Positions 1 through 64,000 of a stretch of DNA of 64,000 nucleotides are shown here, in pieces (position 1 is the first letter of the stretch; the number at the start of each line of letters is the position of its first letter). Source of the stretch: Gemmatimonadota bacterium. GTDB lineage: Bacteria > Gemmatimonadota > Gemmatimonadetes > Palauibacterales > Palauibacteraceae. The DNA lies in assembly GCA_046757885.1 (NCBI GenBank), contig JBHHZD010000002.1:37494-101493 (forward strand). Reading direction: 5' to 3'. Made by a program: the position numbers and the translations under genes. Under the pieces are notes generated by a model, which saw nothing but the letters and a program-made list of their open reading frames with translations, did no database searches and had not been told where the DNA came from.

Positions 1-2
1 GG

Positions 3-617
3 CATCGGGCAACCTACAGCCTCGCTCTCGTCCTGCTGCCGATCTTCGTGATCTGCGAGGTGTTCGCGAGCGACCTCATCACCGTGCTGTTCGGGCCATC
101 CTACGCGGGCGCGGCGCCGATCTTCCGCGTCTACATCCTCATCGTGCCTCTCTCGATTCTCCTCGCGTCGCCGATGCTGCGGGCGACGGCGGATCTGAAG
201 GTGATGTTCGCGGCCGACTCCACCGCCCTGCTCATCACGATCCTCACGCTCGTTCTCCTCGTCGGCACCCTGGGGCCGCTGGGGGCGGTGACGAGCCTTG
301 TGGCGGGCAAGGCCGCTTTCATGCTCTTCGCCTCCCGGCGCACCGCCGCGCGCCTCGAGCTCGGGGCGCGCGAGTTCCTCCCGTGGAAGGGGCTCTTTCT
401 CGTCCTGGCGCTGGCGGCGGGGGCCGCCTTCGGAGGGCTCGCTCTGACCTCGCGCCTCGGTCCGGCGGCGAGACTCCTCGTCGGAGGCGGACTCGCCGGT
501 GCCGCCTACCTTTCCGTCGCCCTGGCGACGGGGCTCGTGCCGGAGCCCGAGCGGGCGCTCCTGCGCCGCGCGCTCAGAGGAAGGCGGGGTCACGCGGGCC
601 CGCGAGACGACGCGTGA
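3..617 (+). CDS. Wzx-like polysaccharide flippase (MOP superfamily), C-terminal part; gene begins upstream of the window
   Basis: Frame 3 is open from position 3 and reads as hydrophobic TM helices (YSLALVLLPIFVICEVF... LFLVLALAAGAAFGGLAL) typical of a flippase C-terminus. Stop TGA at 615-617. Confidence 0.55.
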   Translation, partial: HRATYSLALVLLPIFVICEVFASDLITVLFGPSYAGAAPIFRVYILIVPLSILLASPMLRATADLKVMFAADSTALLITILTLVLLVGTLGPLGAVTSLVAGKAAFMLFASRRTAARLELGAREFLPWKGLFLVLALAAGAAFGGLALTSRLGPAARLLVGGGLAGAAYLSVALATGLVPEPERALLRRALRGRRGHAGPRDDA

Positions 618-1756
618 GCGAGCGTCCCCGCCTGCTCGCGGTTGCGGCCGCGCCTCCGTGGCCGATCCGGCACGGGTACTCGCTTCGCGTCCATCACCTG
701 GTCCGCGAGCTCGCGACGCGCTGGAACCTCCGCCTGGTGGCGCCGCCCGTCGATTCCGGCCACGGGGCGTGGCCGTGCGACGGCGTGCGGCATGTCGAGG
801 TCGGCCTCCGGGCCCGTTGGGCCGGGGTCGCGTTCACGGCCTCCGACCACCCGGCTCTGCGATCCGCGGTTCGACGGCAGGTGGCGGAGTTCGGGCCGCA
901 GGCCGTGCTCCTGTGGAGCGGAACCGAGTGGATGGCTTTCGACCCGCAGTTTCCCGCCGCGGTCGGCGACCGAATCGACTCGGGGACGTTGATCGCCTGG
1001 CGCGACATCCGGGCCGCCGGGACGATGCGTGCCCGCCTCCGCATCGCGCGCCGCGTCCTGCGCTTCGCCCGCTACGAGCGGGACATGGTTCGAGTCCTGG
1101 GGGCCACGATCGCCGTGGCCGAGGACGATGCGCGCGTGCTGGCCCGCCTCGGCGGCCGCCCCGTGGAGGTCGTCGCGAACGGCGTGGCCGTGCCCGAGCA
1201 CAAGCCCGAAGCCGCGGAGGCGGAGACTCCGACCGTCGTGTTCTCGGGCGTGATGAACTACGGGCCGAACGTGGAGGCGGTCCGTCATTTCGTCCGCGAC
1301 GTCTGGCCCCGGGTCCTTGCAGAGCTCCCGGCCGCGACCTTCATCATCGCGGGCCGGGCTCCCACCCGGTCCGTGGGCGCGCTCGCGGACGAGGCGGGTG
1401 TCCGCGTGACGGGAGAGGTCGAGGACATGGGGGTGGTCCTCCGGGAGGCCTGGCTCGCCGTGGCTCCCATGGTGAGCGGCGCCGGCATGAAGAACAAGGT
1501 GCTCGAGGCGTGGGCGGAGGGTCGGCCCGTCGTCCTCTCCCGCCTCGCGGCCCGGGGACTCGCGCTGGACGACGAGACGCGCAGCCTCGTCGCGGCCGAC
1601 GCCGGCCGGATGGCGGACCTCATCGTGCGACTGCTGCGGGATCGGACGGAAAGGATGCGGCGAGGCGAAGCCGGCCGGCGACTCGTCGTGCGCGAGCACG
1701 GATGGGGCGCCGCGGCCGACAGGGTCTCGGAGCTGCTGGAGCGCGTGTGCCTGTGA
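614..1756 (+). CDS. GT4 family glycosyltransferase
   Basis: GTG at 614 overlaps the upstream stop (GTGA). C-terminal GT-B motifs: FSGVMNYGPN, EGxxxxxLEAWAEGRPVV. About 381 aa. Confidence 0.75.
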   Translation: MSERPRLLAVAAAPPWPIRHGYSLRVHHLVRELATRWNLRLVAPPVDSGHGAWPCDGVRHVEVGLRARWAGVAFTASDHPALRSAVRRQVAEFGPQAVLLWSGTEWMAFDPQFPAAVGDRIDSGTLIAWRDIRAAGTMRARLRIARRVLRFARYERDMVRVLGATIAVAEDDARVLARLGGRPVEVVANGVAVPEHKPEAAEAETPTVVFSGVMNYGPNVEAVRHFVRDVWPRVLAELPAATFIIAGRAPTRSVGALADEAGVRVTGEVEDMGVVLREAWLAVAPMVSGAGMKNKVLEAWAEGRPVVLSRLAARGLALDDETRSLVAADAGRMADLIVRLLRDRTERMRRGEAGRRLVVREHGWGAAADRVSELLERVCL

Positions 1757-1791
1757 GCGGGGCGCGGCCCGGAGAGGAGCCGGTGGGGACG

Positions 1792-2769
1792 ATGTGCGGT
1801 CCCGTGTTCGTCGTCGGGGCGCCCCGATCCGGCACGACCCTCGTGTACTCCATCCTGCTGGCTTCCGGGGAGTTCCCCCTGTACCGGGCCGAATCGCGGA
1901 TCGTGGAGTGCTCCACGCGCTACGGGCCGCTGCGGCGGGACGCAAATTTCCGGCGATTCCTGCGGGATTACAGGTCGTCGAGACAGTTTGCCCGGTCGGG
2001 GCTCACGATCCGGGACCTGGAGGCCGCACCCCCCGATAGCCGATCCTCCTACGCCGCGTTCCTCGGCTACTTCATGGGCCTCATCGCGCAGCGCCAGGGC
2101 AGAGGCCGCTGGGCGGAGAAGACGCCGAATCATCTGTTCCACATGTCCGAGCTCGAGGCGGAGTTCCCGGCCGCGCGCTTCATCCACGTGGTCCGGGACG
2201 GCCGGGACGTGGCCCTCTCCCAGCGCCGGCTTCGCATGGACCGGAGCCCGAGCCGCGACCCGGTCATCCGGCTCCTGTGGGCGGGACGGATCTGGGAGCG
2301 GATCGCGCGCGCGGGGAGAAGATCGGGAGCCCGTCTCGGAAAGCGCTACTTGGAGATCCGCTACGAGGACGTCATCGAGGATCTGGACGGCGCCCTCGCC
2401 CGTCTGGCGGACTTCACCGGTCTGGAGCTTTCGCGCGCCGCCGTGGAAGCCAGCGAGGTCGCGGCGCTCGGCGAGGCGAACACCGCCTTCGGCGTGGGCA
2501 TGGGCGGGGTGTCCGCCCGGGCGCTCCAGCGCTGGCGCTCGGCCCTGTCGCCGGAGGAGATCGACGTCCTCCACTGGTCGATCGGCCGGACGCTGCGAGC
2601 GTTCGGGTACGAGGCGGAGGCGGGATCGCCCGGCCGGGGTCCCGTGGCCCTGCGCCGGAAGATCCACCATCACCTGAGCGCATCCGCGATCGGAGGAAAG
2701 CGGTTCCTGAACCGGCACACGCCCCTCGGCCGGCTCGCCAGGAAGCCTCTCGAGATCGGTCTCACCTGA
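1792..2769 (+). CDS. Sulfotransferase (PAPS-dependent)
   Basis: N-terminal 5'-PSB P-loop VVGAPRSGTTL and 3'-PB-like region (FIHVVRDGRDV). Alternative GTG start at 1753 overlaps the upstream stop. Confidence 0.7.
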   Translation: MCGPVFVVGAPRSGTTLVYSILLASGEFPLYRAESRIVECSTRYGPLRRDANFRRFLRDYRSSRQFARSGLTIRDLEAAPPDSRSSYAAFLGYFMGLIAQRQGRGRWAEKTPNHLFHMSELEAEFPAARFIHVVRDGRDVALSQRRLRMDRSPSRDPVIRLLWAGRIWERIARAGRRSGARLGKRYLEIRYEDVIEDLDGALARLADFTGLELSRAAVEASEVAALGEANTAFGVGMGGVSARALQRWRSALSPEEIDVLHWSIGRTLRAFGYEAEAGSPGRGPVALRRKIHHHLSASAIGGKRFLNRHTPLGRLARKPLEIGLT

Positions 2770-2793
2770 GCCCGTAGAGACTCGTGTCCCGGA

Positions 2794-3897
2794 TCAGCTC
2801 CGTCCCTTCCGGTAGAGCCGCTCGTAGGCGTCGGTCATGACCTCGACGTGGTAGTCGCGCTCCGCCCGCCGGCGCGCCGCCGCGGCGAGGCGGTCTCGAA
2901 GAGCCGGATCTCCGAGCAGCCGGGAGAGAGCGGCCGCGAGATCCCCCGGATCCTGCGGCTCCACGAGAAGGCCTTCGCGATCCGCGCCGACCGCCTCCGG
3001 GATCCCGCCCACACGGGTCGCCACGATCGGCAGGCCCGCGAACATCGCCTCCAGGACAGCCAGGGGCAGGCCTTCCGAGCGCGAGGACATCACGTACACG
3101 TCCGCAGCGGCCATCAGATCGGGGACGTCGTCGCGGTACCCGAGCCATCGCACCCGGGGCGCGAGGCCGAGCCGTCCGGCGAGATCCCGCAGGGCTGCCT
3201 CCTCCTCCCCACGTCCCACGACGGCCAATCGCCAGGGCGCGCTCACCGTCCCGGCGGCCATCGCCAGCGCCCGCAGGAGCACGTCGTATCCCTTCACCGG
3301 GTACAGGTTGCCGACGGCAATCGCGAGGACCTCGTCTTCCCCCAGGCCGAGTGCGGCGCGGGTCTCCATCCGGTCGCCAGGCGCCGGTCGGATCCCGTTC
3401 CGGATGACCTCGATGGCGTCCGCCGGCAGGCCGAGCGAGGTCCGGATCCTCTCCCCCGTCGCCCCGGAGACCGCGACGGCGGCCGCGCTGCGGCGGAACG
3501 CCCAGCGCAGCGCGATGCGGCGCCGGAGGCGGTCCGCGTAGTACGTGCTCCCGTGAAGCGTGATCACGTGCGGGATGCCGACGGCGCGGGCGGCCGACGC
3601 TCCGTACAGGGCCATCGCGAACTCGTGGCTGTGCATCACGTCGATGCCTCGGCGGCGGAGCACCTCGACGAGCCCGCGCCGACAGCCCGGATCGAGGGCG
3701 CGGCGAAGCGTAAACGTCTCCGGGACGAACCCCCGGGAGCGGAACTGCTCGGCGAGCCATCCGCAGCCGTCCGACGGCCCGATGGGACACACCTCGTGCC
3801 CGCGCCGCCGGAGCTCCTCGCCCAGCTCGAGCAGCACGCGCTCCGCGCCGCCCGGTCCGTCGGACTGCAGGGCGAGCGCGATCCCTAGTCCGCTCAT
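2794..3897 (-). CDS. GT4 family glycosyltransferase
   Basis: 367 aa with GT-B features: N-terminal HVITLHGS and C-terminal SRSEGLPLAVLEAMFAGLPIVAT. Confidence 0.8.
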   Translation of the reverse strand: MSGLGIALALQSDGPGGAERVLLELGEELRRRGHEVCPIGPSDGCGWLAEQFRSRGFVPETFTLRRALDPGCRRGLVEVLRRRGIDVMHSHEFAMALYGASAARAVGIPHVITLHGSTYYADRLRRRIALRWAFRRSAAAVAVSGATGERIRTSLGLPADAIEVIRNGIRPAPGDRMETRAALGLGEDEVLAIAVGNLYPVKGYDVLLRALAMAAGTVSAPWRLAVVGRGEEEAALRDLAGRLGLAPRVRWLGYRDDVPDLMAAADVYVMSSRSEGLPLAVLEAMFAGLPIVATRVGGIPEAVGADREGLLVEPQDPGDLAAALSRLLGDPALRDRLAAAARRRAERDYHVEVMTDAYERLYRKGRS

Positions 3898-4955
3898 CGG
3901 GACCGGCCGCGGACCGTTCGCTTCATCACGTGCAGTCCGCGCAGGAGACCCACCGGAAGAAGCGAAGCGAGGAAGATCCCGGCGGCACGGGGACTCCGCC
4001 CGACGCCCTCACGCCAGGCGCGCACGACCGCCCCCCGCGCTTCCAGGCGCTCGAGCTCCGTCAGATGCGCGTAGCCCAGGCGCAGGAGGAGCCGCTCGCG
4101 TCCCCGGCGGTGCGCCTCGGCCTCCCCTGGGGACAGCGGCCGGATGCGCGCGGCGCGATCCACGCTTCGGAGGGCGTTCCGGACGAGCTCGACCGTGCGG
4201 TGCGGCGCGATGAGCGAATCGTATTCCGCCACCCGCCGACCGATGAGCGGCGTCATCAGAACTCCGAGGGAGGCCCGCGCGGCCAGCCGGTGACAGAACT
4301 CCATCTCCTCGGCCACCCGGAAGCCTTCGTCGAACAGCTCGAGGCCGTGTAACGCCCCGGGGGAGATCATGAGGGACGACGGGTACGTGAAGTTGCCGTG
4401 GAAGTACGCCTCGAACGCATCTCCGACGAAAACGCGGTGCTCCCGGCCCGCCGCGCGGAGGATCTCCGCATCGAAGCGCTCCCCAAAGAAGTCGTCGGGA
4501 TCGAGATCGAGATCGCGAAAGATGGGGAACTCCCAACGAAAGCCCTGGCGTCCGCCCCGGACCCGCCCCTGGAGATCGATGACCTCGCAGTTCGTGATCG
4601 ACCAGCCGATCTCCGGATGGACCCGATGCAGGGCGAGCTGGACCTCGAGCTTTTCGGGTCTCCACTCATCGTCGGAGTCGAGAAACGCGAGGCAGACCCC
4701 GCTCGCCTCCCGGATGCCCCGATTCCGGGCGGCCGACACCCCCGCGTTCTCCTGGTGGATGTAGCGGACGACGGCCGGCAGGTCGCGGCACATCTCGCGC
4801 GTGCCGTCGGTCGAGCCGTCGTCCACGATGAGGATCTCATCGGCCGGCCGGGTCTGCGCCAGCACGGACTCGACGGCCCGCCGGAGAAGCTCGACCCGAT
4901 TGTACGTGGGGATGATGACGCTGACTCGCTCGGTTCCCCTCATCGGCCGCGCCAC
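3894..4955 (-). CDS. GT2 family glycosyltransferase
   Basis: VSVIIPTYNR... ILIVDDGSTDGT... LDSDDEW. Its stop overlaps the downstream gene start (ATGA). Confidence 0.8.
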   Translation of the reverse strand: MARPMRGTERVSVIIPTYNRVELLRRAVESVLAQTRPADEILIVDDGSTDGTREMCRDLPAVVRYIHQENAGVSAARNRGIREASGVCLAFLDSDDEWRPEKLEVQLALHRVHPEIGWSITNCEVIDLQGRVRGGRQGFRWEFPIFRDLDLDPDDFFGERFDAEILRAAGREHRVFVGDAFEAYFHGNFTYPSSLMISPGALHGLELFDEGFRVAEEMEFCHRLAARASLGVLMTPLIGRRVAEYDSLIAPHRTVELVRNALRSVDRAARIRPLSPGEAEAHRRGRERLLLRLGYAHLTELERLEARGAVVRAWREGVGRSPRAAGIFLASLLPVGLLRGLHVMKRTVRGRSR

Positions 4956-6136
4956 CAGTCGAGCGTCTCCCGCAAGAAAGGGCGCGGATCCGACATGCGC
5001 AGGATCTCGGCGCGGTCCCGGCCCGGACGGGCCGCCAGAAAGGCGGCCACCGCCCCCAACCTCCCATCCTTCGCCTGCGTCGGCCCGCCGCCCGCGGTGG
5101 TGCCTCGCGTCCTGAGCCTCGCGATCAAGTGGTCGACCTCACCCCAGAACCAGCGGCTGCGGATGCCTGTGCGGTACTCCATGACCGGAGCCGGACGTCC
5201 CCCGGTCGCCGCCTCCACCAGCAGGCGCGGAAAATCCACCCCGGCGTCGATCGCGAGCTGTAGGGATCCCCAGAATCGGCCGTTCACTTCCATGAGCACG
5301 GGAACGCCCGTCGCCCCGTCGACCTTGTACTCGACCATGGCCACGCCCTGCCAGTCGTGGTGTCGCAGGAGCTCCAGGGATTTCTCGAACAGCGCTGGTT
5401 CCAGGGGGATGCTCTCCCGGTTCACGCTCACGCCGCCCGACGGGGGCTTCTCGCGGATTCGCCGGTGCGCGAAGCGGGCCAAGCACGTGTCCTTCCACAG
5501 AAGAAGGAACACCCCGATCCCGGGCCCGGAGATCCTCCGCTGAAGCATCACAGGATAGGCCTCCCGGGGGAGTCGATCGAGCGCCTCGCAAAGGTCGCCT
5601 GGATCCGTCACATGCCGCACGGACAGCTTCCGGGCCCGACCCGAGTCCGTCCGGTGCACGGAGCGGGCCGGCTTGACGACCGCGGGAAACTCGAGTCCCT
5701 CGACCTCGGCCTCATCGGGCTCCGGACCGGTCAGGAGCACCCGCTCCGGCGTCGCGATTCCGATCGCATCGGCCCGGTCGAGCAGCGCGACCTTGTCCGA
5801 GACTCTTCGGAACGCGTCCGGTTCGGGCCCGGGAACGACGACCCCGGAACCGCACGTCCGGCCTTCCTGGATGCTGAGCCAGGCGGCGTCCGTGACCGGA
5901 ACCAGGACGTCCACGCCCCACGCTTTCACGCGCCGCGCGAGCGTTTCGTCGTGCCCCACCGGATCGTCCAGCGGATCCGGCGTGACGGCCACGTCCGACG
6001 CCCACCGGGACGAGCCGGCCAGGCAAGGCGTCCGGCGAGCCGCCACGTACACGCGATGGCCGGCCGCCCCGAGGGACCGGACGATCGCGAGGCTCGCCCG
6101 TTGCTCTCCGTCGGTCACGAGGACGGTGGGCTTCAC
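4940..6136 (-). CDS. ATP-grasp domain protein (carboxylate-amine ligase-like)
   Basis: 398 aa. ATP-grasp-type central region (PAVVKPARS..., MVEYKVD... EVNGRFWGS) and a pre-ATP-grasp N-terminus. Confidence 0.7.
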   Translation of the reverse strand: MKPTVLVTDGEQRASLAIVRSLGAAGHRVYVAARRTPCLAGSSRWASDVAVTPDPLDDPVGHDETLARRVKAWGVDVLVPVTDAAWLSIQEGRTCGSGVVVPGPEPDAFRRVSDKVALLDRADAIGIATPERVLLTGPEPDEAEVEGLEFPAVVKPARSVHRTDSGRARKLSVRHVTDPGDLCEALDRLPREAYPVMLQRRISGPGIGVFLLLWKDTCLARFAHRRIREKPPSGGVSVNRESIPLEPALFEKSLELLRHHDWQGVAMVEYKVDGATGVPVLMEVNGRFWGSLQLAIDAGVDFPRLLVEAATGGRPAPVMEYRTGIRSRWFWGEVDHLIARLRTRGTTAGGGPTQAKDGRLGAVAAFLAARPGRDRAEILRMSDPRPFLRETLDWWRGR

Positions 6137-7059
6137 GCGAGCAGTCCCGCGAGCCTGAGCTCGAGCCCGCGCGGCGAGAGGCCCGCGGGGACGTTCAGGC
6201 GCGGAAGGTCGAGCTCCGCATCACGACGCCGCACGCGCCCTCCGTCGATCCGGAATCCGGCCCGGTAGCCGGCATCTCGCGCCGCCCGGCGGACGGACGG
6301 CGACGACAGGCCGTACGGATAGGAGATCCAGGGCTCCACCTGCGAGTAACGCTCGGCGAGCCAGGCCAGAGGCCGTGCGAGCTCGTCGCCGAGCTCACGG
6401 GGCCCCAGGCGGGTCAGGTTCGGGTGGCTCCAGGTGTGCGAGGCGAGCCGAACCAGGGAACACGAAGCGGCCGCCCGCAGCTCTTCCTCCGTCGCCGACC
6501 TCGCGTGCGATGGGATGGCCGGCTCTCCCTCCGCCGACGTCGGCTCCGTGGTCCCCGGTCCCACGGCGGCCCGGATCTCCGCCTCCCGTCCCCGCCACTG
6601 CCCCAGCGCCCGATCCCTCAGGGACGGCTCCAGGCCGCCCCCCCCCGGCCGGGCGAGCACATCCCACCAGAACGCATGTCGACCGAGGAGGCCCGGAGAC
6701 ACGAACACGGTGACGGGAAGGCCGCGCCGCGCGAGCTCCGCCAGGCCCAGGGTGAGAGCGCCGGAATAGGCGTCGTCGAACGTGAGCGCGACCCGCACCG
6801 GGCCCGCAGCGGCACCCGGATCCTGGATGATCTGCCCGAGATCGACGATGTCCGCTCGATGCTGGAGCACATCGATCAGGGCACGGAAGCGACCGAGCGG
6901 GAGGTGGAGAGAAGCGTCGCCGACGGACGGAACGTCGTCCGGCACGACGTCGTGGAATGCGAGAACGAGCGGCCGCGGCCGGGAGAGGGAGCGGGCGACG
7001 GTCGCGACGCCGAGGCGCACGAGCGCCGCTTCCCCGAGAGCTTTCGGCGTCGTCCTCAT
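6133..7059 (-). CDS. Polysaccharide deacetylase (CE4 family)
   Basis: NodB-like motifs: LTFDDAY..., TVFVSPG..., HTWSHPNL. Confidence 0.7.
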   Translation of the reverse strand: MRTTPKALGEAALVRLGVATVARSLSRPRPLVLAFHDVVPDDVPSVGDASLHLPLGRFRALIDVLQHRADIVDLGQIIQDPGAAAGPVRVALTFDDAYSGALTLGLAELARRGLPVTVFVSPGLLGRHAFWWDVLARPGGGGLEPSLRDRALGQWRGREAEIRAAVGPGTTEPTSAEGEPAIPSHARSATEEELRAAASCSLVRLASHTWSHPNLTRLGPRELGDELARPLAWLAERYSQVEPWISYPYGLSSPSVRRAARDAGYRAGFRIDGGRVRRRDAELDLPRLNVPAGLSPRGLELRLAGLLA

Positions 7060-7069
7060 GCCGGGTGGG

Positions 7070-8452
7070 CTAGCCGCGGGTGCCGGATCTCGCGTTCAGC
7101 TGCCGCCGCCACGCGGGCACCAGCTGAGGGCGGGGCCGGGGGCCCGCAACGCCCCGCCGCCCGCCGACGCCGGGCACCACGAAGGCGGCGGCGTCTTCCC
7201 TCATCCGTCGCTCGACGGACACGTACATCCCGGTCACGAAGGCGGCGAGCATGTAGATCGGGTCGAGATACGCAAAGGACAGAAAGACGCTCGTCGAGAT
7301 GAACCCGATGATGGCGACCGGAAAGTACGTCGTCGCGTGATACAGAAAGCGCTGCTCGGGGTCCCCACGCGCCCAGGTGGTGGGCAATCTCCGTCTCATG
7401 CGCAGCATGCTGAACAGCGAGCCGAACACGAGCGAGGACCAGAGGATCAGGCCGGGGAAGCCGAGCTCTGCCCCGACCTGGAGAAACGAGTTGTGGGCGG
7501 CGCTCCACTTGATGTGCCAGCCCGTTCGATCCTGGAAATCTCTTACCACGGAGGACATCTGGCTCCCCTCCGCGCGAGGGAAGTTGTCGATGCCGATCCC
7601 GAAGAACGGGTGACCCATCATGTACCCGAACCCGCGCTTCGTCACCTCACGCCGGCCGTACTTGGACGTCCAGTTGTAGTCCTCCTTCGGCTTCGTGATC
7701 GTCATCATCTGGTCCCAGTAACCGACGGGCGCCGTCGCGACGAGCGTGATCCCGACGACGAGAAGGAACGCCACCCGCTTCACGACCGAGACGTTCGTGG
7801 CCAGGAACAGGAGCGCCAGGCCGACGGCCACGGCACCGACGAACGCGCCCCGAGAGCCCGTTCGGGCCACGGTCGCCCCGATCGCCCCGAGGACGATCGC
7901 GCAGAAGATCTTGCCCTTCGTCCTCGCGACCTGGAACGCCAGCAGCGTGAGCGGCAGGGCGATCATCAGGATGAGCCCGAGGTCGTTCGCGTCGTACGTG
8001 TAGAGGTGGCTCAGTCGGGCCGCGGCGCCCCCGCGCGGCTTGCTGATCCCGAACACGAAGAGCGCCATCCAGCACAGGATGGCGGCGCTGATGACGTAGG
8101 CCCAGACGAAGCGATACAGGTCCCTTCCGCTGCGGATGGCCGCGATGAGCAGGAAGGCGAGGATGAGCACCTTCGAGTACTCGGTCAGGATGTACATGGC
8201 CGAGCCCCCGATCGAGATCCCGAATGCCGTGGACAGGCAGGCCATCACGGCCAGGGCCACGATGACGCGGGGCGGCCAGAAGCGAAGCAGCTTCCCCGTG
8301 TTCAGCTGTTTCGGGTGCGTCATCGCGTACAGAAGCGTGAGGAGCGCGAGCAGCAGCGCGGGACGCAGGGGGGCCAGAAAGCGAAAGTGCTGATGGATGC
8401 GGCTCACCGTCACGAGAATGAGGAGGAACAGCAGTGCCCGGAGACCATCCAT
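7070..8452 (-). CDS. O-antigen ligase / Wzy-like polytopic membrane protein
   Basis: About 12 predicted TM helices plus a periplasmic loop region (NSFLQVGAELGFPGLILW) typical of the O-antigen ligase (Wzy_C) family. ATG at 8452 (MDGLRALLFLLIL); the ORF is open to an alternative start at 8584. Confidence 0.6.
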   Translation of the reverse strand: MDGLRALLFLLILVTVSRIHQHFRFLAPLRPALLLALLTLLYAMTHPKQLNTGKLLRFWPPRVIVALAVMACLSTAFGISIGGSAMYILTEYSKVLILAFLLIAAIRSGRDLYRFVWAYVISAAILCWMALFVFGISKPRGGAAARLSHLYTYDANDLGLILMIALPLTLLAFQVARTKGKIFCAIVLGAIGATVARTGSRGAFVGAVAVGLALLFLATNVSVVKRVAFLLVVGITLVATAPVGYWDQMMTITKPKEDYNWTSKYGRREVTKRGFGYMMGHPFFGIGIDNFPRAEGSQMSSVVRDFQDRTGWHIKWSAAHNSFLQVGAELGFPGLILWSSLVFGSLFSMLRMRRRLPTTWARGDPEQRFLYHATTYFPVAIIGFISTSVFLSFAYLDPIYMLAAFVTGMYVSVERRMREDAAAFVVPGVGGRRGVAGPRPRPQLVPAWRRQLNARSGTRG

Positions 8453-8632
8453 GCCGAACCAGCTCCGGGTCGCCTCTCGAGCCCGCGCGCGAGCCGCAAA
8501 CGGCCCACCTGGCTCGCCCGTGCGGAACGACGAAGGCCTCGGACTACCTGCTGCCCTCATCGGTGCCAAGGAATCCTCCCTCATTCCCGCCGGATTCGCG
8601 GCGCTCGATCCGAAACCGCTCGGGCCTCACGT

Positions 8633-8646
8633 GCAAGATCGAGGCC
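8633..8646 (-). promoter_or_regulatory. Sigma-54-like -24/-12 element (minus strand: aGGCct-N5-TTGCA) upstream of the Wzy-like operon
   Basis: Reverse complement of top 8633-8646 reads AGGCCTcgatcTTGCA, with GG and GC spaced 12 nt apart. Lies about 50 nt upstream of the alternative start at 8584. Confidence 0.35.
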
Positions 8647-8837
8647 TGCAGCCGCTCACCGCGACGGCGCTGCCGCCGCAGGGCATCCGCGGGTCCGGAG
8701 CCCCTCCAGGGGGCGCGACGGGCACCGACTGTTGCCTCGCCGCATCAGGTCCGCGATGATGCCTTTCAACCTAGGGGACCGCACGCTCCGTGTCACGATG
8801 GCGCGGTCTTCGGGAGCGCCGACGACGCCGTCCCAAC

Positions 8838-8853
8838 TGGCTTGCATGTTGCA
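8838..8853 (+). promoter_or_regulatory. Sigma-54-type -24/-12 promoter element TGGCttgcatgTTGCA
   Basis: Exact TGGC-N7-TTGCA spacing (GG at 8839-8840, GC at 8851-8852), about 105 nt upstream of the ATG at 8958. Confidence 0.5.
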
Positions 8854-8957
8854 GGGCCGGGAGACGTTCGGGTCCGGTGAAGAGGAACGGCTCACGAAGC
8901 GTGGGCGCCGGCGCGGTTGCGTCGGAGTCATCCAATCTGCACTTGCGAGCACGCCAC

Positions 8958-10976
8958 ATGGGTGAGAGGGAAACCGAGGACGGAGTCGAGGCCGGGCGCC
9001 CGGTGGTGGCGGAGCGTACGCTCACGACGGCGGTCGTGGGCGCCGGTCCGATGGCGCAGCACCACCTGAGGGCGATCCTCCGGATTCCACAACGCCCTCG
9101 GGTGCTCGGAGTCGTGGATCCGACGCCGGCGGCCCGCGAGCGTCTGAGGCAGGCGTTTCCCGACCTCGATACGTTCGAGAGCCTGGAGGATCTCCTAGCC
9201 GTGTCCGTCCCGGACGTGCTCCATGTGTGCACGCCGCCCGAGGCCCACGAACGGGCGGCCGAGATGGCCCTGCGGTCGGGCTGCCATGCCTACGTCGAGA
9301 AGCCCGTGTGCGAAACGGCGGCGGGCGCCCGCCGGCTCGTGGACCTCGCCCGGGAGAGAGGCCGGATCCTATGCCCGGGCCACCAGCTCCTGTTCGAGCC
9401 GGCCGCACGTCGTCTCACGGCCCTCGCCGGCACCATCGGCCACCTGCAGCACGTCGAGAGCTACTTCTCGTTCCGAACCGTGCGAACGGCTGCGGGCGGT
9501 CGGACGCCCATCCGGGACGACATGCAGTTGCTCGACGTCCTCCCGCACCCGGTGTACCTGCTCCTTCACTGGCTGGGTGGAGAGTACGGTGAGCCCGCCA
9601 GGATCTCGTCCATCGAGCGCGGGCCCGGCGGGACGATTCACGCCCTGGTCAGCAGGGGGCAGACGACGGGTGTGCTCGTCGTCACCCTGGACGGCAGGCC
9701 TGTCGAAAGCTACGTGCGCCTGGTCGGAACCAACGGGACCCTGCACGCCGACTTCGTGCGCGGGACGGTGCAGCGCCTAGTGGGCCCGGGCGTCTCGACG
9801 ATCGACAAGCTGTTGAATCCCTATCGGCTGGCGCGCCAGCTCGGCTTCGGAACGACGGCGAGCCTGGGGCGGCGGCTCGCGAGGCGACAGCGCAGCTACC
9901 CGGGCCTCGTGGAGATCTTCACGGCCTTCTATCGGGCGGTGCTGGGAAACGGAAGTGCCCCCATCGAGGACGACGAGATCGTCGAGACGGTGGCCCTGTG
10001 TGAGGAGGTGGCGGCCGTGCTCCGGTCTCCGGGGGCCGCGCCATCTCAGGGATTCGCCGGCCGGAAAGATCGCATCCTCGTCACCGGCGGGACGGGCTTC
10101 TTCGGCCGCTCGGTCGTCCAGGCCCTGACGTCGCGCGGTCGCGCGGTGAGGGTCGTGGCCCGCCGATCCCCCCCTCCCTGGGAGCGACTCGCCGGCGTCG
10201 AGTACGTGGAGGCGGATCTCGCGGAAGGAGTTTCGGGCAGGATCCTCGAGGGGTGCGCGCAGGTGATCCACTGCGCCGCGGCGACGAGCGGAGGTTGGGC
10301 GGAGCACCAGCGCAATTCCCTGGACGCGACGGAGAATCTCGTTCGCGCGGCGGCAGCCGCGGGGGTCGGCGACTTCGTCCACGTGAGCAGTCTCGCCGTC
10401 GTCGAGGCCGAGCCGGGTCGTCCTGTCCGGGAGGACTCCCCGTTGCTGTCGGAGGCCCGCGGAAGCGGCCCGTATGCCTGGGGTAAACTGGCGTCGGAGG
10501 AGATCGTGACCCGACTCGGCGCGGAGACGGGGATCCGGACCATCATCTTGAGGCCCGGCGCCATCATCGACTTCGACGATCTCGATCCCCCCGGCCGGCT
10601 GGGCCGGCGGATGGGCAACCTCTTCGTGGCCGTCGGCTCGCGGTCGGAGCCGCTGGGCGTCGTCGATCGGCGCTTCGCGGCCGCGGTCGTGGCGACGGTC
10701 GTCGAGAACCCGGACCGGGCCCCGGCCGTGTTGCACGTTCTGGCTCCCCGTCTCCCCACGAAGCGGGAGCTCGTGGGCCGTCTTCGAGAGCGCAATCCGG
10801 ACCTGAGGGTGGTGTGGCTTCCATGGCTCCTTCTCGGTCCACTCTCCCTCACGGCGTCTCTCCTGCAGCGGATTCTCCGGCCCGGGAGCCCACCCGTGAG
10901 CCTGGTCAGGGTCTTCAGGCGCGAGACCTTCGATACGGAGGCTGTGCGTCGCCTCACCTCCCCGACGACCGGCTAG
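8958..10976 (+). CDS. Fusion protein: Gfo/Idh/MocA-family NAD(P) oxidoreductase (N-terminal) + NAD-dependent epimerase/dehydratase SDR (C-terminal)
   Basis: N-terminal half: Rossmann TAVVGAGPMAQHHL and EKP motif (HAYVEKPVC). C-terminal half: ILVTGGTGFFGRS... YAWGKLASE (YxxxK). 672 aa. Confidence 0.7.
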   Translation: MGERETEDGVEAGRPVVAERTLTTAVVGAGPMAQHHLRAILRIPQRPRVLGVVDPTPAARERLRQAFPDLDTFESLEDLLAVSVPDVLHVCTPPEAHERAAEMALRSGCHAYVEKPVCETAAGARRLVDLARERGRILCPGHQLLFEPAARRLTALAGTIGHLQHVESYFSFRTVRTAAGGRTPIRDDMQLLDVLPHPVYLLLHWLGGEYGEPARISSIERGPGGTIHALVSRGQTTGVLVVTLDGRPVESYVRLVGTNGTLHADFVRGTVQRLVGPGVSTIDKLLNPYRLARQLGFGTTASLGRRLARRQRSYPGLVEIFTAFYRAVLGNGSAPIEDDEIVETVALCEEVAAVLRSPGAAPSQGFAGRKDRILVTGGTGFFGRSVVQALTSRGRAVRVVARRSPPPWERLAGVEYVEADLAEGVSGRILEGCAQVIHCAAATSGGWAEHQRNSLDATENLVRAAAAAGVGDFVHVSSLAVVEAEPGRPVREDSPLLSEARGSGPYAWGKLASEEIVTRLGAETGIRTIILRPGAIIDFDDLDPPGRLGRRMGNLFVAVGSRSEPLGVVDRRFAAAVVATVVENPDRAPAVLHVLAPRLPTKRELVGRLRERNPDLRVVWLPWLLLGPLSLTASLLQRILRPGSPPVSLVRVFRRETFDTEAVRRLTSPTTG

Positions 10977-10996
10977 GCCGGAGGCGAACGGCGTCC

Positions 10997-12190
10997 GTGG
11001 ATCTCCTGCTCGCCGGCATCGTCGGAGTCTTCGCGCTGCTCCTGCTCGCCCCGTGCGTCGTCGACCTCGGAGCCCTCGTGCGGCGGACCCGGCAACGAAG
11101 GAGGAAGGAGGAAGGCGCTCGCTTCACGGGCCTCGAGCGACTCCTGTTCCTCGTCCCCGCCCGAAACGAAGCCGACGTTCTGGACTCGTGCCTGCAGAGC
11201 CTTCTCGAGCTGCGCTACCCCGAGGAACGGAGAGGCATCCTTGTGGTGGCCGACGGGTGTGACGACGACACCGCTGCCGTCGCCCGGAGGTTGGGGGTCC
11301 GCGTCCAAGAGCGCGCGGCGGTGGGAGACGCTGGGAAGGGGGCGGCGATCGGGTGGGCCCTGCGTCACATCGCGCTTCAGGACTGGGATGCCATCGTCGT
11401 CGTCGATGCGGACTCCATCGTCGATCCCGAGTTCGGAATTCGGCTGTCCGCCTGCGGTCCACTCCGCGACAAGGCCCTGCAGGCGACTTTCCTGCCCCGG
11501 AACCCCGCGGATAGCCCGCTCACTCGCATGGCTGAGCTCCTTTCCGTCGTCTACTACGGGCTCCTCTATCCGCTGAAGCGGGCGGGCGGCCTGAACGTGC
11601 CGCTTACGGGGAACGGCATGAGCCTGGGAACGAGTGTACTCGACCGGTTGGGGTGGAAGACCTCCACGCTCTGTGAGGATACGGAGATGTACGTGATCCT
11701 CACTCTGGGCGGCGTCCGGATCTTAACCGCGCCCGGGGCCGTCGTGAGGGCCTACGAGGCGCGAACTCTGCGTGAGAGCGGTGATCAGCGAAGGCGATGG
11801 CGATCGGGACGAATTCGAGTTCTCTCCCGGTATGGCAGGAACGTCCTGCTGCACCGCGACCTGGGACTGCTGCAGAAGGCGGATGTTCTCGCCGAGCTCC
11901 TCCTTCCGGGTCCGGTCGTGCAGGCGTGTTCCGCAGCGGCGCTGGGGTTGCTCGCCGTGCTCGCCGGCCTCCCGGGGAACGGGATCCTGGTCGGTGCGCT
12001 CGCCCTGTCCCCCGCTCGCTTCGCGTTGCTCTGCCTGCTCGCGCTTCGCCGGGTGCCCGAGCCCGCCAGGACGGCTGCTGCGTTACTCCACCTCCCGGCG
12101 TACGCCGCCTGGCGAGTGGGTGCGGAATGGCGGTCCATAGCCCGTCCCGGCGACATCGGGTGGGGTTCTCGGCGGGGCGGCGCGGACTGA
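10997..12190 (+). CDS. Processive GT2 (synthase-like) membrane glycosyltransferase
   Basis: DxD (VVDADS), TED (LCEDTEMYV) and QxxRW (QRRRWRSGR) motifs, flanked by N- and C-terminal TM helices. GTG start at 10997. Confidence 0.7.
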   Translation: MDLLLAGIVGVFALLLLAPCVVDLGALVRRTRQRRRKEEGARFTGLERLLFLVPARNEADVLDSCLQSLLELRYPEERRGILVVADGCDDDTAAVARRLGVRVQERAAVGDAGKGAAIGWALRHIALQDWDAIVVVDADSIVDPEFGIRLSACGPLRDKALQATFLPRNPADSPLTRMAELLSVVYYGLLYPLKRAGGLNVPLTGNGMSLGTSVLDRLGWKTSTLCEDTEMYVILTLGGVRILTAPGAVVRAYEARTLRESGDQRRRWRSGRIRVLSRYGRNVLLHRDLGLLQKADVLAELLLPGPVVQACSAAALGLLAVLAGLPGNGILVGALALSPARFALLCLLALRRVPEPARTAAALLHLPAYAAWRVGAEWRSIARPGDIGWGSRRGGAD

Positions 12191-12217
12191 GCCGGGCCCT
12201 GTAGACCAGGCCCGGCC
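12191..12217. terminator. GC-rich inverted repeat between convergent genes (likely bidirectional terminator hairpin)
   Basis: gccgggccctg-tag-accaggcccggc, a stem of about 10 bp, sitting exactly between the stop codons at 12190 (+) and 12218 (-). Confidence 0.5.
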
Positions 12218-13432
12218 TCACCTCGGGCCCGGCGAGCGCTCGCGGGAGGTCTTCCGCCATTCTCGTTCTCCGCGCCCCAGCAGGGTCCCCCCTGCGACGA
12301 GGACCCGCCAGAGTGCGTAGCCCGGGAGGCGGAGAAAGGCGAGCATGGCGGAACCCGGGCGCGGGTGCCGAAGGAGCACGACGACCACGGCGACGACCTC
12401 GGGCGCCAGGCTGACAAGGGCCAGCACCGCGAGAAGAACCGATAGGCCTCCGTCGAGGAGCCACAACGAAAGCACGCCGGCGATCGTCGCGAGGACCAGG
12501 TGCAGTACGGGACTCGCCCCGCCGAGCTCCGCGAGGCCGTCGATCTTCTGCCGGAAACTCACGTGCGAGCCTAGGAGACGGGGTGTCCAGATCCTGAAGA
12601 CCCGTGAGCGGCCCGCGAGCCAGCGCCTCCGCTGGGTCCTGCCCTGAGCGGGCGTCGCCGCTTCCTCCGACAGCAGACGGGCGCCCGGGACGTAGTCAAT
12701 CTCGATGCCGGCGACGGTGTACTCGGCGTACAGTTCCCAGTTCTCGGTCAGCGAGAACGAGCTCCAGCCCCTCCCGGCGAGCAGGTCGGCCCCGATGCAC
12801 ATTCCGTTTCCCGTCAGGGGACAATTCAGGCCCGCCGCTCGCTTGAGGGGATACCCGACCTCGTATCGCATGCGGGTCAGCAGGCCCGCCAGTCGAGTGA
12901 GCCAGGACTCCCATTCGTTGCGGATGCCGAAGTAGGCCTGGCAGGCCTTGCTCCGAAGTGGAGCCGCCGCGGCGAGAGCGCGTCCGAAGTCGGGTGCGAC
13001 GACAGAGTCGGCATCGAGGATGATGCACGCGTCCCACTCGGAGAGAGGAACCCGCTCGAGCGCCCATGCCAGGGCCCATGGCTTGCCCCGGCGGGAAGGG
13101 TCGTGACGCTCCAGCACCGTCGCTCCGGCCCGTCGGGCCATCTCCGGCGTCCCATCCTCACAGTTGTCCGCCACGACGACGACGCCGACCGCGTCGGACG
13201 GATAATCCAGATCCGTGACGGAGCGGACGCAAGAGTCTATGAGAAGCTCCTCGTCATGCGCCGGAATCAGGAAGAGGAGCCGTGGTGGGGAAGCCGAAGC
13301 TCGTACCTCCGCAGGCTCGGCACGCACGCCACGTCGGAAAGAGAGGACGGACAGGATGACCGAAAGGAGGGGGAGGGACAGATACAGAAGACCGACGGAG
13401 AGAATCAGGGCGACGGGCAGGCTTCCGTTCAC
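12218..13432 (-). CDS. Processive GT2 (synthase-like) membrane glycosyltransferase, paralog of 10997..12190
   Basis: Same architecture as 10997..12190: FLIPAHDEE..., VVADNCEDGT, ILDADS, TENWELY, QRRRWLAGR, with N- and C-terminal TM helices. Confidence 0.75.
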   Translation of the reverse strand: MNGSLPVALILSVGLLYLSLPLLSVILSVLSFRRGVRAEPAEVRASASPPRLLFLIPAHDEELLIDSCVRSVTDLDYPSDAVGVVVVADNCEDGTPEMARRAGATVLERHDPSRRGKPWALAWALERVPLSEWDACIILDADSVVAPDFGRALAAAAPLRSKACQAYFGIRNEWESWLTRLAGLLTRMRYEVGYPLKRAAGLNCPLTGNGMCIGADLLAGRGWSSFSLTENWELYAEYTVAGIEIDYVPGARLLSEEAATPAQGRTQRRRWLAGRSRVFRIWTPRLLGSHVSFRQKIDGLAELGGASPVLHLVLATIAGVLSLWLLDGGLSVLLAVLALVSLAPEVVAVVVVLLRHPRPGSAMLAFLRLPGYALWRVLVAGGTLLGRGEREWRKTSRERSPGPR

Positions 13433-13475
13433 CGGCGGGCCGGCGCAGTCTGTCGCGGCGGCCCGTCCCCGGTGG

Positions 13476-14624
13476 TCAGCGACCGCTCACGTAGGCGTGG
13501 TCGATGCGCAGGTACTGATCCTGAGGCACCGTCTGGCCGGTTCCACCCCATACCGCGTCGAACTTCACCACGCTCCATACCTTCGAATCGTTTCCCGTCG
13601 AGAGCTGAACGTTCGAATAGTCGCCGGCCGGGGACCCATCGAGCCAGAAGCGGACGACTCCGTCGCTGTTCGATCCGCTGTTGAATCTGGCGTACACCTC
13701 GATCTGGTGCCAGCTACCTCGGCGGATTCGGCCCGTTCCCCGATTCACGCTGAGGTTCCGGTTGCGGAAGCGCGGGTCCTGGGTCCGTACCTGGAGGGTG
13801 AGCGGCCCGGATTTCGTTCCCTCGGCGATCACGTACAGAGGATTCGACGCGAACCCGGCCTGAGGGATGTAGACCATCTTGTTGACGCCGCTCTTCGGGT
13901 GCCCGTACCAGTTGGACGAAAACTGGATCCAGTAGGAGACGTAGATCTCCTTCCACCGATGACCCCGCACGCTCTTCCCGAAGTGTCTGTAGGGCGACTT
14001 CCCCCCGCCGAAGCCGGCCGGATAGCGGATCTGCAGAACGCTCGGGGCACTGACCGGGGCCGTCGGATCGGAGAGAATCTTCAGGTTGCCGCTCGGATTC
14101 CCGTTGGATCCGTTCCACCACCACCCGTCCTCGATCATGGCATCGAAGGACCGCTCCGTCGCCGGCGTCATCCCCGCCGGCTCGTTCGGGTGCCCCGTAC
14201 TCTGCGACGGCGGCGGGGGCGCGGATGGCGGCGGAGGTTGTGCCGGACTGCTCGCGCTCGAGACCCGGACCGTCGCCTCGTCCCGCAGCACGAGTCCGCT
14301 GCCCTCACCCTGCGCTTCGACCGTCACCTCGGCCGAGCCGGCTCTCCGCCCCTCCGCGAGTCCTCCGGCCGAGACGGTGACGATCTCGGGATCCGTGCTG
14401 CTCCAGGCGAACGTGTAGCCGCTGACGGGTCGACCGCGTTCGTCGCGGACGGATGCCGTGAGCTGGCTGCGCGATCCGGGGGCGAGCACGATGTCCGACG
14501 GCGAGACGACGATGACGGCCGCTGTCGGAGCGCCGGTGGGGGCAGGGGACGGATCCGGCCCCGTGACGCCGGACGCGCCGGACTGACAGGCGAGAAGGGG
14601 AAGCAGCAGGCTGCCGAGACTCAT
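13476..14624 (-). CDS. Secreted lipoprotein with Big_2 (bacterial Ig-like) domain and C-terminal jelly-roll-like domain (possible polysaccharide lyase/hydrolase)
   Basis: ATG at 14624 gives signal peptide plus lipobox MSLGSLLLPLLAC. A Big_2-like segment (VIVVSPSDIVLAPGSRSQLTASVRD... YTFAWSSTDPEIVTV), a Pro-rich linker (PAQPPPPSAPPPPSQS), then a W/Y-rich beta domain of about 220 aa. Confidence 0.6.
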   Translation of the reverse strand: MSLGSLLLPLLACQSGASGVTGPDPSPAPTGAPTAAVIVVSPSDIVLAPGSRSQLTASVRDERGRPVSGYTFAWSSTDPEIVTVSAGGLAEGRRAGSAEVTVEAQGEGSGLVLRDEATVRVSSASSPAQPPPPSAPPPPSQSTGHPNEPAGMTPATERSFDAMIEDGWWWNGSNGNPSGNLKILSDPTAPVSAPSVLQIRYPAGFGGGKSPYRHFGKSVRGHRWKEIYVSYWIQFSSNWYGHPKSGVNKMVYIPQAGFASNPLYVIAEGTKSGPLTLQVRTQDPRFRNRNLSVNRGTGRIRRGSWHQIEVYARFNSGSNSDGVVRFWLDGSPAGDYSNVQLSTGNDSKVWSVVKFDAVWGGTGQTVPQDQYLRIDHAYVSGR

Positions 14625-14884
14625 GAGTCGCCACCCTGTCGGGCTTCTTCGTGGCCGGTGCGGAGCCCGAGACTCCGCGACTCCGGTTCGTACACCGCAA
14701 GGTCGGACCGGGTTCGGCCGGACCGCAAGGCCGGCCGGATCTCGACGTGCTGGATTCCTGTTGCGTCTGGACGCATCCATCTCGCGGTGTCTCGCTCCCT
14801 CGTCGACTCGCATCCGGGCGACGGTTCGTCGCGGCTCGGGCGAATCCGGGATCGAGATGCGTGCCTCGATGGCAAGGCACGGTT

Positions 14885-14950
14885 TGACAACATGTTATGG
14901 ATTTTCATATCGGGGTCTTGGGGAGATTTTCTAGCCAGGTCCGCTACTTA
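14885..14950 (-). promoter_or_regulatory. AT-rich island in the intergenic region upstream of the lipoprotein gene (candidate promoter/operator)
   Basis: The only markedly AT-rich stretch (ttgacaacatgttatggattttcatatcgggg... ttttctag) in an intergenic region of about 375 nt (14625-14999); includes a TTGACA hexamer. Confidence 0.3.
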
Positions 14951-14999
14951 TTGCGCCTTCCGGCGAGGCCCCCGGCCTCTCGCGCCCGGTGGGAGGAGA

Positions 15000-16205
15000 T
15001 CAGAAAGCGGGCGCCCGCTCGCGCAGCCACGCCTCGAGCCGCCGGCAGTCCCCCTCCGTCAACCGCCCGTGCGTCGGCAGGGTGAGGAGACGCTCGGCCA
15101 GCGCCCGGGCGCCGGGGACGTCGCCGTGCGACGAGGGGGTCAGGGCGTCCCGGAGCGGCGGCAGCCGGCTCAGGGGCATCGGGTACCCGGGCATCACCCC
15201 GAGATCCCGACCCGCATCACGGGCGAGGTCGCGGACCCCGGACTCACGGCTCAGGAGGGGGAGACGGAGGTAGCCCGGGGTGGCCCCGGTCGGGACGGGA
15301 AACGGCCGCAACGGGGCCTCCGCGGCCGAGAGCGCGGCGAGCAGCCGGCCCGCGTGTCGCCGGCGGGTCTCCGCTTCCGCCTCCACGCTCATCGTCGTCC
15401 TCGACAGGACGCCGTGCATCGCGGCCGTCCCGAGCCGCGGTACGTGCGGTCGCCGGTACACGGTGTCTCCCAGGCGCAGCAGCGGGATCGCCGTCGGCAC
15501 CCGGTAGAGCTCGGGCCGACCCAGGATCCAGGTCGCGGTCGCCCGCGCGAGATCCGCCCAGCCCCGGCGGCCGGCCCCCGGAACCGGCCTCGCGCGCTCC
15601 AGAAGGCGTCGCCCGAGCTCGTTGTTCGCGAGCAGGAGACCACCCGCCCCTCCGGTCAGCCCCTTGCCCCGCCCGAAGCTCAGCACTCCGACATCTCCCA
15701 GCGTGCCCAGGGGACGACCCCGGAACGCGCCGCCGATGCCCTGCGCCGCGTCCTCGATGACGGCCGCGTCCGACTCGCGGGCCAGCTCGCGTACCGGGGA
15801 GAGGTCCACGGGAAGGCCGTACAGGTGGGCCACCACGATCGCGATCGCCCCGTCCCGGATCACCGACCGCAGGGAGTCGAGGTCCGGCCCGAGGGTCTCC
15901 GGGCTCACGTCGTACAGCGCGACCCGCGCCCCTGCGCCGATGGCCGCGGTCGCCACGTCGTAGCACGAGTACGCGGGGAGCGCGACGGGGCCGTCGCGCT
16001 CCTCCAGCGCCGTCCGAATGGCGAGCGAGAGGGCCGTCGTGCCCGAGTCGGCGGCCAGGTGGTCCAGAGGGCCGAAGCGGGTCCGGACCCAGGCCGACAG
16101 CCGGTGCTCGTAGGGACCCGGCCCCACGGCCGCGGCCCGGACGCCAGCCAGAATCGCCCGGGCACCAAGGGGCGAAGAGGCCGGAAGCTGGCGGCGCACG
16201 CTCAC
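15000..16205 (-). CDS. DegT/DnrJ/EryC1/StrS-family PLP-dependent sugar aminotransferase
   Basis: 401 aa with the family lysine region (VLSFGRGKGLTGG), an N-terminal PAYSCYDVATA segment and AxxIVVAHLYG. Confidence 0.75.
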   Translation of the reverse strand: MSVRRQLPASSPLGARAILAGVRAAAVGPGPYEHRLSAWVRTRFGPLDHLAADSGTTALSLAIRTALEERDGPVALPAYSCYDVATAAIGAGARVALYDVSPETLGPDLDSLRSVIRDGAIAIVVAHLYGLPVDLSPVRELARESDAAVIEDAAQGIGGAFRGRPLGTLGDVGVLSFGRGKGLTGGAGGLLLANNELGRRLLERARPVPGAGRRGWADLARATATWILGRPELYRVPTAIPLLRLGDTVYRRPHVPRLGTAAMHGVLSRTTMSVEAEAETRRRHAGRLLAALSAAEAPLRPFPVPTGATPGYLRLPLLSRESGVRDLARDAGRDLGVMPGYPMPLSRLPPLRDALTPSSHGDVPGARALAERLLTLPTHGRLTEGDCRRLEAWLRERAPAF

Positions 16206-16208
16206 CGG

Positions 16209-17192
16209 CTACCCGTTCCGTCCGGTCTCGGCCCCGTACCCGAGGCGGCTCGCCACGGGCTCGACGGCGCGTCGGAGGATCCTCCGCTCCGAGCGGGGGA
16301 TCGGGTCCAGAGCTCCCCGCGCCCGGCCGGGTACGCGGCGGTCGAGCACGCCGCGGTCCAGCTCCAGCTCCAGGAAATTCTCCAGCGTCTCGACCGGGAG
16401 ACGGCCGGAGCACAGGTCCTCGTAGGGCACCAGGAGTCCGCCCACCGCCTCCGCGCCGGAGAGGAACCCCTCGACCAGGGCCCGCCAGTGTCTCCCGAAG
16501 TGACCCGGTGTCAGGACGGGCTGCGCGGGCCATCGGTCGTACCAGTTCCGGAAGACCCGGTAGGACCGATAGGCACGGTACGGGTTCCGGTACAGGAACA
16601 GGAACCGGGCCTCGGGGAAGAGCCACCGGAGCCAGGCGGCGTGATCGATGTCGAGCCGCACCTCCTTCAGGCCCCAGCGCGGATACCCTTCCCTCTCGGC
16701 GGGCGTGGCGAACAGACTCATCATGAAGGCCCGGTGCGCCCTCAGCACGTGGACCGGATGCGGATACAGGTTCGCGATCCACTCCCGGCTCGCCTCGGTC
16801 GCCTCGCGTGCCTTGAGGTCCTCCAGGAAGAAGTGATCCGGGGGATCGCCGGGACGGAACGCTCTCAGGGATTCGGCGAGGCGGCGTATGAAGTCGGAAT
16901 GGGCGAACGGCTCGCCCCAGATCATCACGCCCTCCGCCGAGGTGATGAGCCGCTGGAGGAGGGTGGAGCCGGACCTCCAGCCCGCGGACAGGATGAAGAT
17001 CGGACGGTCCGGCGGGGCGTCTGCCGGCATCTCCCAGCGGCTCTCGATGATCTCTATGGCCTCCGGGATGCTGGGCACCGACCTCAGCAGCTTCCGGTGG
17101 CGGCGCCGGTGCACGATCGCCCCGGTCCGCGCCTCGATGGGCACCTTCACGGGCCTGCCCAGCCGCTTGAGCCGTTCCTTCCAGTTCCTCAT
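16209..17192 (-). CDS. Sulfotransferase (second copy)
   Basis: PAPS-binding P-loop ILSAGWRSGSTLL. ATG at 17192 (MRNWKERLKRL); an alternative upstream ATG at 17285. Confidence 0.65.
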   Translation of the reverse strand: MRNWKERLKRLGRPVKVPIEARTGAIVHRRRHRKLLRSVPSIPEAIEIIESRWEMPADAPPDRPIFILSAGWRSGSTLLQRLITSAEGVMIWGEPFAHSDFIRRLAESLRAFRPGDPPDHFFLEDLKAREATEASREWIANLYPHPVHVLRAHRAFMMSLFATPAEREGYPRWGLKEVRLDIDHAAWLRWLFPEARFLFLYRNPYRAYRSYRVFRNWYDRWPAQPVLTPGHFGRHWRALVEGFLSGAEAVGGLLVPYEDLCSGRLPVETLENFLELELDRGVLDRRVPGRARGALDPIPRSERRILRRAVEPVASRLGYGAETGRNG

Positions 17193-17199
17193 GAACCCC

Positions 17200-18222
17200 T
17201 CATGGGATGAAGCGCACGAGTCGCGGACCGAGCCGATTCGCGAGAGGAAGCGGCAACCGTCGCCACAGCCGGGTCGCCAGCGCATACCGGGGCGACTCGG
17301 GCGAGGGCGTGCCGGCCTGACCGGCGTTCGATCGCTGGTACCACCAGAGAGTCTCGTCCTCGCCGCCCCACTGTCGCTTGAAACGGTGCGTCCCGCCGCC
17401 CGGCGTGCAGCGGCCGAAGTTGAACAGCGTCGCTCCCTCCCGCGTCATCTCCTCCATGAACCGCCAGTAGAGGAGCATGTTCGGGGCGATGCGATTGTAG
17501 GGGCGGAGGGACGAGGCCCAGGTCAGCTCGAACTCGTGGGCCCAGCGGAAGCCGCAGCCCCCCGCGACGGGCCGACCTCCCAGCCACGCGCACCCGACCC
17601 GAAACTCGGTCGGAAACGCCCGTGCGATGGAGGCGAACAGCTCGCGGGGCAGGACGGGCGTTCCCAGGTCGCGCATGTGCCGCGCGAACACCCGATAGAA
17701 GGGCCCGATCTGATCCTCTCCGAACCGGACCTCGACGCCTTCCTTCCGGGGTCGCCGCACCTGGCTCCGTACCTTCGCCGCGAGTCCGTCCCAGAGGACC
17801 TCGGGCGCCTCCGCGGGCAGCGGCATCGTGACCGTGACCTTCCGGTGCGAGACCGGCAGGTCGATGGGCAGTGGCCGTCGCGAGCGAAGCTCCAGCAGAT
17901 CGGCGCCGCTTTCCTCGGACAGCCGGACCGCGGCCCCGGCGAGTCGTCGCACCGCCTTCTCCTCACCCAGCGGCCCCCCGTAGTTCAGGAACGGCATGGA
18001 GACGAGGTAGTGCCCGAACAGCGCGCTCCGGACGCGCACGAGCGGAAGCACGCCCACCAGCGATCCCGACTCGTCGCGACAGGCCAGGTACGGGCATTCG
18101 TGCCCAAATCCGTCCTCGAGGATCGCCTTCCACCCGTACAGATGGAAGGGCGTCCAGAAGGGCCGGTCGCGGACGAACGCGTCCCACTCGGGCCCTGCAC
18201 CGTCGTAGGGACCGAGCGTCAA
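17200..18222 (-). CDS. FemAB-family / GNAT-fold acyl(aminoacyl)transferase-like protein
   Basis: 340 aa with FemAB-like architecture (FHLYGWKAILEDGFGHE... FNFGRCTPGGGTHRFKRQWGGE). ATGA overlap with the upstream deacetylase gene. Confidence 0.6.
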   Translation of the reverse strand: MTLGPYDGAGPEWDAFVRDRPFWTPFHLYGWKAILEDGFGHECPYLACRDESGSLVGVLPLVRVRSALFGHYLVSMPFLNYGGPLGEEKAVRRLAGAAVRLSEESGADLLELRSRRPLPIDLPVSHRKVTVTMPLPAEAPEVLWDGLAAKVRSQVRRPRKEGVEVRFGEDQIGPFYRVFARHMRDLGTPVLPRELFASIARAFPTEFRVGCAWLGGRPVAGGCGFRWAHEFELTWASSLRPYNRIAPNMLLYWRFMEEMTREGATLFNFGRCTPGGGTHRFKRQWGGEDETLWWYQRSNAGQAGTPSPESPRYALATRLWRRLPLPLANRLGPRLVRFIP

Positions 18223-19106
18223 GAGTCCGGCCCGCCGTTCTCGGGAGGGGTGCCGTCACGAACCTTGAAGCAGCGGTCCACCGAGGTGAACCGGAATTCC
18301 GACAGAAGCCGCTCGAGCCGCTCGCCCACGGTGGCGAGTCCGCCGTAGTGGCGCCGGCGCGTGAGCCAGGGAGCCCGGACGCGAGGCTGGTCGGGATCCA
18401 GCTCCCACGGGTGCACGTAGAACACGGCCGGCGTCCCGTTCTCGGCTCTCTGGCGAAAGGCGTGGCGTGAGATCCGGTACGGGAGCTGGCGGAAGTACCC
18501 GCCGCCCGAGGCCGGAATCCGAATCCCGCGCCACGTCGCCAGCGTCATCGGGAGCTCCAGGATCACGCCCGCCTCGCGGGCGATGAGATGCGGCTCCGGC
18601 AGGGCCCCGGGATAGCCGTAATTCGCCCGGCGGATCGGAAACAGGCTCGAGTCATACCGGTAGCCCTCCTCGAGGAGGACGTCGAAGGCCCACTCGCAGC
18701 CGGGGAGCAGCGAGAAGCTCGGCGCCCGGTACCCGATCACCGCCCGTCCCGCGAGATCTCCCAGCAGGGCCCGGGAGTCCCGCACTTCCTCCCGGAACGC
18801 CTCCCGACGGAGCTCGCTGACCCGCCGATGGCTCCACCCGTGCGAAGCGATCTCGTGCCCCTCGGCCGCGATGCGCCGCACGAGATCGGGGTGGCGGCGA
18901 CCGATCCAGCCGAGAACGAAGAACGTGGCTCTCGCATCGTGCCGGTCCAGCAGCCCGAGGAGGGCGTCCACGCCCCTCTCCACCCGGCTCGGCATCGACT
19001 CCCACTCGTCCCTCGCGATGCGGGACTCGAACGCGTGCACCTGGAAGTACTCCTCGACGTCCACCGAGAAGACGTGCGTGCCCGAGGCCACGCCGCTCGC
19101 GATCAC
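18219..19106 (-). CDS. Polysaccharide deacetylase (CE4)
   Basis: HVFSVDVEEYFQ... FFVLGW... SHGWSHRR, typical of the deacetylase subfamily that begins with DVEDYF. Confidence 0.75.
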   Translation of the reverse strand: MIASGVASGTHVFSVDVEEYFQVHAFESRIARDEWESMPSRVERGVDALLGLLDRHDARATFFVLGWIGRRHPDLVRRIAAEGHEIASHGWSHRRVSELRREAFREEVRDSRALLGDLAGRAVIGYRAPSFSLLPGCEWAFDVLLEEGYRYDSSLFPIRRANYGYPGALPEPHLIAREAGVILELPMTLATWRGIRIPASGGGYFRQLPYRISRHAFRQRAENGTPAVFYVHPWELDPDQPRVRAPWLTRRRHYGGLATVGERLERLLSEFRFTSVDRCFKVRDGTPPENGGPDS

Positions 19107-20089
19107 GGCGCTTCCGTCCGTTCCGGCTCCAGGACGCGGTAGGTCTTCCGGTACGGAGCCTGGAGGTGGACGATGATCTCACCCACCAGACCCAGCCCGA
19201 ACATCTGGAGCCCCAGCGTGACGAGAAGGATGCCCACGAGGAGCAGGGGTCGGTTCGCGATGCCCTGGCCGCCGATCCGCTGGACGAACATGATGGCCAG
19301 GATCACGCCTCCGGCGATCCCCAGTCCGCTCCCCATGAGACCGAAGAAGCGGAGCGGCTTGAACGTGAACCGCAGGAGGAAGAAGAGGTTGAGCAGATCG
19401 AGCATGCGTCGCAGGTAGACCCCGGGCGCGTACAACCGTGTCGCCGTATCGTCCGGGTGCTGGGGGCAGGCAAGCTCCTCCACCCGAAACCCCTCCCGCA
19501 TCGCCAGCAGGGGGAGGAAACGCACGAAGTCTCCGTACAGCGGCAGGTCTTCGAGGACGGGTCGTCGGAGGGCCCTCACGCCGCAAGCGATGTCGTTCAC
19601 CCGCCCGCCCGCGAGCTTTCCGAGAAGATAGTGGAAGACGCGTGTCTGCATCCGGTTGATCCACGAGTCGGCGCGGGGCCAGCGCCGGGCGACGACGAAG
19701 TCCTTGCCCTCTCTCACCCGTCCCACGAGCTGCGGCAGGGCGGAGGCGGCCACGCGCCGGTAGGCTGGAAGCGTGACGAGAACGTCGCCCGTGCTCTGGT
19801 CCAGGCCCAGCCGGAGCAGCGACGCCTCGTCCGTCCCGTGCGCGGCCTCGATGACCCGCACCGGCTCGCCCCGCGCCGCGACATCCAGCAGCTCCGAGGT
19901 GAGCGGGATCCGCCACGGCTCGGTCACGAACAGGAACTCGAAGGCGAGGCCCGTCTCCCGGAGGGGAGCCGCGTACTCCTCGTACAGCGCCCCCAGGGGC
20001 TGCGGTCGCTCCGTGACGGGGACGAGGACGCTGACGTCCACCGTGCCCCGGCCTCCGGTCTCCTTCATCGGGCGAGCCTCGCCCGCCAC
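19103..20089 (-). CDS. GT2 glycosyltransferase with C-terminal TM helices (polyprenyl-phosphate glycosyltransferase-like)
   Basis: VSVLVPV..., a DPM1-like catalytic region, and two C-terminal TM helices (FFGLMGSGLGIAGGVILAIMFV; LLLVGILLVTLGLQMFGLGLVGEII). Alternative ATG at 20068. Confidence 0.7.
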   Translation of the reverse strand: MAGEARPMKETGGRGTVDVSVLVPVTERPQPLGALYEEYAAPLRETGLAFEFLFVTEPWRIPLTSELLDVAARGEPVRVIEAAHGTDEASLLRLGLDQSTGDVLVTLPAYRRVAASALPQLVGRVREGKDFVVARRWPRADSWINRMQTRVFHYLLGKLAGGRVNDIACGVRALRRPVLEDLPLYGDFVRFLPLLAMREGFRVEELACPQHPDDTATRLYAPGVYLRRMLDLLNLFFLLRFTFKPLRFFGLMGSGLGIAGGVILAIMFVQRIGGQGIANRPLLLVGILLVTLGLQMFGLGLVGEIIVHLQAPYRKTYRVLEPERTEAP

Positions 20090-20997
20090 CGCACTCCGTC
20101 AACGGCGACCTCGGCGATGAGCCCTAGCATGAGCAGATAGAAGGCGAGTCCGAGCCACAGAAGGGCGGCGCCCGAGAAGACGACGGCGCTCCCGTGCGCC
20201 GTATGGAGAGCGAGTGGCAGATCGACGAACATCGCGATGAAGAACGCGGCCCCGAGCACCGCGGCCCCCAACGCCCCGATCCCGAACAGGCCGAGGGGTC
20301 GCTCACGAAACGAGCGGATCATCGAGAGCACGACGAGGTCCAGGAGGACCCGCCAGATCCGGGAGAGCCCGTACTTGCTCTCGCCGTGCAGCCGCGGCGC
20401 GTGCCGGACGGGCACCTCCGAGATCCGCGCGCCCGCGGTCGCGACCGCGACGGCGGGGATGAACCGGTGCATGTCGGAGTACAGGTGGACGCGACGTAGC
20501 ACGGACGTCCGGTAGGCCTTCAGGGAGCATCCGTTGTCACGCACGGCCACCCCGGTGATCCACCCGATGAGGCGGTTCGCCACCCAGGAGGGCACGCGCC
20601 GGGTCATGAGACGATCCCGGCGGTGCACCCGGAAGCCCGCCACGAGATCGAAGCCCTCCTCCAGCCGCGCGACCAGCGCCGGAATGTCGTTCGGATCGTT
20701 CTGCAGATCGCCATCCATCGAGATCACGATGTCCCCACGCACGTGGTCGAATCCGGCTTGCATCGCGGTCGTTTGCCCGTAGTTTCGTGCGAGCCGCAGC
20801 ACGCGCACGCGTGGATCCGTCGCGGCCAGCTCGAGCCCGATTCGCGCGGTCCCGTCCGTGCTGCCATCGTCCACGAGCAGAAGCTCCCACTCGCCGCTGT
20901 CGGCCAGCGCGCGGCGGACGGCGTCCACGAGCGGACGGACGTTCTCCTCTTCGTTGAAGACGGGAACGACGATCGAGAGAGGTGAGTTTTCGCCCAT
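20065..20997 (-). CDS. GT2 DPM1/ArnC-like polyprenyl-phosphate sugar transferase
   Basis: ATG at 20997 (MGENSPLSIVVPVFNEEEN). LLLVDDGSTDGT, ISMDGDLQNDP, C-terminal TM helices. Confidence 0.75.
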   Translation of the reverse strand: MGENSPLSIVVPVFNEEENVRPLVDAVRRALADSGEWELLLVDDGSTDGTARIGLELAATDPRVRVLRLARNYGQTTAMQAGFDHVRGDIVISMDGDLQNDPNDIPALVARLEEGFDLVAGFRVHRRDRLMTRRVPSWVANRLIGWITGVAVRDNGCSLKAYRTSVLRRVHLYSDMHRFIPAVAVATAGARISEVPVRHAPRLHGESKYGLSRIWRVLLDLVVLSMIRSFRERPLGLFGIGALGAAVLGAAFFIAMFVDLPLALHTAHGSAVVFSGAALLWLGLAFYLLMLGLIAEVAVDGVRWRARLAR

Positions 20998-21012
20998 ATC
21001 ACGCTTGATCTG

Positions 21013-21029
21013 CGCAACGTCTGTGCCGG
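21013..21029 (-). promoter_or_regulatory. Sigma-54-like -24/-12 element (minus strand CGGCACagacgTTGCG)
   Basis: Reverse complement of top 21013-21029. GG-N10-GC spacing, about 20 nt upstream of the ATG at 20997, which heads the long minus-strand operon 20997 to 15000. Confidence 0.4.
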
Positions 21030-21119
21030 CCGGCGACGTCGGGGAGCGCGTCCGGAAGCCGGCGGCCGCGGCGGCCGTACCGCCCCTCGGCCACGGGACC
21101 GGGGCCCGAACGGCACCGG

Positions 21120-22808
21120 GTGTCGCGCGCGCGCGACACTCACAATGGACCATTTCCCCGCTCGGAACTCAAGAGGCGCGTGAAACGGGACCCGGCCGCT
21201 CTCGTGAACGGACCCTTCGACGTCGTCGTCGTGGGAGGAGGCTTCGTGGGCGCCTGCGTCGCGTGGGATGCCGCCTTGCGCGGCTGGCGCGTCGCCCTGC
21301 TGGAGCGAACCGACTTCGGCGCCGGGGTGTCGGCGAACAGCCTGAAGATCCTACACGGGGGCCTGCGCTACCTGCAGCGCCTCGACGTCCGGAGGATGCG
21401 CGAATCGATCGCCGAGCGGGCCACCTGGCTCCGCATCGCGCCCCACCTCGTCGAGCCGCTGCCCGTCCTCGTCCCGACCCGCGCGCGCGGCCTGCAGCGC
21501 AAGGCCACTCTGGGAGCCGCCGTGCGCGTGGCCGACGGCTTCTTCCCGGGCCGCAATCGAGGGCTTCACCCGGATCGACGTCTCCCGGCCGGCCGGCTTC
21601 TGAGCCGGGCGGAGGCCCTGGAGACCGTCCCGGAGCTCGCGCACGGGCTCCCGGATCTCGACGGCGCCGTGCTGTTCCACGACGCCCAGCTCTACAGCGC
21701 CGAGCGACTCGTGCTCGAGATCGTCCGGGCGGCCGCGGAGGGCGGGGCGACCGTCGTGAATCACCTCGCGGTTCGGGACGCCCTGATGGAGCCCGGCCGC
21801 ATCGCGGGCGTCCGCGCGCGAGACGAGCTCACGGGCGACGAGCTCTCGATCCGCGGCCGCGCGGTGGTCGTGGCCGCCGGCGACAGCTCGGCGGAGCTGT
21901 CGGCTCGCCTCACGGGGGCGGCGACGGTCACGAGTCCCGCCTGCGTCGGCGTGAACCTCGTGCTGAATCGGGATCCGCCGCCGTGCGCGGTCGGGGTCTC
22001 GTCGGGCGTGCCGGACCCTTCGCGGCGGCTCGGCCTGCCGGGGCGTCAGCTCTTCGTCGTCCCGTGGCGCGGCCGCACGATGGTCGGCACGGGCTACTAC
22101 CCCGTCGAAAGGCCGATCCGGCCCGGACCCGCTGACGCGGACGAGCTCGCGGCACGCTTCCTCGGCGAGGTGAGGCGGGCCTGGCCCGCGCTGTCGGACG
22201 CGCGACTCCGTGACGTCGTGCGCGTCCACCGCGGGCGGCTGCCCGCGCGCAGGGCCCGACGGGCCGGAGAGTGCCGCCTCGAGCAGGCCGCGAGGATCAC
22301 GGATCACGGGAGAGACGGGGCGGCGGGCCTGTTCAGCGTCACGGCCGTGAAGCTGACGACGGCCCGGGCCCTGGCCGAGCGCGTGGTGGACCTCGTGGGG
22401 CGGGCGTTGGGTCGCCCGGGGACCCCGTGCCGCACCCCCTCGACGCTCCTGCCGGGGTCGTCCCGGACGAGCACGGACGAGCTGAGGCGGGAGGCCGGCC
22501 GGCGGCTCGAGAGGATCCTGCCCCCGGAGGTCGTGGACCACCTCGTCCGGTGCTACGGCCGGGACTACGCGGCCGTGGCCGCGGCGGCGGAAGCCGACGC
22601 GCGGATGCGGGAGCGCGTGCAGGACGATTCGCCCGTCATCCGGGCCCAGCTTCGGCACGCGGTCTCCGAGGAGATGGCCTGCACGCCGGACGACCTCTTG
22701 CTGCGCCGCACGGAGATCGGGGCGAGAGGCCGGGTCTCGGAGACGAGCCGGCGGGCCGCGGCCGAAGCTCTCGCGGGGCCACGGCCGGCCGGGGGGGGCC
22801 ATGCGTGA
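21120..22808 (+). CDS. FAD-dependent oxidoreductase, glycerol-3-phosphate dehydrogenase (GlpD)-like
   Basis: N-terminus FDVVVVGGGFVGACVAWDAALRGWRVALLE... SANSLKILHGGLRYL closely matches the GlpD-family FAD-binding region. The true start is probably the GTG at 21180 or 21204. Confidence 0.7.
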   Translation: MSRARDTHNGPFPRSELKRRVKRDPAALVNGPFDVVVVGGGFVGACVAWDAALRGWRVALLERTDFGAGVSANSLKILHGGLRYLQRLDVRRMRESIAERATWLRIAPHLVEPLPVLVPTRARGLQRKATLGAAVRVADGFFPGRNRGLHPDRRLPAGRLLSRAEALETVPELAHGLPDLDGAVLFHDAQLYSAERLVLEIVRAAAEGGATVVNHLAVRDALMEPGRIAGVRARDELTGDELSIRGRAVVVAAGDSSAELSARLTGAATVTSPACVGVNLVLNRDPPPCAVGVSSGVPDPSRRLGLPGRQLFVVPWRGRTMVGTGYYPVERPIRPGPADADELAARFLGEVRRAWPALSDARLRDVVRVHRGRLPARRARRAGECRLEQAARITDHGRDGAAGLFSVTAVKLTTARALAERVVDLVGRALGRPGTPCRTPSTLLPGSSRTSTDELRREAGRRLERILPPEVVDHLVRCYGRDYAAVAAAAEADARMRERVQDDSPVIRAQLRHAVSEEMACTPDDLLLRRTEIGARGRVSETSRRAAAEALAGPRPAGGGHA

Positions 22809-23775
22809 CGTCCGGCGGGTGGCGTCCGTCGGCGGCCGCGCCGGTGTCTCGCTCGTCCTCATCGGATGGATCCTGGGACGCTCCAACCTTCACGGCGTGT
22901 GGGACGCCCTGAGCTCCGCGGACCCCTTCCCGCTTCTCTTCGCCTGGGGGCTCCTGGCGCTCGGCTATCTCCTGCGGATCACGAGGTGGCGCTACCTTCT
23001 GCGCGCTCTGGAGGTCCGGGCGTCGCTCGGCTACCTCTTCCGGTCGTTCATGGTGGGGGTGTTCTTCAACCAGCTGCTCCCCTCGACGATAGGGGGCGAC
23101 ACCGTGCGCGGCTACGACTCCTGGAGGGCGGGCACCTCGAAGCCCGGAGCCGTGGCCGTCATCTTCGTGGATCGGTTCCTGGGCCTGTTCGCCCTCGTGG
23201 GCTTCGCGGTAGCGGCCGTCTTCGTCGCGGACACCGAGCTCGCCGGACGGCTCGGACGGTTCCCGACGATCGTGGCGGGCCTGGCCATCCTCATGCTGCT
23301 CGTCGCGTGGGTCGCGTTCCTGTCTCCCGCCTCTCTTCTCCCGCGGAGCGGCGTCAAGCGCCTCCTCCCAGGCCCCCGCCTGCGCCGGTGGCTGAAGGGA
23401 GGGAAGGAGGCGTTCGCGATGTTCCGGCGCGAGAAGCGCATCCTGCTCGGGGGGCTCCTGGTCTCGATCTGCGTGCAGGGCCTCGTCATCGCGTTTCACA
23501 TGACCATCGCGCGATCCCTGGGCCTCGCGATCCCGGCGCGCGAGTTCTTCCTCATCATCCCGGTCGCCACGCTCGTGATGATGCTCCCCATCTCCATCAA
23601 CGCCATCGGAATCCGGGAAAACGTGTACGCCTTCCTCTTCGGCTTCTACGGCCTCGGCGAGGAGCAGGCCCTCGCGTTCGCCTGGCTCGTCCTGGGCATC
23701 GTGCTCCTGAACGCGGTTCTCGGAGGCCTGTTCTTCCTGGCAAGGCGGAGGGCGGGCGAGGGAGTCACGGCATGA
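22801..23775 (+). CDS. Lysylphosphatidylglycerol-synthase TM-region-like (flippase-like) membrane protein
   Basis: 324 aa, about 8 TM helices, with the conserved LLPSTIGGDTVRG motif of the family often paired with GT2 enzymes. ATG overlaps the upstream stop. Confidence 0.6.
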   Translation: MRDVRRVASVGGRAGVSLVLIGWILGRSNLHGVWDALSSADPFPLLFAWGLLALGYLLRITRWRYLLRALEVRASLGYLFRSFMVGVFFNQLLPSTIGGDTVRGYDSWRAGTSKPGAVAVIFVDRFLGLFALVGFAVAAVFVADTELAGRLGRFPTIVAGLAILMLLVAWVAFLSPASLLPRSGVKRLLPGPRLRRWLKGGKEAFAMFRREKRILLGGLLVSICVQGLVIAFHMTIARSLGLAIPAREFFLIIPVATLVMMLPISINAIGIRENVYAFLFGFYGLGEEQALAFAWLVLGIVLLNAVLGGLFFLARRRAGEGVTA

Positions 23776-24944
23776 GGATCCTCTTCCTCGCCCCGCATCC
23801 GTTCTTTCAGCCCCGCGGCACGCCGCTCTCCGACCTCCACCTCGTGGAGGAGATGTGCGAGGCCGGACACGAGGTGGACGTGCTCACGTTCCACGAGGGC
23901 GACGACGTGTCCATTCCGGGTTGTCGGATCCTTCGCATTCGTCCCGTCCCCGGCGTTCACGACGTGCGGCCCGGGTTCTCGCTCAAGAAGGTCATCTGCG
24001 ACACTCGCCTCCACGCACTCGCCCGGGAGAGGCTCCGCGCGGGGGGATACGACTACGTGCATGCCGTCGAGGAGTCGGCGTTCATCGCCCGGAGCCTGGG
24101 ACGTCGCTTCGGTCTGCCCTACGTGTTCGACATGGATTCCTCGATGCCGGAGCAGATCTGCGATCGGCGACCGTTCCTCGCACCGCTGCGTCCTCTGCTT
24201 CGCCGATTCGAGCAGGGCGCGATGAGGGACGCCGTCGCCGTGGTCGCCGTGTGCCGGGACCTCGAGGAGAAGGCGACGGCCGTGCTGCCGCCGGGCCGCG
24301 TCTTCCGGATCGAGGACACGACCCTGCTATCGAGTGGCCCGACGGGCAGAGGGACGACGGTGAGGCTCGACCGCGGAGAGGGGCTCGCCATGTACGTGGG
24401 AAACCTCGAGAGCTACCAGGGCATCGACCTTCTTCTCGACGCGTTCGCCGTCGCGACGAAGACGCACCCGGGCCTGCGGCTCGCCATCGTCGGCGGCATC
24501 CCGGAGCACATCGAAGCCCACCGGGCCCGGGCCGCTGGCCTCGGCATCCAGGACGCCGTCCGTTTCGTGGGACCGCGACCCGTGGAAGAGCTCCGATCCC
24601 TTCTGGAGCAGGCGGATGTCCTCGTCTCCCCCCGCACGCAGGGGACGAACACCCCGATGAAGATCTTCTCCTATCTCGATTCGGGCGTGCCGGTCCTCGC
24701 GACGCGGCGGCTCACGCACACGCAGGTCCTGGACGACGAGATCGCCTGCCTCGTGGAGACCCGCCCGGACGCCCTGGCGGCAGGCCTGCTGCGGCTGCTC
24801 GAGGATCCGGACTACGCGGCGGACATCGGACGGCGGGCCAGGGAGCGGGCGCGCCGCGAGTTCAGCCGCGAGGCGTACGGGCGGAAGGTGCGCCGGTTCC
24901 TCCAGTCGGTCGAGGCGGAGATCGGCCGGGATCGGAACCCGTGA
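23772..24944 (+). CDS. GT4 family glycosyltransferase
   Basis: ATG at 23772 (ATGA overlap). MRILFLAPHPFFQPRGTP... EGxxM... FSYLDSGVPVLAT. Confidence 0.8.
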   Translation: MRILFLAPHPFFQPRGTPLSDLHLVEEMCEAGHEVDVLTFHEGDDVSIPGCRILRIRPVPGVHDVRPGFSLKKVICDTRLHALARERLRAGGYDYVHAVEESAFIARSLGRRFGLPYVFDMDSSMPEQICDRRPFLAPLRPLLRRFEQGAMRDAVAVVAVCRDLEEKATAVLPPGRVFRIEDTTLLSSGPTGRGTTVRLDRGEGLAMYVGNLESYQGIDLLLDAFAVATKTHPGLRLAIVGGIPEHIEAHRARAAGLGIQDAVRFVGPRPVEELRSLLEQADVLVSPRTQGTNTPMKIFSYLDSGVPVLATRRLTHTQVLDDEIACLVETRPDALAAGLLRLLEDPDYAADIGRRARERARREFSREAYGRKVRRFLQSVEAEIGRDRNP

Positions 24945-25834
24945 CCCCGGGCGCGCCGGACGATCGACCGCGGGCGTGGGCACACGCGCTGTTTCGCCGA
25001 TCTCTCATCAAGCAGGCGAAGCTGCGCGAGATCCTGCGCCTCGCGGGCGCGACCGAGGGAAAGGCGTGCCTCGACATCGGGGGCGACAACGGCGTCATCA
25101 GCCTCCTCCTCCGGGAGCGCGGCGGAACCTGGACCAGCGCGGAGATGGACGGGGTCGCGGTGGAAGCCATCCGCCGGCTCGTCGGGGAGCGCGTGGTTCT
25201 CATCGATGGCCGGAGGACGGGGTTCGAGCCCCGGAGCTTCGATCTCGTCGTCATCGTGGATTTCCTCGAGCACACGGAGACGGACCGCGCGTTCGTCCGG
25301 GACGTGCGGCGGATTCTGAAGCCGGACGGCCGCCTCATCGTGAACGTCCCGCACCTGCGCCCGGGCTCGCCGCTCCCGTGGCTGCGGCGGCGGCTCGGCC
25401 TCACGGACGAGGCGCACGGGCACGTGCGCCCCGGATACGACGTCCAGGGCCTCGCCGCGGTGCTCGGCGACGGCTTCCGGATCGAGGTGGCTCGGACCTA
25501 CTCCCGCTTCTTCTCCGAGCTCCTGGACATCCTGATCAACGCGGTGGTGGCGTCCCGATCCGGTCGGGCGGGCGCGCGGCCCGGAAGAAAGGGCCGTCTC
25601 GTGACCGAGGCCGACGTCGGCCGGCGGACGCCCGGGTTTCGGGCCCTCGGGATCGCGTATCCCCTGCTGTGGCTGTGGACGAAGCTCGATCTGCTCTGCC
25701 TCGGTACGGCCGGGCACCGGCTGATCGTGAGAGCCGCGCCCCGCGAGGCCTCACCCCCGGGCGCCGGCGAGAACCCGGTCCGCCCGGACGATGACCGGCG
25801 AGCCGAAGGCGGCGGTGAGGCGCGTGGCCCGTAG
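24941..25834 (+). CDS. Class I SAM-dependent methyltransferase
   Basis: GTG at 24941 (GTGA overlap). Motif I CLDIGGDNG and motif post-I/II LVVIVDFLEH... LKPDGRLIV. Confidence 0.6.
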   Translation: MTPGAPDDRPRAWAHALFRRSLIKQAKLREILRLAGATEGKACLDIGGDNGVISLLLRERGGTWTSAEMDGVAVEAIRRLVGERVVLIDGRRTGFEPRSFDLVVIVDFLEHTETDRAFVRDVRRILKPDGRLIVNVPHLRPGSPLPWLRRRLGLTDEAHGHVRPGYDVQGLAAVLGDGFRIEVARTYSRFFSELLDILINAVVASRSGRAGARPGRKGRLVTEADVGRRTPGFRALGIAYPLLWLWTKLDLLCLGTAGHRLIVRAAPREASPPGAGENPVRPDDDRRAEGGGEARGP

Positions 25835-26485
25835 CGGCGCCTCCAGCGCCCGGGCGAGCGTCGCGGAGCGAAGCGCCCGGTGCAGGGCCATCGGAAGGGC
25901 GAACTGGCCCCGGCTGCCCACGACGGCGAACCCCTCCCCCTCGAACAGCGCCCGGACGCTCGCAGGCCGGAAGACGCGAAACCGCCGGGTGTTCGTCTCG
26001 ACCCCGCTCTTGAGACCATAGAGCAGGCCCGCCATCAGGTTCACGCTCCGCAGGGACGGATAGTCCACGATGACGGCGCGGCGGGCGACCCGGCAGAGCT
26101 CGGAGACGAGCCGGGCGGGGTCCTCCACGTGGGCGAGGAGCCGGAAACTCAGGGCGACGTCGAACGCGCGATCCGGATAGGGCAGATCGTACAGATCCGC
26201 CACGTCGAACCGGCACCGGCCCTGCCCGACATCGTCGGCCACGCGCGCTCCGCAGATCGGTGCGCTGCCGACGACCGTGAGGTCGAAACCGGCGGCATGA
26301 AGCGGCCGGACGAGCTGCCCGTGGCCTCCCCCCACGTCCACGACCCGGCCGCCGGCCGGCATGCCCGCGAGGAGCTCCAGGGTGAGTTCGGACTGGATCT
26401 CGAGAAACCAGGCGCCGACCTCGCCGGCGAACCGCTCGGCGTACCGGTCCGAGGAGCTCGCGACATCGGCGTCCTCGCGGCTCAC
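25751..26485 (-). CDS. Class I SAM-dependent methyltransferase
   Basis: VVDVGGGHGQL... DVALSFRLLAHVEDP... ARRAVIV. Its 3' end overlaps the convergent methyltransferase gene by about 84 nt. Confidence 0.65.
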   Translation of the reverse strand: MSREDADVASSSDRYAERFAGEVGAWFLEIQSELTLELLAGMPAGGRVVDVGGGHGQLVRPLHAAGFDLTVVGSAPICGARVADDVGQGRCRFDVADLYDLPYPDRAFDVALSFRLLAHVEDPARLVSELCRVARRAVIVDYPSLRSVNLMAGLLYGLKSGVETNTRRFRVFRPASVRALFEGEGFAVVGSRGQFALPMALHRALRSATLARALEAPLRATRLTAAFGSPVIVRADRVLAGARG

Positions 26486-26488
26486 GCG

Positions 26489-27484
26489 TCAGCCCCTCGC
26501 CGGCAGGCGTCCCGTCTCGCGGTACCAGGCCGCGGTGCGGGCGAGCCCGGTCGGGAGATCCACGGACGGCGCGTAGCCGATCTCCGACCTCGCCCGCGAG
26601 ATGTCGAACGCGCGGTTCTGGCGGAACCAGTCCACCCGCCTCGGGAAGATGGGCGGCGCGATCCGGAACGGGCGGCACGCCTTCTCGACCACGTGGCCGG
26701 CGATGACGAGCGGCGTGATCGGATAGTGCCGGATCCGGACGTCGACCCCCAGGGCGACCCCGACCTGCCGGACGATCTCCTCGATGGTGTGGTACCGCGC
26801 GTCCGCGATCAGGTAGGTGCGGCCGTCGCCGACGCCCGGCTCCGCGCACGCGACAAACGCGTCCACCAGGTTGTCGATGTAGAGCGGGTGGTAGAGCGTA
26901 CGGCCGCTGCCGAACATGGGAAAGCTCCCGCGCGCGACCCGCCGGTAGATCATGAAGAAGCGCTCCGGATCGCCGGGGCCGTAGATCGCGGCCGGTCGAA
27001 TCACGACACAGGCCATCCCGTCGCCGGCTCCTTCCCACGCGGCGAGCTCTGACTCGTACTTCGTCAGCTGGTAGACGTCGGCCGGCGCGATCGGCGCATC
27101 CTCGTTCGCGGGCGGCGCCTCGACGTTCCCGTGCACCCCGCAGGTGCTGCAGTGGACGAGCTTCCGTACCCCGGCGCGCCGGGCGGCCTCCGCGACCGTG
27201 CGGGTGCCGTCCACGTTCACCGTCCGGTAGTGCTTCGGCGTCACCTGGAGCTCGCGAAAGGCGGCGGCCAGGTGGAACACGACCTCGACATCCTCCACAC
27301 AGCGCTCGACCGTCTCCGGATCCGTCACGGAGCCGAGGACGACGGTGGCCCCCGCGGCTTCCAGCGACCCGGCCTCGAGCCCGGGTGAGACGTCGAGCGC
27401 CACGACGTCGTGGCCGTCCGCCAGCAGACGCTTCACGAGGGCGGTGCCGCTGAAGCCGAGGCCTCCCGTGACCAGGGTCTTCAT
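26489..27484 (-). CDS. NAD-dependent epimerase/dehydratase (SDR family)
   Basis: MKTLVTGGLGFSGTALV... YQLTKYESE (YxxxK). Confidence 0.8.
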   Translation of the reverse strand: MKTLVTGGLGFSGTALVKRLLADGHDVVALDVSPGLEAGSLEAAGATVVLGSVTDPETVERCVEDVEVVFHLAAAFRELQVTPKHYRTVNVDGTRTVAEAARRAGVRKLVHCSTCGVHGNVEAPPANEDAPIAPADVYQLTKYESELAAWEGAGDGMACVVIRPAAIYGPGDPERFFMIYRRVARGSFPMFGSGRTLYHPLYIDNLVDAFVACAEPGVGDGRTYLIADARYHTIEEIVRQVGVALGVDVRIRHYPITPLVIAGHVVEKACRPFRIAPPIFPRRVDWFRQNRAFDISRARSEIGYAPSVDLPTGLARTAAWYRETGRLPARG

Positions 27485-27509
27485 TCACCCTCCCCGAAGT
27501 TGATCCCAG

Positions 27510-27526
27510 GGCACGCGATCCGTGCC
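27510..27526. promoter_or_regulatory. Perfect palindrome GGCACG-N5-CGTGCC in a divergent intergenic region (candidate operator)
   Basis: 17-bp dyad between the divergent genes starting at 27484 (-) and 27631 (+). Confidence 0.3.
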
Positions 27527-27630
27527 GGCGGCGGGTGCCGCATCCTGACCGCCCGGTCTCCTTCGTGCAAGTCCGGAGCCGCCGGACCGGGCCCCTTTCG
27601 AGGGCCGATCGAGTCGACTACCCTGTGTGC

Positions 27631-28884
27631 ATGAGGCCGACCTCCCGTCGTGTCGGAATCTGGCTCCTCATCGCCAGCGTTCTTCTCATCGCCGTAGCCA
27701 CGCTCACCCCCGCGAACTCGAACACGCTCGACTTCTGGAGCTTCTGCCTCGTGTGCGGCGAGCAGGGCGTGGCCGACGTGATCTCGAACCTCATCCTGTT
27801 TCTTCCACTCGGCGTCGCGCTCGGACTCCTCGGCCGAAGTCGGCTCAAGCCCTATGCGCTCGGGCTTCTCCTCTCGACCGCGATCGAGCTGATTCAGGTC
27901 TTCATCCCAGGCCGCGACGCGAACCTCGCGGATGTGGTGTGGAACGGGGCCGGGACGCTCCTGGGCGTGTTCCTGGCCCATTCCGCGGGCCGGTTCCTCG
28001 ACGTGCGGGAGCGGACAGCCGCCCGCCTGTCGCTGGCCTCGGCGGTCGCCGCGATCGGGGCGTGGACGGCCACGGCGGTTCTCCTGGCACCGGCGTTTCC
28101 GTCGGACATGCCCTACTGGGGAGAGCATCAACCCGTGCTCGACCACCTCGGGCGCTATCGAGGCGTCCTGCTCGAGGCGTCGCTCGGAGGACAGATCGTG
28201 CCGGAGGCGCAGCTCCCGGACGCCGAGCGGATCCGCGGGCTGCTCCACGAGAGCGCCCCCATTACGGTGCGCGCGATCGCCGGGCCGCCGCCCGGGAAGC
28301 TCGCCCCCGTCTTCTCGATCGACGGGTATCAGACGGGGCTCGTGCGCGTGGCGATCGACAGGCAGGACGTCGTGTATCATCACCGGATGCGGGCGGAGGC
28401 CCTGCGGCTCGACCGGCCCGTGTTCCGACTGCCGGACGGGATGCGAGACGTGGCCGAGGGGGACACCTTCCGCATCGAGGTGCTCGGGCGAGGGGGACGG
28501 ACGTGCATCGCCGTGAACGGGACGGGCTCGTGTCGATTCGGCTTCACGGTCGCCGACGGCTGGCGTCTGCTCAGCGACTTCGATCCCTTCCCGCTCTGGG
28601 CGGCGCTCCTCATCGGGGCGATCTGGATGGCGGCGCTGATGTTCCCGAGCGGCTACTGGGCCCGGCCGGGCTGGGAGACGCCCCTCGGACTCGTCCTCGC
28701 CGTCGCGGCGCTGGCAGCCATCCCCGCCGCCTCTCCCCTCCTCGCGACGCCGCCGTTCGCCGTGACCGGGGCTGCGAGCGGCTTCGTCGCCGGCACGCTC
28801 GCGGGCCGCCTCCGCCGCCGGGCGATGGCACCCCGCCCGGATCAGGCGAGCACCACCTTCCGCCCGGAGCGAGCGGACTCGTAG
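27631..28884 (+). CDS. VanZ-like family membrane protein with C-terminal extension
   Basis: ATG at 27631. VanZ signature ADVISNLILFLPLGVALG inside an N-terminal domain of about 4 TM helices, followed by a soluble middle region and further TM helices. Confidence 0.55.
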   Translation: MRPTSRRVGIWLLIASVLLIAVATLTPANSNTLDFWSFCLVCGEQGVADVISNLILFLPLGVALGLLGRSRLKPYALGLLLSTAIELIQVFIPGRDANLADVVWNGAGTLLGVFLAHSAGRFLDVRERTAARLSLASAVAAIGAWTATAVLLAPAFPSDMPYWGEHQPVLDHLGRYRGVLLEASLGGQIVPEAQLPDAERIRGLLHESAPITVRAIAGPPPGKLAPVFSIDGYQTGLVRVAIDRQDVVYHHRMRAEALRLDRPVFRLPDGMRDVAEGDTFRIEVLGRGGRTCIAVNGTGSCRFGFTVADGWRLLSDFDPFPLWAALLIGAIWMAALMFPSGYWARPGWETPLGLVLAVAALAAIPAASPLLATPPFAVTGAASGFVAGTLAGRLRRRAMAPRPDQASTTFRPERADS

Positions 28885-29900
28885 CAGGCGGCCACGACGG
28901 CGAGGGCCGCCCGGCCGGCCTCGCCGTCGGCCGGCGCGGGGCCTCCGGTCCGGAACGCCTCGAGCGTCCGGCCGATGAGGTCACGCGTGGCCCGCATGGC
29001 CGGATTCGACGGATTCCGGGCCAGGGCGACCCGCCGATCGGCGACCTCCCGCCACGCGACGCCGGCCCTTCCGTTCTCGAGCCGCACGTGGGGCCGCACG
29101 CTCCGCAGCAGGCCGAGGCTCAGGCGCACCCGTCCCCCGAACGAAGCGCGCAGCGAGGCCCGCTCGGCGTCCGCCCGCACGTCGAAGTACTGCGTGTCGC
29201 CCTTGCACAGGCGGTTCTGGACGATGTGGGCGAGCCGTCCGCGCGAGAACTCCAGCGTGACGAGGGCGACCGAATCGGAGTCCGTGTCGCGCACGCCGCA
29301 CGTGGACGTGGTCGCGGAGACCGTGACCGGGCTCTCGCCGAACAGGAACAGCGCATAGTCGACGAGGTGGATGCCCGCCTCGAAGAGCGTTCCGTTCAGG
29401 AGCTCTCCCCGCCAGCCGGGCTCGGCCCACGGGGGAAGATCCATGCTCTGCCACGCCTGGAGGAACACGAGCTCGCCCGTCTCCGCGGCGCCCAGCTCGT
29501 CCGCCAGGGCCTCGAAGATCGGCATGACCCTGAACTCGTGATTCACGGCGAGCCGCCGGCCGTTCCGTGCGGCGCTCGCGAGCATGCGATCCGCCGCCTC
29601 GACCGTCGGCGCGATCGGCTTCTCGCAGATCACGTCGGCGCCCGCCTCCAGAGCCTGAAGAGCCGCGTCCTCGTGCGTCGCCGGCGGCGTGCCCACGATG
29701 ACGGCGTCGGGCGCCGCGGACGACAGGAGCGCTCCGAAATCCTCGTGGACGGGGATCCCGAACTTCCTGCCCGCTCTTTCCCGGTGCTGCGGATCCGTGT
29801 CGCACCCGCCCACGATCTCGACGCCCGGCAGGGCGCGGAGCGCCGGAAGGTGCAGGGTCGTCCCCGCGTTGCCCAGTCCCAGGACCGCGATTCTCTTCAT
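28842..29900 (-). CDS. Gfo/Idh/MocA-family oxidoreductase
   Basis: MKRIAVLGLGNAGTTLHLPAL... CEKP motif (VICEKPIAP). Confidence 0.8.
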   Translation of the reverse strand: MKRIAVLGLGNAGTTLHLPALRALPGVEIVGGCDTDPQHRERAGRKFGIPVHEDFGALLSSAAPDAVIVGTPPATHEDAALQALEAGADVICEKPIAPTVEAADRMLASAARNGRRLAVNHEFRVMPIFEALADELGAAETGELVFLQAWQSMDLPPWAEPGWRGELLNGTLFEAGIHLVDYALFLFGESPVTVSATTSTCGVRDTDSDSVALVTLEFSRGRLAHIVQNRLCKGDTQYFDVRADAERASLRASFGGRVRLSLGLLRSVRPHVRLENGRAGVAWREVADRRVALARNPSNPAMRATRDLIGRTLEAFRTGGPAPADGEAGRAALAVVAACYESARSGRKVVLA

Positions 29901-29930
29901 CGATGGCCTCTATCCGTTGCTCAACGCCGG

Positions 29931-30830
29931 TCAGCGGACGCGTCGAAGGGCGTCGCCGGCCCCGGCCCAGTATCCGACGACCTCCCCGGCGGCCCAGGAC
30001 GTCACGAACAGCCCGATGAGGGGCAGGGAGCGCGCGAGCTCCGCACGATGCCGGCCGGCTTCCAGAACCTTGCGCACGGTGCGGCCGAACAGAAGGGGGG
30101 GAAGCGGGAAGGCGGCGAAGCCCCAGGCGAGGCGGCGGATTCTTCCCTGCCCCCGGACCCGCATCCCCGCGTAGGAGCGCGCGTAGAGGTACCTCTGCGA
30201 CAGGTACTCGCGGACCGTGTAGTGCTTCTTGTGACCCACGCGGATGTCCGGGCGGCTCAGGAGCTCCACGCCGTCGGCGCGGAGGGCGTCGTGGAGGCGG
30301 TTCTCCCACCGGCCCTCGTCGATGACCCCCGCGTACGCCTCCAGAATCCGCCGTCGGTAGGTCACGTTGTTGCCGGTGAGCCAGTCCGAGACCCCGACCG
30401 GGGGAGACAGGCAGTGGCTGTACTCACACAGGAAGGCCGCCCAGTCCACGAGACGCTCCCGGGCGGCGTTCTCCACGCTTCCACCGACGACGACCGCCCC
30501 GCGGCCGTGGGCTTCCAGCATGCGCTCCGCCCAGTCGGGTGGCACGATGACGTGATCCTCGATCACGCCGACGATCTCCGCGTCCGCCGCCTTGAACGCC
30601 CGAGCCCGCATGCGTGGAATCGTCTCCGTCGGCGGCGCCTCGAGCAGGACGACGCCCGGGTGCGCGGTCCGCAGCGGACCGCGGACGGAGGACCCCACGC
30701 GATCGACCACGATGACCTGGACCCGGACTCCGCCCGTCTGGCCGGCCAGGGCGTCGAGGACGCCTTCCAGGTCCGACCAGCCGTTGACGGACGGCACGAC
30801 CACGGAAAGCTCCGGCGCCCTCCCCGTCAC
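29931..30830 (-). CDS. GT2-like glycosyltransferase
   Basis: LSVVVPSVNG... VIVVDRVGS... IEDHVIV. 299 aa. Overlaps the next gene by ATGA-type coupling. Confidence 0.6.
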   Translation of the reverse strand: MTGRAPELSVVVPSVNGWSDLEGVLDALAGQTGGVRVQVIVVDRVGSSVRGPLRTAHPGVVLLEAPPTETIPRMRARAFKAADAEIVGVIEDHVIVPPDWAERMLEAHGRGAVVVGGSVENAARERLVDWAAFLCEYSHCLSPPVGVSDWLTGNNVTYRRRILEAYAGVIDEGRWENRLHDALRADGVELLSRPDIRVGHKKHYTVREYLSQRYLYARSYAGMRVRGQGRIRRLAWGFAAFPLPPLLFGRTVRKVLEAGRHRAELARSLPLIGLFVTSWAAGEVVGYWAGAGDALRRVR

Positions 30831-31771
30831 GATCCCCCCCCCGACAGGGCGGGCCCGGCGAGGTAGCCGGCCGCCTCACCCAGCGCCCACGCGGACAGGA
30901 AGGCGAGCGTGAGCGGGCCGGCCCTCAGGAACGGGCCGCGATGGCTCCGCCTCGCCCGGCGCGCCACGCGACTCAGCAGGAGAAACGGCAGCACGGGCGT
31001 CCCGGCCGCGAGCAGCCATCGCGAGACCGTCGAGCCCTCTGCGAGACGCCTGCGGGCGTAGGCCCGTCCGTGCGTGAAGCGATCCCGGCAGAAGGCCCCG
31101 AAGCGATAGGTGTGGTTCTGGAGCACGATCGCGTCGGCCCGGAAGGCGAAGCCGACCCCGCGCGCCCGCAGCCGGTCGTGCACGACGTTCTCCCACAGGC
31201 CCGAGCGCGTCCAGGCCGCGATGGCCGGTACGATGGCCCCCGCGTAGGCGACGTTCGCCTCGGTCGGCGACGGCGGCGTTCCGGAGTCGTCGCACCCCGC
31301 GAAGAGCCCGTATTCCGCGAAATAGGCGGCCCAGTCCACGAGGCGCTCGGTGCGCGCGTTCCCCATCGCGCCGCCGACAACGGGAGCCCCCGCCCGCACG
31401 GTCTCCGCCAGGCGCTCCAGCCACCCGGAGGCCGCCACGCAATGGTCCTCGGTGAGCGCCACGACGGCGCCGCTCGCCGCGGCCAGCGCGACCCCCCGCA
31501 GGACCGGGATCGAGCTTCCGGGGGGAGCCGCGAGGAAGCGCACGGTCGGGAACTCCTCCCGCCAGGCCTCCAGGTCCCCGGGATCGCCGGCGCGCGCGAC
31601 GACGAGCTCCGCGCCGACGCTCTCGCACTGTGGGAGCACGGAGCCGATGCAGGCGCGGAGAAGCCGCGCCTCCCGGAAGGAGGCGATGGCCGCGGAAAGA
31701 CCCCCGTCCGGCACCTCGCGCGCCGAAGCCGCTGCCCCGCGCGATCCGTCCCTGTCGTCGCTGTCTCTCAC
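30827..31771 (-). CDS. GT2-like glycosyltransferase, tandem paralog of 29931..30830
   Basis: Collinear similarity to the downstream gene (LSAAIASFREARLLRACIGSVLPQ... TEDHCVA... WAAYFAEYG). I chose the GTG at 31771; the ORF is open to 31942, but that N-terminal extension is Arg-rich and not protein-like. Confidence 0.5.
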   Translation of the reverse strand: MRDSDDRDGSRGAAASAREVPDGGLSAAIASFREARLLRACIGSVLPQCESVGAELVVARAGDPGDLEAWREEFPTVRFLAAPPGSSIPVLRGVALAAASGAVVALTEDHCVAASGWLERLAETVRAGAPVVGGAMGNARTERLVDWAAYFAEYGLFAGCDDSGTPPSPTEANVAYAGAIVPAIAAWTRSGLWENVVHDRLRARGVGFAFRADAIVLQNHTYRFGAFCRDRFTHGRAYARRRLAEGSTVSRWLLAAGTPVLPFLLLSRVARRARRSHRGPFLRAGPLTLAFLSAWALGEAAGYLAGPALSGGGS

Positions 31772-32003
31772 CCGTCTTCCTTCGCTCGATGCCGCTGTGC
31801 CGGGAATGGCCGGCCTGCCCGTTCGCGCACGGGAGTGGTCGTCGCACCGCACGGACCCTGCCACGTGCGGGAGAGCCGCGCGCCGCGGCTTTTTCGCCCG
31901 CCCCCGGAGGCGATTGCAGAATGTGTGGCGTACGCTCAACATACAGGGGTCCGGACCCGTGGCTCAAGCGCCGAATCGCCCCGCGAGCGCGTACCGGGAG
32001 CCC

Positions 32004-32015
32004 TTGTCATAGAAT
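32004..32015 (+). promoter_or_regulatory. AT-rich TTGTCA / TAGAAT hexamers in a divergent intergenic region (possible sigma-70-type elements)
   Basis: Low-GC patch at 31990-32040 within the intergenic region of about 310 nt (31772-32079) between divergent operons. Confidence 0.2.
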
Positions 32016-32079
32016 AACTTACGCCTTCCAACCCCACGCGCGGCGGGCGCTAGCGCACACCTTGCTCCGATGCGGCGAC

Positions 32080-33735
32080 ATGCGGCCACCGACGACGAAC
32101 AGGAACGGCGGACTCTGGGACCTGCCCCTGGACCCACGCGTCGCCTGGACCGTGGCGATCTCCCTCATCCTCGCTCACATCGCGCTGGCGTGGATCGGCC
32201 GGCCCGTGGGGATCACGACGATTCAGGATGACGCGCACTACGTCCTCCTGGGCCAGAGCCTCCGATCGTTTCACTACCGGGATCTCTTCCTGCCGGGCGC
32301 TCCGCCCCACGCGAAGTATCCCCCGGGCTACCCGGCGGTGCTGGCGGCGTGGGGAGGGGTGGGAGGCGACGGCTACGGCTGGCTCGTGCTGCCGAGCCTG
32401 GCCGCCATGGGCGGCGCGCTCGCTCTCGTCTTCGCGGGCCTGAAGAGGACCGTGTCGCCCGCGTTCGCCCTCCTCGTGCTGGCCCCGCTGTCCATGAATC
32501 CGTGGCTCGTGCACCGGTCGGCCACGCTGTTCTCCGAGCCGGTCTTCATGCTGCTGGTCTTTCTCGGCCTCTGGATGGCGAGCGGATCCCGCGGATCCCT
32601 CCGGGCGGCCGCGGTGGCCGGGGCCGCCATCGTGGCCGCCTCGCTCACGCGCGCGATCGGCCTCACGCTCGTGCTCGCGGTGGCCGTCCACTGGGCGCTC
32701 GATGGAAGGGTGCGCCGGGCCGTCGTCCTCGCCGGCGCCGCCGCCCTCGTCGTCGGACTCTGGCTCGCATGGACGAGCCTCGCTCCCACGGCAGCCGTGG
32801 GCAGCTCCTACCTCGCCGACGCCGTCGCCGGCCGCGGCCGGCCGTCGGACCTGCCGTACGTTCTGGCGCTCGCCCAGCGCGTGGCGATCCGCATCTGGCA
32901 GTACCTGACGACGAACCTTCCGCTGCGGCTCGCCATTCCCACGATTCCGGGCACGCCCATCGACAACGGATTGGCGGCCGGGCTCATGGTCGTGGGTCTC
33001 GGACCCGGGTTCGTGCTGCTGACTCGCCGGTGGCGGGCCGGGGCCCTCTACCTCTTCCTCTACCTGGGGCTCCTGCTTCTCTGGCCGTGGCAGCGGGGAC
33101 GCTTCGTGGAGCCGATCCTGCCGCTTCTCGCGGCGGCCCTCCTGCTCGGCGTCGGCCGGGTGGCCGGCCTCCTCGGACGCCGATGGGGGCTCGCGACCGC
33201 CGCCGTCCTTTCCGTCGCCCTGACGGTCGCCGGCGGCGTGAAGAGCGTGCGGGCGGCCGCGCGGGAGGCGGGTTGTGAGCGCCTGGAGCTCGAGGGATCC
33301 CGGGACTGCCTGTCCAAGGACCACGCGAGCTTCTTCGACGCGCTCGCGTTCGCCCGCCGCGGGCTCGGGCCGGGGACGAGGCTGCTCACAGTCGTGCCGG
33401 AGCCCGTGTATCTGTACACGGGCCTGCCCAGCGTCGTCGCGAAGCCGGCCCTGCGCGCGGACCCCGGCGCGTTCCTCGACTACCTGCGGAGCGCCGGGGC
33501 CACCCATATTCTCCTCGGACGGCTGCGGAGCAGCGAGGTCCACGACCTCGAGGTCCGGATCGAGGCGAACTGCCGGGAGTTGGACGTCGCCTACGCGGAC
33601 GCGCCGCGCACGTTCATCTTCTCGATCCCGGACTCCGGGACGGCCGCGGGAGATGGCGGCGCCTGCCGGGCGATCGAGAGCTATCGGGCCTTCAACGAGG
33701 GCGGTCCTCTGCCCGTGTGGTTGAGGGAGCCGTGA
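32080..33735 (+). CDS. GT-C fold polytopic membrane glycosyltransferase (ArnT/PMT-like, GT39/GT83-type)
   Basis: ATG at 32080. First periplasmic loop carries a DDAHY motif (cf. the DE-x-x-Y of ArnT/PMT), followed by about 11 TM helices and a C-terminal soluble domain. Confidence 0.6.
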   Translation: MRPPTTNRNGGLWDLPLDPRVAWTVAISLILAHIALAWIGRPVGITTIQDDAHYVLLGQSLRSFHYRDLFLPGAPPHAKYPPGYPAVLAAWGGVGGDGYGWLVLPSLAAMGGALALVFAGLKRTVSPAFALLVLAPLSMNPWLVHRSATLFSEPVFMLLVFLGLWMASGSRGSLRAAAVAGAAIVAASLTRAIGLTLVLAVAVHWALDGRVRRAVVLAGAAALVVGLWLAWTSLAPTAAVGSSYLADAVAGRGRPSDLPYVLALAQRVAIRIWQYLTTNLPLRLAIPTIPGTPIDNGLAAGLMVVGLGPGFVLLTRRWRAGALYLFLYLGLLLLWPWQRGRFVEPILPLLAAALLLGVGRVAGLLGRRWGLATAAVLSVALTVAGGVKSVRAAAREAGCERLELEGSRDCLSKDHASFFDALAFARRGLGPGTRLLTVVPEPVYLYTGLPSVVAKPALRADPGAFLDYLRSAGATHILLGRLRSSEVHDLEVRIEANCRELDVAYADAPRTFIFSIPDSGTAAGDGGACRAIESYRAFNEGGPLPVWLREP

Positions 33736-34160
33736 CCGGCGCCAGGCGGGAGAGGGGCGCCACGCCCCCCGGCCGGGAGAGCGTTCGGTTCCGAAGGGGG
33801 CCGGCCATCTCCGTCGTGGTCGTCTCGACCGGAGACGCGACGCGCCTCCGGTCGTGCATCGGGGGACTGCGGCCCCAGTGCGAGGAGCACGACGCCGAGC
33901 TCATCGTCGTGACGACCGCCCCGGGGAGCGAGGTCGAGGCGCTCGTCCGCTCGCATCCGTGGGTCCGGTTCGTCAGCGCGGAGGCGGGAAGGACGCTGGA
34001 GGACCTGAAGTCGGACGGGATGGCGGCCACGACGGGCGACGTCGTCGGCATCCGGACGGACGAAACGGACGTGCCGGACAACTACGTGCTCTGCCTCACC
34101 GGGGCCCCGAGGGCGGCCCGGCGGGCCGACGCGGAAACGCTGCATCAGGAAGGCGGGTGA
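33732..34160 (+). CDS. Short GT2-like N-terminal-domain protein (truncated third paralog of 29931..31771; possible gene remnant)
   Basis: ISVVVVSTGDATRLRSCIGGLRPQCEEHDAELIVVTT aligns with the N-termini of the two tandem GT2-like genes but stops after about 142 aa. GTG at 33732 with GTGA overlap. Confidence 0.35.
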   Translation: MTGARRERGATPPGRESVRFRRGPAISVVVVSTGDATRLRSCIGGLRPQCEEHDAELIVVTTAPGSEVEALVRSHPWVRFVSAEAGRTLEDLKSDGMAATTGDVVGIRTDETDVPDNYVLCLTGAPRAARRADAETLHQEGG

Positions 34161-34180
34161 CGCGTGGAGGCTCGAGACCT

Positions 34181-35662
34181 GTGAGGAGCATACGGCACCT
34201 TGAGAAGGGCGACCGCGTCGTCGTCATCGGGGGCGGGCCGGCCGGGCTCACGGCCGCCTACCTCCTGGCCGAGCGGGGCATCGACGTCACCGTCCTCGAG
34301 GGCGACGACGTCGTGGGCGGCATCTCGCGGACGGCGGAGTACAAAGGGTTCCGGTTCGACATCGGCGGACACCGGTTCTTCACGAAGATCGAGCCCGTGG
34401 AGCGGATGTGGCACGAGGTTCTCGGAGACCAGATGATCCGCGTACCCCGCCTGTCGCGCATCTACTACGATGGAAAGTTCTTCGACTATCCCCTCAAGCC
34501 GCTGAACGCGCTGCGCGGCCTCGGGCCCTGGAACGCGATCCGGATCGGGCTCAGCTACCTGTACGCCCACTTCCGACCGTCCCCGGTCGAGGAGAACTTC
34601 GAGCAGTGGGTGTCGAACCGGTTCGGGAAGCGGCTGTACGAGATCTTCTTCAAGACGTACACGGAAAAGGTGTGGGGGATTCCCTGCACGGAGATTCGCG
34701 CCGAGTGGGCCGCGCAGCGGATCAAGGGCCTGTCGCTGGCCCGTGCAATTCTCTCGGCCGCATCTCTGAACAAGCGCTCGACCACGATCAAGACGCTGAT
34801 CAACGAGTTCCAGTATCCCCGCCTCGGCCCGGGGCAGATGTGGGAGATGTGCCGGGACCGGATCGTGGAGCGGGGCGGACGGGTCCTGATGCGGCACCGC
34901 GTGGTCGGCCTCGAGACCCGGGGCGAGGAGGTCTCGGCGGCCATCGTGCAGACGCCCGACGGTGACAGGCGCTTCGAGGCCGAGCACTTCATCTCGTCGA
35001 TGCCGGTCCGATCGCTCGTCCGGTCGCTGCGGCCGTCGCCCCCGGTGGAGGTGCGGGGAGCGGGCGAGGGACTGAACTACCGCGACTTCTTCGTCGTGAC
35101 CCTCATCGTGGACCAACCCGACCTGTTCCCGGACAACTGGATCTACATTCACAGCCCCGGGGTGAGGGTCGGGCGCATCCAGAACTTCGGGAACTGGAGC
35201 GCGGATCTCGTCCCCGATCCGACGAAGTCCTCCCTCGGGATGGAGTACTTCTGCTTCGAGGGCGACGGGATGTGGACCAGCGCGGATGAAGACCTGATCG
35301 CCCTCGCGACGCGCGAGCTCGGCGAGCTCGGCCTCGCGGATCCCGACCTCGTGTCCGACGGATCCGTCGTCCGGATGCCGAAGGCCTACCCCATCTACGA
35401 CTTCGCATACCGGGCCCATCTGGAGAATGTCCGCGCGCACCTCGATCCGATCCGGAACCTTCACCTCGTGGGCCGGAACGGGCTGCACAAGTACAACAAC
35501 CAGGACCACTCCATGCTCACGGCCATGATGACCGTGTGGAACATGGAGGGCGCCGAGCACGACATCTGGGCCGTGAACACCGACTTCGAGTACCACGAAG
35601 AGCAGAAGCTCGATTCCGGACGGGACGCCGAGGACCCCGTCGCCGTCCGGTCCGCGGTCTGA
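34181..35662 (+). CDS. NAD(P)/FAD-dependent oxidoreductase (amine-oxidase / UDP-galactopyranose-mutase-like Rossmann family)
   Basis: GTG at 34181. VVVIGGGPAGLTAAYLLAERGIDVTVLEGDDVVGG dinucleotide-binding motif. 493 aa. Confidence 0.7.
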   Translation: MRSIRHLEKGDRVVVIGGGPAGLTAAYLLAERGIDVTVLEGDDVVGGISRTAEYKGFRFDIGGHRFFTKIEPVERMWHEVLGDQMIRVPRLSRIYYDGKFFDYPLKPLNALRGLGPWNAIRIGLSYLYAHFRPSPVEENFEQWVSNRFGKRLYEIFFKTYTEKVWGIPCTEIRAEWAAQRIKGLSLARAILSAASLNKRSTTIKTLINEFQYPRLGPGQMWEMCRDRIVERGGRVLMRHRVVGLETRGEEVSAAIVQTPDGDRRFEAEHFISSMPVRSLVRSLRPSPPVEVRGAGEGLNYRDFFVVTLIVDQPDLFPDNWIYIHSPGVRVGRIQNFGNWSADLVPDPTKSSLGMEYFCFEGDGMWTSADEDLIALATRELGELGLADPDLVSDGSVVRMPKAYPIYDFAYRAHLENVRAHLDPIRNLHLVGRNGLHKYNNQDHSMLTAMMTVWNMEGAEHDIWAVNTDFEYHEEQKLDSGRDAEDPVAVRSAV

Positions 35663-35672
35663 GGCTCGACGG

Positions 35673-36851
35673 ATGCGGATCGGAGTCGACGCGACCTGCT
35701 GGGCCAATCGGAGAGGGTACGGCCGGTTCACGCGCGAGCTCCTGCGCGCGTGCGTCGAGCTCGCCCCCGACGATCGGTTCGTCTGCCTCCTCGATCCGGC
35801 GTCGGCCGGGAGCTTCGACCTGGAGGGCGAGAACGTGGAAGTCGTGTCCGTCCACCAGCGGGTGTCGCCGACGGAGGCCGCCGCCGCCGACGGGAACCGG
35901 TCGCCGCGCGACATGCTTCGCCTCGCGTCGGCCGCGGCACGCACGCGGGTGGACGTGTTCTTCTGCCCTTCCGTGTACACGTTCTTTCCTCTTCCGCGCC
36001 GCATGGCCGCCGTGGTGACGATCCACGACACCATCGCGGAGAGGTTTCCGGAGCTCACGCTCCCGTCCCGGCGGGCCCGACTGTTCTGGACGCTGAAGGT
36101 GCGGCTCGCCATTCGGCAGGCGCGGCTCATCCTCACCGTGTCCGAGTACTCGGCGCGGGAGATCGCGCGGCGCCTGCGCGTGCCCGGGTCGCGGATCCGG
36201 GTCGCCGGGGAAGCCCCGGCCCCCGCCTTCCATCCGAGCGAGTCCGCGGAGCGGGTGGCGGCCGAGGCGGCGACCCTCGGCCTGCCGGTCGGCGCCCGCT
36301 GGTTCACCTACGTGGGCGGATTCAACCCGCACAAGAACGTGCAGGACATCGTCCGGGCGCACGCGGAGCTCGTGGCCGAGCATCCGCGGAATCCTCCGCA
36401 CCTCCTCCTCGTGGGAGCGACCCGGGGCGACGTGTTCCACGGAAACCAGGGGGAGATCCGGCGGCTCATCGAGAGCCTCGGCACCGCGCCGTACGTGGTC
36501 TGGACCGGCTTTCTGCCCGACGATCGGCTCCGCCATCTCCATTCCGGAGCGCTGGCGCTCCTGTTGCCGTCCGAGGCGGAGGGGTTCGGCCTCCCTGCCG
36601 TCGAGGCCGCGGCGTGCGGCGCTCCCGTCGTCGCGACGACCGAGAGCCCGCTTCCCGAGATTCTGGCGGGGGGAGGCATCTTCGTGCGGCCTTCGGACGC
36701 GGACGCCCTCAAGACGGCGATGCGGCGGCTTCTCGAGGATCGCGCGCTTCGAGAGGAGCTGGGGAGCGGCGCACGGGCCCGGGCCGGCGCCCTGAGCTGG
36801 GAGCGGGCCGCCGGGCGGGCCATGGCCGCGCTCCGGGAGGCGGCCGCGTGA
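35673..36851 (+). CDS. GT4 family glycosyltransferase
   Basis: MRIGVDATC... C-terminal EGFGLPAVEAAACGAPVVAT. Confidence 0.8.
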   Translation: MRIGVDATCWANRRGYGRFTRELLRACVELAPDDRFVCLLDPASAGSFDLEGENVEVVSVHQRVSPTEAAAADGNRSPRDMLRLASAAARTRVDVFFCPSVYTFFPLPRRMAAVVTIHDTIAERFPELTLPSRRARLFWTLKVRLAIRQARLILTVSEYSAREIARRLRVPGSRIRVAGEAPAPAFHPSESAERVAAEAATLGLPVGARWFTYVGGFNPHKNVQDIVRAHAELVAEHPRNPPHLLLVGATRGDVFHGNQGEIRRLIESLGTAPYVVWTGFLPDDRLRHLHSGALALLLPSEAEGFGLPAVEAAACGAPVVATTESPLPEILAGGGIFVRPSDADALKTAMRRLLEDRALREELGSGARARAGALSWERAAGRAMAALREAAA

Positions 36852-38113
36852 CGAAGCCGCGCCGATTCTGCATGCTCACGACTTTCTACCCGCCCTGCAA
36901 CTTCGGCGGCGACGGGATGGGCGTCCGTCGGCTCGCGCGCGCTCTCGTGCGGGCCGGGCACGAGGTGTCCGTTGTGCACGACGTGAACGCCTATCGTGTC
37001 CTGGGGGGACGGGAGACTCCGTCTCCGGGCATCGGGGAGGACGGCGTGGAGATCCTCCCGCTCGAGAGCGGCCTCGGCTTCCTGTCGCCACTCCTCACGC
37101 AGCAGACGGGCCGGCCGATCGTGCAGAGGCGGCGCCTCCGCGCCATCCTGGACCGGGGATTCGACGTCATCAACTACCACAACGTCTCCCTCGTGGGCGG
37201 GCCGGGCATCCTGTCGCTGGGGGAGGGCGTGAAGATCTACACGGCCCACGAGCACTGGCTCGTGTGTCCCACGCACGTGCTGTGGAGGCACGGCCGCGAG
37301 CCGTGCGATGCCCGCGAATGCCTGCGCTGCGTGCTCCGGCACCGCCGCCCGCCCCAGGCCTGGCGGTACACGGGCTTCCTCCGCCGCCAGCTGGCGCACG
37401 TGGACGCCTTCATCGCGAAGAGCGAGTTCAGTCGCGCCAAGCACCGGGAGTTCGGATTCCCGCGAGACATGGAGGTCATGCCCTACTTCCTGCCGGACCG
37501 GGAGCCCGTGGACGCAGCGCCGGAGGCGGAGGCGCCGCACGACAGACCGTACTTCCTGTTCGTGGGCCGGCTCGAGAAGATCAAGGGTCTGCAGGACGTG
37601 ATCCCCGCCTTCCGGGGCGTTCCCGGGGCCGACCTGCTCGTGGCGGGCGCGGGCGAGCACGGCGAGGCGCTGCGCCGCCAGGCGAGCGACGCGGAGGGCG
37701 TGCGCTTCCTCGGTCGCGTGGACCCGGCGCGCCTCCGGGCCTATTACCGCCACGCCCTGGCCCTCATCGTCCCTTCGGTGTGCTACGAGACGTTCGGCAT
37801 CATCCTCATCGAAGCGCTCCGCGAGGGAACGCCGGTCATCGCGCGCCGGATCGGCCCGTTTCCGGAGATCGTGGCCCGTTGCGGCGAGGCGGGGCGCCTG
37901 TTCGACGACACCGCCGAGCTCGTCCGGGCGCTGCGGTCCGTGCCGACGGAGGGCGCCGAGCGGGAGCGGGTGCGGACGGTCGCACGGCGGGCGTTCGACG
38001 TGAACTGGTCGGAAGGAGCGGTCCTGCCGCAGTATCTGGACATCGTGAGGCGAGCGGGAGGCCGGGCGCGGCCCCGCGCCGTCACGGACCTCAACGTGGA
38101 GCGCATGGCATGA
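36848..38113 (+). CDS. GT4 family glycosyltransferase
   Basis: GTG at 36848 (GTGA overlap); alternative ATG at 36872. CYETFGIILIEALREGTPVIA. Confidence 0.75.
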   Translation: MTKPRRFCMLTTFYPPCNFGGDGMGVRRLARALVRAGHEVSVVHDVNAYRVLGGRETPSPGIGEDGVEILPLESGLGFLSPLLTQQTGRPIVQRRRLRAILDRGFDVINYHNVSLVGGPGILSLGEGVKIYTAHEHWLVCPTHVLWRHGREPCDARECLRCVLRHRRPPQAWRYTGFLRRQLAHVDAFIAKSEFSRAKHREFGFPRDMEVMPYFLPDREPVDAAPEAEAPHDRPYFLFVGRLEKIKGLQDVIPAFRGVPGADLLVAGAGEHGEALRRQASDAEGVRFLGRVDPARLRAYYRHALALIVPSVCYETFGIILIEALREGTPVIARRIGPFPEIVARCGEAGRLFDDTAELVRALRSVPTEGAERERVRTVARRAFDVNWSEGAVLPQYLDIVRRAGGRARPRAVTDLNVERMA

Positions 38114-39087
38114 AGGTGTTCATCACCGGCGGGGCCGGCTTCATCGGCTCCCATCTCGCGGAGCGCCTGCTGACGGACGGTCACGAGGTCATGATCCTCG
38201 ACGATCTGTCGACCGGAGCCATGGACAATCTGGATCCGATCATCGAGCACCCAGGCTTCCGCTACCACATCGGCTCGGTGCTCGACGCACCTCTCGTCGC
38301 GGAGCTCGTGGACCGGTGCGACGTGACCGTGCACCTGGCCGCGGCCGTCGGCGTGCGCCTCATCGTCGAGCGGCCCGTCCACACGATCGAGACGAACGTG
38401 CAGGGAACCGAGGTCGTCCTCCAGGCGGCGGCGCGGAAGAACAAGCTCGCCGTCGTCGCGTCCACGTCCGAGGTCTACGGCAAGGCGTCGAAGATCCCGT
38501 TCTCCGAGGCGGACGACCTCGTGCTCGGGCCGACCGTGAACTCGCGCTGGGCCTACGCGTGCTCCAAGGCCCTGGACGAGTGGCTCGCGCTGGCCTACGC
38601 CCGGCAGAAGGACGTGCCGATCATCATCACCCGACTGTTCAACACCGTCGGACCTCGCCAGACCGGGCGCTACGGGATGGTCGTTCCCACCTTCGTCTCG
38701 CAGGCGCTGGCCGGCGAGCCGATCACCGTGTTCGGGTCCGGGGACCAGTCCCGCTGCTTCTCGCACGTGGCCGACGTCGTCGAGTCGCTCGTGCGGCTCA
38801 TCGGCGAGCCGTCGGCCGTCGGAGAGGTCTTCAACATCGGATCCGACCGGGAGATCTCGATCAACGATCTCGCCGAGCTCGTGCGCGAGGCCGCGGGCTC
38901 GGAGTCGCCGATCGTTCACATCCCGTATTCCGAGGCGTACGCCGAGGGCTTCGAGGACACGCAGCGGCGGGTGCCGGACGTGACGAAGCTGGCGCGAACG
39001 ATCGGCTATCGTCCCGAGACTCCCCTCGAGCGGATCATCGCCGACGTGATCGAGGAGAGGCGAGCCGCGCTGGCGCGGACGGGGTGA
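38110..39087 (+). CDS. NAD-dependent epimerase/dehydratase (UDP-glucuronate decarboxylase / UDP-sugar 4-epimerase-like SDR)
   Basis: ATGA overlap. MKVFITGGAGFIGSHL... YACSKALDE (YxxxK). Confidence 0.8.
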   Translation: MKVFITGGAGFIGSHLAERLLTDGHEVMILDDLSTGAMDNLDPIIEHPGFRYHIGSVLDAPLVAELVDRCDVTVHLAAAVGVRLIVERPVHTIETNVQGTEVVLQAAARKNKLAVVASTSEVYGKASKIPFSEADDLVLGPTVNSRWAYACSKALDEWLALAYARQKDVPIIITRLFNTVGPRQTGRYGMVVPTFVSQALAGEPITVFGSGDQSRCFSHVADVVESLVRLIGEPSAVGEVFNIGSDREISINDLAELVREAAGSESPIVHIPYSEAYAEGFEDTQRRVPDVTKLARTIGYRPETPLERIIADVIEERRAALARTG

Positions 39088-39097
39088 GGCGGACACC

Positions 39098-39841
39098 GTG
39101 CGCGCGATCCTCATGTATCATTCGATCGACTCCTCCGGCTCGCCCATCTCCGTGGACGTGGCCGCTCTGCGGCGCCACGCGGAGTGGCTCGCCGCCGCGC
39201 CCGTACGCGTGACCGGCCTGGCGGACCTGGTGGAGGGCCCGGCCGAGGAGGACGCCATCGCCATCACGTTCGATGACGGTTTCGAGAACTTCCGGAGCGT
39301 CGCGTGGCCGATCCTGCGCGGCCACGGGATCCCGGTCACCCTGTTCATCGTCACGGACCACGTGGGGAGCGACAATCGGTGGGGAGGCCGGCGTCAGCAC
39401 GGGATCCCCACGCTGCCCCTCCTGGGCTGGGACGCGCTCGGCGAACTGGCCGAGGAGGGCGTCCGCCTCGGGTCGCACACCCGCTCGCACCCGCATCTGC
39501 CGGCCCTCCCCCCCGAGGCTCTCCAGGAAGAGCTGGCGGGCTCGGCCGACCGGCTGGCCATGGAGACCGGCCGGCGGCCGGAGGCGTTCGCCTATCCGTA
39601 CGGATCCGTGGACGGTCGGTCGGCGCGGGCCGTGCGCACCCTCTACCGGTACGGATGCACGACGGAGCTGCGCTGCGTCGAGCGATCGGAGTCCGCGGAG
39701 CGGCTCCCGCGCCTCGACATGATCTACTTCCGGTACCCGGGCCGGCTCGAGACCTGGGGCGGGAAGGCGTTCGCTCGCCGGCTGCGGTTTCGCCGCGCGG
39801 CCAGGCGAGTGCGACGCGCCGTGCTCGGAGGCGGAACGTGA
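39098..39841 (+). CDS. Polysaccharide deacetylase (CE4)
   Basis: GTG start. ITFDDGFEN... TLFIVTDH... HTRSHPHL. Confidence 0.7.
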   Translation: MRAILMYHSIDSSGSPISVDVAALRRHAEWLAAAPVRVTGLADLVEGPAEEDAIAITFDDGFENFRSVAWPILRGHGIPVTLFIVTDHVGSDNRWGGRRQHGIPTLPLLGWDALGELAEEGVRLGSHTRSHPHLPALPPEALQEELAGSADRLAMETGRRPEAFAYPYGSVDGRSARAVRTLYRYGCTTELRCVERSESAERLPRLDMIYFRYPGRLETWGGKAFARRLRFRRAARRVRRAVLGGGT

Positions 39842-40953
39842 GCCCGGCGCCCCTGCTGTCCGTCGTGGTACCGAGCCATCAGGGAGCCGACATCCTCCCG
39901 GATACGCTCGCGGCCCTCCGCCGGAGCGATCTGGACGTGCATCGATGGGAACTCATCGTCGTGGACGACGCGAGCACGGACGACACGTCCCTCGTCGCGG
40001 CCCGCTACGCGGACACGGTCCTCCGCCTGCCCGGACGGCCCCACGGCCCGGCCTACGCCCGCAACCGGGGCTTCGAGGTCTCGCGAGGCGATGCCGTCGT
40101 GTTCATCGACGCCGACGTGCGGGTCCACCCGGACACCCTCCGTCGGTTCGCCACCGTCCTCGAACGGGAGCCCGAGATCAGCGCCGTGTTCGGCTCGTAC
40201 GACGCCGAACCCGCGGCGCCCGGGCTCGTATCGCAGTATCGCAACCTGCTCCACCACTACGTTCACCAGCAGAGCGCCGGCGAGGCCGAGACGTTCTGGG
40301 CGGGCTGCGGGGCCATCCGCGCCGATGTCTTCCGAAGCGTCGGCATGTACGACGAGTGGCACTTCCCCGCCCCGCAGATCGAGGACATCGAGCTGGGTCG
40401 GAGACTCCGGCTTCAGGGCCACCGCATCGTCCTGCGGCCGGAGATCCAGGCGACACACCTGAAGAAGTGGTCTCTGCGGAACGTGCTCACGACGGACTTC
40501 GTGAGCCGCGGCGTGCCGTGGACGCGGCTCATCATCCAGGAAGGGCCGTCCGCGGCCGGCAACACGCTGAACGTGCAAAGCGCGCAGAAGTGGTGCACGG
40601 CGCTCGTGGGCCTCGGGGCCATCGGACTCATCGTCTCGGCGCTCGGACGTTCCTGGTGGCCCCTTCTCGCGACCGCCGCCTCGGCGGGAGCCGTCCTCGG
40701 AATCAACTTCGGCTTCTATCAGCTCCTCCGCCGGCAGAAGGGCGCGTGGTTCGCGCTCGCCTCGCTGCCGCTGCATCTCATCTATTACGTGAGCGCCGGC
40801 CTGTCCGCGGTCATCGGCTGGCTCGCCCACACCCTGTTCGGGGCGCCCACGCCGCCCCCGGACGTCGCGGCCTTCTCGGAGGTCGGCATCGAGACCTGGC
40901 CGCCCATCCCGTCGCGGCCGAGACAGAGCATTTGGAACACGCATGAGGGATGA
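39838..40953 (+). CDS. GT2 family glycosyltransferase with C-terminal TM helices
   Basis: GTGA overlap. LSVVVPSHQG... LIVVDDASTDDT... FIDADV, with three or four C-terminal TM helices. Confidence 0.75.
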   Translation: MSPAPLLSVVVPSHQGADILPDTLAALRRSDLDVHRWELIVVDDASTDDTSLVAARYADTVLRLPGRPHGPAYARNRGFEVSRGDAVVFIDADVRVHPDTLRRFATVLEREPEISAVFGSYDAEPAAPGLVSQYRNLLHHYVHQQSAGEAETFWAGCGAIRADVFRSVGMYDEWHFPAPQIEDIELGRRLRLQGHRIVLRPEIQATHLKKWSLRNVLTTDFVSRGVPWTRLIIQEGPSAAGNTLNVQSAQKWCTALVGLGAIGLIVSALGRSWWPLLATAASAGAVLGINFGFYQLLRRQKGAWFALASLPLHLIYYVSAGLSAVIGWLAHTLFGAPTPPPDVAAFSEVGIETWPPIPSRPRQSIWNTHEG

Positions 40954-41332
40954 AGCCATGAACGGCATCGATCGAGAGACGGAGGAGGCCCTGTCGGGGC
41001 AGCTCGCGCTCGCATTCGGCCCTCTTCACAAGCGGGCCCTCGGACTCGCGGTGGGCACGGCGAGCGGTGCGATCGTCTTCCTCCTGACCGTCTTCCACGT
41101 GGTCGTGCGGCCCGACCCGGCGCCGCAGATCGGCCTGTTGCGGGAGTACTTCACGGGCTACACCGTGTCCTGGCCCGGCGCCGTCGTCGGAGGCCTGTGG
41201 GCGTTCACGGTCGGGTTCTTCGTGGGCTGGTTCATCGCCTTCGCGCGGAACCTCGTCATCGCGACCTCGATCTTCATCACCCGAACCCGTCAGGAGCTCG
41301 CCGCCACCCGCGACTTTCTGGACCACATCTGA
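40943..41332 (+). CDS. Small 2-TM membrane protein, tandem paralog A (unknown family)
   Basis: 129 aa; alternative ATG at 40958. Shares the motif LLxEYFTGYTVSWPG with the next ORF, and has two hydrophobic helices. Confidence 0.4.
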   Translation: MRDEAMNGIDRETEEALSGQLALAFGPLHKRALGLAVGTASGAIVFLLTVFHVVVRPDPAPQIGLLREYFTGYTVSWPGAVVGGLWAFTVGFFVGWFIAFARNLVIATSIFITRTRQELAATRDFLDHI

Positions 41333-41352
41333 CCGACCTGGAGGCCGAACCG

Positions 41353-41637
41353 ATGAGAGAGCGAGAAGAGGAGCTCCAGACCGCGATCCGGAGGCTGAAC
41401 GCGCGGGCCTGGGGCATCGCGATGGGATGCCTCCTGGGAGGGGGGCTGTTCGTCGCGACGAACGTGCTCGTGTTGAAGGGCGGGCCGCGGGTCGGGGCGC
41501 ATCTCGGACTCCTGGCCGCCTACTTCCCGGGCTATCGGGTGAGCTTCGTCGGGAGCCTGATCGGCTTCGTCTACCTGTTCGTCATCGGGTACGCGATCGG
41601 CAGGCTCATCGGCACGGTCTACAACCGGCTCGTGTGA
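41353..41637 (+). CDS. Small 2-TM membrane protein, tandem paralog B
   Basis: 94 aa. LLAAYFPGYRVSFVG plus two TM helices. Its stop overlaps the GTG of the UbiA-family gene. Confidence 0.4.
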   Translation: MREREEELQTAIRRLNARAWGIAMGCLLGGGLFVATNVLVLKGGPRVGAHLGLLAAYFPGYRVSFVGSLIGFVYLFVIGYAIGRLIGTVYNRLV

Positions 41638-42515
41638 GCGAAACCGTGGCAGACTGGCTGAGGCTCCTCCGCCCGCGGCAGTGGGTGAAGAACTTCTTCG
41701 TCCTCGCGCCGCTCCTGTTCTCGGGCCGCGCGACCCGGGCGGAGGCCGTCGTTCCGGCCCTTCTCGCGTTCGCCGCGTTCTGTCTCCTGGCGAGCGGCGT
41801 GTACGCCCTCAACGACGTCGCCGATCGGGAGGCGGATCGGCTTCACCCCACGAAGCGTCTGCGGCCCGTCGCCTCCGGGCGCATCTCCCCGCGGGCCGCG
41901 GCCTCGGCCGGCATCCTCCTGCTCCTGATCGCCCTCGGCATCGCCTGGAGCGTGCACGCCACCGTGGCTCTCATCGCGGCCGCCTACGTGGTCCTGAACG
42001 CCGCGTACACGATGAAGCTCAAGGATCTCGTCATCCTGGACGTGTTCTCCATCGCCGCCTTCTTCCTCCTCCGGCTGCTCGCGGGGGCCGCGAGCGTGGA
42101 CGTGCGGCCGTCGATCTGGCTTCTCCTCTGCGGCGGACTCCTGGCCCTCTATCTCGGGTTCGCGAAGCGAAGGCACGAGATCGTCCTGCTCGGCGATGAG
42201 TCGGCGGACCACCGGAGCGTGCTCGTCCACTACAGCCCCGTCTTTCTCGATCAGATGTCCGTGGTCCTGCTGTCGGTCACGATCGTCTCCTACATCATGT
42301 ATTCCATCTCCTCGGAGACCGCGGCCGCCGTGGGTTCCGAGGCGCTCGCCTACAGCACGGTCTTCGTCCTGTACGGCGTCTTCCGGTACCTGTTTCTCGT
42401 CCATCAGCACGACGCGGGCAGCCCCACCGAGACCCTGCTCACGGATCGGGCCCTGATCGCGAACGTGCTCCTGTGGCTCCTCTACTGCGGCTGGGTGCTC
42501 TATCGGCCGTTCTGA
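41634..42515 (+). CDS. UbiA-family prenyltransferase, decaprenyl-phosphate phosphoribosyltransferase (DPPR synthase)-like
   Basis: NDVADREADRLHPTK (the UbiA NDxxDxxxD motif) early in TM2, then about 8 TM helices. 293 aa, the size and layout of Rv3806c-type enzymes. Confidence 0.7.
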   Translation: MSETVADWLRLLRPRQWVKNFFVLAPLLFSGRATRAEAVVPALLAFAAFCLLASGVYALNDVADREADRLHPTKRLRPVASGRISPRAAASAGILLLLIALGIAWSVHATVALIAAAYVVLNAAYTMKLKDLVILDVFSIAAFFLLRLLAGAASVDVRPSIWLLLCGGLLALYLGFAKRRHEIVLLGDESADHRSVLVHYSPVFLDQMSVVLLSVTIVSYIMYSISSETAAAVGSEALAYSTVFVLYGVFRYLFLVHQHDAGSPTETLLTDRALIANVLLWLLYCGWVLYRPF

Positions 42516-42522
42516 CCGCCTC

Positions 42523-43914
42523 GTGACGCGGAACTTCCTCGCCCTCGGATCGGGCGAGGCGGCGGCGCGAATCGTCGCCTTCGCGGCGACCGTGTACATC
42601 GCGCGCGTGCTCGGAAGCGAGGCGTTCGGCATCATCGGGTTCGCCCTGGCCGTCATCCTGTACCTGAACCGGATCGCGGACGCGGGACTGGAGCTCGGGC
42701 TCGGCGTCCAGCTCATCGCGGAAGATCCGGACCGCATCGAGTCGATCGCCCCGTCCCTCCTCACGGCCCGCGTGCTTCTGGCCGCCCTGCTCGCGGCCGG
42801 CCTCGCGGTCCTCGGGCTCGTGGTGTTCCCCGGCGCGGAGGGGAGCGTGCTCGCGCTGTACGGGCTCACCCTGCTCGCCGTGGGCGCGGGGTCCCGATGG
42901 ATCCTGTTCGGGCTCGAGCGGACGCGATTCGTCGCGGGGGCCCGGACGGCCGGCGAGCTCGTCATGGTCGGGCTCGTGTTCTGGCTCGTCCGGACCCCCG
43001 AGGACCTGAAGGCGGTTCCCCTGGCCCAGTTCGCGGGCGACGCGCTGGCGGCGCTCGCCTTCCTGTGGTGGCTCGGCCGGCTCGGGCATCGACTGCGTCC
43101 GCGGCTGGATGCGGCGGCGATCCGTCCGCTCCTCCGGCGGGCGGCGCCCCTCGTGGGGTCCGCGCTCCTGGGCCTGATGATCTACAACTCGGACCTCATC
43201 TTCCTGCGGGCATTCCGCGGGCTGAGAGCGGTCGGACTCTACGCGGCCGCCTACGCGCTCATCAGCTTCCTGAGCAACCTGGGGACCGCCTACAGCATGA
43301 GCCTCCTGCCCACCCTGACGCGGCTCGGCGGCGAGCCCCGGGACCGGCTCGATCTGTACCGGACCGCCACCGTCCACGTCTTCGCGGCCGGTTTCCCGAT
43401 CGCGGTGGGCACCACGGTCCTCGCGCCGGGGATCATCCGCCTCGTGTTCGGGGACGGCTACGCGGGCTCGGCCCTGCCCCTCCAGATCCTCATCTGGTCC
43501 GTGACCCTGGCCCTCCTGCGGGACGTCCCGGTCGTGGCGCTCATGTCCGAGGGTCGGGAGGACAGGGTGCTGCGGCTCACGGCCTGGGCCACGGCCGCGA
43601 ACCTCACCCTGAACGTGGCCGTGATCCCCGCCTTCGGCCTCGTCGGAGCCGCGGCGGCCACCGTGGCCACGGAAGGGACCCGGATGGCCCTGGCGCGCCG
43701 CGACGCGACCCGTCTCGGATTCACGGCGCCGGGGGCGGGCCGCCTGGCGCCTCCGGCGATCGCGGGGCTCGTGATGGGAGGCGCGCTGGTGCTCGGGCCG
43801 GCGGCGCCCGTGTGGCTCGCGGTACCCGCGGGCGTCGTCGTCTACGCGCTGGGCCTCCTGGCCCTGGGGGGTGTGCGTGTCCGGCGGGGCGGGCGCCCGA
43901 GCCTCGAGTTGTGA
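42523..43914 (+). CDS. Wzx-like flippase (polysaccharide biosynthesis protein, MOP superfamily)
   Basis: 463 aa with about 12 TM helices. N-terminus LALGSGEAAARIVAFAATVYIARVLG typical of Wzx/RfbX. Confidence 0.7.
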   Translation: MTRNFLALGSGEAAARIVAFAATVYIARVLGSEAFGIIGFALAVILYLNRIADAGLELGLGVQLIAEDPDRIESIAPSLLTARVLLAALLAAGLAVLGLVVFPGAEGSVLALYGLTLLAVGAGSRWILFGLERTRFVAGARTAGELVMVGLVFWLVRTPEDLKAVPLAQFAGDALAALAFLWWLGRLGHRLRPRLDAAAIRPLLRRAAPLVGSALLGLMIYNSDLIFLRAFRGLRAVGLYAAAYALISFLSNLGTAYSMSLLPTLTRLGGEPRDRLDLYRTATVHVFAAGFPIAVGTTVLAPGIIRLVFGDGYAGSALPLQILIWSVTLALLRDVPVVALMSEGREDRVLRLTAWATAANLTLNVAVIPAFGLVGAAAATVATEGTRMALARRDATRLGFTAPGAGRLAPPAIAGLVMGGALVLGPAAPVWLAVPAGVVVYALGLLALGGVRVRRGGRPSLEL

Positions 43915-44030
43915 GACCGGAGGTGTGGCACCGGCGCCACGCCGCGACGGGCGGGGGCGGGCCGCGGCGCAACGGGGACCGGATGGGCCGCATTCTGGCG
44001 CGGTCCGGCACGGGCCGTCAGATTGTCCGG

Positions 44031-44046
44031 CGGCACCGCACTTGCG
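44031..44046 (+). promoter_or_regulatory. Sigma-54-like -24/-12 element CGGCACcgcacTTGCG
   Basis: GG (44032-33) and GC (44044-45) 12 nt apart, about 52 nt upstream of the VTC-domain gene ATG at 44098. Confidence 0.45.
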
Positions 44047-44097
44047 CAGCCGGTTTCCGTCCGGACGCTGTGACAGGACTCGGGAAAGGTTCCGGCC

Positions 44098-44826
44098 GTG
44101 CCGGCTAGCTACCAGCGGACGTTCAATCGCTTCGAGGTGAAGTATCTCCTGCCCCAGGCGGAGATCCGGAGTCTCCTGTCCGAGCTGGACGGGTACCTGC
44201 TGCCCGACCCGCACGGCGACGGGGTCTGGGGATATCCCGTGCACTCGGTGTACTGGGACTCGGCGGACCTCACGATGTTCTGGGAGAAGATCGAAGGGAT
44301 CAAGTTCCGCCGGAAGCTGCGATTCCGCTCGTACGGCGACGGAGAGCCCTTCGTCGAGATCAAGCAGCGCCTGGATCGGACGATCCAGAAGCGGCGGGCG
44401 CGCCTGCCCCTGGACCGGATGCGATCCGTGTTCGGCTGGGGCCGGGACCCGGAGCCGGCCGCGGACGCGGACATCGACGACCCGATCGTCGCGGAGGCCG
44501 TCCTTCTGCGGCATTCCTACCGGCTGGAGCCCCGGGTCGCGATCCGATACCGGCGACGGGCCTTCTTCGGCGCGTACGAGCCGGATCTCCGGCTCACGTT
44601 CGACACGCGCGTCCAGTACTCCACGACGCGGCTCGAGCCGGCTCCGCCCCTCGAGACGGGAAAGTATCTCGTGGACCCGCGGCTGGCCGTGATGGAGATC
44701 AAGTTCAACGAGCGCGTGCCGCTGTGGCTCCTTCGGCTCGTCGCGAGGCGCGGCCTGTCGCTCGTCCGGCTCTCGAAGTACTGCGGCGCGGTGGATCGGG
44801 AATTCTTCGGATCCGAGCTCACCTGA
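44098..44826 (+). CDS. VTC-domain protein (polyphosphate-polymerase/CYTH-like triphosphate-tunnel domain)
   Basis: N-terminal FNRFEVKYLL and overall about 240 aa, typical of bacterial VTC-domain proteins (PF09359-like). Confidence 0.65.
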   Translation: MPASYQRTFNRFEVKYLLPQAEIRSLLSELDGYLLPDPHGDGVWGYPVHSVYWDSADLTMFWEKIEGIKFRRKLRFRSYGDGEPFVEIKQRLDRTIQKRRARLPLDRMRSVFGWGRDPEPAADADIDDPIVAEAVLLRHSYRLEPRVAIRYRRRAFFGAYEPDLRLTFDTRVQYSTTRLEPAPPLETGKYLVDPRLAVMEIKFNERVPLWLLRLVARRGLSLVRLSKYCGAVDREFFGSELT

Positions 44827-44859
44827 GGCAGCCGGGTAACCCCCAACCGTGAGGGCAAG

Positions 44860-45555
44860 GTGGACGAACTGATTCGCGAGATGATGCAGACCTCTTCGAT
44901 CGGCGGGGGGTTCGAGCTGTGGGAGGCCATCGTGGCCCTGTCGCTCAGCTTCTTTCTCTGCCTCCTCGTCGCCTATTTCTACCGCGAGACCCATCGTGGG
45001 CTTTCGTACTCGGTCGCCTTCGTGCACACGATGATCCTGATGGGCGTGACGGTGTCGATCATCATGCTCATCATCGGGAGCAACATCGCCCGCGCCTTCG
45101 CGCTGGTCGGAGCCCTGTCGATCATCCGCTTCCGGAACGCCGTCAAGGAATCCCGGGACGTCGCCTTCATCTTCCTCACGATGGCCATCGGCATGGCGAC
45201 GGGAACCGGCTTCTATCTGTCCGCGATCGTGTTCACCCTCTTCATGTGCGCCATCATCTACTTCCTCCACCGGTTCGACATCGGGGCCATGAAGACGCGG
45301 GAGATCCTCCTCAAGCTCCACCTGGCGGGGTCGGAGGACTACCACGCGGTGTACAACGACGTGTTCTTCCGCTACCTGCGCGAACAGTCCCTGCTGAGCG
45401 TGGAGACGCTCGGAGCCGACGACCGGACCGAGCTCGTATACTCGATCCAGTTCAAGCGCGGGGCGGACGAGAAGGCCTTCCTCGACGAGGTGCGGGGCGT
45501 GAGCGGGACGAGCAAGGTCGCGCTCCTGCCCGGACAGGAGAACATCAACGTCTGA
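44860..45555 (+). CDS. DUF4956-like membrane protein (usual partner of bacterial VTC-domain proteins)
   Basis: 231 aa. Three or four TM helices, then a C-terminal soluble region (KLHLAGSEDYHAVYNDVF... IQFKRGAD). Confidence 0.6.
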   Translation: MDELIREMMQTSSIGGGFELWEAIVALSLSFFLCLLVAYFYRETHRGLSYSVAFVHTMILMGVTVSIIMLIIGSNIARAFALVGALSIIRFRNAVKESRDVAFIFLTMAIGMATGTGFYLSAIVFTLFMCAIIYFLHRFDIGAMKTREILLKLHLAGSEDYHAVYNDVFFRYLREQSLLSVETLGADDRTELVYSIQFKRGADEKAFLDEVRGVSGTSKVALLPGQENINV

Positions 45556-45571
45556 TCCGGAGGGCCCCGAC

Positions 45572-46690
45572 GTGCTCGGACGGCTGCGCCGATTCGTGAT
45601 GCTGCGGGAGAGGGGGCTCACCCTGTCCCTCGGGGCCGCCCTCGCCGTGGCGGTCGGGATCCTCGCGGTCCCGCCGGCCCGGGCGGCCGTCCTGCGAGCC
45701 GCCGAGCGGGCCGCCGACGCGTGGGAGGCCCGCTGGACCCGCCGGCTCGAGGCGGGCGAGCGGCTCGTGGCACGGGGCGAGTACGAGCGCGCCGCGAGGT
45801 ACCTCGCGGCCCTCGACCGGCGCTTTCCCGCGGTCACGGTCAAGCACGCGAGGGACCGCGAGCGCGAGCGCCTGCTCGCGGCGCTCGGCCGCAGCTACAC
45901 GGAGCTCGGCCGGAAGCGGCTCGCGCTGGACGCCTTCCGTCGTCTCGTCGACTTCGATCCGCGCAACGTGGCGAACCACGCCGCGCTCGCCCGGGCGAGC
46001 CTTCGCTTCGACGAGCCCGAGGCGGCGCGCGACGAGTTCGCCGCGATCCTGCGCGTGGACCCGATGCATTTCGAGGCGCTCACGGGCTACATCGGATACT
46101 TCTTCGATCGCGGGGAGTACGGGCGGGCCGTGGAGGCCTTCCGGACGTATCTGGACGCGCTCGTCCCCACCCGGATCCTGGCCGGGTTCGGAGGGACGGA
46201 GACCGCGGTCTACGTGCCCGCGGACGGCCGGGTCCGGCCCGTGTCGCTGGCCCTGCTCGCTCCCGGCGGACGGGGCCGCCTCTCGCTGGGGACGGACGGC
46301 TTCTCGGTGGAGATCGGGAGCCTCGAGGCGATCGGGCCTCTGCTGGGCGGGCGGCCCGGCAGAACCGACGCGTCCGCGGCCCTGCCCCGGGTGGCGTGGA
46401 ACGCCGTGGGCTTCCGCCCCGTCTCGGACCGGAGGTTCCTCGCCCGGGACGCGGACCCCGTGCTGCGGGGGCCGGAGGTCCGGCTCCCCCACGGGATCGA
46501 GCGTGTGGAGCTCAGGATCCGGGTGCTCAAGCCCGTCCCGCCGCGGCTCTGGGAGTCGGTGCGCGCCAGCTATCGCAACACGCTGGACTTCGAGGGACTC
46601 GCGGACGCGCGGGCCCGCTCCGCCCTCTGTCCGGCCGCGGCGGGAGAGGATCCTCCCTGCTCGAGCGTGAGGTGGCCCGGTGACCTCTAG
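45572..46690 (+). CDS. TPR-repeat protein with N-terminal signal/anchor
   Basis: Repeated helical A/R/L-rich TPR-like units (YERAARYLAALD..., YTELGRKRLALDAFRRLVDFDPRNV...). Confidence 0.5.
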   Translation: MLGRLRRFVMLRERGLTLSLGAALAVAVGILAVPPARAAVLRAAERAADAWEARWTRRLEAGERLVARGEYERAARYLAALDRRFPAVTVKHARDRERERLLAALGRSYTELGRKRLALDAFRRLVDFDPRNVANHAALARASLRFDEPEAARDEFAAILRVDPMHFEALTGYIGYFFDRGEYGRAVEAFRTYLDALVPTRILAGFGGTETAVYVPADGRVRPVSLALLAPGGRGRLSLGTDGFSVEIGSLEAIGPLLGGRPGRTDASAALPRVAWNAVGFRPVSDRRFLARDADPVLRGPEVRLPHGIERVELRIRVLKPVPPRLWESVRASYRNTLDFEGLADARARSALCPAAAGEDPPCSSVRWPGDL

Positions 46691-49600
46691 GACCGGGGCG
46701 CGGCGCCGGCGGCGCGTGCGGCTGCGGGACGTCGTCCTGCTGTCCCTGCCCCTGGACTTCCTCCTCGGGTTGCTCCTCGCGGGATCCGTGCTCGACTACG
46801 TCCGCGCCCGCCAGTTCGACGACTGGTGGTCCCGCGGGTTCAGCGTGCCGGAGCTGTTCGCCGACCGGATCTGGGCCGCCGCCACGCTGCCGCGCGCGCT
46901 CAGCCTCGAGCGCCGGACGGATCCGGAGGGGGCGGACCCCGGCATCGTGCGCCTGCGCGTGACCGGGGAGGGATGGCAGGGCCTCACCGGAGACGCTCTG
47001 GCCCGCTGGAGCGAGTGGACCGACGCCGTCCTCCTGGAGCCGGGAGACGCCCGGGCCGTCGAGCTCCGCAAGAGGGGGGACACGAGCGTGCACTGGCTCA
47101 CGCCGAAGAAGTCCTTCACGCTGAAGACGTCGAGAACGGGTCTGTTCAAGGGCTACCGGCGACTCGCCTTCTCCGTGAAGGACGTCCTGCCGCTGTACGT
47201 GTCGAATCGGCTCGCCGCGGAGTTCGGCCTCCTGGCCCCGAGCACCGGGGTCGCCCCCGTCTTCCTCAACGATCGATTCTACGGGATGTTCCGCTGGGTC
47301 GAGCCCGTGGACGAGTCCTTCCTCCGACGCCACGGCCGGATGCCGGGGAACCTCTGGGAGGGCGAGGTCGCCGAGCGGGGCGAGAACTTCAAGGGGCTCC
47401 CGCGGGGCCTGTTCCACTACCCGTACATCTGGGAGCGGACGGCCATCAACGACCGTCCGGGCGCGGACACGACGGATGCCCTGCGGGGGCTCATCGAGGA
47501 CCTTCAGGGCGGCTCCTTCGCGTCGCACCTCGCGCTCATGGGACGGCTGGATCGCGAGGAGATCGCCCGCTTCGTCGCCTACCTGCTCGCGGTCGGCGAC
47601 CCGTACCACATGGACAACCTGCACAACCAGGTCTGGTACGAGGATCCGTCGACGGGCCTCCTTCACCCGATTCCCTGGGACGTGCGTTTGCTCGACCTCC
47701 GGGATCCGCCGATCTGGGTGAACCATTTCCTGCAGTCCGTCCTCCGCGATCCGTTCGTCGTGGACCGGGCGCTGGAGATTCTGCGCGACGAGCTCGCCGA
47801 CGAAGCCCTCGCGCGGAAGGCGGAGGACCTCACCCGTTCGGCCTGGGACCGGTACCGCTCGCACTTCGCGTACGACAGGGCCCGTCGGCGGATCGTCCCC
47901 GACGTCGGAACCCCGGCGCAGGTCATCGGGCGTCTGCGGACGAATCTGGACGTGCTCCGGACCTGGATGGAGGATTCGCGCGTGGCCGTGGCCGTGGGCG
48001 CCGGGGTCCGGCCCGACGGCACGACCATCGTGGATCTGGAGACCCGGGGATACGCGGGAGCCGATCTCGTCGGGCTCGACGTGGCAGGGGGCGGGAGCAT
48101 CCGGCCCCGCGTCGTCGCGGATCGAAACGGAAACGGGCTGCCGGACGCGGGGGACCGGACCGTGGACGGGGCGTGGACCCGGGCGGCCGACACCCTTCGG
48201 TTCGTGCCGGTGGAGCCGGTGGCGCTCCTCCCGGGCTGGGACACCCGCGAGCGCGGCATCCGCCCGGGGGCCGTGCACTACCGGCTCTTTCTCGTGCCTC
48301 CGCGTCGCTCGGGCCGGCTTTCTGCGCCGGCGGCCGTCGTCCCCCGGCTGCGGAACCGGATCGGCGCCTCTCCGACGCGCATCGAGCGATGGAGCGATGG
48401 GGATCCGCCGACCCCGACCCGCTCCTTCAGCCCGTGGTCCTTCCCCGCGCCGCGGGGCGCCAGCCGGATCTGGCGCGGCGGCGTGCGCGTCGGACACACG
48501 CTGCGGGTGGGTCGGGCCGACACCCTCATCATCGAGGCCGGCACGACCGTGGTGCTGGATCCGGAAGTCTCCCTCGTGGTGCGCGGCCATCTCGAGGTGC
48601 GCGGCGCACCGGATCGGCCCGTCCGCTTCCAGGCCTCCGATGCGCGGCATCCATGGGGAGCCCTCGCGCTCCAGGGACCGGGCGCGGGCGGGAGCGTGAT
48701 CCGCCACGCCCGCTTCTCCGGCGGCGGCGGTGCCACGATCGACCGGATCGAGTACACCGGGATGGTGAACGTGCACGGGGCCGACGACGTGCGGCTCGAG
48801 CACGTCGAGCTCCTCGACAACCTCCGCAGCGACGATGCGCTGCACGTCCTTCACGCCCGCGTCTTCCTCAGCGACTGCCGGTTCCGGAACGCGAACGGGG
48901 ACGCCGTGGATCTGGACTATGCCACGGGACGGATCGAGCGCTGCCGCTTCGAGGGATCCCGGAACGACGCGGTCGACCTGATGACGTCGAGCCCGGCCAT
49001 CATCGCCAGCGTGATGACCGGGTCCGGTGACAAGGGGATCTCGATCGGCGAGCGGAGCCGCCCGCTGCTCGTGGCGGACACGATCACCGGATCGACGCGC
49101 GGCATCGAGGTGAAGGACGGATCGGAGCCGGTCGCGCTCGGCGGACTCGTGACCGGCAACGGAGTCGGTCTCCTCGAGAACGTGAAGAACTGGCGGTACG
49201 GAGCCGGCGGCCGGGCCCGCCTCGTGGGGCTCGCCATCCGGGAGAACGCCGTCGATACGGCGCGGGATCAAGCGTCACGCGTCACGCTGCCCGCAGATTC
49301 CTCGCGGCTCGCGGACGAGGAGACGAGGCGCCTCCTCGCGATCCACGGCGTGGCGGATGACCCCGAGCTCGCGGCCACGGCGGCGGCCGGCCGCGCGGTC
49401 CGCCTCGTCGCGCGGGAGGCCTTCGTCGACGACTTCGCGCCCATCGCCGGGTGGCGGGGAACGGCGGGCGTGCGCCGACTCGTCCGTCGCTCGGACGATC
49501 TCGTCGTCACGTTGGATCGACGGGGCGGGATGGCGGAGCGCGAGGTGGACTGGGACCTCACCGACACCGGTCGCTCGTACTGGATCGTGCTCGAGCTCAC

Positions 49601-49862
49601 CACCCGGGCCGTGGCCGACGGGCGCATCACGATCCGCGGCGAGCGGGACACGGTCCAGGTGCCGACACCGCCGGAAGAGGTTCCGGGGGTGTACCGGTCC
49701 GTGGTCGTCGAACTGCCGCCGGACCGGTACACGGCCCTCGTGCTTTCCGGGCTTCCCGGAGCCGGGGCACGGCGGGTGGACCCGCGGACGGGCCTCGTGG
49801 AGCTGGACGGCGCCCGCATCCGGCTGCATTCCTGGGGGGTGTATGCGATCCCGAGGACCTGA
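46680..49862 (+). CDS. Large CotH-kinase-family-like protein with C-terminal right-handed beta-helix repeats; N-terminal TM anchor
   Basis: CotH-like block FLNDRFYGMFRWVEPVDESFLRRHG... YHMDNLHNQVWYEDP... HPIPWDVRLLDL. Later, parallel beta-helix-like repeats (NANGDAVDLDYATGRIERCRFEGSRNDAVDL; GSTRGIEVKDGS...). 1060 aa. Confidence 0.55.
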   Translation: MTSRTGARRRRRVRLRDVVLLSLPLDFLLGLLLAGSVLDYVRARQFDDWWSRGFSVPELFADRIWAAATLPRALSLERRTDPEGADPGIVRLRVTGEGWQGLTGDALARWSEWTDAVLLEPGDARAVELRKRGDTSVHWLTPKKSFTLKTSRTGLFKGYRRLAFSVKDVLPLYVSNRLAAEFGLLAPSTGVAPVFLNDRFYGMFRWVEPVDESFLRRHGRMPGNLWEGEVAERGENFKGLPRGLFHYPYIWERTAINDRPGADTTDALRGLIEDLQGGSFASHLALMGRLDREEIARFVAYLLAVGDPYHMDNLHNQVWYEDPSTGLLHPIPWDVRLLDLRDPPIWVNHFLQSVLRDPFVVDRALEILRDELADEALARKAEDLTRSAWDRYRSHFAYDRARRRIVPDVGTPAQVIGRLRTNLDVLRTWMEDSRVAVAVGAGVRPDGTTIVDLETRGYAGADLVGLDVAGGGSIRPRVVADRNGNGLPDAGDRTVDGAWTRAADTLRFVPVEPVALLPGWDTRERGIRPGAVHYRLFLVPPRRSGRLSAPAAVVPRLRNRIGASPTRIERWSDGDPPTPTRSFSPWSFPAPRGASRIWRGGVRVGHTLRVGRADTLIIEAGTTVVLDPEVSLVVRGHLEVRGAPDRPVRFQASDARHPWGALALQGPGAGGSVIRHARFSGGGGATIDRIEYTGMVNVHGADDVRLEHVELLDNLRSDDALHVLHARVFLSDCRFRNANGDAVDLDYATGRIERCRFEGSRNDAVDLMTSSPAIIASVMTGSGDKGISIGERSRPLLVADTITGSTRGIEVKDGSEPVALGGLVTGNGVGLLENVKNWRYGAGGRARLVGLAIRENAVDTARDQASRVTLPADSSRLADEETRRLLAIHGVADDPELAATAAAGRAVRLVAREAFVDDFAPIAGWRGTAGVRRLVRRSDDLVVTLDRRGGMAEREVDWDLTDTGRSYWIVLELTTRAVADGRITIRGERDTVQVPTPPEEVPGVYRSVVVELPPDRYTALVLSGLPGAGARRVDPRTGLVELDGARIRLHSWGVYAIPRT

Positions 49863-50955
49863 CGCGCGGCGCGCGATCGCGGGGGCGCTCCTCCTCGCGA
49901 CGCTCCCTCCCGGTCCGTACCGGCCGGTCCGGGCGCAGGAACCGGCGAGTCCGGCGGCGGACGAGTTCACGTTCGTGGTCCTCGGCCACGTGCGCGGGAA
50001 CGAGTCGGGCCCTCACTATCTTCTCGGCTCGCTCGTGGCGGAAGTGCGGGCCCTTCATCCGGACCTCGTCTTCCTGACCGGAGACATCATCTGGGGCGAC
50101 GTGCGGACGAATCCGGCCGATTCCGCCTCCGTCGAGCGCGAGTGGGACGTCGTCGATTCCGCCTTCGCGGCGATCGGGGCCCCCGTCTACCGCGTTCCCG
50201 GGAACCATGACATCAACGATCTCGTGACGCGGGACATCTACGCCCGCCGGTACGGCCTCCCGCCCGCCTTCGTGGACTACGGGGGCTACCGGTTCCTTCT
50301 CCTGAGCAGCAGCTGGATCCCGGCGGACGGAGATACCCGCAAGCGCCTGTTCATCCGGGGCAAGGACCTGGACGAGGCTCAGATCGCATTCCTGCGCCGG
50401 GCGCTCGCGCCGGACGAGGCCCGGCGGGGCGCCTTCGTCCTCATGCATCACCTCCTGTGGTGGGAGGAGGACGCGCCGTGGTGGCGGGATGTCCACCCCC
50501 TTCTGCGGGAGGGCGGAGTGCGGGCCGTGTTCGGCGGCGACTACGGTCCGATGAAGTTCTCGCACATGCGCCGTGACGGGATCGACTACTTCCAGAGCTC
50601 GATCGAGGGAGATGTCCGCATCCCGATCCTGCGCGCCCGCGAGGAGAGCCGACTCCTCTCGGCCCAGTTCGACAACTACCTCGTCGTCCGGGTCCGGGGG
50701 GCCGACGTGAGCGTGGACGTGCGCCCGTTCGCGGCCGTCGAATCCGGGCACTTCACCCCGCAGCGGTGGAGAGAGATCCACGCGGACGAACTCGCGGACG
50801 CGGGGGCGGCCGCCCGGCTGCGCCGGCGCCTGGCGTCGGTGTGGGGGACGATCAACAGCCCGAAGCGGCTGCTGGCTCTCGGGGTCGTGGTCGCCCTGAT
50901 CTTCGGCGCCGGATTCGCGGCCGCCTCGCTGTGGAGCCGGCGCCTGGGCCGATAG
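49843..50955 (+). CDS. Metallophosphoesterase (calcineurin-like) with signal peptide and C-terminal TM anchor
   Basis: FTFVVLGHVRGN..., LTGDIIWGD, VPGNHD metal-binding motifs; C-terminal helix LLALGVVVALIFGAGFAAASLW. Confidence 0.6.
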   Translation: MRSRGPDARRAIAGALLLATLPPGPYRPVRAQEPASPAADEFTFVVLGHVRGNESGPHYLLGSLVAEVRALHPDLVFLTGDIIWGDVRTNPADSASVEREWDVVDSAFAAIGAPVYRVPGNHDINDLVTRDIYARRYGLPPAFVDYGGYRFLLLSSSWIPADGDTRKRLFIRGKDLDEAQIAFLRRALAPDEARRGAFVLMHHLLWWEEDAPWWRDVHPLLREGGVRAVFGGDYGPMKFSHMRRDGIDYFQSSIEGDVRIPILRAREESRLLSAQFDNYLVVRVRGADVSVDVRPFAAVESGHFTPQRWREIHADELADAGAAARLRRRLASVWGTINSPKRLLALGVVVALIFGAGFAAASLWSRRLGR

Positions 50956-50964
50956 AGGCCGCCC

Positions 50965-52131
50965 TCACGCCTCGGGCGGCGCCGCGGACGCGCCGTCCTC
51001 GATCGGAAGGCCCTCGCCGTCGATGCGAATCGGGACGTGGTCGGCGGGATCCAGCGGACGCGGCCGCCTCCAGACCCTTCCCCCGACCATGGCGCGCGCC
51101 GCCCAGCCCGGATTGTAGGCGATGCTCGACCACAGGAAGACCTCGGTCGTGCAGTGGCATCGCCTCGCGGCCACGTGGGCCCGCAGCTCGTCGGTCCGGG
51201 GGGAGTTCCAGATCTCGGGGAAGGTCTGCTCGCGCAGGTTGCCGAGCGGCGTGTGCATCTCGCACAGCGACACGTCTCCGTTCGCGTACACCACGCCCGT
51301 GAGCCGACCCGCCCGGCAGGGAACGACCTGGCGGTTCTCCTTCATCGTCCTGACCTTCGCCCACTGGAGCATCGGCTCCACGGCCGCGCCGTAGCGACCC
51401 TCCTCGCGAGGGGCCCACAGACGGCGGATGTACGCGTACAGCTCCTCGTAGCGGTGCTGGAGGGGGGCCTCGAGCCCGGGATTCTTCCGGTCGCCCCGGA
51501 TCACGGCCAGGTTGTGGTGGTCCATCTTCGGACACCGCTCGTACAGGTAGGTCGTGAGGCGGCGGATCTCGTCCATGTTCACGTCGGTGGCGGTCGAGAT
51601 CGCGTGGATCCGGAGCCGGGCATCGCTCTCCTGAAGCGTCGCCAGCGCATCGTAGGACTCCATGGCGCGTCGGAACGAGTTCCGCGCGACCCGGAACGTG
51701 TCGTGAAACTCGGGCATGCCGTCCAGCGAGAGCTCGACGACGAACAGGTCGAGACCCGGTTCCTCCAGCGTCTCGCCCACCTGCTTCACGATGCGGTCCG
51801 GAAAGTACCCGTTCGTCGGCACGTAGATCTGGCCGACCCCGTTGTGGCGGATGAACTGGCGGCAGATCTCCGAGAACTCCTTGCGCAGGAACGGCTCGCC
51901 GCCCGAGAGGTTCAGGTTCTCGACCGGCCCGAGAGAGCGGGAGAGCTCGAAGATCTCGTCCTTCGTCAGGTCGTCCTTGCCGTTCAGGCTTCGCCAGTAG
52001 AAGCAGTGCTCGCACTTCATGTTGCAGAGCGAGTTGATGAACAGGATGAGGAAGGGCGGCGTCGGAGGCGTCTGATAGCCCTTCCGAAGGATCCGGAGCC
52101 TGCGGCGGGTGCTCTCCAGCCTGTTCGGCAT
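50965..52131 (-). CDS. Radical SAM enzyme with C-terminal Cys-rich (SPASM/twitch-like) auxiliary-cluster domain
   Basis: CNMKCEHC (CxxxCxxC) and the GGEP motif (LSGGEPFL); C-terminal Cys at VVPCRAG... SLCEMH... RRCHCT. I placed the start at the ATG at 52131, which has a GAGG Shine-Dalgarno 9 nt upstream; an alternative ATG lies at 52146. Confidence 0.7.
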
Positions 52132-52203
52132 GCGGCGAAACCTCATCCCCGCGCACGCGGGGGGACGTCGGGTGCTCCGATACCAGCCTACATCAACGTC
52201 GTA

Positions 52204-53700
52204 TCAACCTGCAACTGTCGTGCCGGGCGTGTCCCCGTCGGCCGATGCGGGCCAGCCGCGCCACAGGAGCCACAGGAGGACGCCCACGACGGCGAACACG
52301 GGGAGCGGGGAGGCCCCGTCCGCCAGGTACGGCGCGTAGGCGCCGGCCGTCTTCCGCAGGACGGTGAGCCAGGGAAGCTCGAACCCGCCGAGCAGCACGT
52401 GCGCGAGGGAGGTGGGCACGGATTCCCGCGCCATCGCGACGCTCCACGAGATGACGACGGTCGGCAGGACGACGAGGACCCTGAGAACCCCGGGCGTCCG
52501 AAGAAGGACGGGCACGAGCGCCAGGTACAGCAGGGGGACGGCCGGGACCAGGTAGCGCACACCCGTGTTGAACTGGAGCCGGGCGAACTGGATCGAGCTC
52601 GCGAACACGAGGAGCGCGCCCGTCGCCACGAGGGCGAAAGCCACCCCCGCCGGGCCGGGATCGCCGGGACGGCGCCGCAGCCACGGCGCCGCGACGGCCA
52701 GCGCGAGCATCGGACAGAACGCGAGGAGCCCGAACCGGGGATCCAGGAGATTCCGCCACAGGAGGTCGGGTGCCGGCGCCGTGATCCCGTGCCAGCCACG
52801 GACGCTGAACGGCGTCGCGGGCATGTAGCTCTGCGCGGGCAGCCACGGATTCCCGAACGCCCGCCACTGGTATCCGAACAGGAGGAGAAGGGGGCCCGCC
52901 GCTCCCAGCGCGAACCAGGCAGCCGAGCGCAGGGCCCGGCGCGGGCCGCCGGCCCGCCAGCCGTCGGCCATCGTCCACACGCCGAATGCTGCCGCGAGCG
53001 GCGCGGCGCTGTAGTCCGTCAGCAGGGCCAGGCCCAGGAGCGCCCCGACGCCCGCGAGCCTCCGCGGTCCCCGGGCACCCGCCCGCCTCTCCGGATCGAC
53101 GCCCAGCATCGCCACGAAGGCGAACAGCACGAGGTGCGCCACGATCGCATTCTGGTTCAGGAACGCGGACCGGAAGAAGATCGGCGTGCCGAAGGCGTAC
53201 AGAAGCGCCAGCCAGAGGGCACGCCTCTCCCCGACACGGGCGCGCAGGAACAGGAAGACGAGAACGGCCGCCAGGCCTCCGAGGGGCGCCATGAGCCCGA
53301 CCTGCATGCTCGCCGCCGCGAGCCCGAGCTTCACGTCCAGCCCCCGCGCTCGCGCCTCGTTGAAGAAGCGCGTCCGGTTGGGGCGCGGATCGTCGTAGGT
53401 GCCGGGCGGCTTCGGCCGCGCGAGCTCCGGCCGGGCCGCGAACAGGATCGCGACGAACGGCCGCGAGAGGGCGTACGGGACCGCGCCGAGCAGCGAGGCG
53501 CCCGGATTGTTGTTGACGTAGACGCCGCGCCCCGGGACGCGGAACAGGTCCGGGTGGAGGCCCTCGTAGGCGTCCACGCGCAGGGACGGCCCGTCACCGA
53601 GCGCCACGGCGAGATACGTCTCGCGCACGACGTTGGACGCGAAGTGCGCCCCGTACACGAGCCACACGGTCAGGAACAGGCGTCTCGCGGTTCCCGTCAC
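52204..53700 (-). CDS. Polytopic membrane protein, possible GT-C-fold glycosyltransferase
   Basis: GTG at 53700, directly after the upstream stop. About 12 TM helices with a periplasmic-type loop YVNNNPGASLLGAVPY. The ORF is open further upstream but overlaps the FAD-oxidoreductase gene. Confidence 0.5.
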   Translation of the reverse strand: MTGTARRLFLTVWLVYGAHFASNVVRETYLAVALGDGPSLRVDAYEGLHPDLFRVPGRGVYVNNNPGASLLGAVPYALSRPFVAILFAARPELARPKPPGTYDDPRPNRTRFFNEARARGLDVKLGLAAASMQVGLMAPLGGLAAVLVFLFLRARVGERRALWLALLYAFGTPIFFRSAFLNQNAIVAHLVLFAFVAMLGVDPERRAGARGPRRLAGVGALLGLALLTDYSAAPLAAAFGVWTMADGWRAGGPRRALRSAAWFALGAAGPLLLLFGYQWRAFGNPWLPAQSYMPATPFSVRGWHGITAPAPDLLWRNLLDPRFGLLAFCPMLALAVAAPWLRRRPGDPGPAGVAFALVATGALLVFASSIQFARLQFNTGVRYLVPAVPLLYLALVPVLLRTPGVLRVLVVLPTVVISWSVAMARESVPTSLAHVLLGGFELPWLTVLRKTAGAYAPYLADGASPLPVFAVVGVLLWLLWRGWPASADGDTPGTTVAG

Positions 53701-53702
53701 GC

Positions 53703-55124
53703 TCAGTCCTCCACCACGTGGGTGTCGAAGATCGCACGGCGTGCCGCCCACAGCGCCGGATCCACGCGGCCATCGCGCAGGCACTCGACCGCGCTGTAGG
53801 CCATGAACAGCGCGTGGTGCGTGTTGTCGTGTGCGAACAGCCCCTGCCGCCCGAAGGTGAGGAGGCCGGGGAGGTCCGTGGCCCACGCGTCGAGGCGCGC
53901 GAAGGAAGCCTCGTATCCCCTCCCGTAGATCGGGTAGGCGTGGCGGAGGCGCCGGACCGTGACGCCGATGGGTGGATCCGGCGGCCCGATCCCTGCCCGC
54001 TCCAGGTCCGCCATCACCCGGTCTCCGAGGGCCTCGTCCTCGAGGCTCCACACGTCGTCGTCCGGGGCGCACGGGAGCTCCGCGCACAGGGTCGTCCGGC
54101 CCCGCGGCTCGTCGAGATTCGCGTAGTTCTTCGTCTCGGAGAGCCGGGTGACCGTCACGTCGGGGCCCGGGAAATAGTGGGCGTCGTATTCCGTGAACCG
54201 GTCCACGGGGAGCGTCAGATAGACGAGGAGCATCGCCCGGTAGTCGATGCTCGCGGCCGCCTGCCGGACCTCCTCGGGGGGCTCCGGCCGGGTGATCCCC
54301 GCCAGGGCGGTGATCGGAATCGTGGACCACACGGCGTCGGCCTCGATCTCCCGCGGACCGCCCTCCCCCTCGGCGCGAACCCGCCACACGCCCCCGCCGT
54401 CGGGCCGCTCGAGCGCCGTGACCCGCTCGCCGAGCCGGATCTCCGCCCCCACCTGCCTCGCCGCCTCCGCATAGGCCTCGCAGATCGCCCCGAAGCCGCG
54501 CCTCGGATAGAAGAAATGGCTGAATCCCACGGCCGGGACGCCCGGAATCCGGCCCAGGACCTTGCGGGCGAGCTTGCCGGGGGAGTTCGCCGCGACGCGC
54601 CGGTGCGCCTGCGTGGCGGAGAGCTCCTCGGGCGCCCTGCCCCAGATCTTCCGCGCGTACGGGAAGTAGAAGCGCTCGCAGATCGTCGGCCCGAGGCGCG
54701 CCAGGAGCACCGAGGCGAAGGACTCCTCGGGTCCGCGTCCCTGACCCACCAGGCGCCCGACCGCGTCCCGCGCCGCCCCGAGGGCGAACGAGGGATCCAG
54801 CCGGAGGAGGAGGTCCAGGGGGCGGAGGGGAAACCGGATCCACCGCCCGTCGAGCCGGATCCGGCCGTGTCGGGGCCGCGTCAGCAGCTCCCCGCCCAGC
54901 AGCTCGCGGATGTCCGCCATGATCCCCGGCTCGCAGGCCGGGTGGAGCCGGTGGCTCCCGAAGTCCACTCGCTGGCCGGCCACGTCGAACGAGCCGGCGT
55001 TCCCGCCGACCACGGTCTTCTGCTCCAGGACCGTCACGGCCGCGCGGTTTCCGGTCCTCAGCCGGAAGGCCGCGCCCAGTCCGGCCGGCCCCGCGCCGAG
55101 GATGACGATGCGGGGCTCAGACAT
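53703..55124 (-). CDS. NAD(P)/FAD-dependent oxidoreductase (amine-oxidase/protoporphyrinogen-oxidase-like), paralog of 34181..35662
   Basis: RIVILGAGPAGLGAAFRL... VLEQKTVVGGNAGS dinucleotide-binding motif. 473 aa. Confidence 0.7.
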   Translation of the reverse strand: MSEPRIVILGAGPAGLGAAFRLRTGNRAAVTVLEQKTVVGGNAGSFDVAGQRVDFGSHRLHPACEPGIMADIRELLGGELLTRPRHGRIRLDGRWIRFPLRPLDLLLRLDPSFALGAARDAVGRLVGQGRGPEESFASVLLARLGPTICERFYFPYARKIWGRAPEELSATQAHRRVAANSPGKLARKVLGRIPGVPAVGFSHFFYPRRGFGAICEAYAEAARQVGAEIRLGERVTALERPDGGGVWRVRAEGEGGPREIEADAVWSTIPITALAGITRPEPPEEVRQAAASIDYRAMLLVYLTLPVDRFTEYDAHYFPGPDVTVTRLSETKNYANLDEPRGRTTLCAELPCAPDDDVWSLEDEALGDRVMADLERAGIGPPDPPIGVTVRRLRHAYPIYGRGYEASFARLDAWATDLPGLLTFGRQGLFAHDNTHHALFMAYSAVECLRDGRVDPALWAARRAIFDTHVVED

Positions 55125-56103
55125 AGCGGCGTCGGGCCCGACCGAGCGCCCGGAGGGACGTCGGCTCCCCGGCGCGATCAGCGGCTCCGCTCCACCGTCC
55201 GAGCGCGAGCCACAGCCCTCCCGCGATCAGGCCCCCGGCGATGAGAATCGACTGCCAGACGAGGGAAGCGACGACACCGGTGGCCATCGGCACGCCGAGC
55301 GGCACGAGGATCGCTCCGAGCGTCGCGTCCCGCACCCCGAGGCCTCCGAGGCTCACCGGGAGGAGTCCGGCGGCCTTGGCGAGCGGCCAGGCGAGGAACC
55401 AGGCCCCCAGCGGCACGTCGATCCCGAGAGAGCGGCCGATCCACGCGTTCAGGAGGACGAAGCCCGACTGCATGGTCAGCGAGATCGCGAGCGCGGCGAG
55501 CGCCGTGGACGGGCTCCGGGCGAGACGTCTTGCGCCGACGAGCGCCCGGCCGATCGGCCGGCGCAGGCGGGCGGGCCATCGGCGCAGCGGCCTGCGGGCC
55601 GCGAGGATCAGCGTGAGCGACGCCGCGGCGACGCCGGCCAGGAGGGCGAGGGTGACCGCGCTCGCTACCTTGGCCGGCAGGGCGCCCCTGGCGAGGATCC
55701 CGCCCGACGCGATGAGCAGGGCGAGGACGGCGACATCGACGAGCCGGTCCCCGATCCCCCCCAGCACGGCGGCCTCCGCCCGGCGGGTCTCTCGGGCCGC
55801 GAGCGCCGCCCTCAGGACGTCGCCGCCCACGATGCTCGGGAGGCAGAGATTCGCGAACAGGCCCGCGGCGTAGAAGCGGATCGCCTGCACCGGGGTGAGG
55901 AGGCAGCGGCCGGCGCGAAGGAGCATGCGCCACTTCGCGGCCCCGAGCCTGTGACCGGCCAGGAAGGCCGCCAGCGCCCCGAGCCACACCCAGGGCCGCA
56001 TCCGTCCGGCCGCGTCCCGCACGTCGCTCCAGGGCAGGAGGAGGACGAGGGCGGCCAGCACCGCGAGGGTCACGAGGACCCGGACGATCACGCGGACCCT
56101 CAT
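55117..56103 (-). CDS. Lysylphosphatidylglycerol-synthase TM-region-like (flippase-like) membrane protein, paralog of 22801..23775
   Basis: About 8 TM helices with the conserved LPSIVGGDVLRA motif (cf. LPSTIGGDTVRG in the paralog). Confidence 0.55.
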   Translation of the reverse strand: MRVRVIVRVLVTLAVLAALVLLLPWSDVRDAAGRMRPWVWLGALAAFLAGHRLGAAKWRMLLRAGRCLLTPVQAIRFYAAGLFANLCLPSIVGGDVLRAALAARETRRAEAAVLGGIGDRLVDVAVLALLIASGGILARGALPAKVASAVTLALLAGVAAASLTLILAARRPLRRWPARLRRPIGRALVGARRLARSPSTALAALAISLTMQSGFVLLNAWIGRSLGIDVPLGAWFLAWPLAKAAGLLPVSLGGLGVRDATLGAILVPLGVPMATGVVASLVWQSILIAGGLIAGGLWLALGRWSGAADRAGEPTSLRALGRARRRYV

Positions 56104-57017
56104 CGGTGCATCGCGATCCTGGCGTTCTGGTCCGCGAGCAGGCCCACGGCCCAGATGATGAGAGCCCCGAGGAACGCGAGGACCGCGCTCTCGGACAGGT
56201 TGTCCCGGGTCACGTCGTAGACGAACTTCGCCGCCCCGGCCACGGCCAGGACCCCTCCGATCGGGATGAACACCTTGAGGGGATTGAAGAACACGATCGT
56301 GCGCAGGATGAGCAGCGTGAACTCATACGCGTGCCACGGCCGGATCTTCGAGGCCCCCAGGCGGGCGTGGTAGTCGATGGGCACATACGCGACGGGGTGG
56401 CCGTTGCACGCGGCCGAGAGCGTGATCGTCGTCGTGAACGAGAAGCCGGACGGCAGGAGGTGCACGTAGCGCTCGATGAGATCGCGGCGCATGAGACGCA
56501 GGCCGGAATTCAGGTCGGGCAGCGCCTGCCCGGCCAGGTAGCTCGCGAGCCAGCGCAGGAAGCTCTTGGCCGGACGTCGGAGCAACGGGATCTTCACGGA
56601 CTCCCCCGTGCGGGCCCCCACAACCATGTCGTGGTCTGCGGCGCGCTCGAGGAGGGCGGGGATCGACTCGGCGGGATAGGTTCCGTCCGCGTCGGTGATG
56701 AGGATCCAGTCGTACCGGGCAGCCTCGATCCCCCGCTTCAGGGCGGCCCCGTACCCCAGGTTCCTTCGGTGGCGAAGGACGCGCACGCCCGCCGCGGCGG
56801 CGGCCTCTCCCGTTCCGTCGGACGAGCCGTCGTCCACGACGATGACCTCGTACCGCCACGGGCAACCGTCCAGCACGTTCCGGACCGCCTCGATCCCGGC
56901 CGCGACGTGCGTCGCCTCGTCGTACGCCGGGATCACGACGGAAACGGCTCGCTCGTATCGCGGACCCTCCGTCTCCGCCACGAGCTCCACATCCGGCTTC
57001 GCGACCTCTCTCTCCAT
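56100..57017 (-). CDS. GT2 DPM1-like polyprenyl-phosphate sugar transferase
   Basis: VSVVIPAYDE... VIVVDDGSSDGT... ITDADGTYP, with a C-terminal TM region. ATG at 57017; an alternative GTG at 57041 has a GTGA overlap with the upstream gene. Confidence 0.7.
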   Translation of the reverse strand: MEREVAKPDVELVAETEGPRYERAVSVVIPAYDEATHVAAGIEAVRNVLDGCPWRYEVIVVDDGSSDGTGEAAAAAGVRVLRHRRNLGYGAALKRGIEAARYDWILITDADGTYPAESIPALLERAADHDMVVGARTGESVKIPLLRRPAKSFLRWLASYLAGQALPDLNSGLRLMRRDLIERYVHLLPSGFSFTTTITLSAACNGHPVAYVPIDYHARLGASKIRPWHAYEFTLLILRTIVFFNPLKVFIPIGGVLAVAGAAKFVYDVTRDNLSESAVLAFLGALIIWAVGLLADQNARIAMHR

Positions 57018-57037
57018 GGGCTCCGCCTCGGTTCCGG

Positions 57038-58798
57038 TCACGTGCGCTCCTTCAGGAGTACGACGATCGAGCCCCCCCGGACAGTCCCCGGGAATTCCGC
57101 CGCCGGACGATACTCGCCCTCCAGACGCCTCCAGAGGTCGGGGTGGACGGCGGCGAGCCGTGTGGGGAACGTGTACAGGACCCACGTCCGGGCATGGGCT
57201 GCCTCGAGACGATCGAGGTCGGCGGCGTCCCGAATCGACGCCCAGCCCGCGCGCAGGTAGGCCCGGTAGGGCAGATCGGTCATGTCGACGGTGGCGACCG
57301 CGTCTTCGGGCCTGCGCCTGGCCTCCACCCAGGCCCGGGCTCCGTCGTAGTCCTGCTTCGGCCGCCAGGCCCCGGGAAGCGCGGGGAGGCTCGCGGCGAT
57401 CAGGGCCACGCCCGCCCACGTGACGATCGTCGCCCGGCGGCGGTCGCCGGCTCGGCCCGGGACCAGGGCGCCGAGGACGAACAGGCCCCGCATCACGATG
57501 AGCGCCGCGGCGCCCGCCGAGAAGAAGAAGAAGCGGGGCCACAGATTGTGGCCCGTCGCCAGGATGGCGGCCGCCGTCGCGACCGCCGGGAGGACGAGGA
57601 CCGCCGTCACGGCGCGTCCGCGGCGCCAGAATCCGGCCAGTCCGGCCGCGCCGACGATCCCCGCGGCGGCCAGGCCCACGAGCCCTCCCGGAAGCGCCGC
57701 CGCGAGGCCGCGCGCCGTCTCCGCCAGGAGCCAGGCCGGATTCTGCCAGACCACGTTCACGTCCGCCATCGTGGGCTCGGTCAGCGTCCCGACGAGCTGA
57801 GGCAGCACGAGGGCGTACAGCTGAAGCGACAGCGTGGCGGCGAGACCCAGGCCGACGCCGGTGCGGACGAAGGCACGACGGGCCGGCGGATCCGCCCCCC
57901 GCCCGGCCGCCGTTCCGAGCCAGATGAGGCCGTGCGCGAGCACGACGAGCACGGCCGTGAGGTGCGTGTAGACCGCGAGGGCCATCGTGACGGCGTACCC
58001 GACCGCCGGTCCCCAGCCGCTCGGCTCACGCGCCTCCAGCAGGCGAACGAACAGCCCGGAGCCGACGAGGGTGAAGAACAGCAGGCCGGTGTATCCGCGG
58101 GCGTTCTGGGAGAACCACACGTGGTGGTACGAGAACGTGAGGAACGCGGCTGCGAGTAGCGCCTCGCGCCGTCCGGCCACGATCCGGCCGAACCACCAGA
58201 CCGCCCAGATGCTCGCCACCCCGAACGCGGCGGCCGGCAGGCGCAGCGAGGACGCCCCCTCCCCCAGCGCCGAGACCGAGCCCCGGGCGAGAAGCGAGAA
58301 CAGGACGTGCTGGTTCTGGCTGTCCAGGGTGGAGATCAGGCGTCCGAGCGGAAGCCGCACGTGTTGCGCGAGGGTCGCGATCTCGTCGAACCACAACCCG
58401 TCCCCGAGGTCGTGGAGTCGGAGGGCCGCCGCGGCCACGAGCAGCGCCGCGACCAGCAGTCGCTCGGCCACGTGGCCGACCTCCGGCACGGCTACGGGGC
58501 GGCGGAGTCGAGGGCCTTCCTCTCCGAGCTGCACCCGGCCCAGCACGGCGAGGATCCCGGCGTGCACGAGAAGGAGGGCCTTGAACAGCCACAGCCCCGT
58601 GACGAGGTTGGGTGGGGCCCCCGGATCCGACCCGGCGAGGAGGTCCGCCGTTCCCCGGACGGGGAGCAGGAGCGCGAGCGCCGCGACGGCGACCGCCGCG
58701 TACGATGTCCTTCGGGTCACGCGGGATTCCCTCGTCTCTCCGGCCTTCGCGCGGCCGGGTTGCTCTCTGGAACAACGATCGGAGTGACGGGAGGTCAT
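57038..58798 (-). CDS. GT-C fold membrane glycosyltransferase (PMT_2/ArnT-like)
   Basis: ATG at 58798. First loop LHDLGDGLWFDEIATL (DE motif), at least 11 TM helices, C-terminal soluble domain. Confidence 0.6.
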   Translation of the reverse strand: MTSRHSDRCSREQPGRAKAGETRESRVTRRTSYAAVAVAALALLLPVRGTADLLAGSDPGAPPNLVTGLWLFKALLLVHAGILAVLGRVQLGEEGPRLRRPVAVPEVGHVAERLLVAALLVAAAALRLHDLGDGLWFDEIATLAQHVRLPLGRLISTLDSQNQHVLFSLLARGSVSALGEGASSLRLPAAAFGVASIWAVWWFGRIVAGRREALLAAAFLTFSYHHVWFSQNARGYTGLLFFTLVGSGLFVRLLEAREPSGWGPAVGYAVTMALAVYTHLTAVLVVLAHGLIWLGTAAGRGADPPARRAFVRTGVGLGLAATLSLQLYALVLPQLVGTLTEPTMADVNVVWQNPAWLLAETARGLAAALPGGLVGLAAAGIVGAAGLAGFWRRGRAVTAVLVLPAVATAAAILATGHNLWPRFFFFSAGAAALIVMRGLFVLGALVPGRAGDRRRATIVTWAGVALIAASLPALPGAWRPKQDYDGARAWVEARRRPEDAVATVDMTDLPYRAYLRAGWASIRDAADLDRLEAAHARTWVLYTFPTRLAAVHPDLWRRLEGEYRPAAEFPGTVRGGSIVVLLKERT

Positions 58799-58911
58799 CA
58801 GGCAATGTCCGTTCCAGAACTCTCCGCCGGGCGGGGCGCCCTTCGATGGCGCGGAATCCGGGTGACGCCGGGCGGGCGAGCCGTCTGGAGGGCCCGCGCG
58901 CCGGGGCCGCG

Positions 58912-58925
58912 GGCCCACGTGTTGC
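58912..58925 (+). promoter_or_regulatory. Sigma-54-like -24/-12 element GGGCCCacgtgTTGCG
   Basis: GG (58912-13) and GC (58924-25) 12 nt apart, about 56 nt upstream of the GTG at 58981. Confidence 0.35.
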
Positions 58926-58980
58926 GTCCGCGCCACAAGGTGCGCACCCGGCGCTCGAGCCGGCAACACGCGGCCCGCTC

Positions 58981-60870
58981 GTGAGCACCCTCGTCGGACT
59001 GCTCGCGGGCAGCGTGTCCATCCTCCTGACGTGGATCGCGATCGGAGCGCTCCTGGCCGGGATCGGCGTTCCGGTGCTCGCCCGCTTCGGCGCGCGCAGA
59101 CCCGGGGTCGAAGGATGGCTGGACGGGGCCTGGATGGGCCTCGTGATCGTCGTCCTCGTCCTCCAGGTCTGGCACACTTTCCTCCCGATCGGTGCGATCC
59201 CGACGCTCGCGCTGGGCCTCGCGGGCGTCATCGGGCTCGCGGGGCACGCCCGGGGCCTCGGAGCGTCGCTGCGCCGCGGGTGGAGCGACCGGGGACGGCG
59301 CTGGGCGGGCGTGGCCTTCCTCATCGCGGCTCTCTGGGCGGCGAACCAGCTGACGGGCCCGCCCACGCAGTATGACACGGGGATGTACCACGCGCCCATG
59401 GTCCGCTGGATCCGCAGCTTCCCGCTCGTGCCCGGCCTGGGCAACCTGCACGGACGGCTCGCCTTCAACAACGCGAACCTGCTGTTCGCCGCCCTCATCG
59501 ACGGAACGGTGTGGCGCGGTGGGGCCACGCACGTCGTGAACGGCGTGCTCATCTTCCTGCTCCTCGCGCAGGTCTCCGCCGCCCTGGCGGGGCTGGTCTC
59601 CGCTCGGGCCGGTGGGCCCAGGGGACGCCTCGTGTTCGACGGGCTCCTGCTGGCCCCGGTGCTCGCGAAGGTCATCCACGAAGATGCCCGCAGTCATTCG
59701 CCTGATCTCGCGGTCGCCGTCGTCCTGCTGGCCGCCGCCTCCCGCCTCTACGCCCTGCTCGTGGAGCGCGACGGGCGGTCGCGAGGAGGCGAGGTGGCCC
59801 TCGTCGTCGCCCTGTTCGCGCTCGCGGTGTGCTTCAAGCTGAGCGCCGCCGCCTTCGCGGGGATCGGGACCGTGATCGCGCTCTCCCTGGGTTCCGCCCC
59901 CGGGAGAGACGGGCCGGGGCGGCTTCGCTTCGCGGCGTCCACTCTCGTCCTGCCGGCGCTCCTGGTCGGGCCGTGGCTCGCGCGGGGCGCCGTGCTGAGC
60001 GGCTATCCCCTGTATCCGATCCGGGCGGTCGCCGTGGCCGCCGACTGGCGGGTGCCCGGTGAGCAGGCCGACGCGGAGCTGGCGTACATCCGGCACAGCG
60101 CCCGGTGGGTGGACAACGAGCCGGGAGAGGGATGGGACTGGGTGGGCCCCTGGCTGCGAACGATGACGAACCCCTACCGCCGGGTCCGCATCCTGCTTCC
60201 GCTCGTTCTCGCGGCGGCGGGTTCGCTCCTGTGGCTCCTCCGGGCGGGGGCCGGTCGCGGCGCCGCCCGGCCGCCGACGGGCGGGCTCCTGCTGGTGCCC
60301 ACCGCGGCGGGTATGGCGTTCTGGTTCGTGACGGCGCCGCATCCGCGGTTCGGCTACTTCCTGTTCTGGGTGGCCGCGGCCACCGTCGTCGCCGAGCTCG
60401 TCGGGCGAGCTCCCCGGACGGTCCCCCGGCCCGGGCGCCGGATCGCCCTGGCGCTCCTGTTCCTGGGGAGCCTCCCGCTTCTGGACGACCCGCTCATGCA
60501 ATTCGTCCGGCACGGCAGGAACCCCGCGAGGACGCTCGTGGACCGGATGATCCGGGCGCCCGGGCCGGACCGGGGCCTGCACCCGATGCCGGAGGCGGAG
60601 CTCACGACCTTCCGCACGGAGTCCGGCCTCCGTCTCTGGACGCCCGTCTCCAGCAATCACTGCTGGGACACGCCGGCGCTGCCGTGCACGCCGCATCCCG
60701 CCCGCAACCTGGAGCTGCGACGCGCCGGCGACCTGCGGCACGGGTTCAGGATCGACGGATCCTGGCGTCCCGAGAGCTGGCCGAACCGGCACTCGGCCTT
60801 TCTCGAAGAATGGCGTCAGGGACGGAGCCGCTCGACGACGACGCCCTCCTCGGACTCGCCGACCCGGTAG
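58981..60870 (+). CDS. Polytopic membrane protein with central and C-terminal soluble domains (GT-C / polymerase-like, unknown family)
   Basis: GTG at 58981. About 10 TM helices in two blocks separated by a soluble region. 629 aa. Confidence 0.45.
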   Translation: MSTLVGLLAGSVSILLTWIAIGALLAGIGVPVLARFGARRPGVEGWLDGAWMGLVIVVLVLQVWHTFLPIGAIPTLALGLAGVIGLAGHARGLGASLRRGWSDRGRRWAGVAFLIAALWAANQLTGPPTQYDTGMYHAPMVRWIRSFPLVPGLGNLHGRLAFNNANLLFAALIDGTVWRGGATHVVNGVLIFLLLAQVSAALAGLVSARAGGPRGRLVFDGLLLAPVLAKVIHEDARSHSPDLAVAVVLLAAASRLYALLVERDGRSRGGEVALVVALFALAVCFKLSAAAFAGIGTVIALSLGSAPGRDGPGRLRFAASTLVLPALLVGPWLARGAVLSGYPLYPIRAVAVAADWRVPGEQADAELAYIRHSARWVDNEPGEGWDWVGPWLRTMTNPYRRVRILLPLVLAAAGSLLWLLRAGAGRGAARPPTGGLLLVPTAAGMAFWFVTAPHPRFGYFLFWVAAATVVAELVGRAPRTVPRPGRRIALALLFLGSLPLLDDPLMQFVRHGRNPARTLVDRMIRAPGPDRGLHPMPEAELTTFRTESGLRLWTPVSSNHCWDTPALPCTPHPARNLELRRAGDLRHGFRIDGSWRPESWPNRHSAFLEEWRQGRSRSTTTPSSDSPTR

Positions 60871-62594
60871 GCCGACCGCTCCGGAAAAGCCGCCATCAGC
60901 ACGGCGTTCCTCTCTCCGAGATCCCTGGCGAAGATCACGTCTCCCGTCCCGATCGGAAGCGAGTTCAGCGGGAAGGCGGACTTCCATGACCAGTTCCCGG
61001 GCTCGACGAAGACGAGCGCGTCGTGGATCCCCCGCTCCCGCACGGCATCCCGCACCCAGCCCGACGCCCCCCGGTACCGGTGGCCGTACTCACGCAGAAG
61101 GGGCGGATAGGCGATGAGCGCCGACGTGAGGACGAGCGCCGCGAGTGCGGAGCGGCCCATCGCCCGCTCGGCGTCCGGCCGGCCGTCCATGAGGCGGGAG
61201 ATGGGACCGGAGAGAGCGAGAACGGCGGCCGGCAGAGCCAGGTAGTAGTGGCGCGAGCCGTACGCGATCCCGTGGTAGAAGTGAAAGACGTACACGCCGA
61301 CGAGCGCGAGGGCCGACGCGGCCACGAGTCGCTTCCAGCGCGACCGTTCGCGCGGCAGACGGGCCAGGCCGAGCGCCAGCGCCGCGAGCATCACGAGGGG
61401 AACCCCGTGCACGTCGCGCAGGAACTGGATGAATCGGTGAGCCGTGACCTTCACCGCATCCAGCGGATAGAAGCCGGGCCACTCGCTGCCGTGAATCGAG
61501 GTGCCCATGTCGGCCCCGAATCCGAGGCCGAACCGCTCGGCTGGATTCCGGAGCTGGAAGTACTTCGTCACCGGAAACAGCAACGGATCGCCCGTCAGGC
61601 GCTGATTGTAGACGAGCGTGAGCGCGATGCCCGCGACCGCGAACAGCCCCACGACGACGAGGGGGACCGCGTACTTCCGGTCGCGGATCGCGCGGTAGGC
61701 CAGGTGCAGTCCGAGCGGGGCCGCGACGGCCGCCGCGTCCACGGGCCGGATGAGCATCCCGGCCACGAGTGCCAGGCCCGCTCCGATGGACGCCGCCGCG
61801 CCCGCGCCGTCCAGCACGCGAGCCCAGAAGAGCAGGAGGAGGACGAACGCCAGCAACGAGGCGGCGTGCGACATGTACGACGCGGAGAGGAAGAGCGCGA
61901 ACGGCGAGATGGCCAGCAGCACGACGGCGACCCGGCCATCCGTCTCGCCGAATCCGGCACGCCGGAGAAATGCGTGGAGCGCCAGCAGGGTCAGGCCGCC
62001 CAGCACGGGGTTCACGAGCCAGGGGGCTCCGACGAGGTACCCGATCGCCAGGATCGCGGGCCAGCCGGGATTCATGATCCCATACCAGCGCGTCCCGTCC
62101 AGGAGGGTGTGCGTGAAGCCGAAGAACTCCGGATGGTCGGGCGCCGCGATGGACAGCGACCCTCCGGCCATCGCCTTCGCCTGGAGCTGGTAGGCCACCG
62201 CGTCGCTGATGTGGGGGACGCCGTCGAGCACGAGCCATCCGGCCGCGACGGCCGCCGCGACGAACAGGGCGGCGAGCAGCATCACCGGCATCCGCACCAG
62301 GCCGCGGCAGATCCCGTCGGCCACCCGCCGGAACCGGAGGAGCAGCAGGTAGAGCGATGCGAACGCCACGGCGCTCGCGCCGAGGTCGAGCGCGTAGTCC
62401 GTCGCGTCGACGTACCGGTACGCCGCCACCGGCAGGAGCACCGCCACGAGACCGACCGCGGCCAGGAGTCGGCGGCGCCCTCGCAGGAGCGCGACCGTCC
62501 GACGCGCGCCGTCGTCCCGGTCCCGGCGCCAGAGCGAGGCGGCCGCGAGAAGGGCCAGGACCAGCGCCGCGGTCGGCACCCAGCCGGGCCTCAC
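60816..62594 (-). CDS. GT-C fold membrane glycosyltransferase (ArnT/PMT-like)
   Basis: Periplasmic-loop motif ISDAVAYQLQAKAM (D-x-x-Y type), about 13 TM helices, and a C-terminal soluble domain of about 90 aa. Confidence 0.6.
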   Translation of the reverse strand: MRPGWVPTAALVLALLAAASLWRRDRDDGARRTVALLRGRRRLLAAVGLVAVLLPVAAYRYVDATDYALDLGASAVAFASLYLLLLRFRRVADGICRGLVRMPVMLLAALFVAAAVAAGWLVLDGVPHISDAVAYQLQAKAMAGGSLSIAAPDHPEFFGFTHTLLDGTRWYGIMNPGWPAILAIGYLVGAPWLVNPVLGGLTLLALHAFLRRAGFGETDGRVAVVLLAISPFALFLSASYMSHAASLLAFVLLLLFWARVLDGAGAAASIGAGLALVAGMLIRPVDAAAVAAPLGLHLAYRAIRDRKYAVPLVVVGLFAVAGIALTLVYNQRLTGDPLLFPVTKYFQLRNPAERFGLGFGADMGTSIHGSEWPGFYPLDAVKVTAHRFIQFLRDVHGVPLVMLAALALGLARLPRERSRWKRLVAASALALVGVYVFHFYHGIAYGSRHYYLALPAAVLALSGPISRLMDGRPDAERAMGRSALAALVLTSALIAYPPLLREYGHRYRGASGWVRDAVRERGIHDALVFVEPGNWSWKSAFPLNSLPIGTGDVIFARDLGERNAVLMAAFPERSAYRVGESEEGVVVERLRP

Positions 62595-64000
62595 GGGATG
62601 GTCTCCGGGGCTTCCAGGGCGGCCTCCGTCTCCATGTGGAAGCGATGGGCGGAGCCCCCGTGGAGAACCATGTCACCGAGCAGCGGAAGGTCCCTCGCCC
62701 ACGCCACGGCGACGAACCCGAGCGACGCCGCGAGGAGCACCCGCCGGGAGACCGGCCGACCTGACCACCCGAGCCGCAGCCTGGCCCGCGGACTCGCCAG
62801 CAGCCACGCGGCCGGAAGGGCCAGCACGGCGTGCAGCGGCACCGCGTAGCGCGAGAGCGCGTACGTGAGCCCGAACAGGACGGTGGAGTGCGCCGCGAGC
62901 AGGAGCGCGAGGCCTCGCAGGCCGGAGCGGGGCATGCCGGCGAGGCCCGCGAAGCCCGCGACGACGAGCCCGACCCAGAATCCCGCGCTAGCGAGCGTGA
63001 TCAGCGCCACGCCCCAGCCCGGCGGAGACCGCCGCGTCCAGCCGTTCCGGAGGTGTCGCAGGGCGAACGAGTCGAGCGTCCACAGGTGGCCCGCTTCCCA
63101 GAGCGTCTTTCGCACGAAGAGCCCGGGAGCGTGCCGGATGTTCGCGAGGGCCGCGTCCACGGCGGCCCTCTGGGCCCCCTTCGCGTCCTCGAGGACCCGA
63201 TCCTTGTACGCCACCCCATCCACCCGCCCGTACCGGGCACTCCAGAAGTCATCCTTGTCCACGAACGCCGCCGCCGGCTGGGTGCCGACGAGGAAGTTGA
63301 ACGGCCCGTTGCTGTCCACGAGCACGAACCCGCCCGTGACCCGGGCGTTCCGCGCCGTCCACGGCAGGACGACGGCCGCGCAGGCGACGGCGAGCAGGAC
63401 GAAGCGACCGGGCCAGCCCGAGTCGCGCGTGTCCTTGCGCGCCTGCCACCAGGCCCACGGAAGCAGAAGAGGGGCGAACGTGAGGATCATAGGGCGCGTG
63501 AGGCCGGCGAGGCCCAGCGAGAGCCCGGCCGCGGCCCACGCGAGCCCGCGGCGGCGCGGGCGCGCCGTCAGCAGGTCCAGGACGGCGAGCAGGAAGAAGA
63601 GGAAGACCGTCTCCGACCAGAGACGGTGCGTGAAGCTCACGAGGACGGGATCGAAGGCGAAGATCAGGGCCGCGATCCGCCCCGTGCGGGGGGCGTCGAG
63701 CCGGGCCCCGATCCGATAGATGAAGACGGTCGAGACCGTGCTCAGAATCGCCTGCCCGGCCCACACCCCGGCCGTCCCGAGGCCGGCCGCGAGCATGGCG
63801 GCGAGAAACGCCGGGTACAGCGGCGGCCGGAACGTGTCCAAATACGGTCGTCCCTCCGCGAGCCCCCGGGCCAGCGCCAGGTAGGCGCGCTCGTCGAGGA
63901 CGGCCGCGGCGCCGTGCTCGATCGCCGCCAGGACCAGCTTCAGGACGAGCGAGCCGCCGAGGATGAGCCACAGGGCCCGGTCCCGGTGCCACGGACCCGG
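62591..64000 (-). CDS. GT-C fold membrane glycosyltransferase (ArnT/PMT-like), N-terminus beyond the window end
   Basis: The reading frame stays open past the TTG at 63841 to the window edge. The upstream translation reads ...ALWLILGGSLVLKLVLAAIEHGAAAVLDERAYLALARGLAEGRPYLDTFRPPLYPAFLAAM (DE-x-x-Y loop then RPPLYP), typical of GT83/GT39 N-termini. Confidence 0.55.
   Translation of the reverse strand, partial: PGPWHRDRALWLILGGSLVLKLVLAAIEHGAAAVLDERAYLALARGLAEGRPYLDTFRPPLYPAFLAAMLAAGLGTAGVWAGQAILSTVSTVFIYRIGARLDAPRTGRIAALIFAFDPVLVSFTHRLWSETVFLFFLLAVLDLLTARPRRRGLAWAAAGLSLGLAGLTRPMILTFAPLLLPWAWWQARKDTRDSGWPGRFVLLAVACAAVVLPWTARNARVTGGFVLVDSNGPFNFLVGTQPAAAFVDKDDFWSARYGRVDGVAYKDRVLEDAKGAQRAAVDAALANIRHAPGLFVRKTLWEAGHLWTLDSFALRHLRNGWTRRSPPGWGVALITLASAGFWVGLVVAGFAGLAGMPRSGLRGLALLLAAHSTVLFGLTYALSRYAVPLHAVLALPAAWLLASPRARLRLGWSGRPVSRRVLLAASLGFVAVAWARDLPLLGDMVLHGGSAHRFHMETEAALEAPETIP

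Follow-up and report, generated by a model that had tools for sequence, protein, structure and literature searches.

The 64,000-nucleotide stretch of DNA analyzed here (the window), from a metagenome-assembled genome of an uncultured Gemmatimonadota bacterium, encodes six GT-C-type membrane proteins alongside predicted suppliers of lipid-linked sugars. We consider it somewhat more probable than otherwise that this locus comprises several "three-component" extracytoplasmic glycosylation systems, adjoining one another and of a kind already known. The window is possibly a multi-copy form of a known surface-sugar decoration system with a furanose-sugar specialization. This reading builds on what the genes are, how their products fold, and which motifs and gene orders are conserved; from these we infer lipid-linked donors, their flipping, furanose chemistry, and an acceptor. 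The gene calls and strands of the preliminary description were backed by third-position GC frame analysis, and NCBI or Logan gene calls were identical for C1 (551 aa), C2 (498 aa), C4 (629 aa), and C5 (592 aa). The genes concerned are:

19103 to 20089, minus strand: degenerate polyprenyl-phosphate GT2 paralogue with two C-terminal transmembrane helices (NCBIfam ArnC model)
20065 to 20997, minus strand: ArnC-like polyprenyl-phosphate GT2 (Pfam GT2, solved ArnC)
21120 to 22808, plus strand: GlpD-like FAD oxidoreductase (DAO, DAO_C)
22801 to 23775, plus strand: stand-alone MprF-type flippase-like membrane protein (LPG_synthase_TM)
32080 to 33735, plus strand: C1, divergent PMT_2-like GT-C with a C-terminal soluble domain (profile comparison, motifs)
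33854 to 35662, plus strand: UDP-galactopyranose-mutase (UGM)-like flavoenzyme of the PRK07208 family, directly after C1 (NF005548, 4dsg)
41427 to 42515, plus strand: predicted UbiA-family polyprenyl-phosphate phosphoribosyltransferase of the DPPRS/PPPRS type, 362 aa (NF008977, 8j8j)
42523 to 43914, plus strand: MOP-superfamily (Wzx-like) flippase, 463 aa (Polysacc_synt)
50965 to 52146, minus strand: radical SAM/SPASM enzyme, last gene of the C3-to-C2 operon (Radical_SAM, SPASM)
52204 to 53700, minus strand: C2, ArnT-like GT-C (AlphaFold 2 and Foldseek)
53703 to 55124, minus strand: divergent UGM-like flavoenzyme (PDB UGMs)
55117 to 56103, minus strand: stand-alone MprF-type flippase-like membrane protein (LPG_synthase_TM)
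56100 to 57017, minus strand: DPMS/AglJ/ArnC-like polyprenyl-phosphate GT2 (Pfam GT2, PDB matches)
57038 to 58798, minus strand: C3, PMT_2-type GT-C, first gene of a six-gene operon (PMT_2)
58981 to 60870, plus strand: C4, DUF8201/LIC_10190-family membrane protein with a C-terminal beta-rich domain (NF047510, PF26626, AlphaFold 2)
60816 to 62594, minus strand: C5, GT-C glycosyltransferase of a large family (profile comparison, motifs)
62591 to 64000, minus strand: C6, PMT_2-type GT-C truncated by the window end (PMT_2, DERAY motif)

An HMM census found exactly six GT-C-type open reading frames in the window, each with about 9 to 13 hydrophobic segments. All six candidates named in the preliminary description are confirmed as polytopic membrane proteins with GT-C support, which comes from Pfam PMT_2 for C3 and C6, from AlphaFold models for C2 and C4, and from profile comparison for C1 and C5. 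Assignment by HMM family was divided. C3 (30.9 bits) and C6 (44.5 bits) exceeded the PMT_2 gathering score of 26.1 bits, whereas the other four missed it, C2 at 23.5 bits and C5 at 20.7 bits. C3 carries a WFDEIA motif downstream of a transmembrane helix, and the complete C6 gene, present in the related locus L016, encodes 481 aa. C1 had no Pfam or NCBIfam match of its own. Some of its 21 detectable homologues are annotated as GT39 or PMT_2, and D50, Y54, a PPGYP motif, and S152/E153 are invariant in the family. In hhalign comparisons, the C1 family profile matched C6 (97%, E 9.5e-11), with DDAHY aligned to DERAY and PPGYP to PPLYP. The C5 family, with 4232 cluster representatives, matched two of the other families, that of C1 (98.5%, E 2.3e-15) and that of C2 (97.5%, E 5.5e-12); its P127, H128, and D131 are nearly invariant (D131 in at least 90%), and it has a PPGWP motif. 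Sequence-only searches of solved structures gave nothing significant for C3, C6, the C1 profile, or the C4 profile. The first-loop acidic motif is kept within the C1, C2, C4, and C5 families, and the predicted topology would place the conserved Asp/Glu on the periplasmic side.

Structure prediction yielded confident models for C2 (pLDDT 89.7, pTM 0.92) and C4 (pLDDT 93.4, pTM 0.95), and the best solved matches of both were GT-C enzymes rather than transporters. For C2, the best 34 PDB matches in Foldseek were all GT-C, with ArnT (5f15) first (E 2.4e-4, TM 0.51/0.47). C2 has 577 homologues, with 58-84% identity among the 120 listed; R26, Y29, D43, H49, P50, and D51 are invariant in the family and E27 is at least 90% conserved. 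As modeled, C2 is an ArnT-like GT-C enzyme that is strongly conserved across Gemmatimonadota. C4 belongs to PF26626 and scored 187.5 bits against NF047510 (cutoff 100), and D132 of its YDxGxYH motif is invariant in the family. Its top Foldseek matches were Pmt4, EmbA/B/C, ArnT, ALG3, AftB, and PglB, all of them weak (E 1.8e-3 to 0.05, TM 0.3-0.46). Transporter matches were at probability <0.15. The predicted structure shows a GT-C fold for this DUF8201/LIC_10190 protein, with weak fold matches.

Three GT2 genes had been described as dolichol-phosphate-mannose-synthase-type enzymes, and two of them retain that assignment. The protein encoded at 20065-20997 (Pfam GT2, 120.9 bits) matched solved ArnC (9bhc) over its full length (177 bits, E 5e-51), followed by GtrB and DPMS. 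It was rejected as an ArnC orthologue at 180 bits against an equivalog cutoff of 529. The 56100-57017 product (Pfam GT2, 105.9 bits) has VDDGS and DAD motifs and matched ArnC, DPMS, and GtrB in the PDB (E 3e-16 to 5e-11); its NCBIfam scores for AglJ (101.7 bits), Dol-P-hexose transferase (99.8 bits), and PpgS (85.5 bits) were each under cutoff. Both of these motif-bearing proteins have two C-terminal transmembrane helices, and their sequences identify them as putative ArnC/DPMS/GtrB-type lipid-phosphate-sugar donor synthases. The third protein (19103-20089) matched the NCBIfam ArnC model over residues 18-311 (88.7 bits) and Pfam GT2 at merely 25 bits. VTEPW replaces VDDGS and TLPAY replaces DGD/DAD in its alignment; because both catalytic Asp motifs (DDGS and DxD) are lost, it is probably non-catalytic. 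Its gene overlaps 20065-20997 by 25 nt, and its product could serve that enzyme as a non-catalytic partner.

Two lysyl-phosphatidylglycerol-synthase-TM-like flippase-like genes had also been proposed, and both products scored well over the Pfam LPG_synthase_TM gathering score. The 22801-23775 protein (145.2 bits), with about seven transmembrane segments, exceeded the TIGR00374 flippase-like cutoff of 43.2 (71.6 bits) and is a candidate polyprenyl-phosphate-sugar flippase. The 55117-56103 protein (109.9 bits) was under that cutoff at 33.1 bits. No solved MprF was found by sequence match to these proteins.

A further donor gene encodes the UbiA-family protein, which scored 255.2 bits against NF008977 (equivalog cutoff 234) and 223.8 bits against NF008978 (cutoff 207) and matched the DPPRS structure 8j8j over residues 72-355 (E 1.8e-33). 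The homologous portion of the gene begins near 41640. Its product is a predicted lipid-phosphate-ribofuranose-5-phosphate synthase, which would add a fourth lipid-sugar donor route. Seven nucleotides downstream starts the MOP flippase gene (Polysacc_synt, 99.4 bits; Polysacc_synt_3, 60.1 bits). The preliminary description had taken the product for the Wzx of a Wzx/Wzy pathway; it could be either a donor flippase or a repeat-unit flippase. In L017, a UbiA gene and a Polysacc_synt gene, no more than about 3 kb apart and separated by a sulfatase-like gene, adjoin a C2 homologue.

Each of two GT-C genes has a UGM-like neighbor. The 33854-35662 product scored 696.9 bits against NF005548 (cutoff 389) and aligned nearly full-length with Trypanosoma cruzi UGM 4dsg (E 5.8e-18, residues 121-561 against 11-448), including the GGH loop and a GR.G...Y.NQDHS motif; its true start is probably near 34208. 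The 53703-55124 product is 30% identical to it (E 8e-53), and in the PDB it matches UGMs best (E 1.2e-9, residues 6-222). Orthologues of 53703-55124, with strongly conserved motifs, come after the GT2 gene in loci of three phyla, usually with the flippase-like gene between. These flavoenzymes adjoin C1 and C2 and point to furanose donors, a role that we infer.

Other neighbors are more loosely placed. The GlpD-like oxidoreductase (DAO, 122.9 bits; DAO_C, 68.5 bits; NCBIfam glycerol-3-phosphate dehydrogenase models, about 162 bits and under cutoffs) is divergent from the ArnC-like GT2 and lies just upstream of flippase-like 22801-23775. The radical SAM enzyme matched Pfam Radical_SAM (53.8 bits) and SPASM (41.7 bits), with all NCBIfam matches far under cutoffs; no radical SAM gene adjoins the C2 homologues in L001, L017, or L018. 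Five tandem membrane-anchored sulfatase-superfamily genes lie beyond the window end (seen in L016), upstream of C6, on the same strand, and in the C6-C5 operon. They show partial EptA/CptA matches, but arylsulfatase and choline-sulfatase models fit better. XrtA-system markers in the window exceeded their cutoffs (TIGR03019, 297.8 bits; TIGR03006, 345.5 bits), and the deacetylase and FemAB genes next to the ArnC-like GT2 count as XrtA-system equivalogs. Polysaccharide enzymes (GT4, GT2, epimerases, sulfotransferases, and a lyase) make up most of the surroundings; a DegT-family aminotransferase (15000-16205), polysaccharide deacetylases, and a Wzy_C protein weakly matching an exosortase-associated O-glycosylation ligase model are also present.

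The best-defined unit is the six-gene run of C3, GT2, flippase-like, UGM-like, C2, and radical SAM genes (50965-58798, minus strand). In this run, 20 nt separate C3 from GT2, GT2 overlaps the flippase-like gene by 4 nt, the flippase-like gene overlaps the UGM-like gene by 8 nt, and gaps of 2 nt and 57 nt precede C2 and the radical SAM gene, respectively. C6 and C5 share 4 nt. Frames that overlap or nearly touch in this way indicate operons. The order GT2, flippase-like, UGM-like is kept in nine loci of Gemmatimonadota, Acidobacteriota, and Pseudomonadota; six of these loci have a C2-, C3-, or C5-type GT-C close by. A core of GT2, flippase-like, mutase-like, and GT-C genes recurs across Gemmatimonadota, Acidobacteriota, and Alphaproteobacteria. 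The counterpart of 55117-56103 sits after GT2 in L001, L003-L007, L015, and L018; the Albidovulum loci L004 and L006 have C3-type homologues close to the trio; a C5 orthologue is directly upstream of GT2 in L017; and UbiA adjoins the module again in L001 and L017. In three genomes, a DUF8201 gene is adjacent to sulfatase-like genes in tandem. Related genomes contain four GT-C genes in 21.6 kb (L018) or two each (L001, L017, L019, and L020). The arrangement, which had been called atypically complex, is thus typical of the lineage, although the copy in the window is the densest among the loci compared. UbiA, the two UGM-like flavoenzymes, the five sulfatase-superfamily genes, and the recurrence of the core across phyla are additions to the preliminary description.

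These assignments suggest a pathway in which two ArnC/DPMS/GtrB-type GT2 enzymes would charge polyprenyl phosphate with sugar from nucleotide sugars at the cytoplasmic face, and the UbiA-type enzyme would charge lipid with ribofuranose-5-phosphate from PRPP. The two UGM-like flavoenzymes would probably provide or convert furanose forms. The stand-alone MprF-type proteins, and possibly the MOP flippase beside UbiA, would carry lipid-phosphate-sugars to the outer leaflet. There, on the periplasmic face, the six GT-C enzymes would pass the sugars to acceptors, each enzyme being distinct in donor, acceptor, or linkage. The acceptor would most likely be a polysaccharide of the cell surface, for example the one made by the XrtA/PEP-CTERM-type EPS genes of the window. 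The extensive periplasmic-face glycosylation proposed earlier is supported by the many GT-C enzymes, the donor-making GT2 enzymes, and their MprF-type partners.

Alternatively, the GT-C enzymes might themselves assemble a furanose polymer in the periplasm. This polymer would belong to the conserved core envelope of Gemmatimonadota and resemble the arabinan of Corynebacterineae, which Emb/Aft enzymes make from decaprenyl-phosphate-arabinose. Consistent with this, the window encodes a DPPRS-type UbiA, C4 and C2 match Emb and Aft enzymes, among others, in fold, a C2, GT2, and UGM-like core recurs in Gemmatimonadota, often with UbiA, and a multi-linkage product would need several different GT-C enzymes in one locus. 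The unusual conservation of C2 also far exceeds that typical of decoration enzymes, which weighs against the main reading and agrees more with a core envelope function than with variable EPS decoration. However, the window showed no DprE1/DprE2-type epimerase (FAD_binding_4 and SDR pair), no genes for a primer or for ligation were identified, and the fold matches give Emb/Aft no preference over ArnT or PMT. Gemmatimonadota are not known, from a non-exhaustive search, to make a furanose polymer, and we consider this reading unlikely, though the foremost of the alternatives. Slightly less likely is an Arn/Ept-type locus for lipid A or LPS-core modification, in which the ArnC-like GT2 and ArnT-like GT-C enzymes would attach an amino sugar, with EptA-like enzymes attaching phospho-substituents, to tune outer-membrane charge. 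The ArnT match of C2, the full-length ArnC match of 20065-20997, the aminotransferase and deacetylases in the vicinity, and the partial EptA/CptA matches in the C6-C5 operon agree with it. Against it are the GT2 score far under the ArnC cutoff, the XrtA-system identity of the adjacent deacetylase and FemAB genes, and the better fit of the sulfatase-like genes to other models. Neither an ArnA-like formyltransferase/decarboxylase nor ArnE/F was found, and six GT-C enzymes and a PRPP-derived donor far exceed its needs.

PMT_2-type enzymes could instead glycosylate proteins (possibly secreted PEP-CTERM proteins or lipoproteins) in the manner of O-mannosylation by PMT, drawing on polyprenyl-phosphate-hexose; the actinobacterial Ppm1/Pmt pair acts in this manner. 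PMT_2 is the sole Pfam family matched, Pmt4 is the top fold match of C4, and the window holds XrtA/PEP-CTERM system genes and the Wzy_C protein. But the window revealed neither an exosortase gene nor a gene for a PEP-CTERM substrate, the Pfam search found none of the MIR domains of true PMTs in the candidates, and the surroundings are mostly polysaccharide enzymes. We consider this reading unlikely, slightly behind the previous two. It is very improbable that the genes are functionally unrelated and met by chance in a variable glycan island, making the modules meaningless. The few detectable C1 homologues, the unconserved radical SAM gene beside C2, and the varying number and type of GT-C genes among related loci would fit such an island, but the operon-like junctions, the gene order common to three phyla, and the repeated pairing of DUF8201 with sulfatase-like genes argue against it.

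The three-component reading can be compared with several known systems. Gtr-type and CsbB/GtcA/YfhO-type systems combine a GtrB-like GT2, a small flippase, and a GT-C enzyme and place side chains on O-antigen, teichoic acid, or rhamnan. Like them, the window has a GT2 with two C-terminal transmembrane helices, akin to GtrB, ArnC, and DPMS, with a candidate flippase gene and a GT-C gene in the same operon. Where those systems use a four-TM GtrA/GtcA protein, the window has an MprF-type LPG_synthase_TM protein as its candidate flippase. Its operon also contains an inserted gene for a UGM-like flavoenzyme, and the module has a GT-C gene on either side, with another four in the vicinity. In archaea, a neighborhood of AglD-like GT2, MprF-like flippase (arCOG00899), and PMT/STT3-like (arCOG00563) genes has been predicted to be a glycosylation system (Makarova et al. 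2015, PMC5898192). Members of all three families are neighbors in the window as well, where C2 and C3 weakly match the Agl23 model and the GT2 matches the AglJ model. The window version is instead bacterial and multi-copy, with additional UGM-like and radical SAM genes; both versions are known as predictions from genes. The three-component pentofuranose system of Citrobacter youngae O1/O2 consists of PPPRS, a small flippase, and a GT136 GT-C enzyme (Kelly et al. 2024, PMC11127046). Its combination of a UbiA-family phosphoribosyltransferase with GT-C enzymes is shared by the window, but the window UbiA is without a fused phosphoribose phosphatase domain, and its neighbor is the Wzx-like protein rather than a small four-TM EmrE/ArnE-like flippase.

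The Arn pathway comprises ArnC, ArnD, ArnE/F, and ArnT. The window resembles it in the ArnC-like GT2, the ArnT-like fold of C2, and deacetylase-family genes, and differs in the sub-cutoff GT2, the absence of ArnA and ArnE/F, and the EPS-locus context. The mycobacterial arabinan pathway uses the DPPRS Rv3806c, DprE1/E2, and Emb/Aft GT-C enzymes. The window shares a DPPRS homologue and several GT-C enzymes presumably acting on lipid-phosphate-sugar donors, but not the DprE1/E2 pair; its GT-C enzymes are not Emb/Aft orthologues, the likeness being at the fold level only, and its host is a diderm. Mycobacteria also have the PpgS/Rv3779 GalN system, and the 56100-57017 GT2 partially matches the PpgS model.

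The window has a G+C content of ~71%, and ~50 genes could be mapped cleanly by third-position GC. When almost all of these genes were scanned against Pfam and NCBIfam, they outlined a single long glycan-biosynthesis region. Its right third, which contains the GT-C region, differs in kind from the left and is dominated by enzymes that use lipid-linked donors at the outer face of the membrane. The preliminary description had singled out a density of membrane glycosyltransferases accompanied by donor synthases, and our analysis confirmed this observation. The genes central to the argument are the following:

32080-33735: C1, GT-C candidate
52204-53700 (-): C2, GT-C candidate
57038-58798 (-): C3, GT-C candidate
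58981-60870 (+): C4, GT-C candidate
60816-62594 (-): C5, GT-C candidate
62591 to beyond 64000 (-): C6, GT-C candidate
19103-20089 (-), 20065-20997 and 56100-57017 (-): GT2 genes
22801-23775 and 55117-56103 (-): flippase-like (LPG_synthase_TM, MprF-type) genes
33854-35662 and 53703-55124 (-): UDP-galactopyranose mutase (UGM)-like genes
41427-42515: UbiA gene
42523-43914: MOP flippase gene
50965-52146 (-): radical SAM/SPASM gene

All six GT-C candidates are polytopic, with ~9-13 hydrophobic segments each by hydropathy, and a census of the window using HMMs and searches from all six families recovered exactly six such ORFs. Their mutual similarity is distant by BLASTP. The curated Pfam gathering score for PMT_2 (PF13231 clan) is 26.1 bits, which C3 (30.9 bits) and C6 (44.5 bits) exceeded and C2 (23.5 bits) and C5 (20.7 bits) narrowly missed; C1 and C4 had no match in the Pfam scan. 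Because sequence searches of solved structures with C6 and C3 themselves and with the family profiles of C1 and C4 yielded no significant match (best Pmt1, E = 0.51), fold prediction was required.

AF2 modeled both C2 and C4 as all-helical membrane bundles. For C2 (pLDDT 89.7), the best 34 PDB matches in the fold search were all GT-C enzymes, led by ArnT (E = 2.4e-4, TM 0.51). This protein is strikingly conserved, with 58-84% identity among the 120 matches listed of 577 homologues; in its loop, E27 is conserved in at least 90% and D43 and D51 are invariant. C4, a member of the LIC_10190/DUF8201 family, was modeled with a pLDDT of 93.4 and a pTM of 0.95. Ten of its top 11 fold matches were named GT-C enzymes with a probability of 0.97-1.0, the best being Pmt4, EmbA/B/C, ArnT, ALG3, AftB and PglB. 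These matches score weakly (E from 1.8e-3, TM 0.3-0.46), but the top of the ranking belongs to GT-C enzymes and transporters reached a probability of <0.15, which argues that C4, as modeled, is a GT-C fold far from all solved families. A literature search found no paper on LIC_10190/DUF8201, and on the basis of the model the family can now be treated as GT-C.

The remaining assignments come from profiles and motifs. The family of C5 is very large (4232 cluster representatives) and has the near-invariant motif PHVxDxxAY, in which D131 is conserved in at least 90%; it matches the C2 family in a profile comparison (97.5%). In a comparison of the C4 and C5 profiles that was marginal overall, the invariant D132 of C4 lined up with D131 of C5. 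C1 has just 21 detectable homologues, which share an invariant D50/Y54 in QDDAxY and a YPPGYP motif; its profile matched C6 (97%) and the C5 family (98.5%). DE is present in C3 and DERAY in C6. An acidic residue is thus conserved in the loop that follows the canonical first transmembrane helix, a loop that is predicted to be periplasmic. The prospect that these proteins might instead be transporters or polymerases lacking the GT-C catalytic loop was not borne out, for C2 and C4 by model and for the other four by sequence or profile. The predicted role of all six is sugar transfer from a lipid-phosphate-linked donor.

Two of the three GT2 genes have the features of polyprenyl-phosphate-sugar synthases. 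The product of 20065-20997 could be aligned from end to end with solved structures of ArnC (177 bits), and the closest solved relatives of 56100-57017 are ArnC, DPMS and GtrB. Both proteins carry two C-terminal transmembrane helices, seen as hydrophobic pairs in the sequence, together with the motif VDDGS and either DGD (20065-20997) or DAD (56100-57017). Orthology with the named enzymes ArnC, AglJ, PpgS and PgfS found no support, with all scores under the NCBIfam equivalog cutoffs (for example, ArnC 179.9 versus 529 and AglJ 101.7 versus 325). The third gene, 19103-20089, had been counted among the donor synthases. It is a paralogue of its active ArnC-like neighbor, with which it overlaps by 25 nt, and it keeps the C-terminal helices, but both Asp motifs are gone and replaced by VTEPW and TLPAY. 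Its product is probably non-catalytic and may serve as a non-catalytic subunit.

Both flippase-like proteins scored far above the LPG_synthase_TM gathering score of 33.4 (145.2 and 109.9 bits). They stand alone, at 324 and 328 aa, with no other domain, lysyl-PG synthase included; the MprF equivalog model scored at most 27 against a cutoff of 600, and no solved MprF structure was matched by sequence. Flipping of polyprenyl-phosphate-sugars may be a general function of MprF-type domains. Each flippase-like gene adjoins a gene for an FAD enzyme, GlpD-like in one case (21120-22808) and of the PRK07208 group in the other (53703-55124). The gene beside C1 (33854-35662) also falls in the PRK07208 group, for which a literature search returned nothing.

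The closest solved relatives of the two PRK07208-group enzymes are UDP-galactopyranose mutases; both score under the TIGR00031 cutoff. Residues 121-561 of 33854-35662 align with nearly the whole of Trypanosoma cruzi UGM (4dsg), with the GGH, YP and GR.G...Y.NQDHS motifs included. The alignment of 53703-55124 with UGMs covers residues 6-222 only, and its last motif reads GRQGLFAHDNTHHA; this protein is a divergent UGM relative whose orthologues are very well conserved. Since UGM-like homology of 33854-35662 begins only at residue ~119, the true start of this gene is probably near 34208. With that start, a ~470-nt gap with a different GC3 phase (33736-34207) follows C1.

Carotenoid glycosylation (CruG with CrtI/CrtD-like enzymes) was rejected, as PRK07208 and UGM models fit the flavoenzymes far better than CrtI/CrtD. 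A hopanoid cluster of the Hpn type (HpnB, HpnL, HpnJ-like) was likewise rejected, as its matches were weak and sub-threshold and no squalene or hopene genes accompanied them.

A fourth donor route, overlooked in the preliminary description, is encoded by the UbiA gene. Its product exceeded the equivalog cutoffs of NF008977 (255.2 bits, cutoff 234) and NF008978 (223.8 bits, cutoff 207) and matched the solved DPPRS (PDB 8j8j) with an E value of 1.8e-33 across 284 residues. By sequence, it is a decaprenyl-phosphate phosphoribosyltransferase homologue of the DPPRS/PPPRS type. This enzyme type opens the route to lipid-phosphate-pentofuranose donors in mycobacterial arabinan synthesis and in the three-component systems for pentofuranose reported in 2024 (PMC11127046). 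The latter include a phosphoribose phosphatase domain and have a GT136 GT-C encoded next to the PPPRS (Kelly et al. 2024), whereas the UbiA protein here has no fused phosphatase.

A MOP/Wzx-like flippase (Polysacc_synt, 463 aa) starts 7 nt downstream of the UbiA gene. We rejected its equation with the published pentofuranose flippase, which is a small, 4-TM, EmrE/ArnE-like protein (PMC11127046). The MOP protein may flip either the lipid donor or an EPS repeat unit. Between a GT2 gene and the UbiA gene lie two plus-strand ORFs (40943-41329 and 41353-41634; 129 and 94 aa), tandem paralogues that are 34% identical (E = 4e-13) and have two transmembrane helices each. Neither has a Pfam family or a counterpart in the other loci compared, and the second runs, in a different frame, into the UbiA gene at its annotated 5' end. 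The two may encode a pair of small flippase-like proteins, or they may be spurious ORFs. Upstream of them, an ATG-started ORF (39945-40946, plus strand) was dismissed as a wrong-frame call, as its translation is Arg/Pro-rich and matches no family; the real gene is the GT2 gene 39850-40953 (plus strand), on GC3 phase and family matches.

From their coordinates, the genes for C3, GT2, flippase-like protein, UGM-like protein, C2 and the radical SAM protein form a tightly packed minus-strand operon (50965-58798). C4 diverges from this operon, and C5 and C6 make up a second operon that converges on C4. C4 and C5 share 55 nt at their 3' ends (60816-60870), which leaves no space for an intervening terminator. 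Loci from Gemmatimonadota, Acidobacteriota and Pseudomonadota (Albidovulum) preserve the gene order GT2, flippase-like, UGM-like. In six of the conserved loci, a GT-C gene of the C2, C3 or C5 type lies near this module, and in the proteobacterial loci a deacetylase follows it. A UbiA gene again adjoins the module in L001 and L017. One comparison locus (L018) holds four GT-C genes within 21.6 kb. A literature search combining Gemmatimonadota and GT-C returned nothing. In a Vicinamibacteria locus (L021:1-1417), a FAD_binding_4 gene is followed by a short-chain dehydrogenase gene; this pair, of the same families as DprE1/DprE2, precedes a DUF8201 gene by ~7 kb.

Past window position 64000 on the same contig (L016:1-8562), five tandem paralogues lie upstream of C6 on the strand of C6 and C5. 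They are 38-47% identical, membrane-anchored and 616-674 aa long where complete, each with 2-7 N-terminal transmembrane helices and a sulfatase/alkaline-phosphatase-superfamily domain. The sulfatase C/S-x-P-x-R site reads T-L-P/V-S-H, and matches to EptA/CptA are partial. EptA and LtaS are Thr-nucleophile transferases of the alkaline-phosphatase superfamily, and the sequences of the five paralogues fit transferases of this type. Two other Gemmatimonadaceae genomes (L019, L020) likewise have a DUF8201 gene next to a tandem array of three or four sulfatase-like genes. Proximity to this array might suggest the radical SAM protein as a sulfatase maturase; we rejected this role, given that the sulfatase-like proteins carry T-L-P/V-S-H rather than C/S-x-P-x-R, and the best 25 NCBIfam matches listed included no model for a sulfatase maturase. 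At L020, where the DUF8201 gene neighbors four sulfatase-like genes, an LPG_synthase_TM domain is fused to a SAM-methyltransferase domain (L020:667-2343, 558 aa).

Pathogens provide the well-known examples of three-component extracytoplasmic glycosylation, in which one GT-C adds one sugar from one donor. The most fitting reading of the locus is that several such systems stand side by side: lipid-phosphate-sugar synthases would load donors on the cytoplasmic side, the flippase candidates would carry them across the membrane, and the GT-C transferases would act at the outer face. The core of the earlier interpretation, extensive glycosylation at the periplasmic face, stands, with several of its points corrected. 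In kind, the locus resembles the Gtr, CsbB/GtcA/YfhO, Arn, mycobacterial arabinan and 2024 pentofuranose systems, and a trio of GT2, MprF-like and PMT/STT3-like proteins was predicted in archaea in 2015 (PMC5898192). It is a denser version of a known system type. Its unusual features are the multiplicity, a conserved module with a UGM-like flavoenzyme inside it, the occurrence of a DPPRS-type donor route in a member of the Gemmatimonadota and the tie to the sulfatase-superfamily array. Three-component logic is here scaled up in a little-studied soil/sediment phylum, with three or four donor routes, six GT-Cs that represent five or more distant families, and an array of phospho-transferase-like enzymes linked to them.

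From UGM-like and PPPRS homology and gene order, we infer a furanose role. The conservation of a UGM-like protein with a polyprenyl-phosphate GT2 and an MprF-like protein across three phyla suggests lipid-linked furanose donors beyond pentoses. A more specific proposal, which we consider unlikely as it stands, is that the module of GT2, MprF-like, divergent UGM-like and GT-C proteins is the hexofuranose counterpart of the pentofuranose systems, feeding a conserved Gemmatimonadota envelope glycan. A polyprenyl-phosphate-hexofuranose donor, such as one carrying galactofuranose, would be made and then used outside the cytoplasm, and would supply the glycan together with the PRPP-derived donor. 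Several GT-C families, including DUF8201, would build or decorate this glycan, and arrays of Thr-nucleophile sulfatase-superfamily transferases would modify it further. A search of the literature available to us found no paper describing a polyprenyl-phosphate-galactofuranose donor. If the C2 operon is indeed a core envelope pathway, it would offer new insight into the Gemmatimonadota cell surface. Possible acceptors are an EPS that is decorated, a periplasmic polymer specific to the system, lipid A or LPS, and proteins.

The left third of the window bears on the first of these acceptors. It contains XrtA/PEP-CTERM EPS markers above equivalog cutoffs, namely a FemAB-family protein (TIGR03019, 297.8 bits) and a deacetylase (TIGR03006, 345.5 bits), along with a Wzy_C protein, two multi-TM GT2s resembling EpsU, sulfotransferases, a polysaccharide lyase, GT4s and GT2s. 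The features concerned are:

17200-19106 (-), 1780-2769 (+) and 16209-17285 (-): XrtA/PEP-CTERM equivalogs (FemAB family, deacetylase) and two sulfotransferases

The occurrence of these equivalogs with two sulfotransferases points to an EPS of the exosortase type that is sulfated, although the window showed no exosortase gene. The window start cuts a gene (3-617, plus strand) whose remaining C-terminal 204 residues belong to a polytopic membrane protein with ~5 transmembrane helices and no family match. It could encode another flippase of the MOP type, and in that case it would matter for the role assigned to the MOP protein beside UbiA. Elsewhere, 8790-10976 (plus strand) encodes a 728-aa fusion of GFO/IDH/MocA oxidoreductase and NAD-dependent epimerase/dehydratase domains. 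The UbiA/flippase pair is separated from the GT-C operon by a plus-strand operon (44098-50955) encoding a VTC domain protein, a DUF4956/MgtC-like membrane protein, a TPR protein, a CotH-kinase and beta-helix protein (1060 aa) and a metallophosphoesterase with a C-terminal transmembrane helix.
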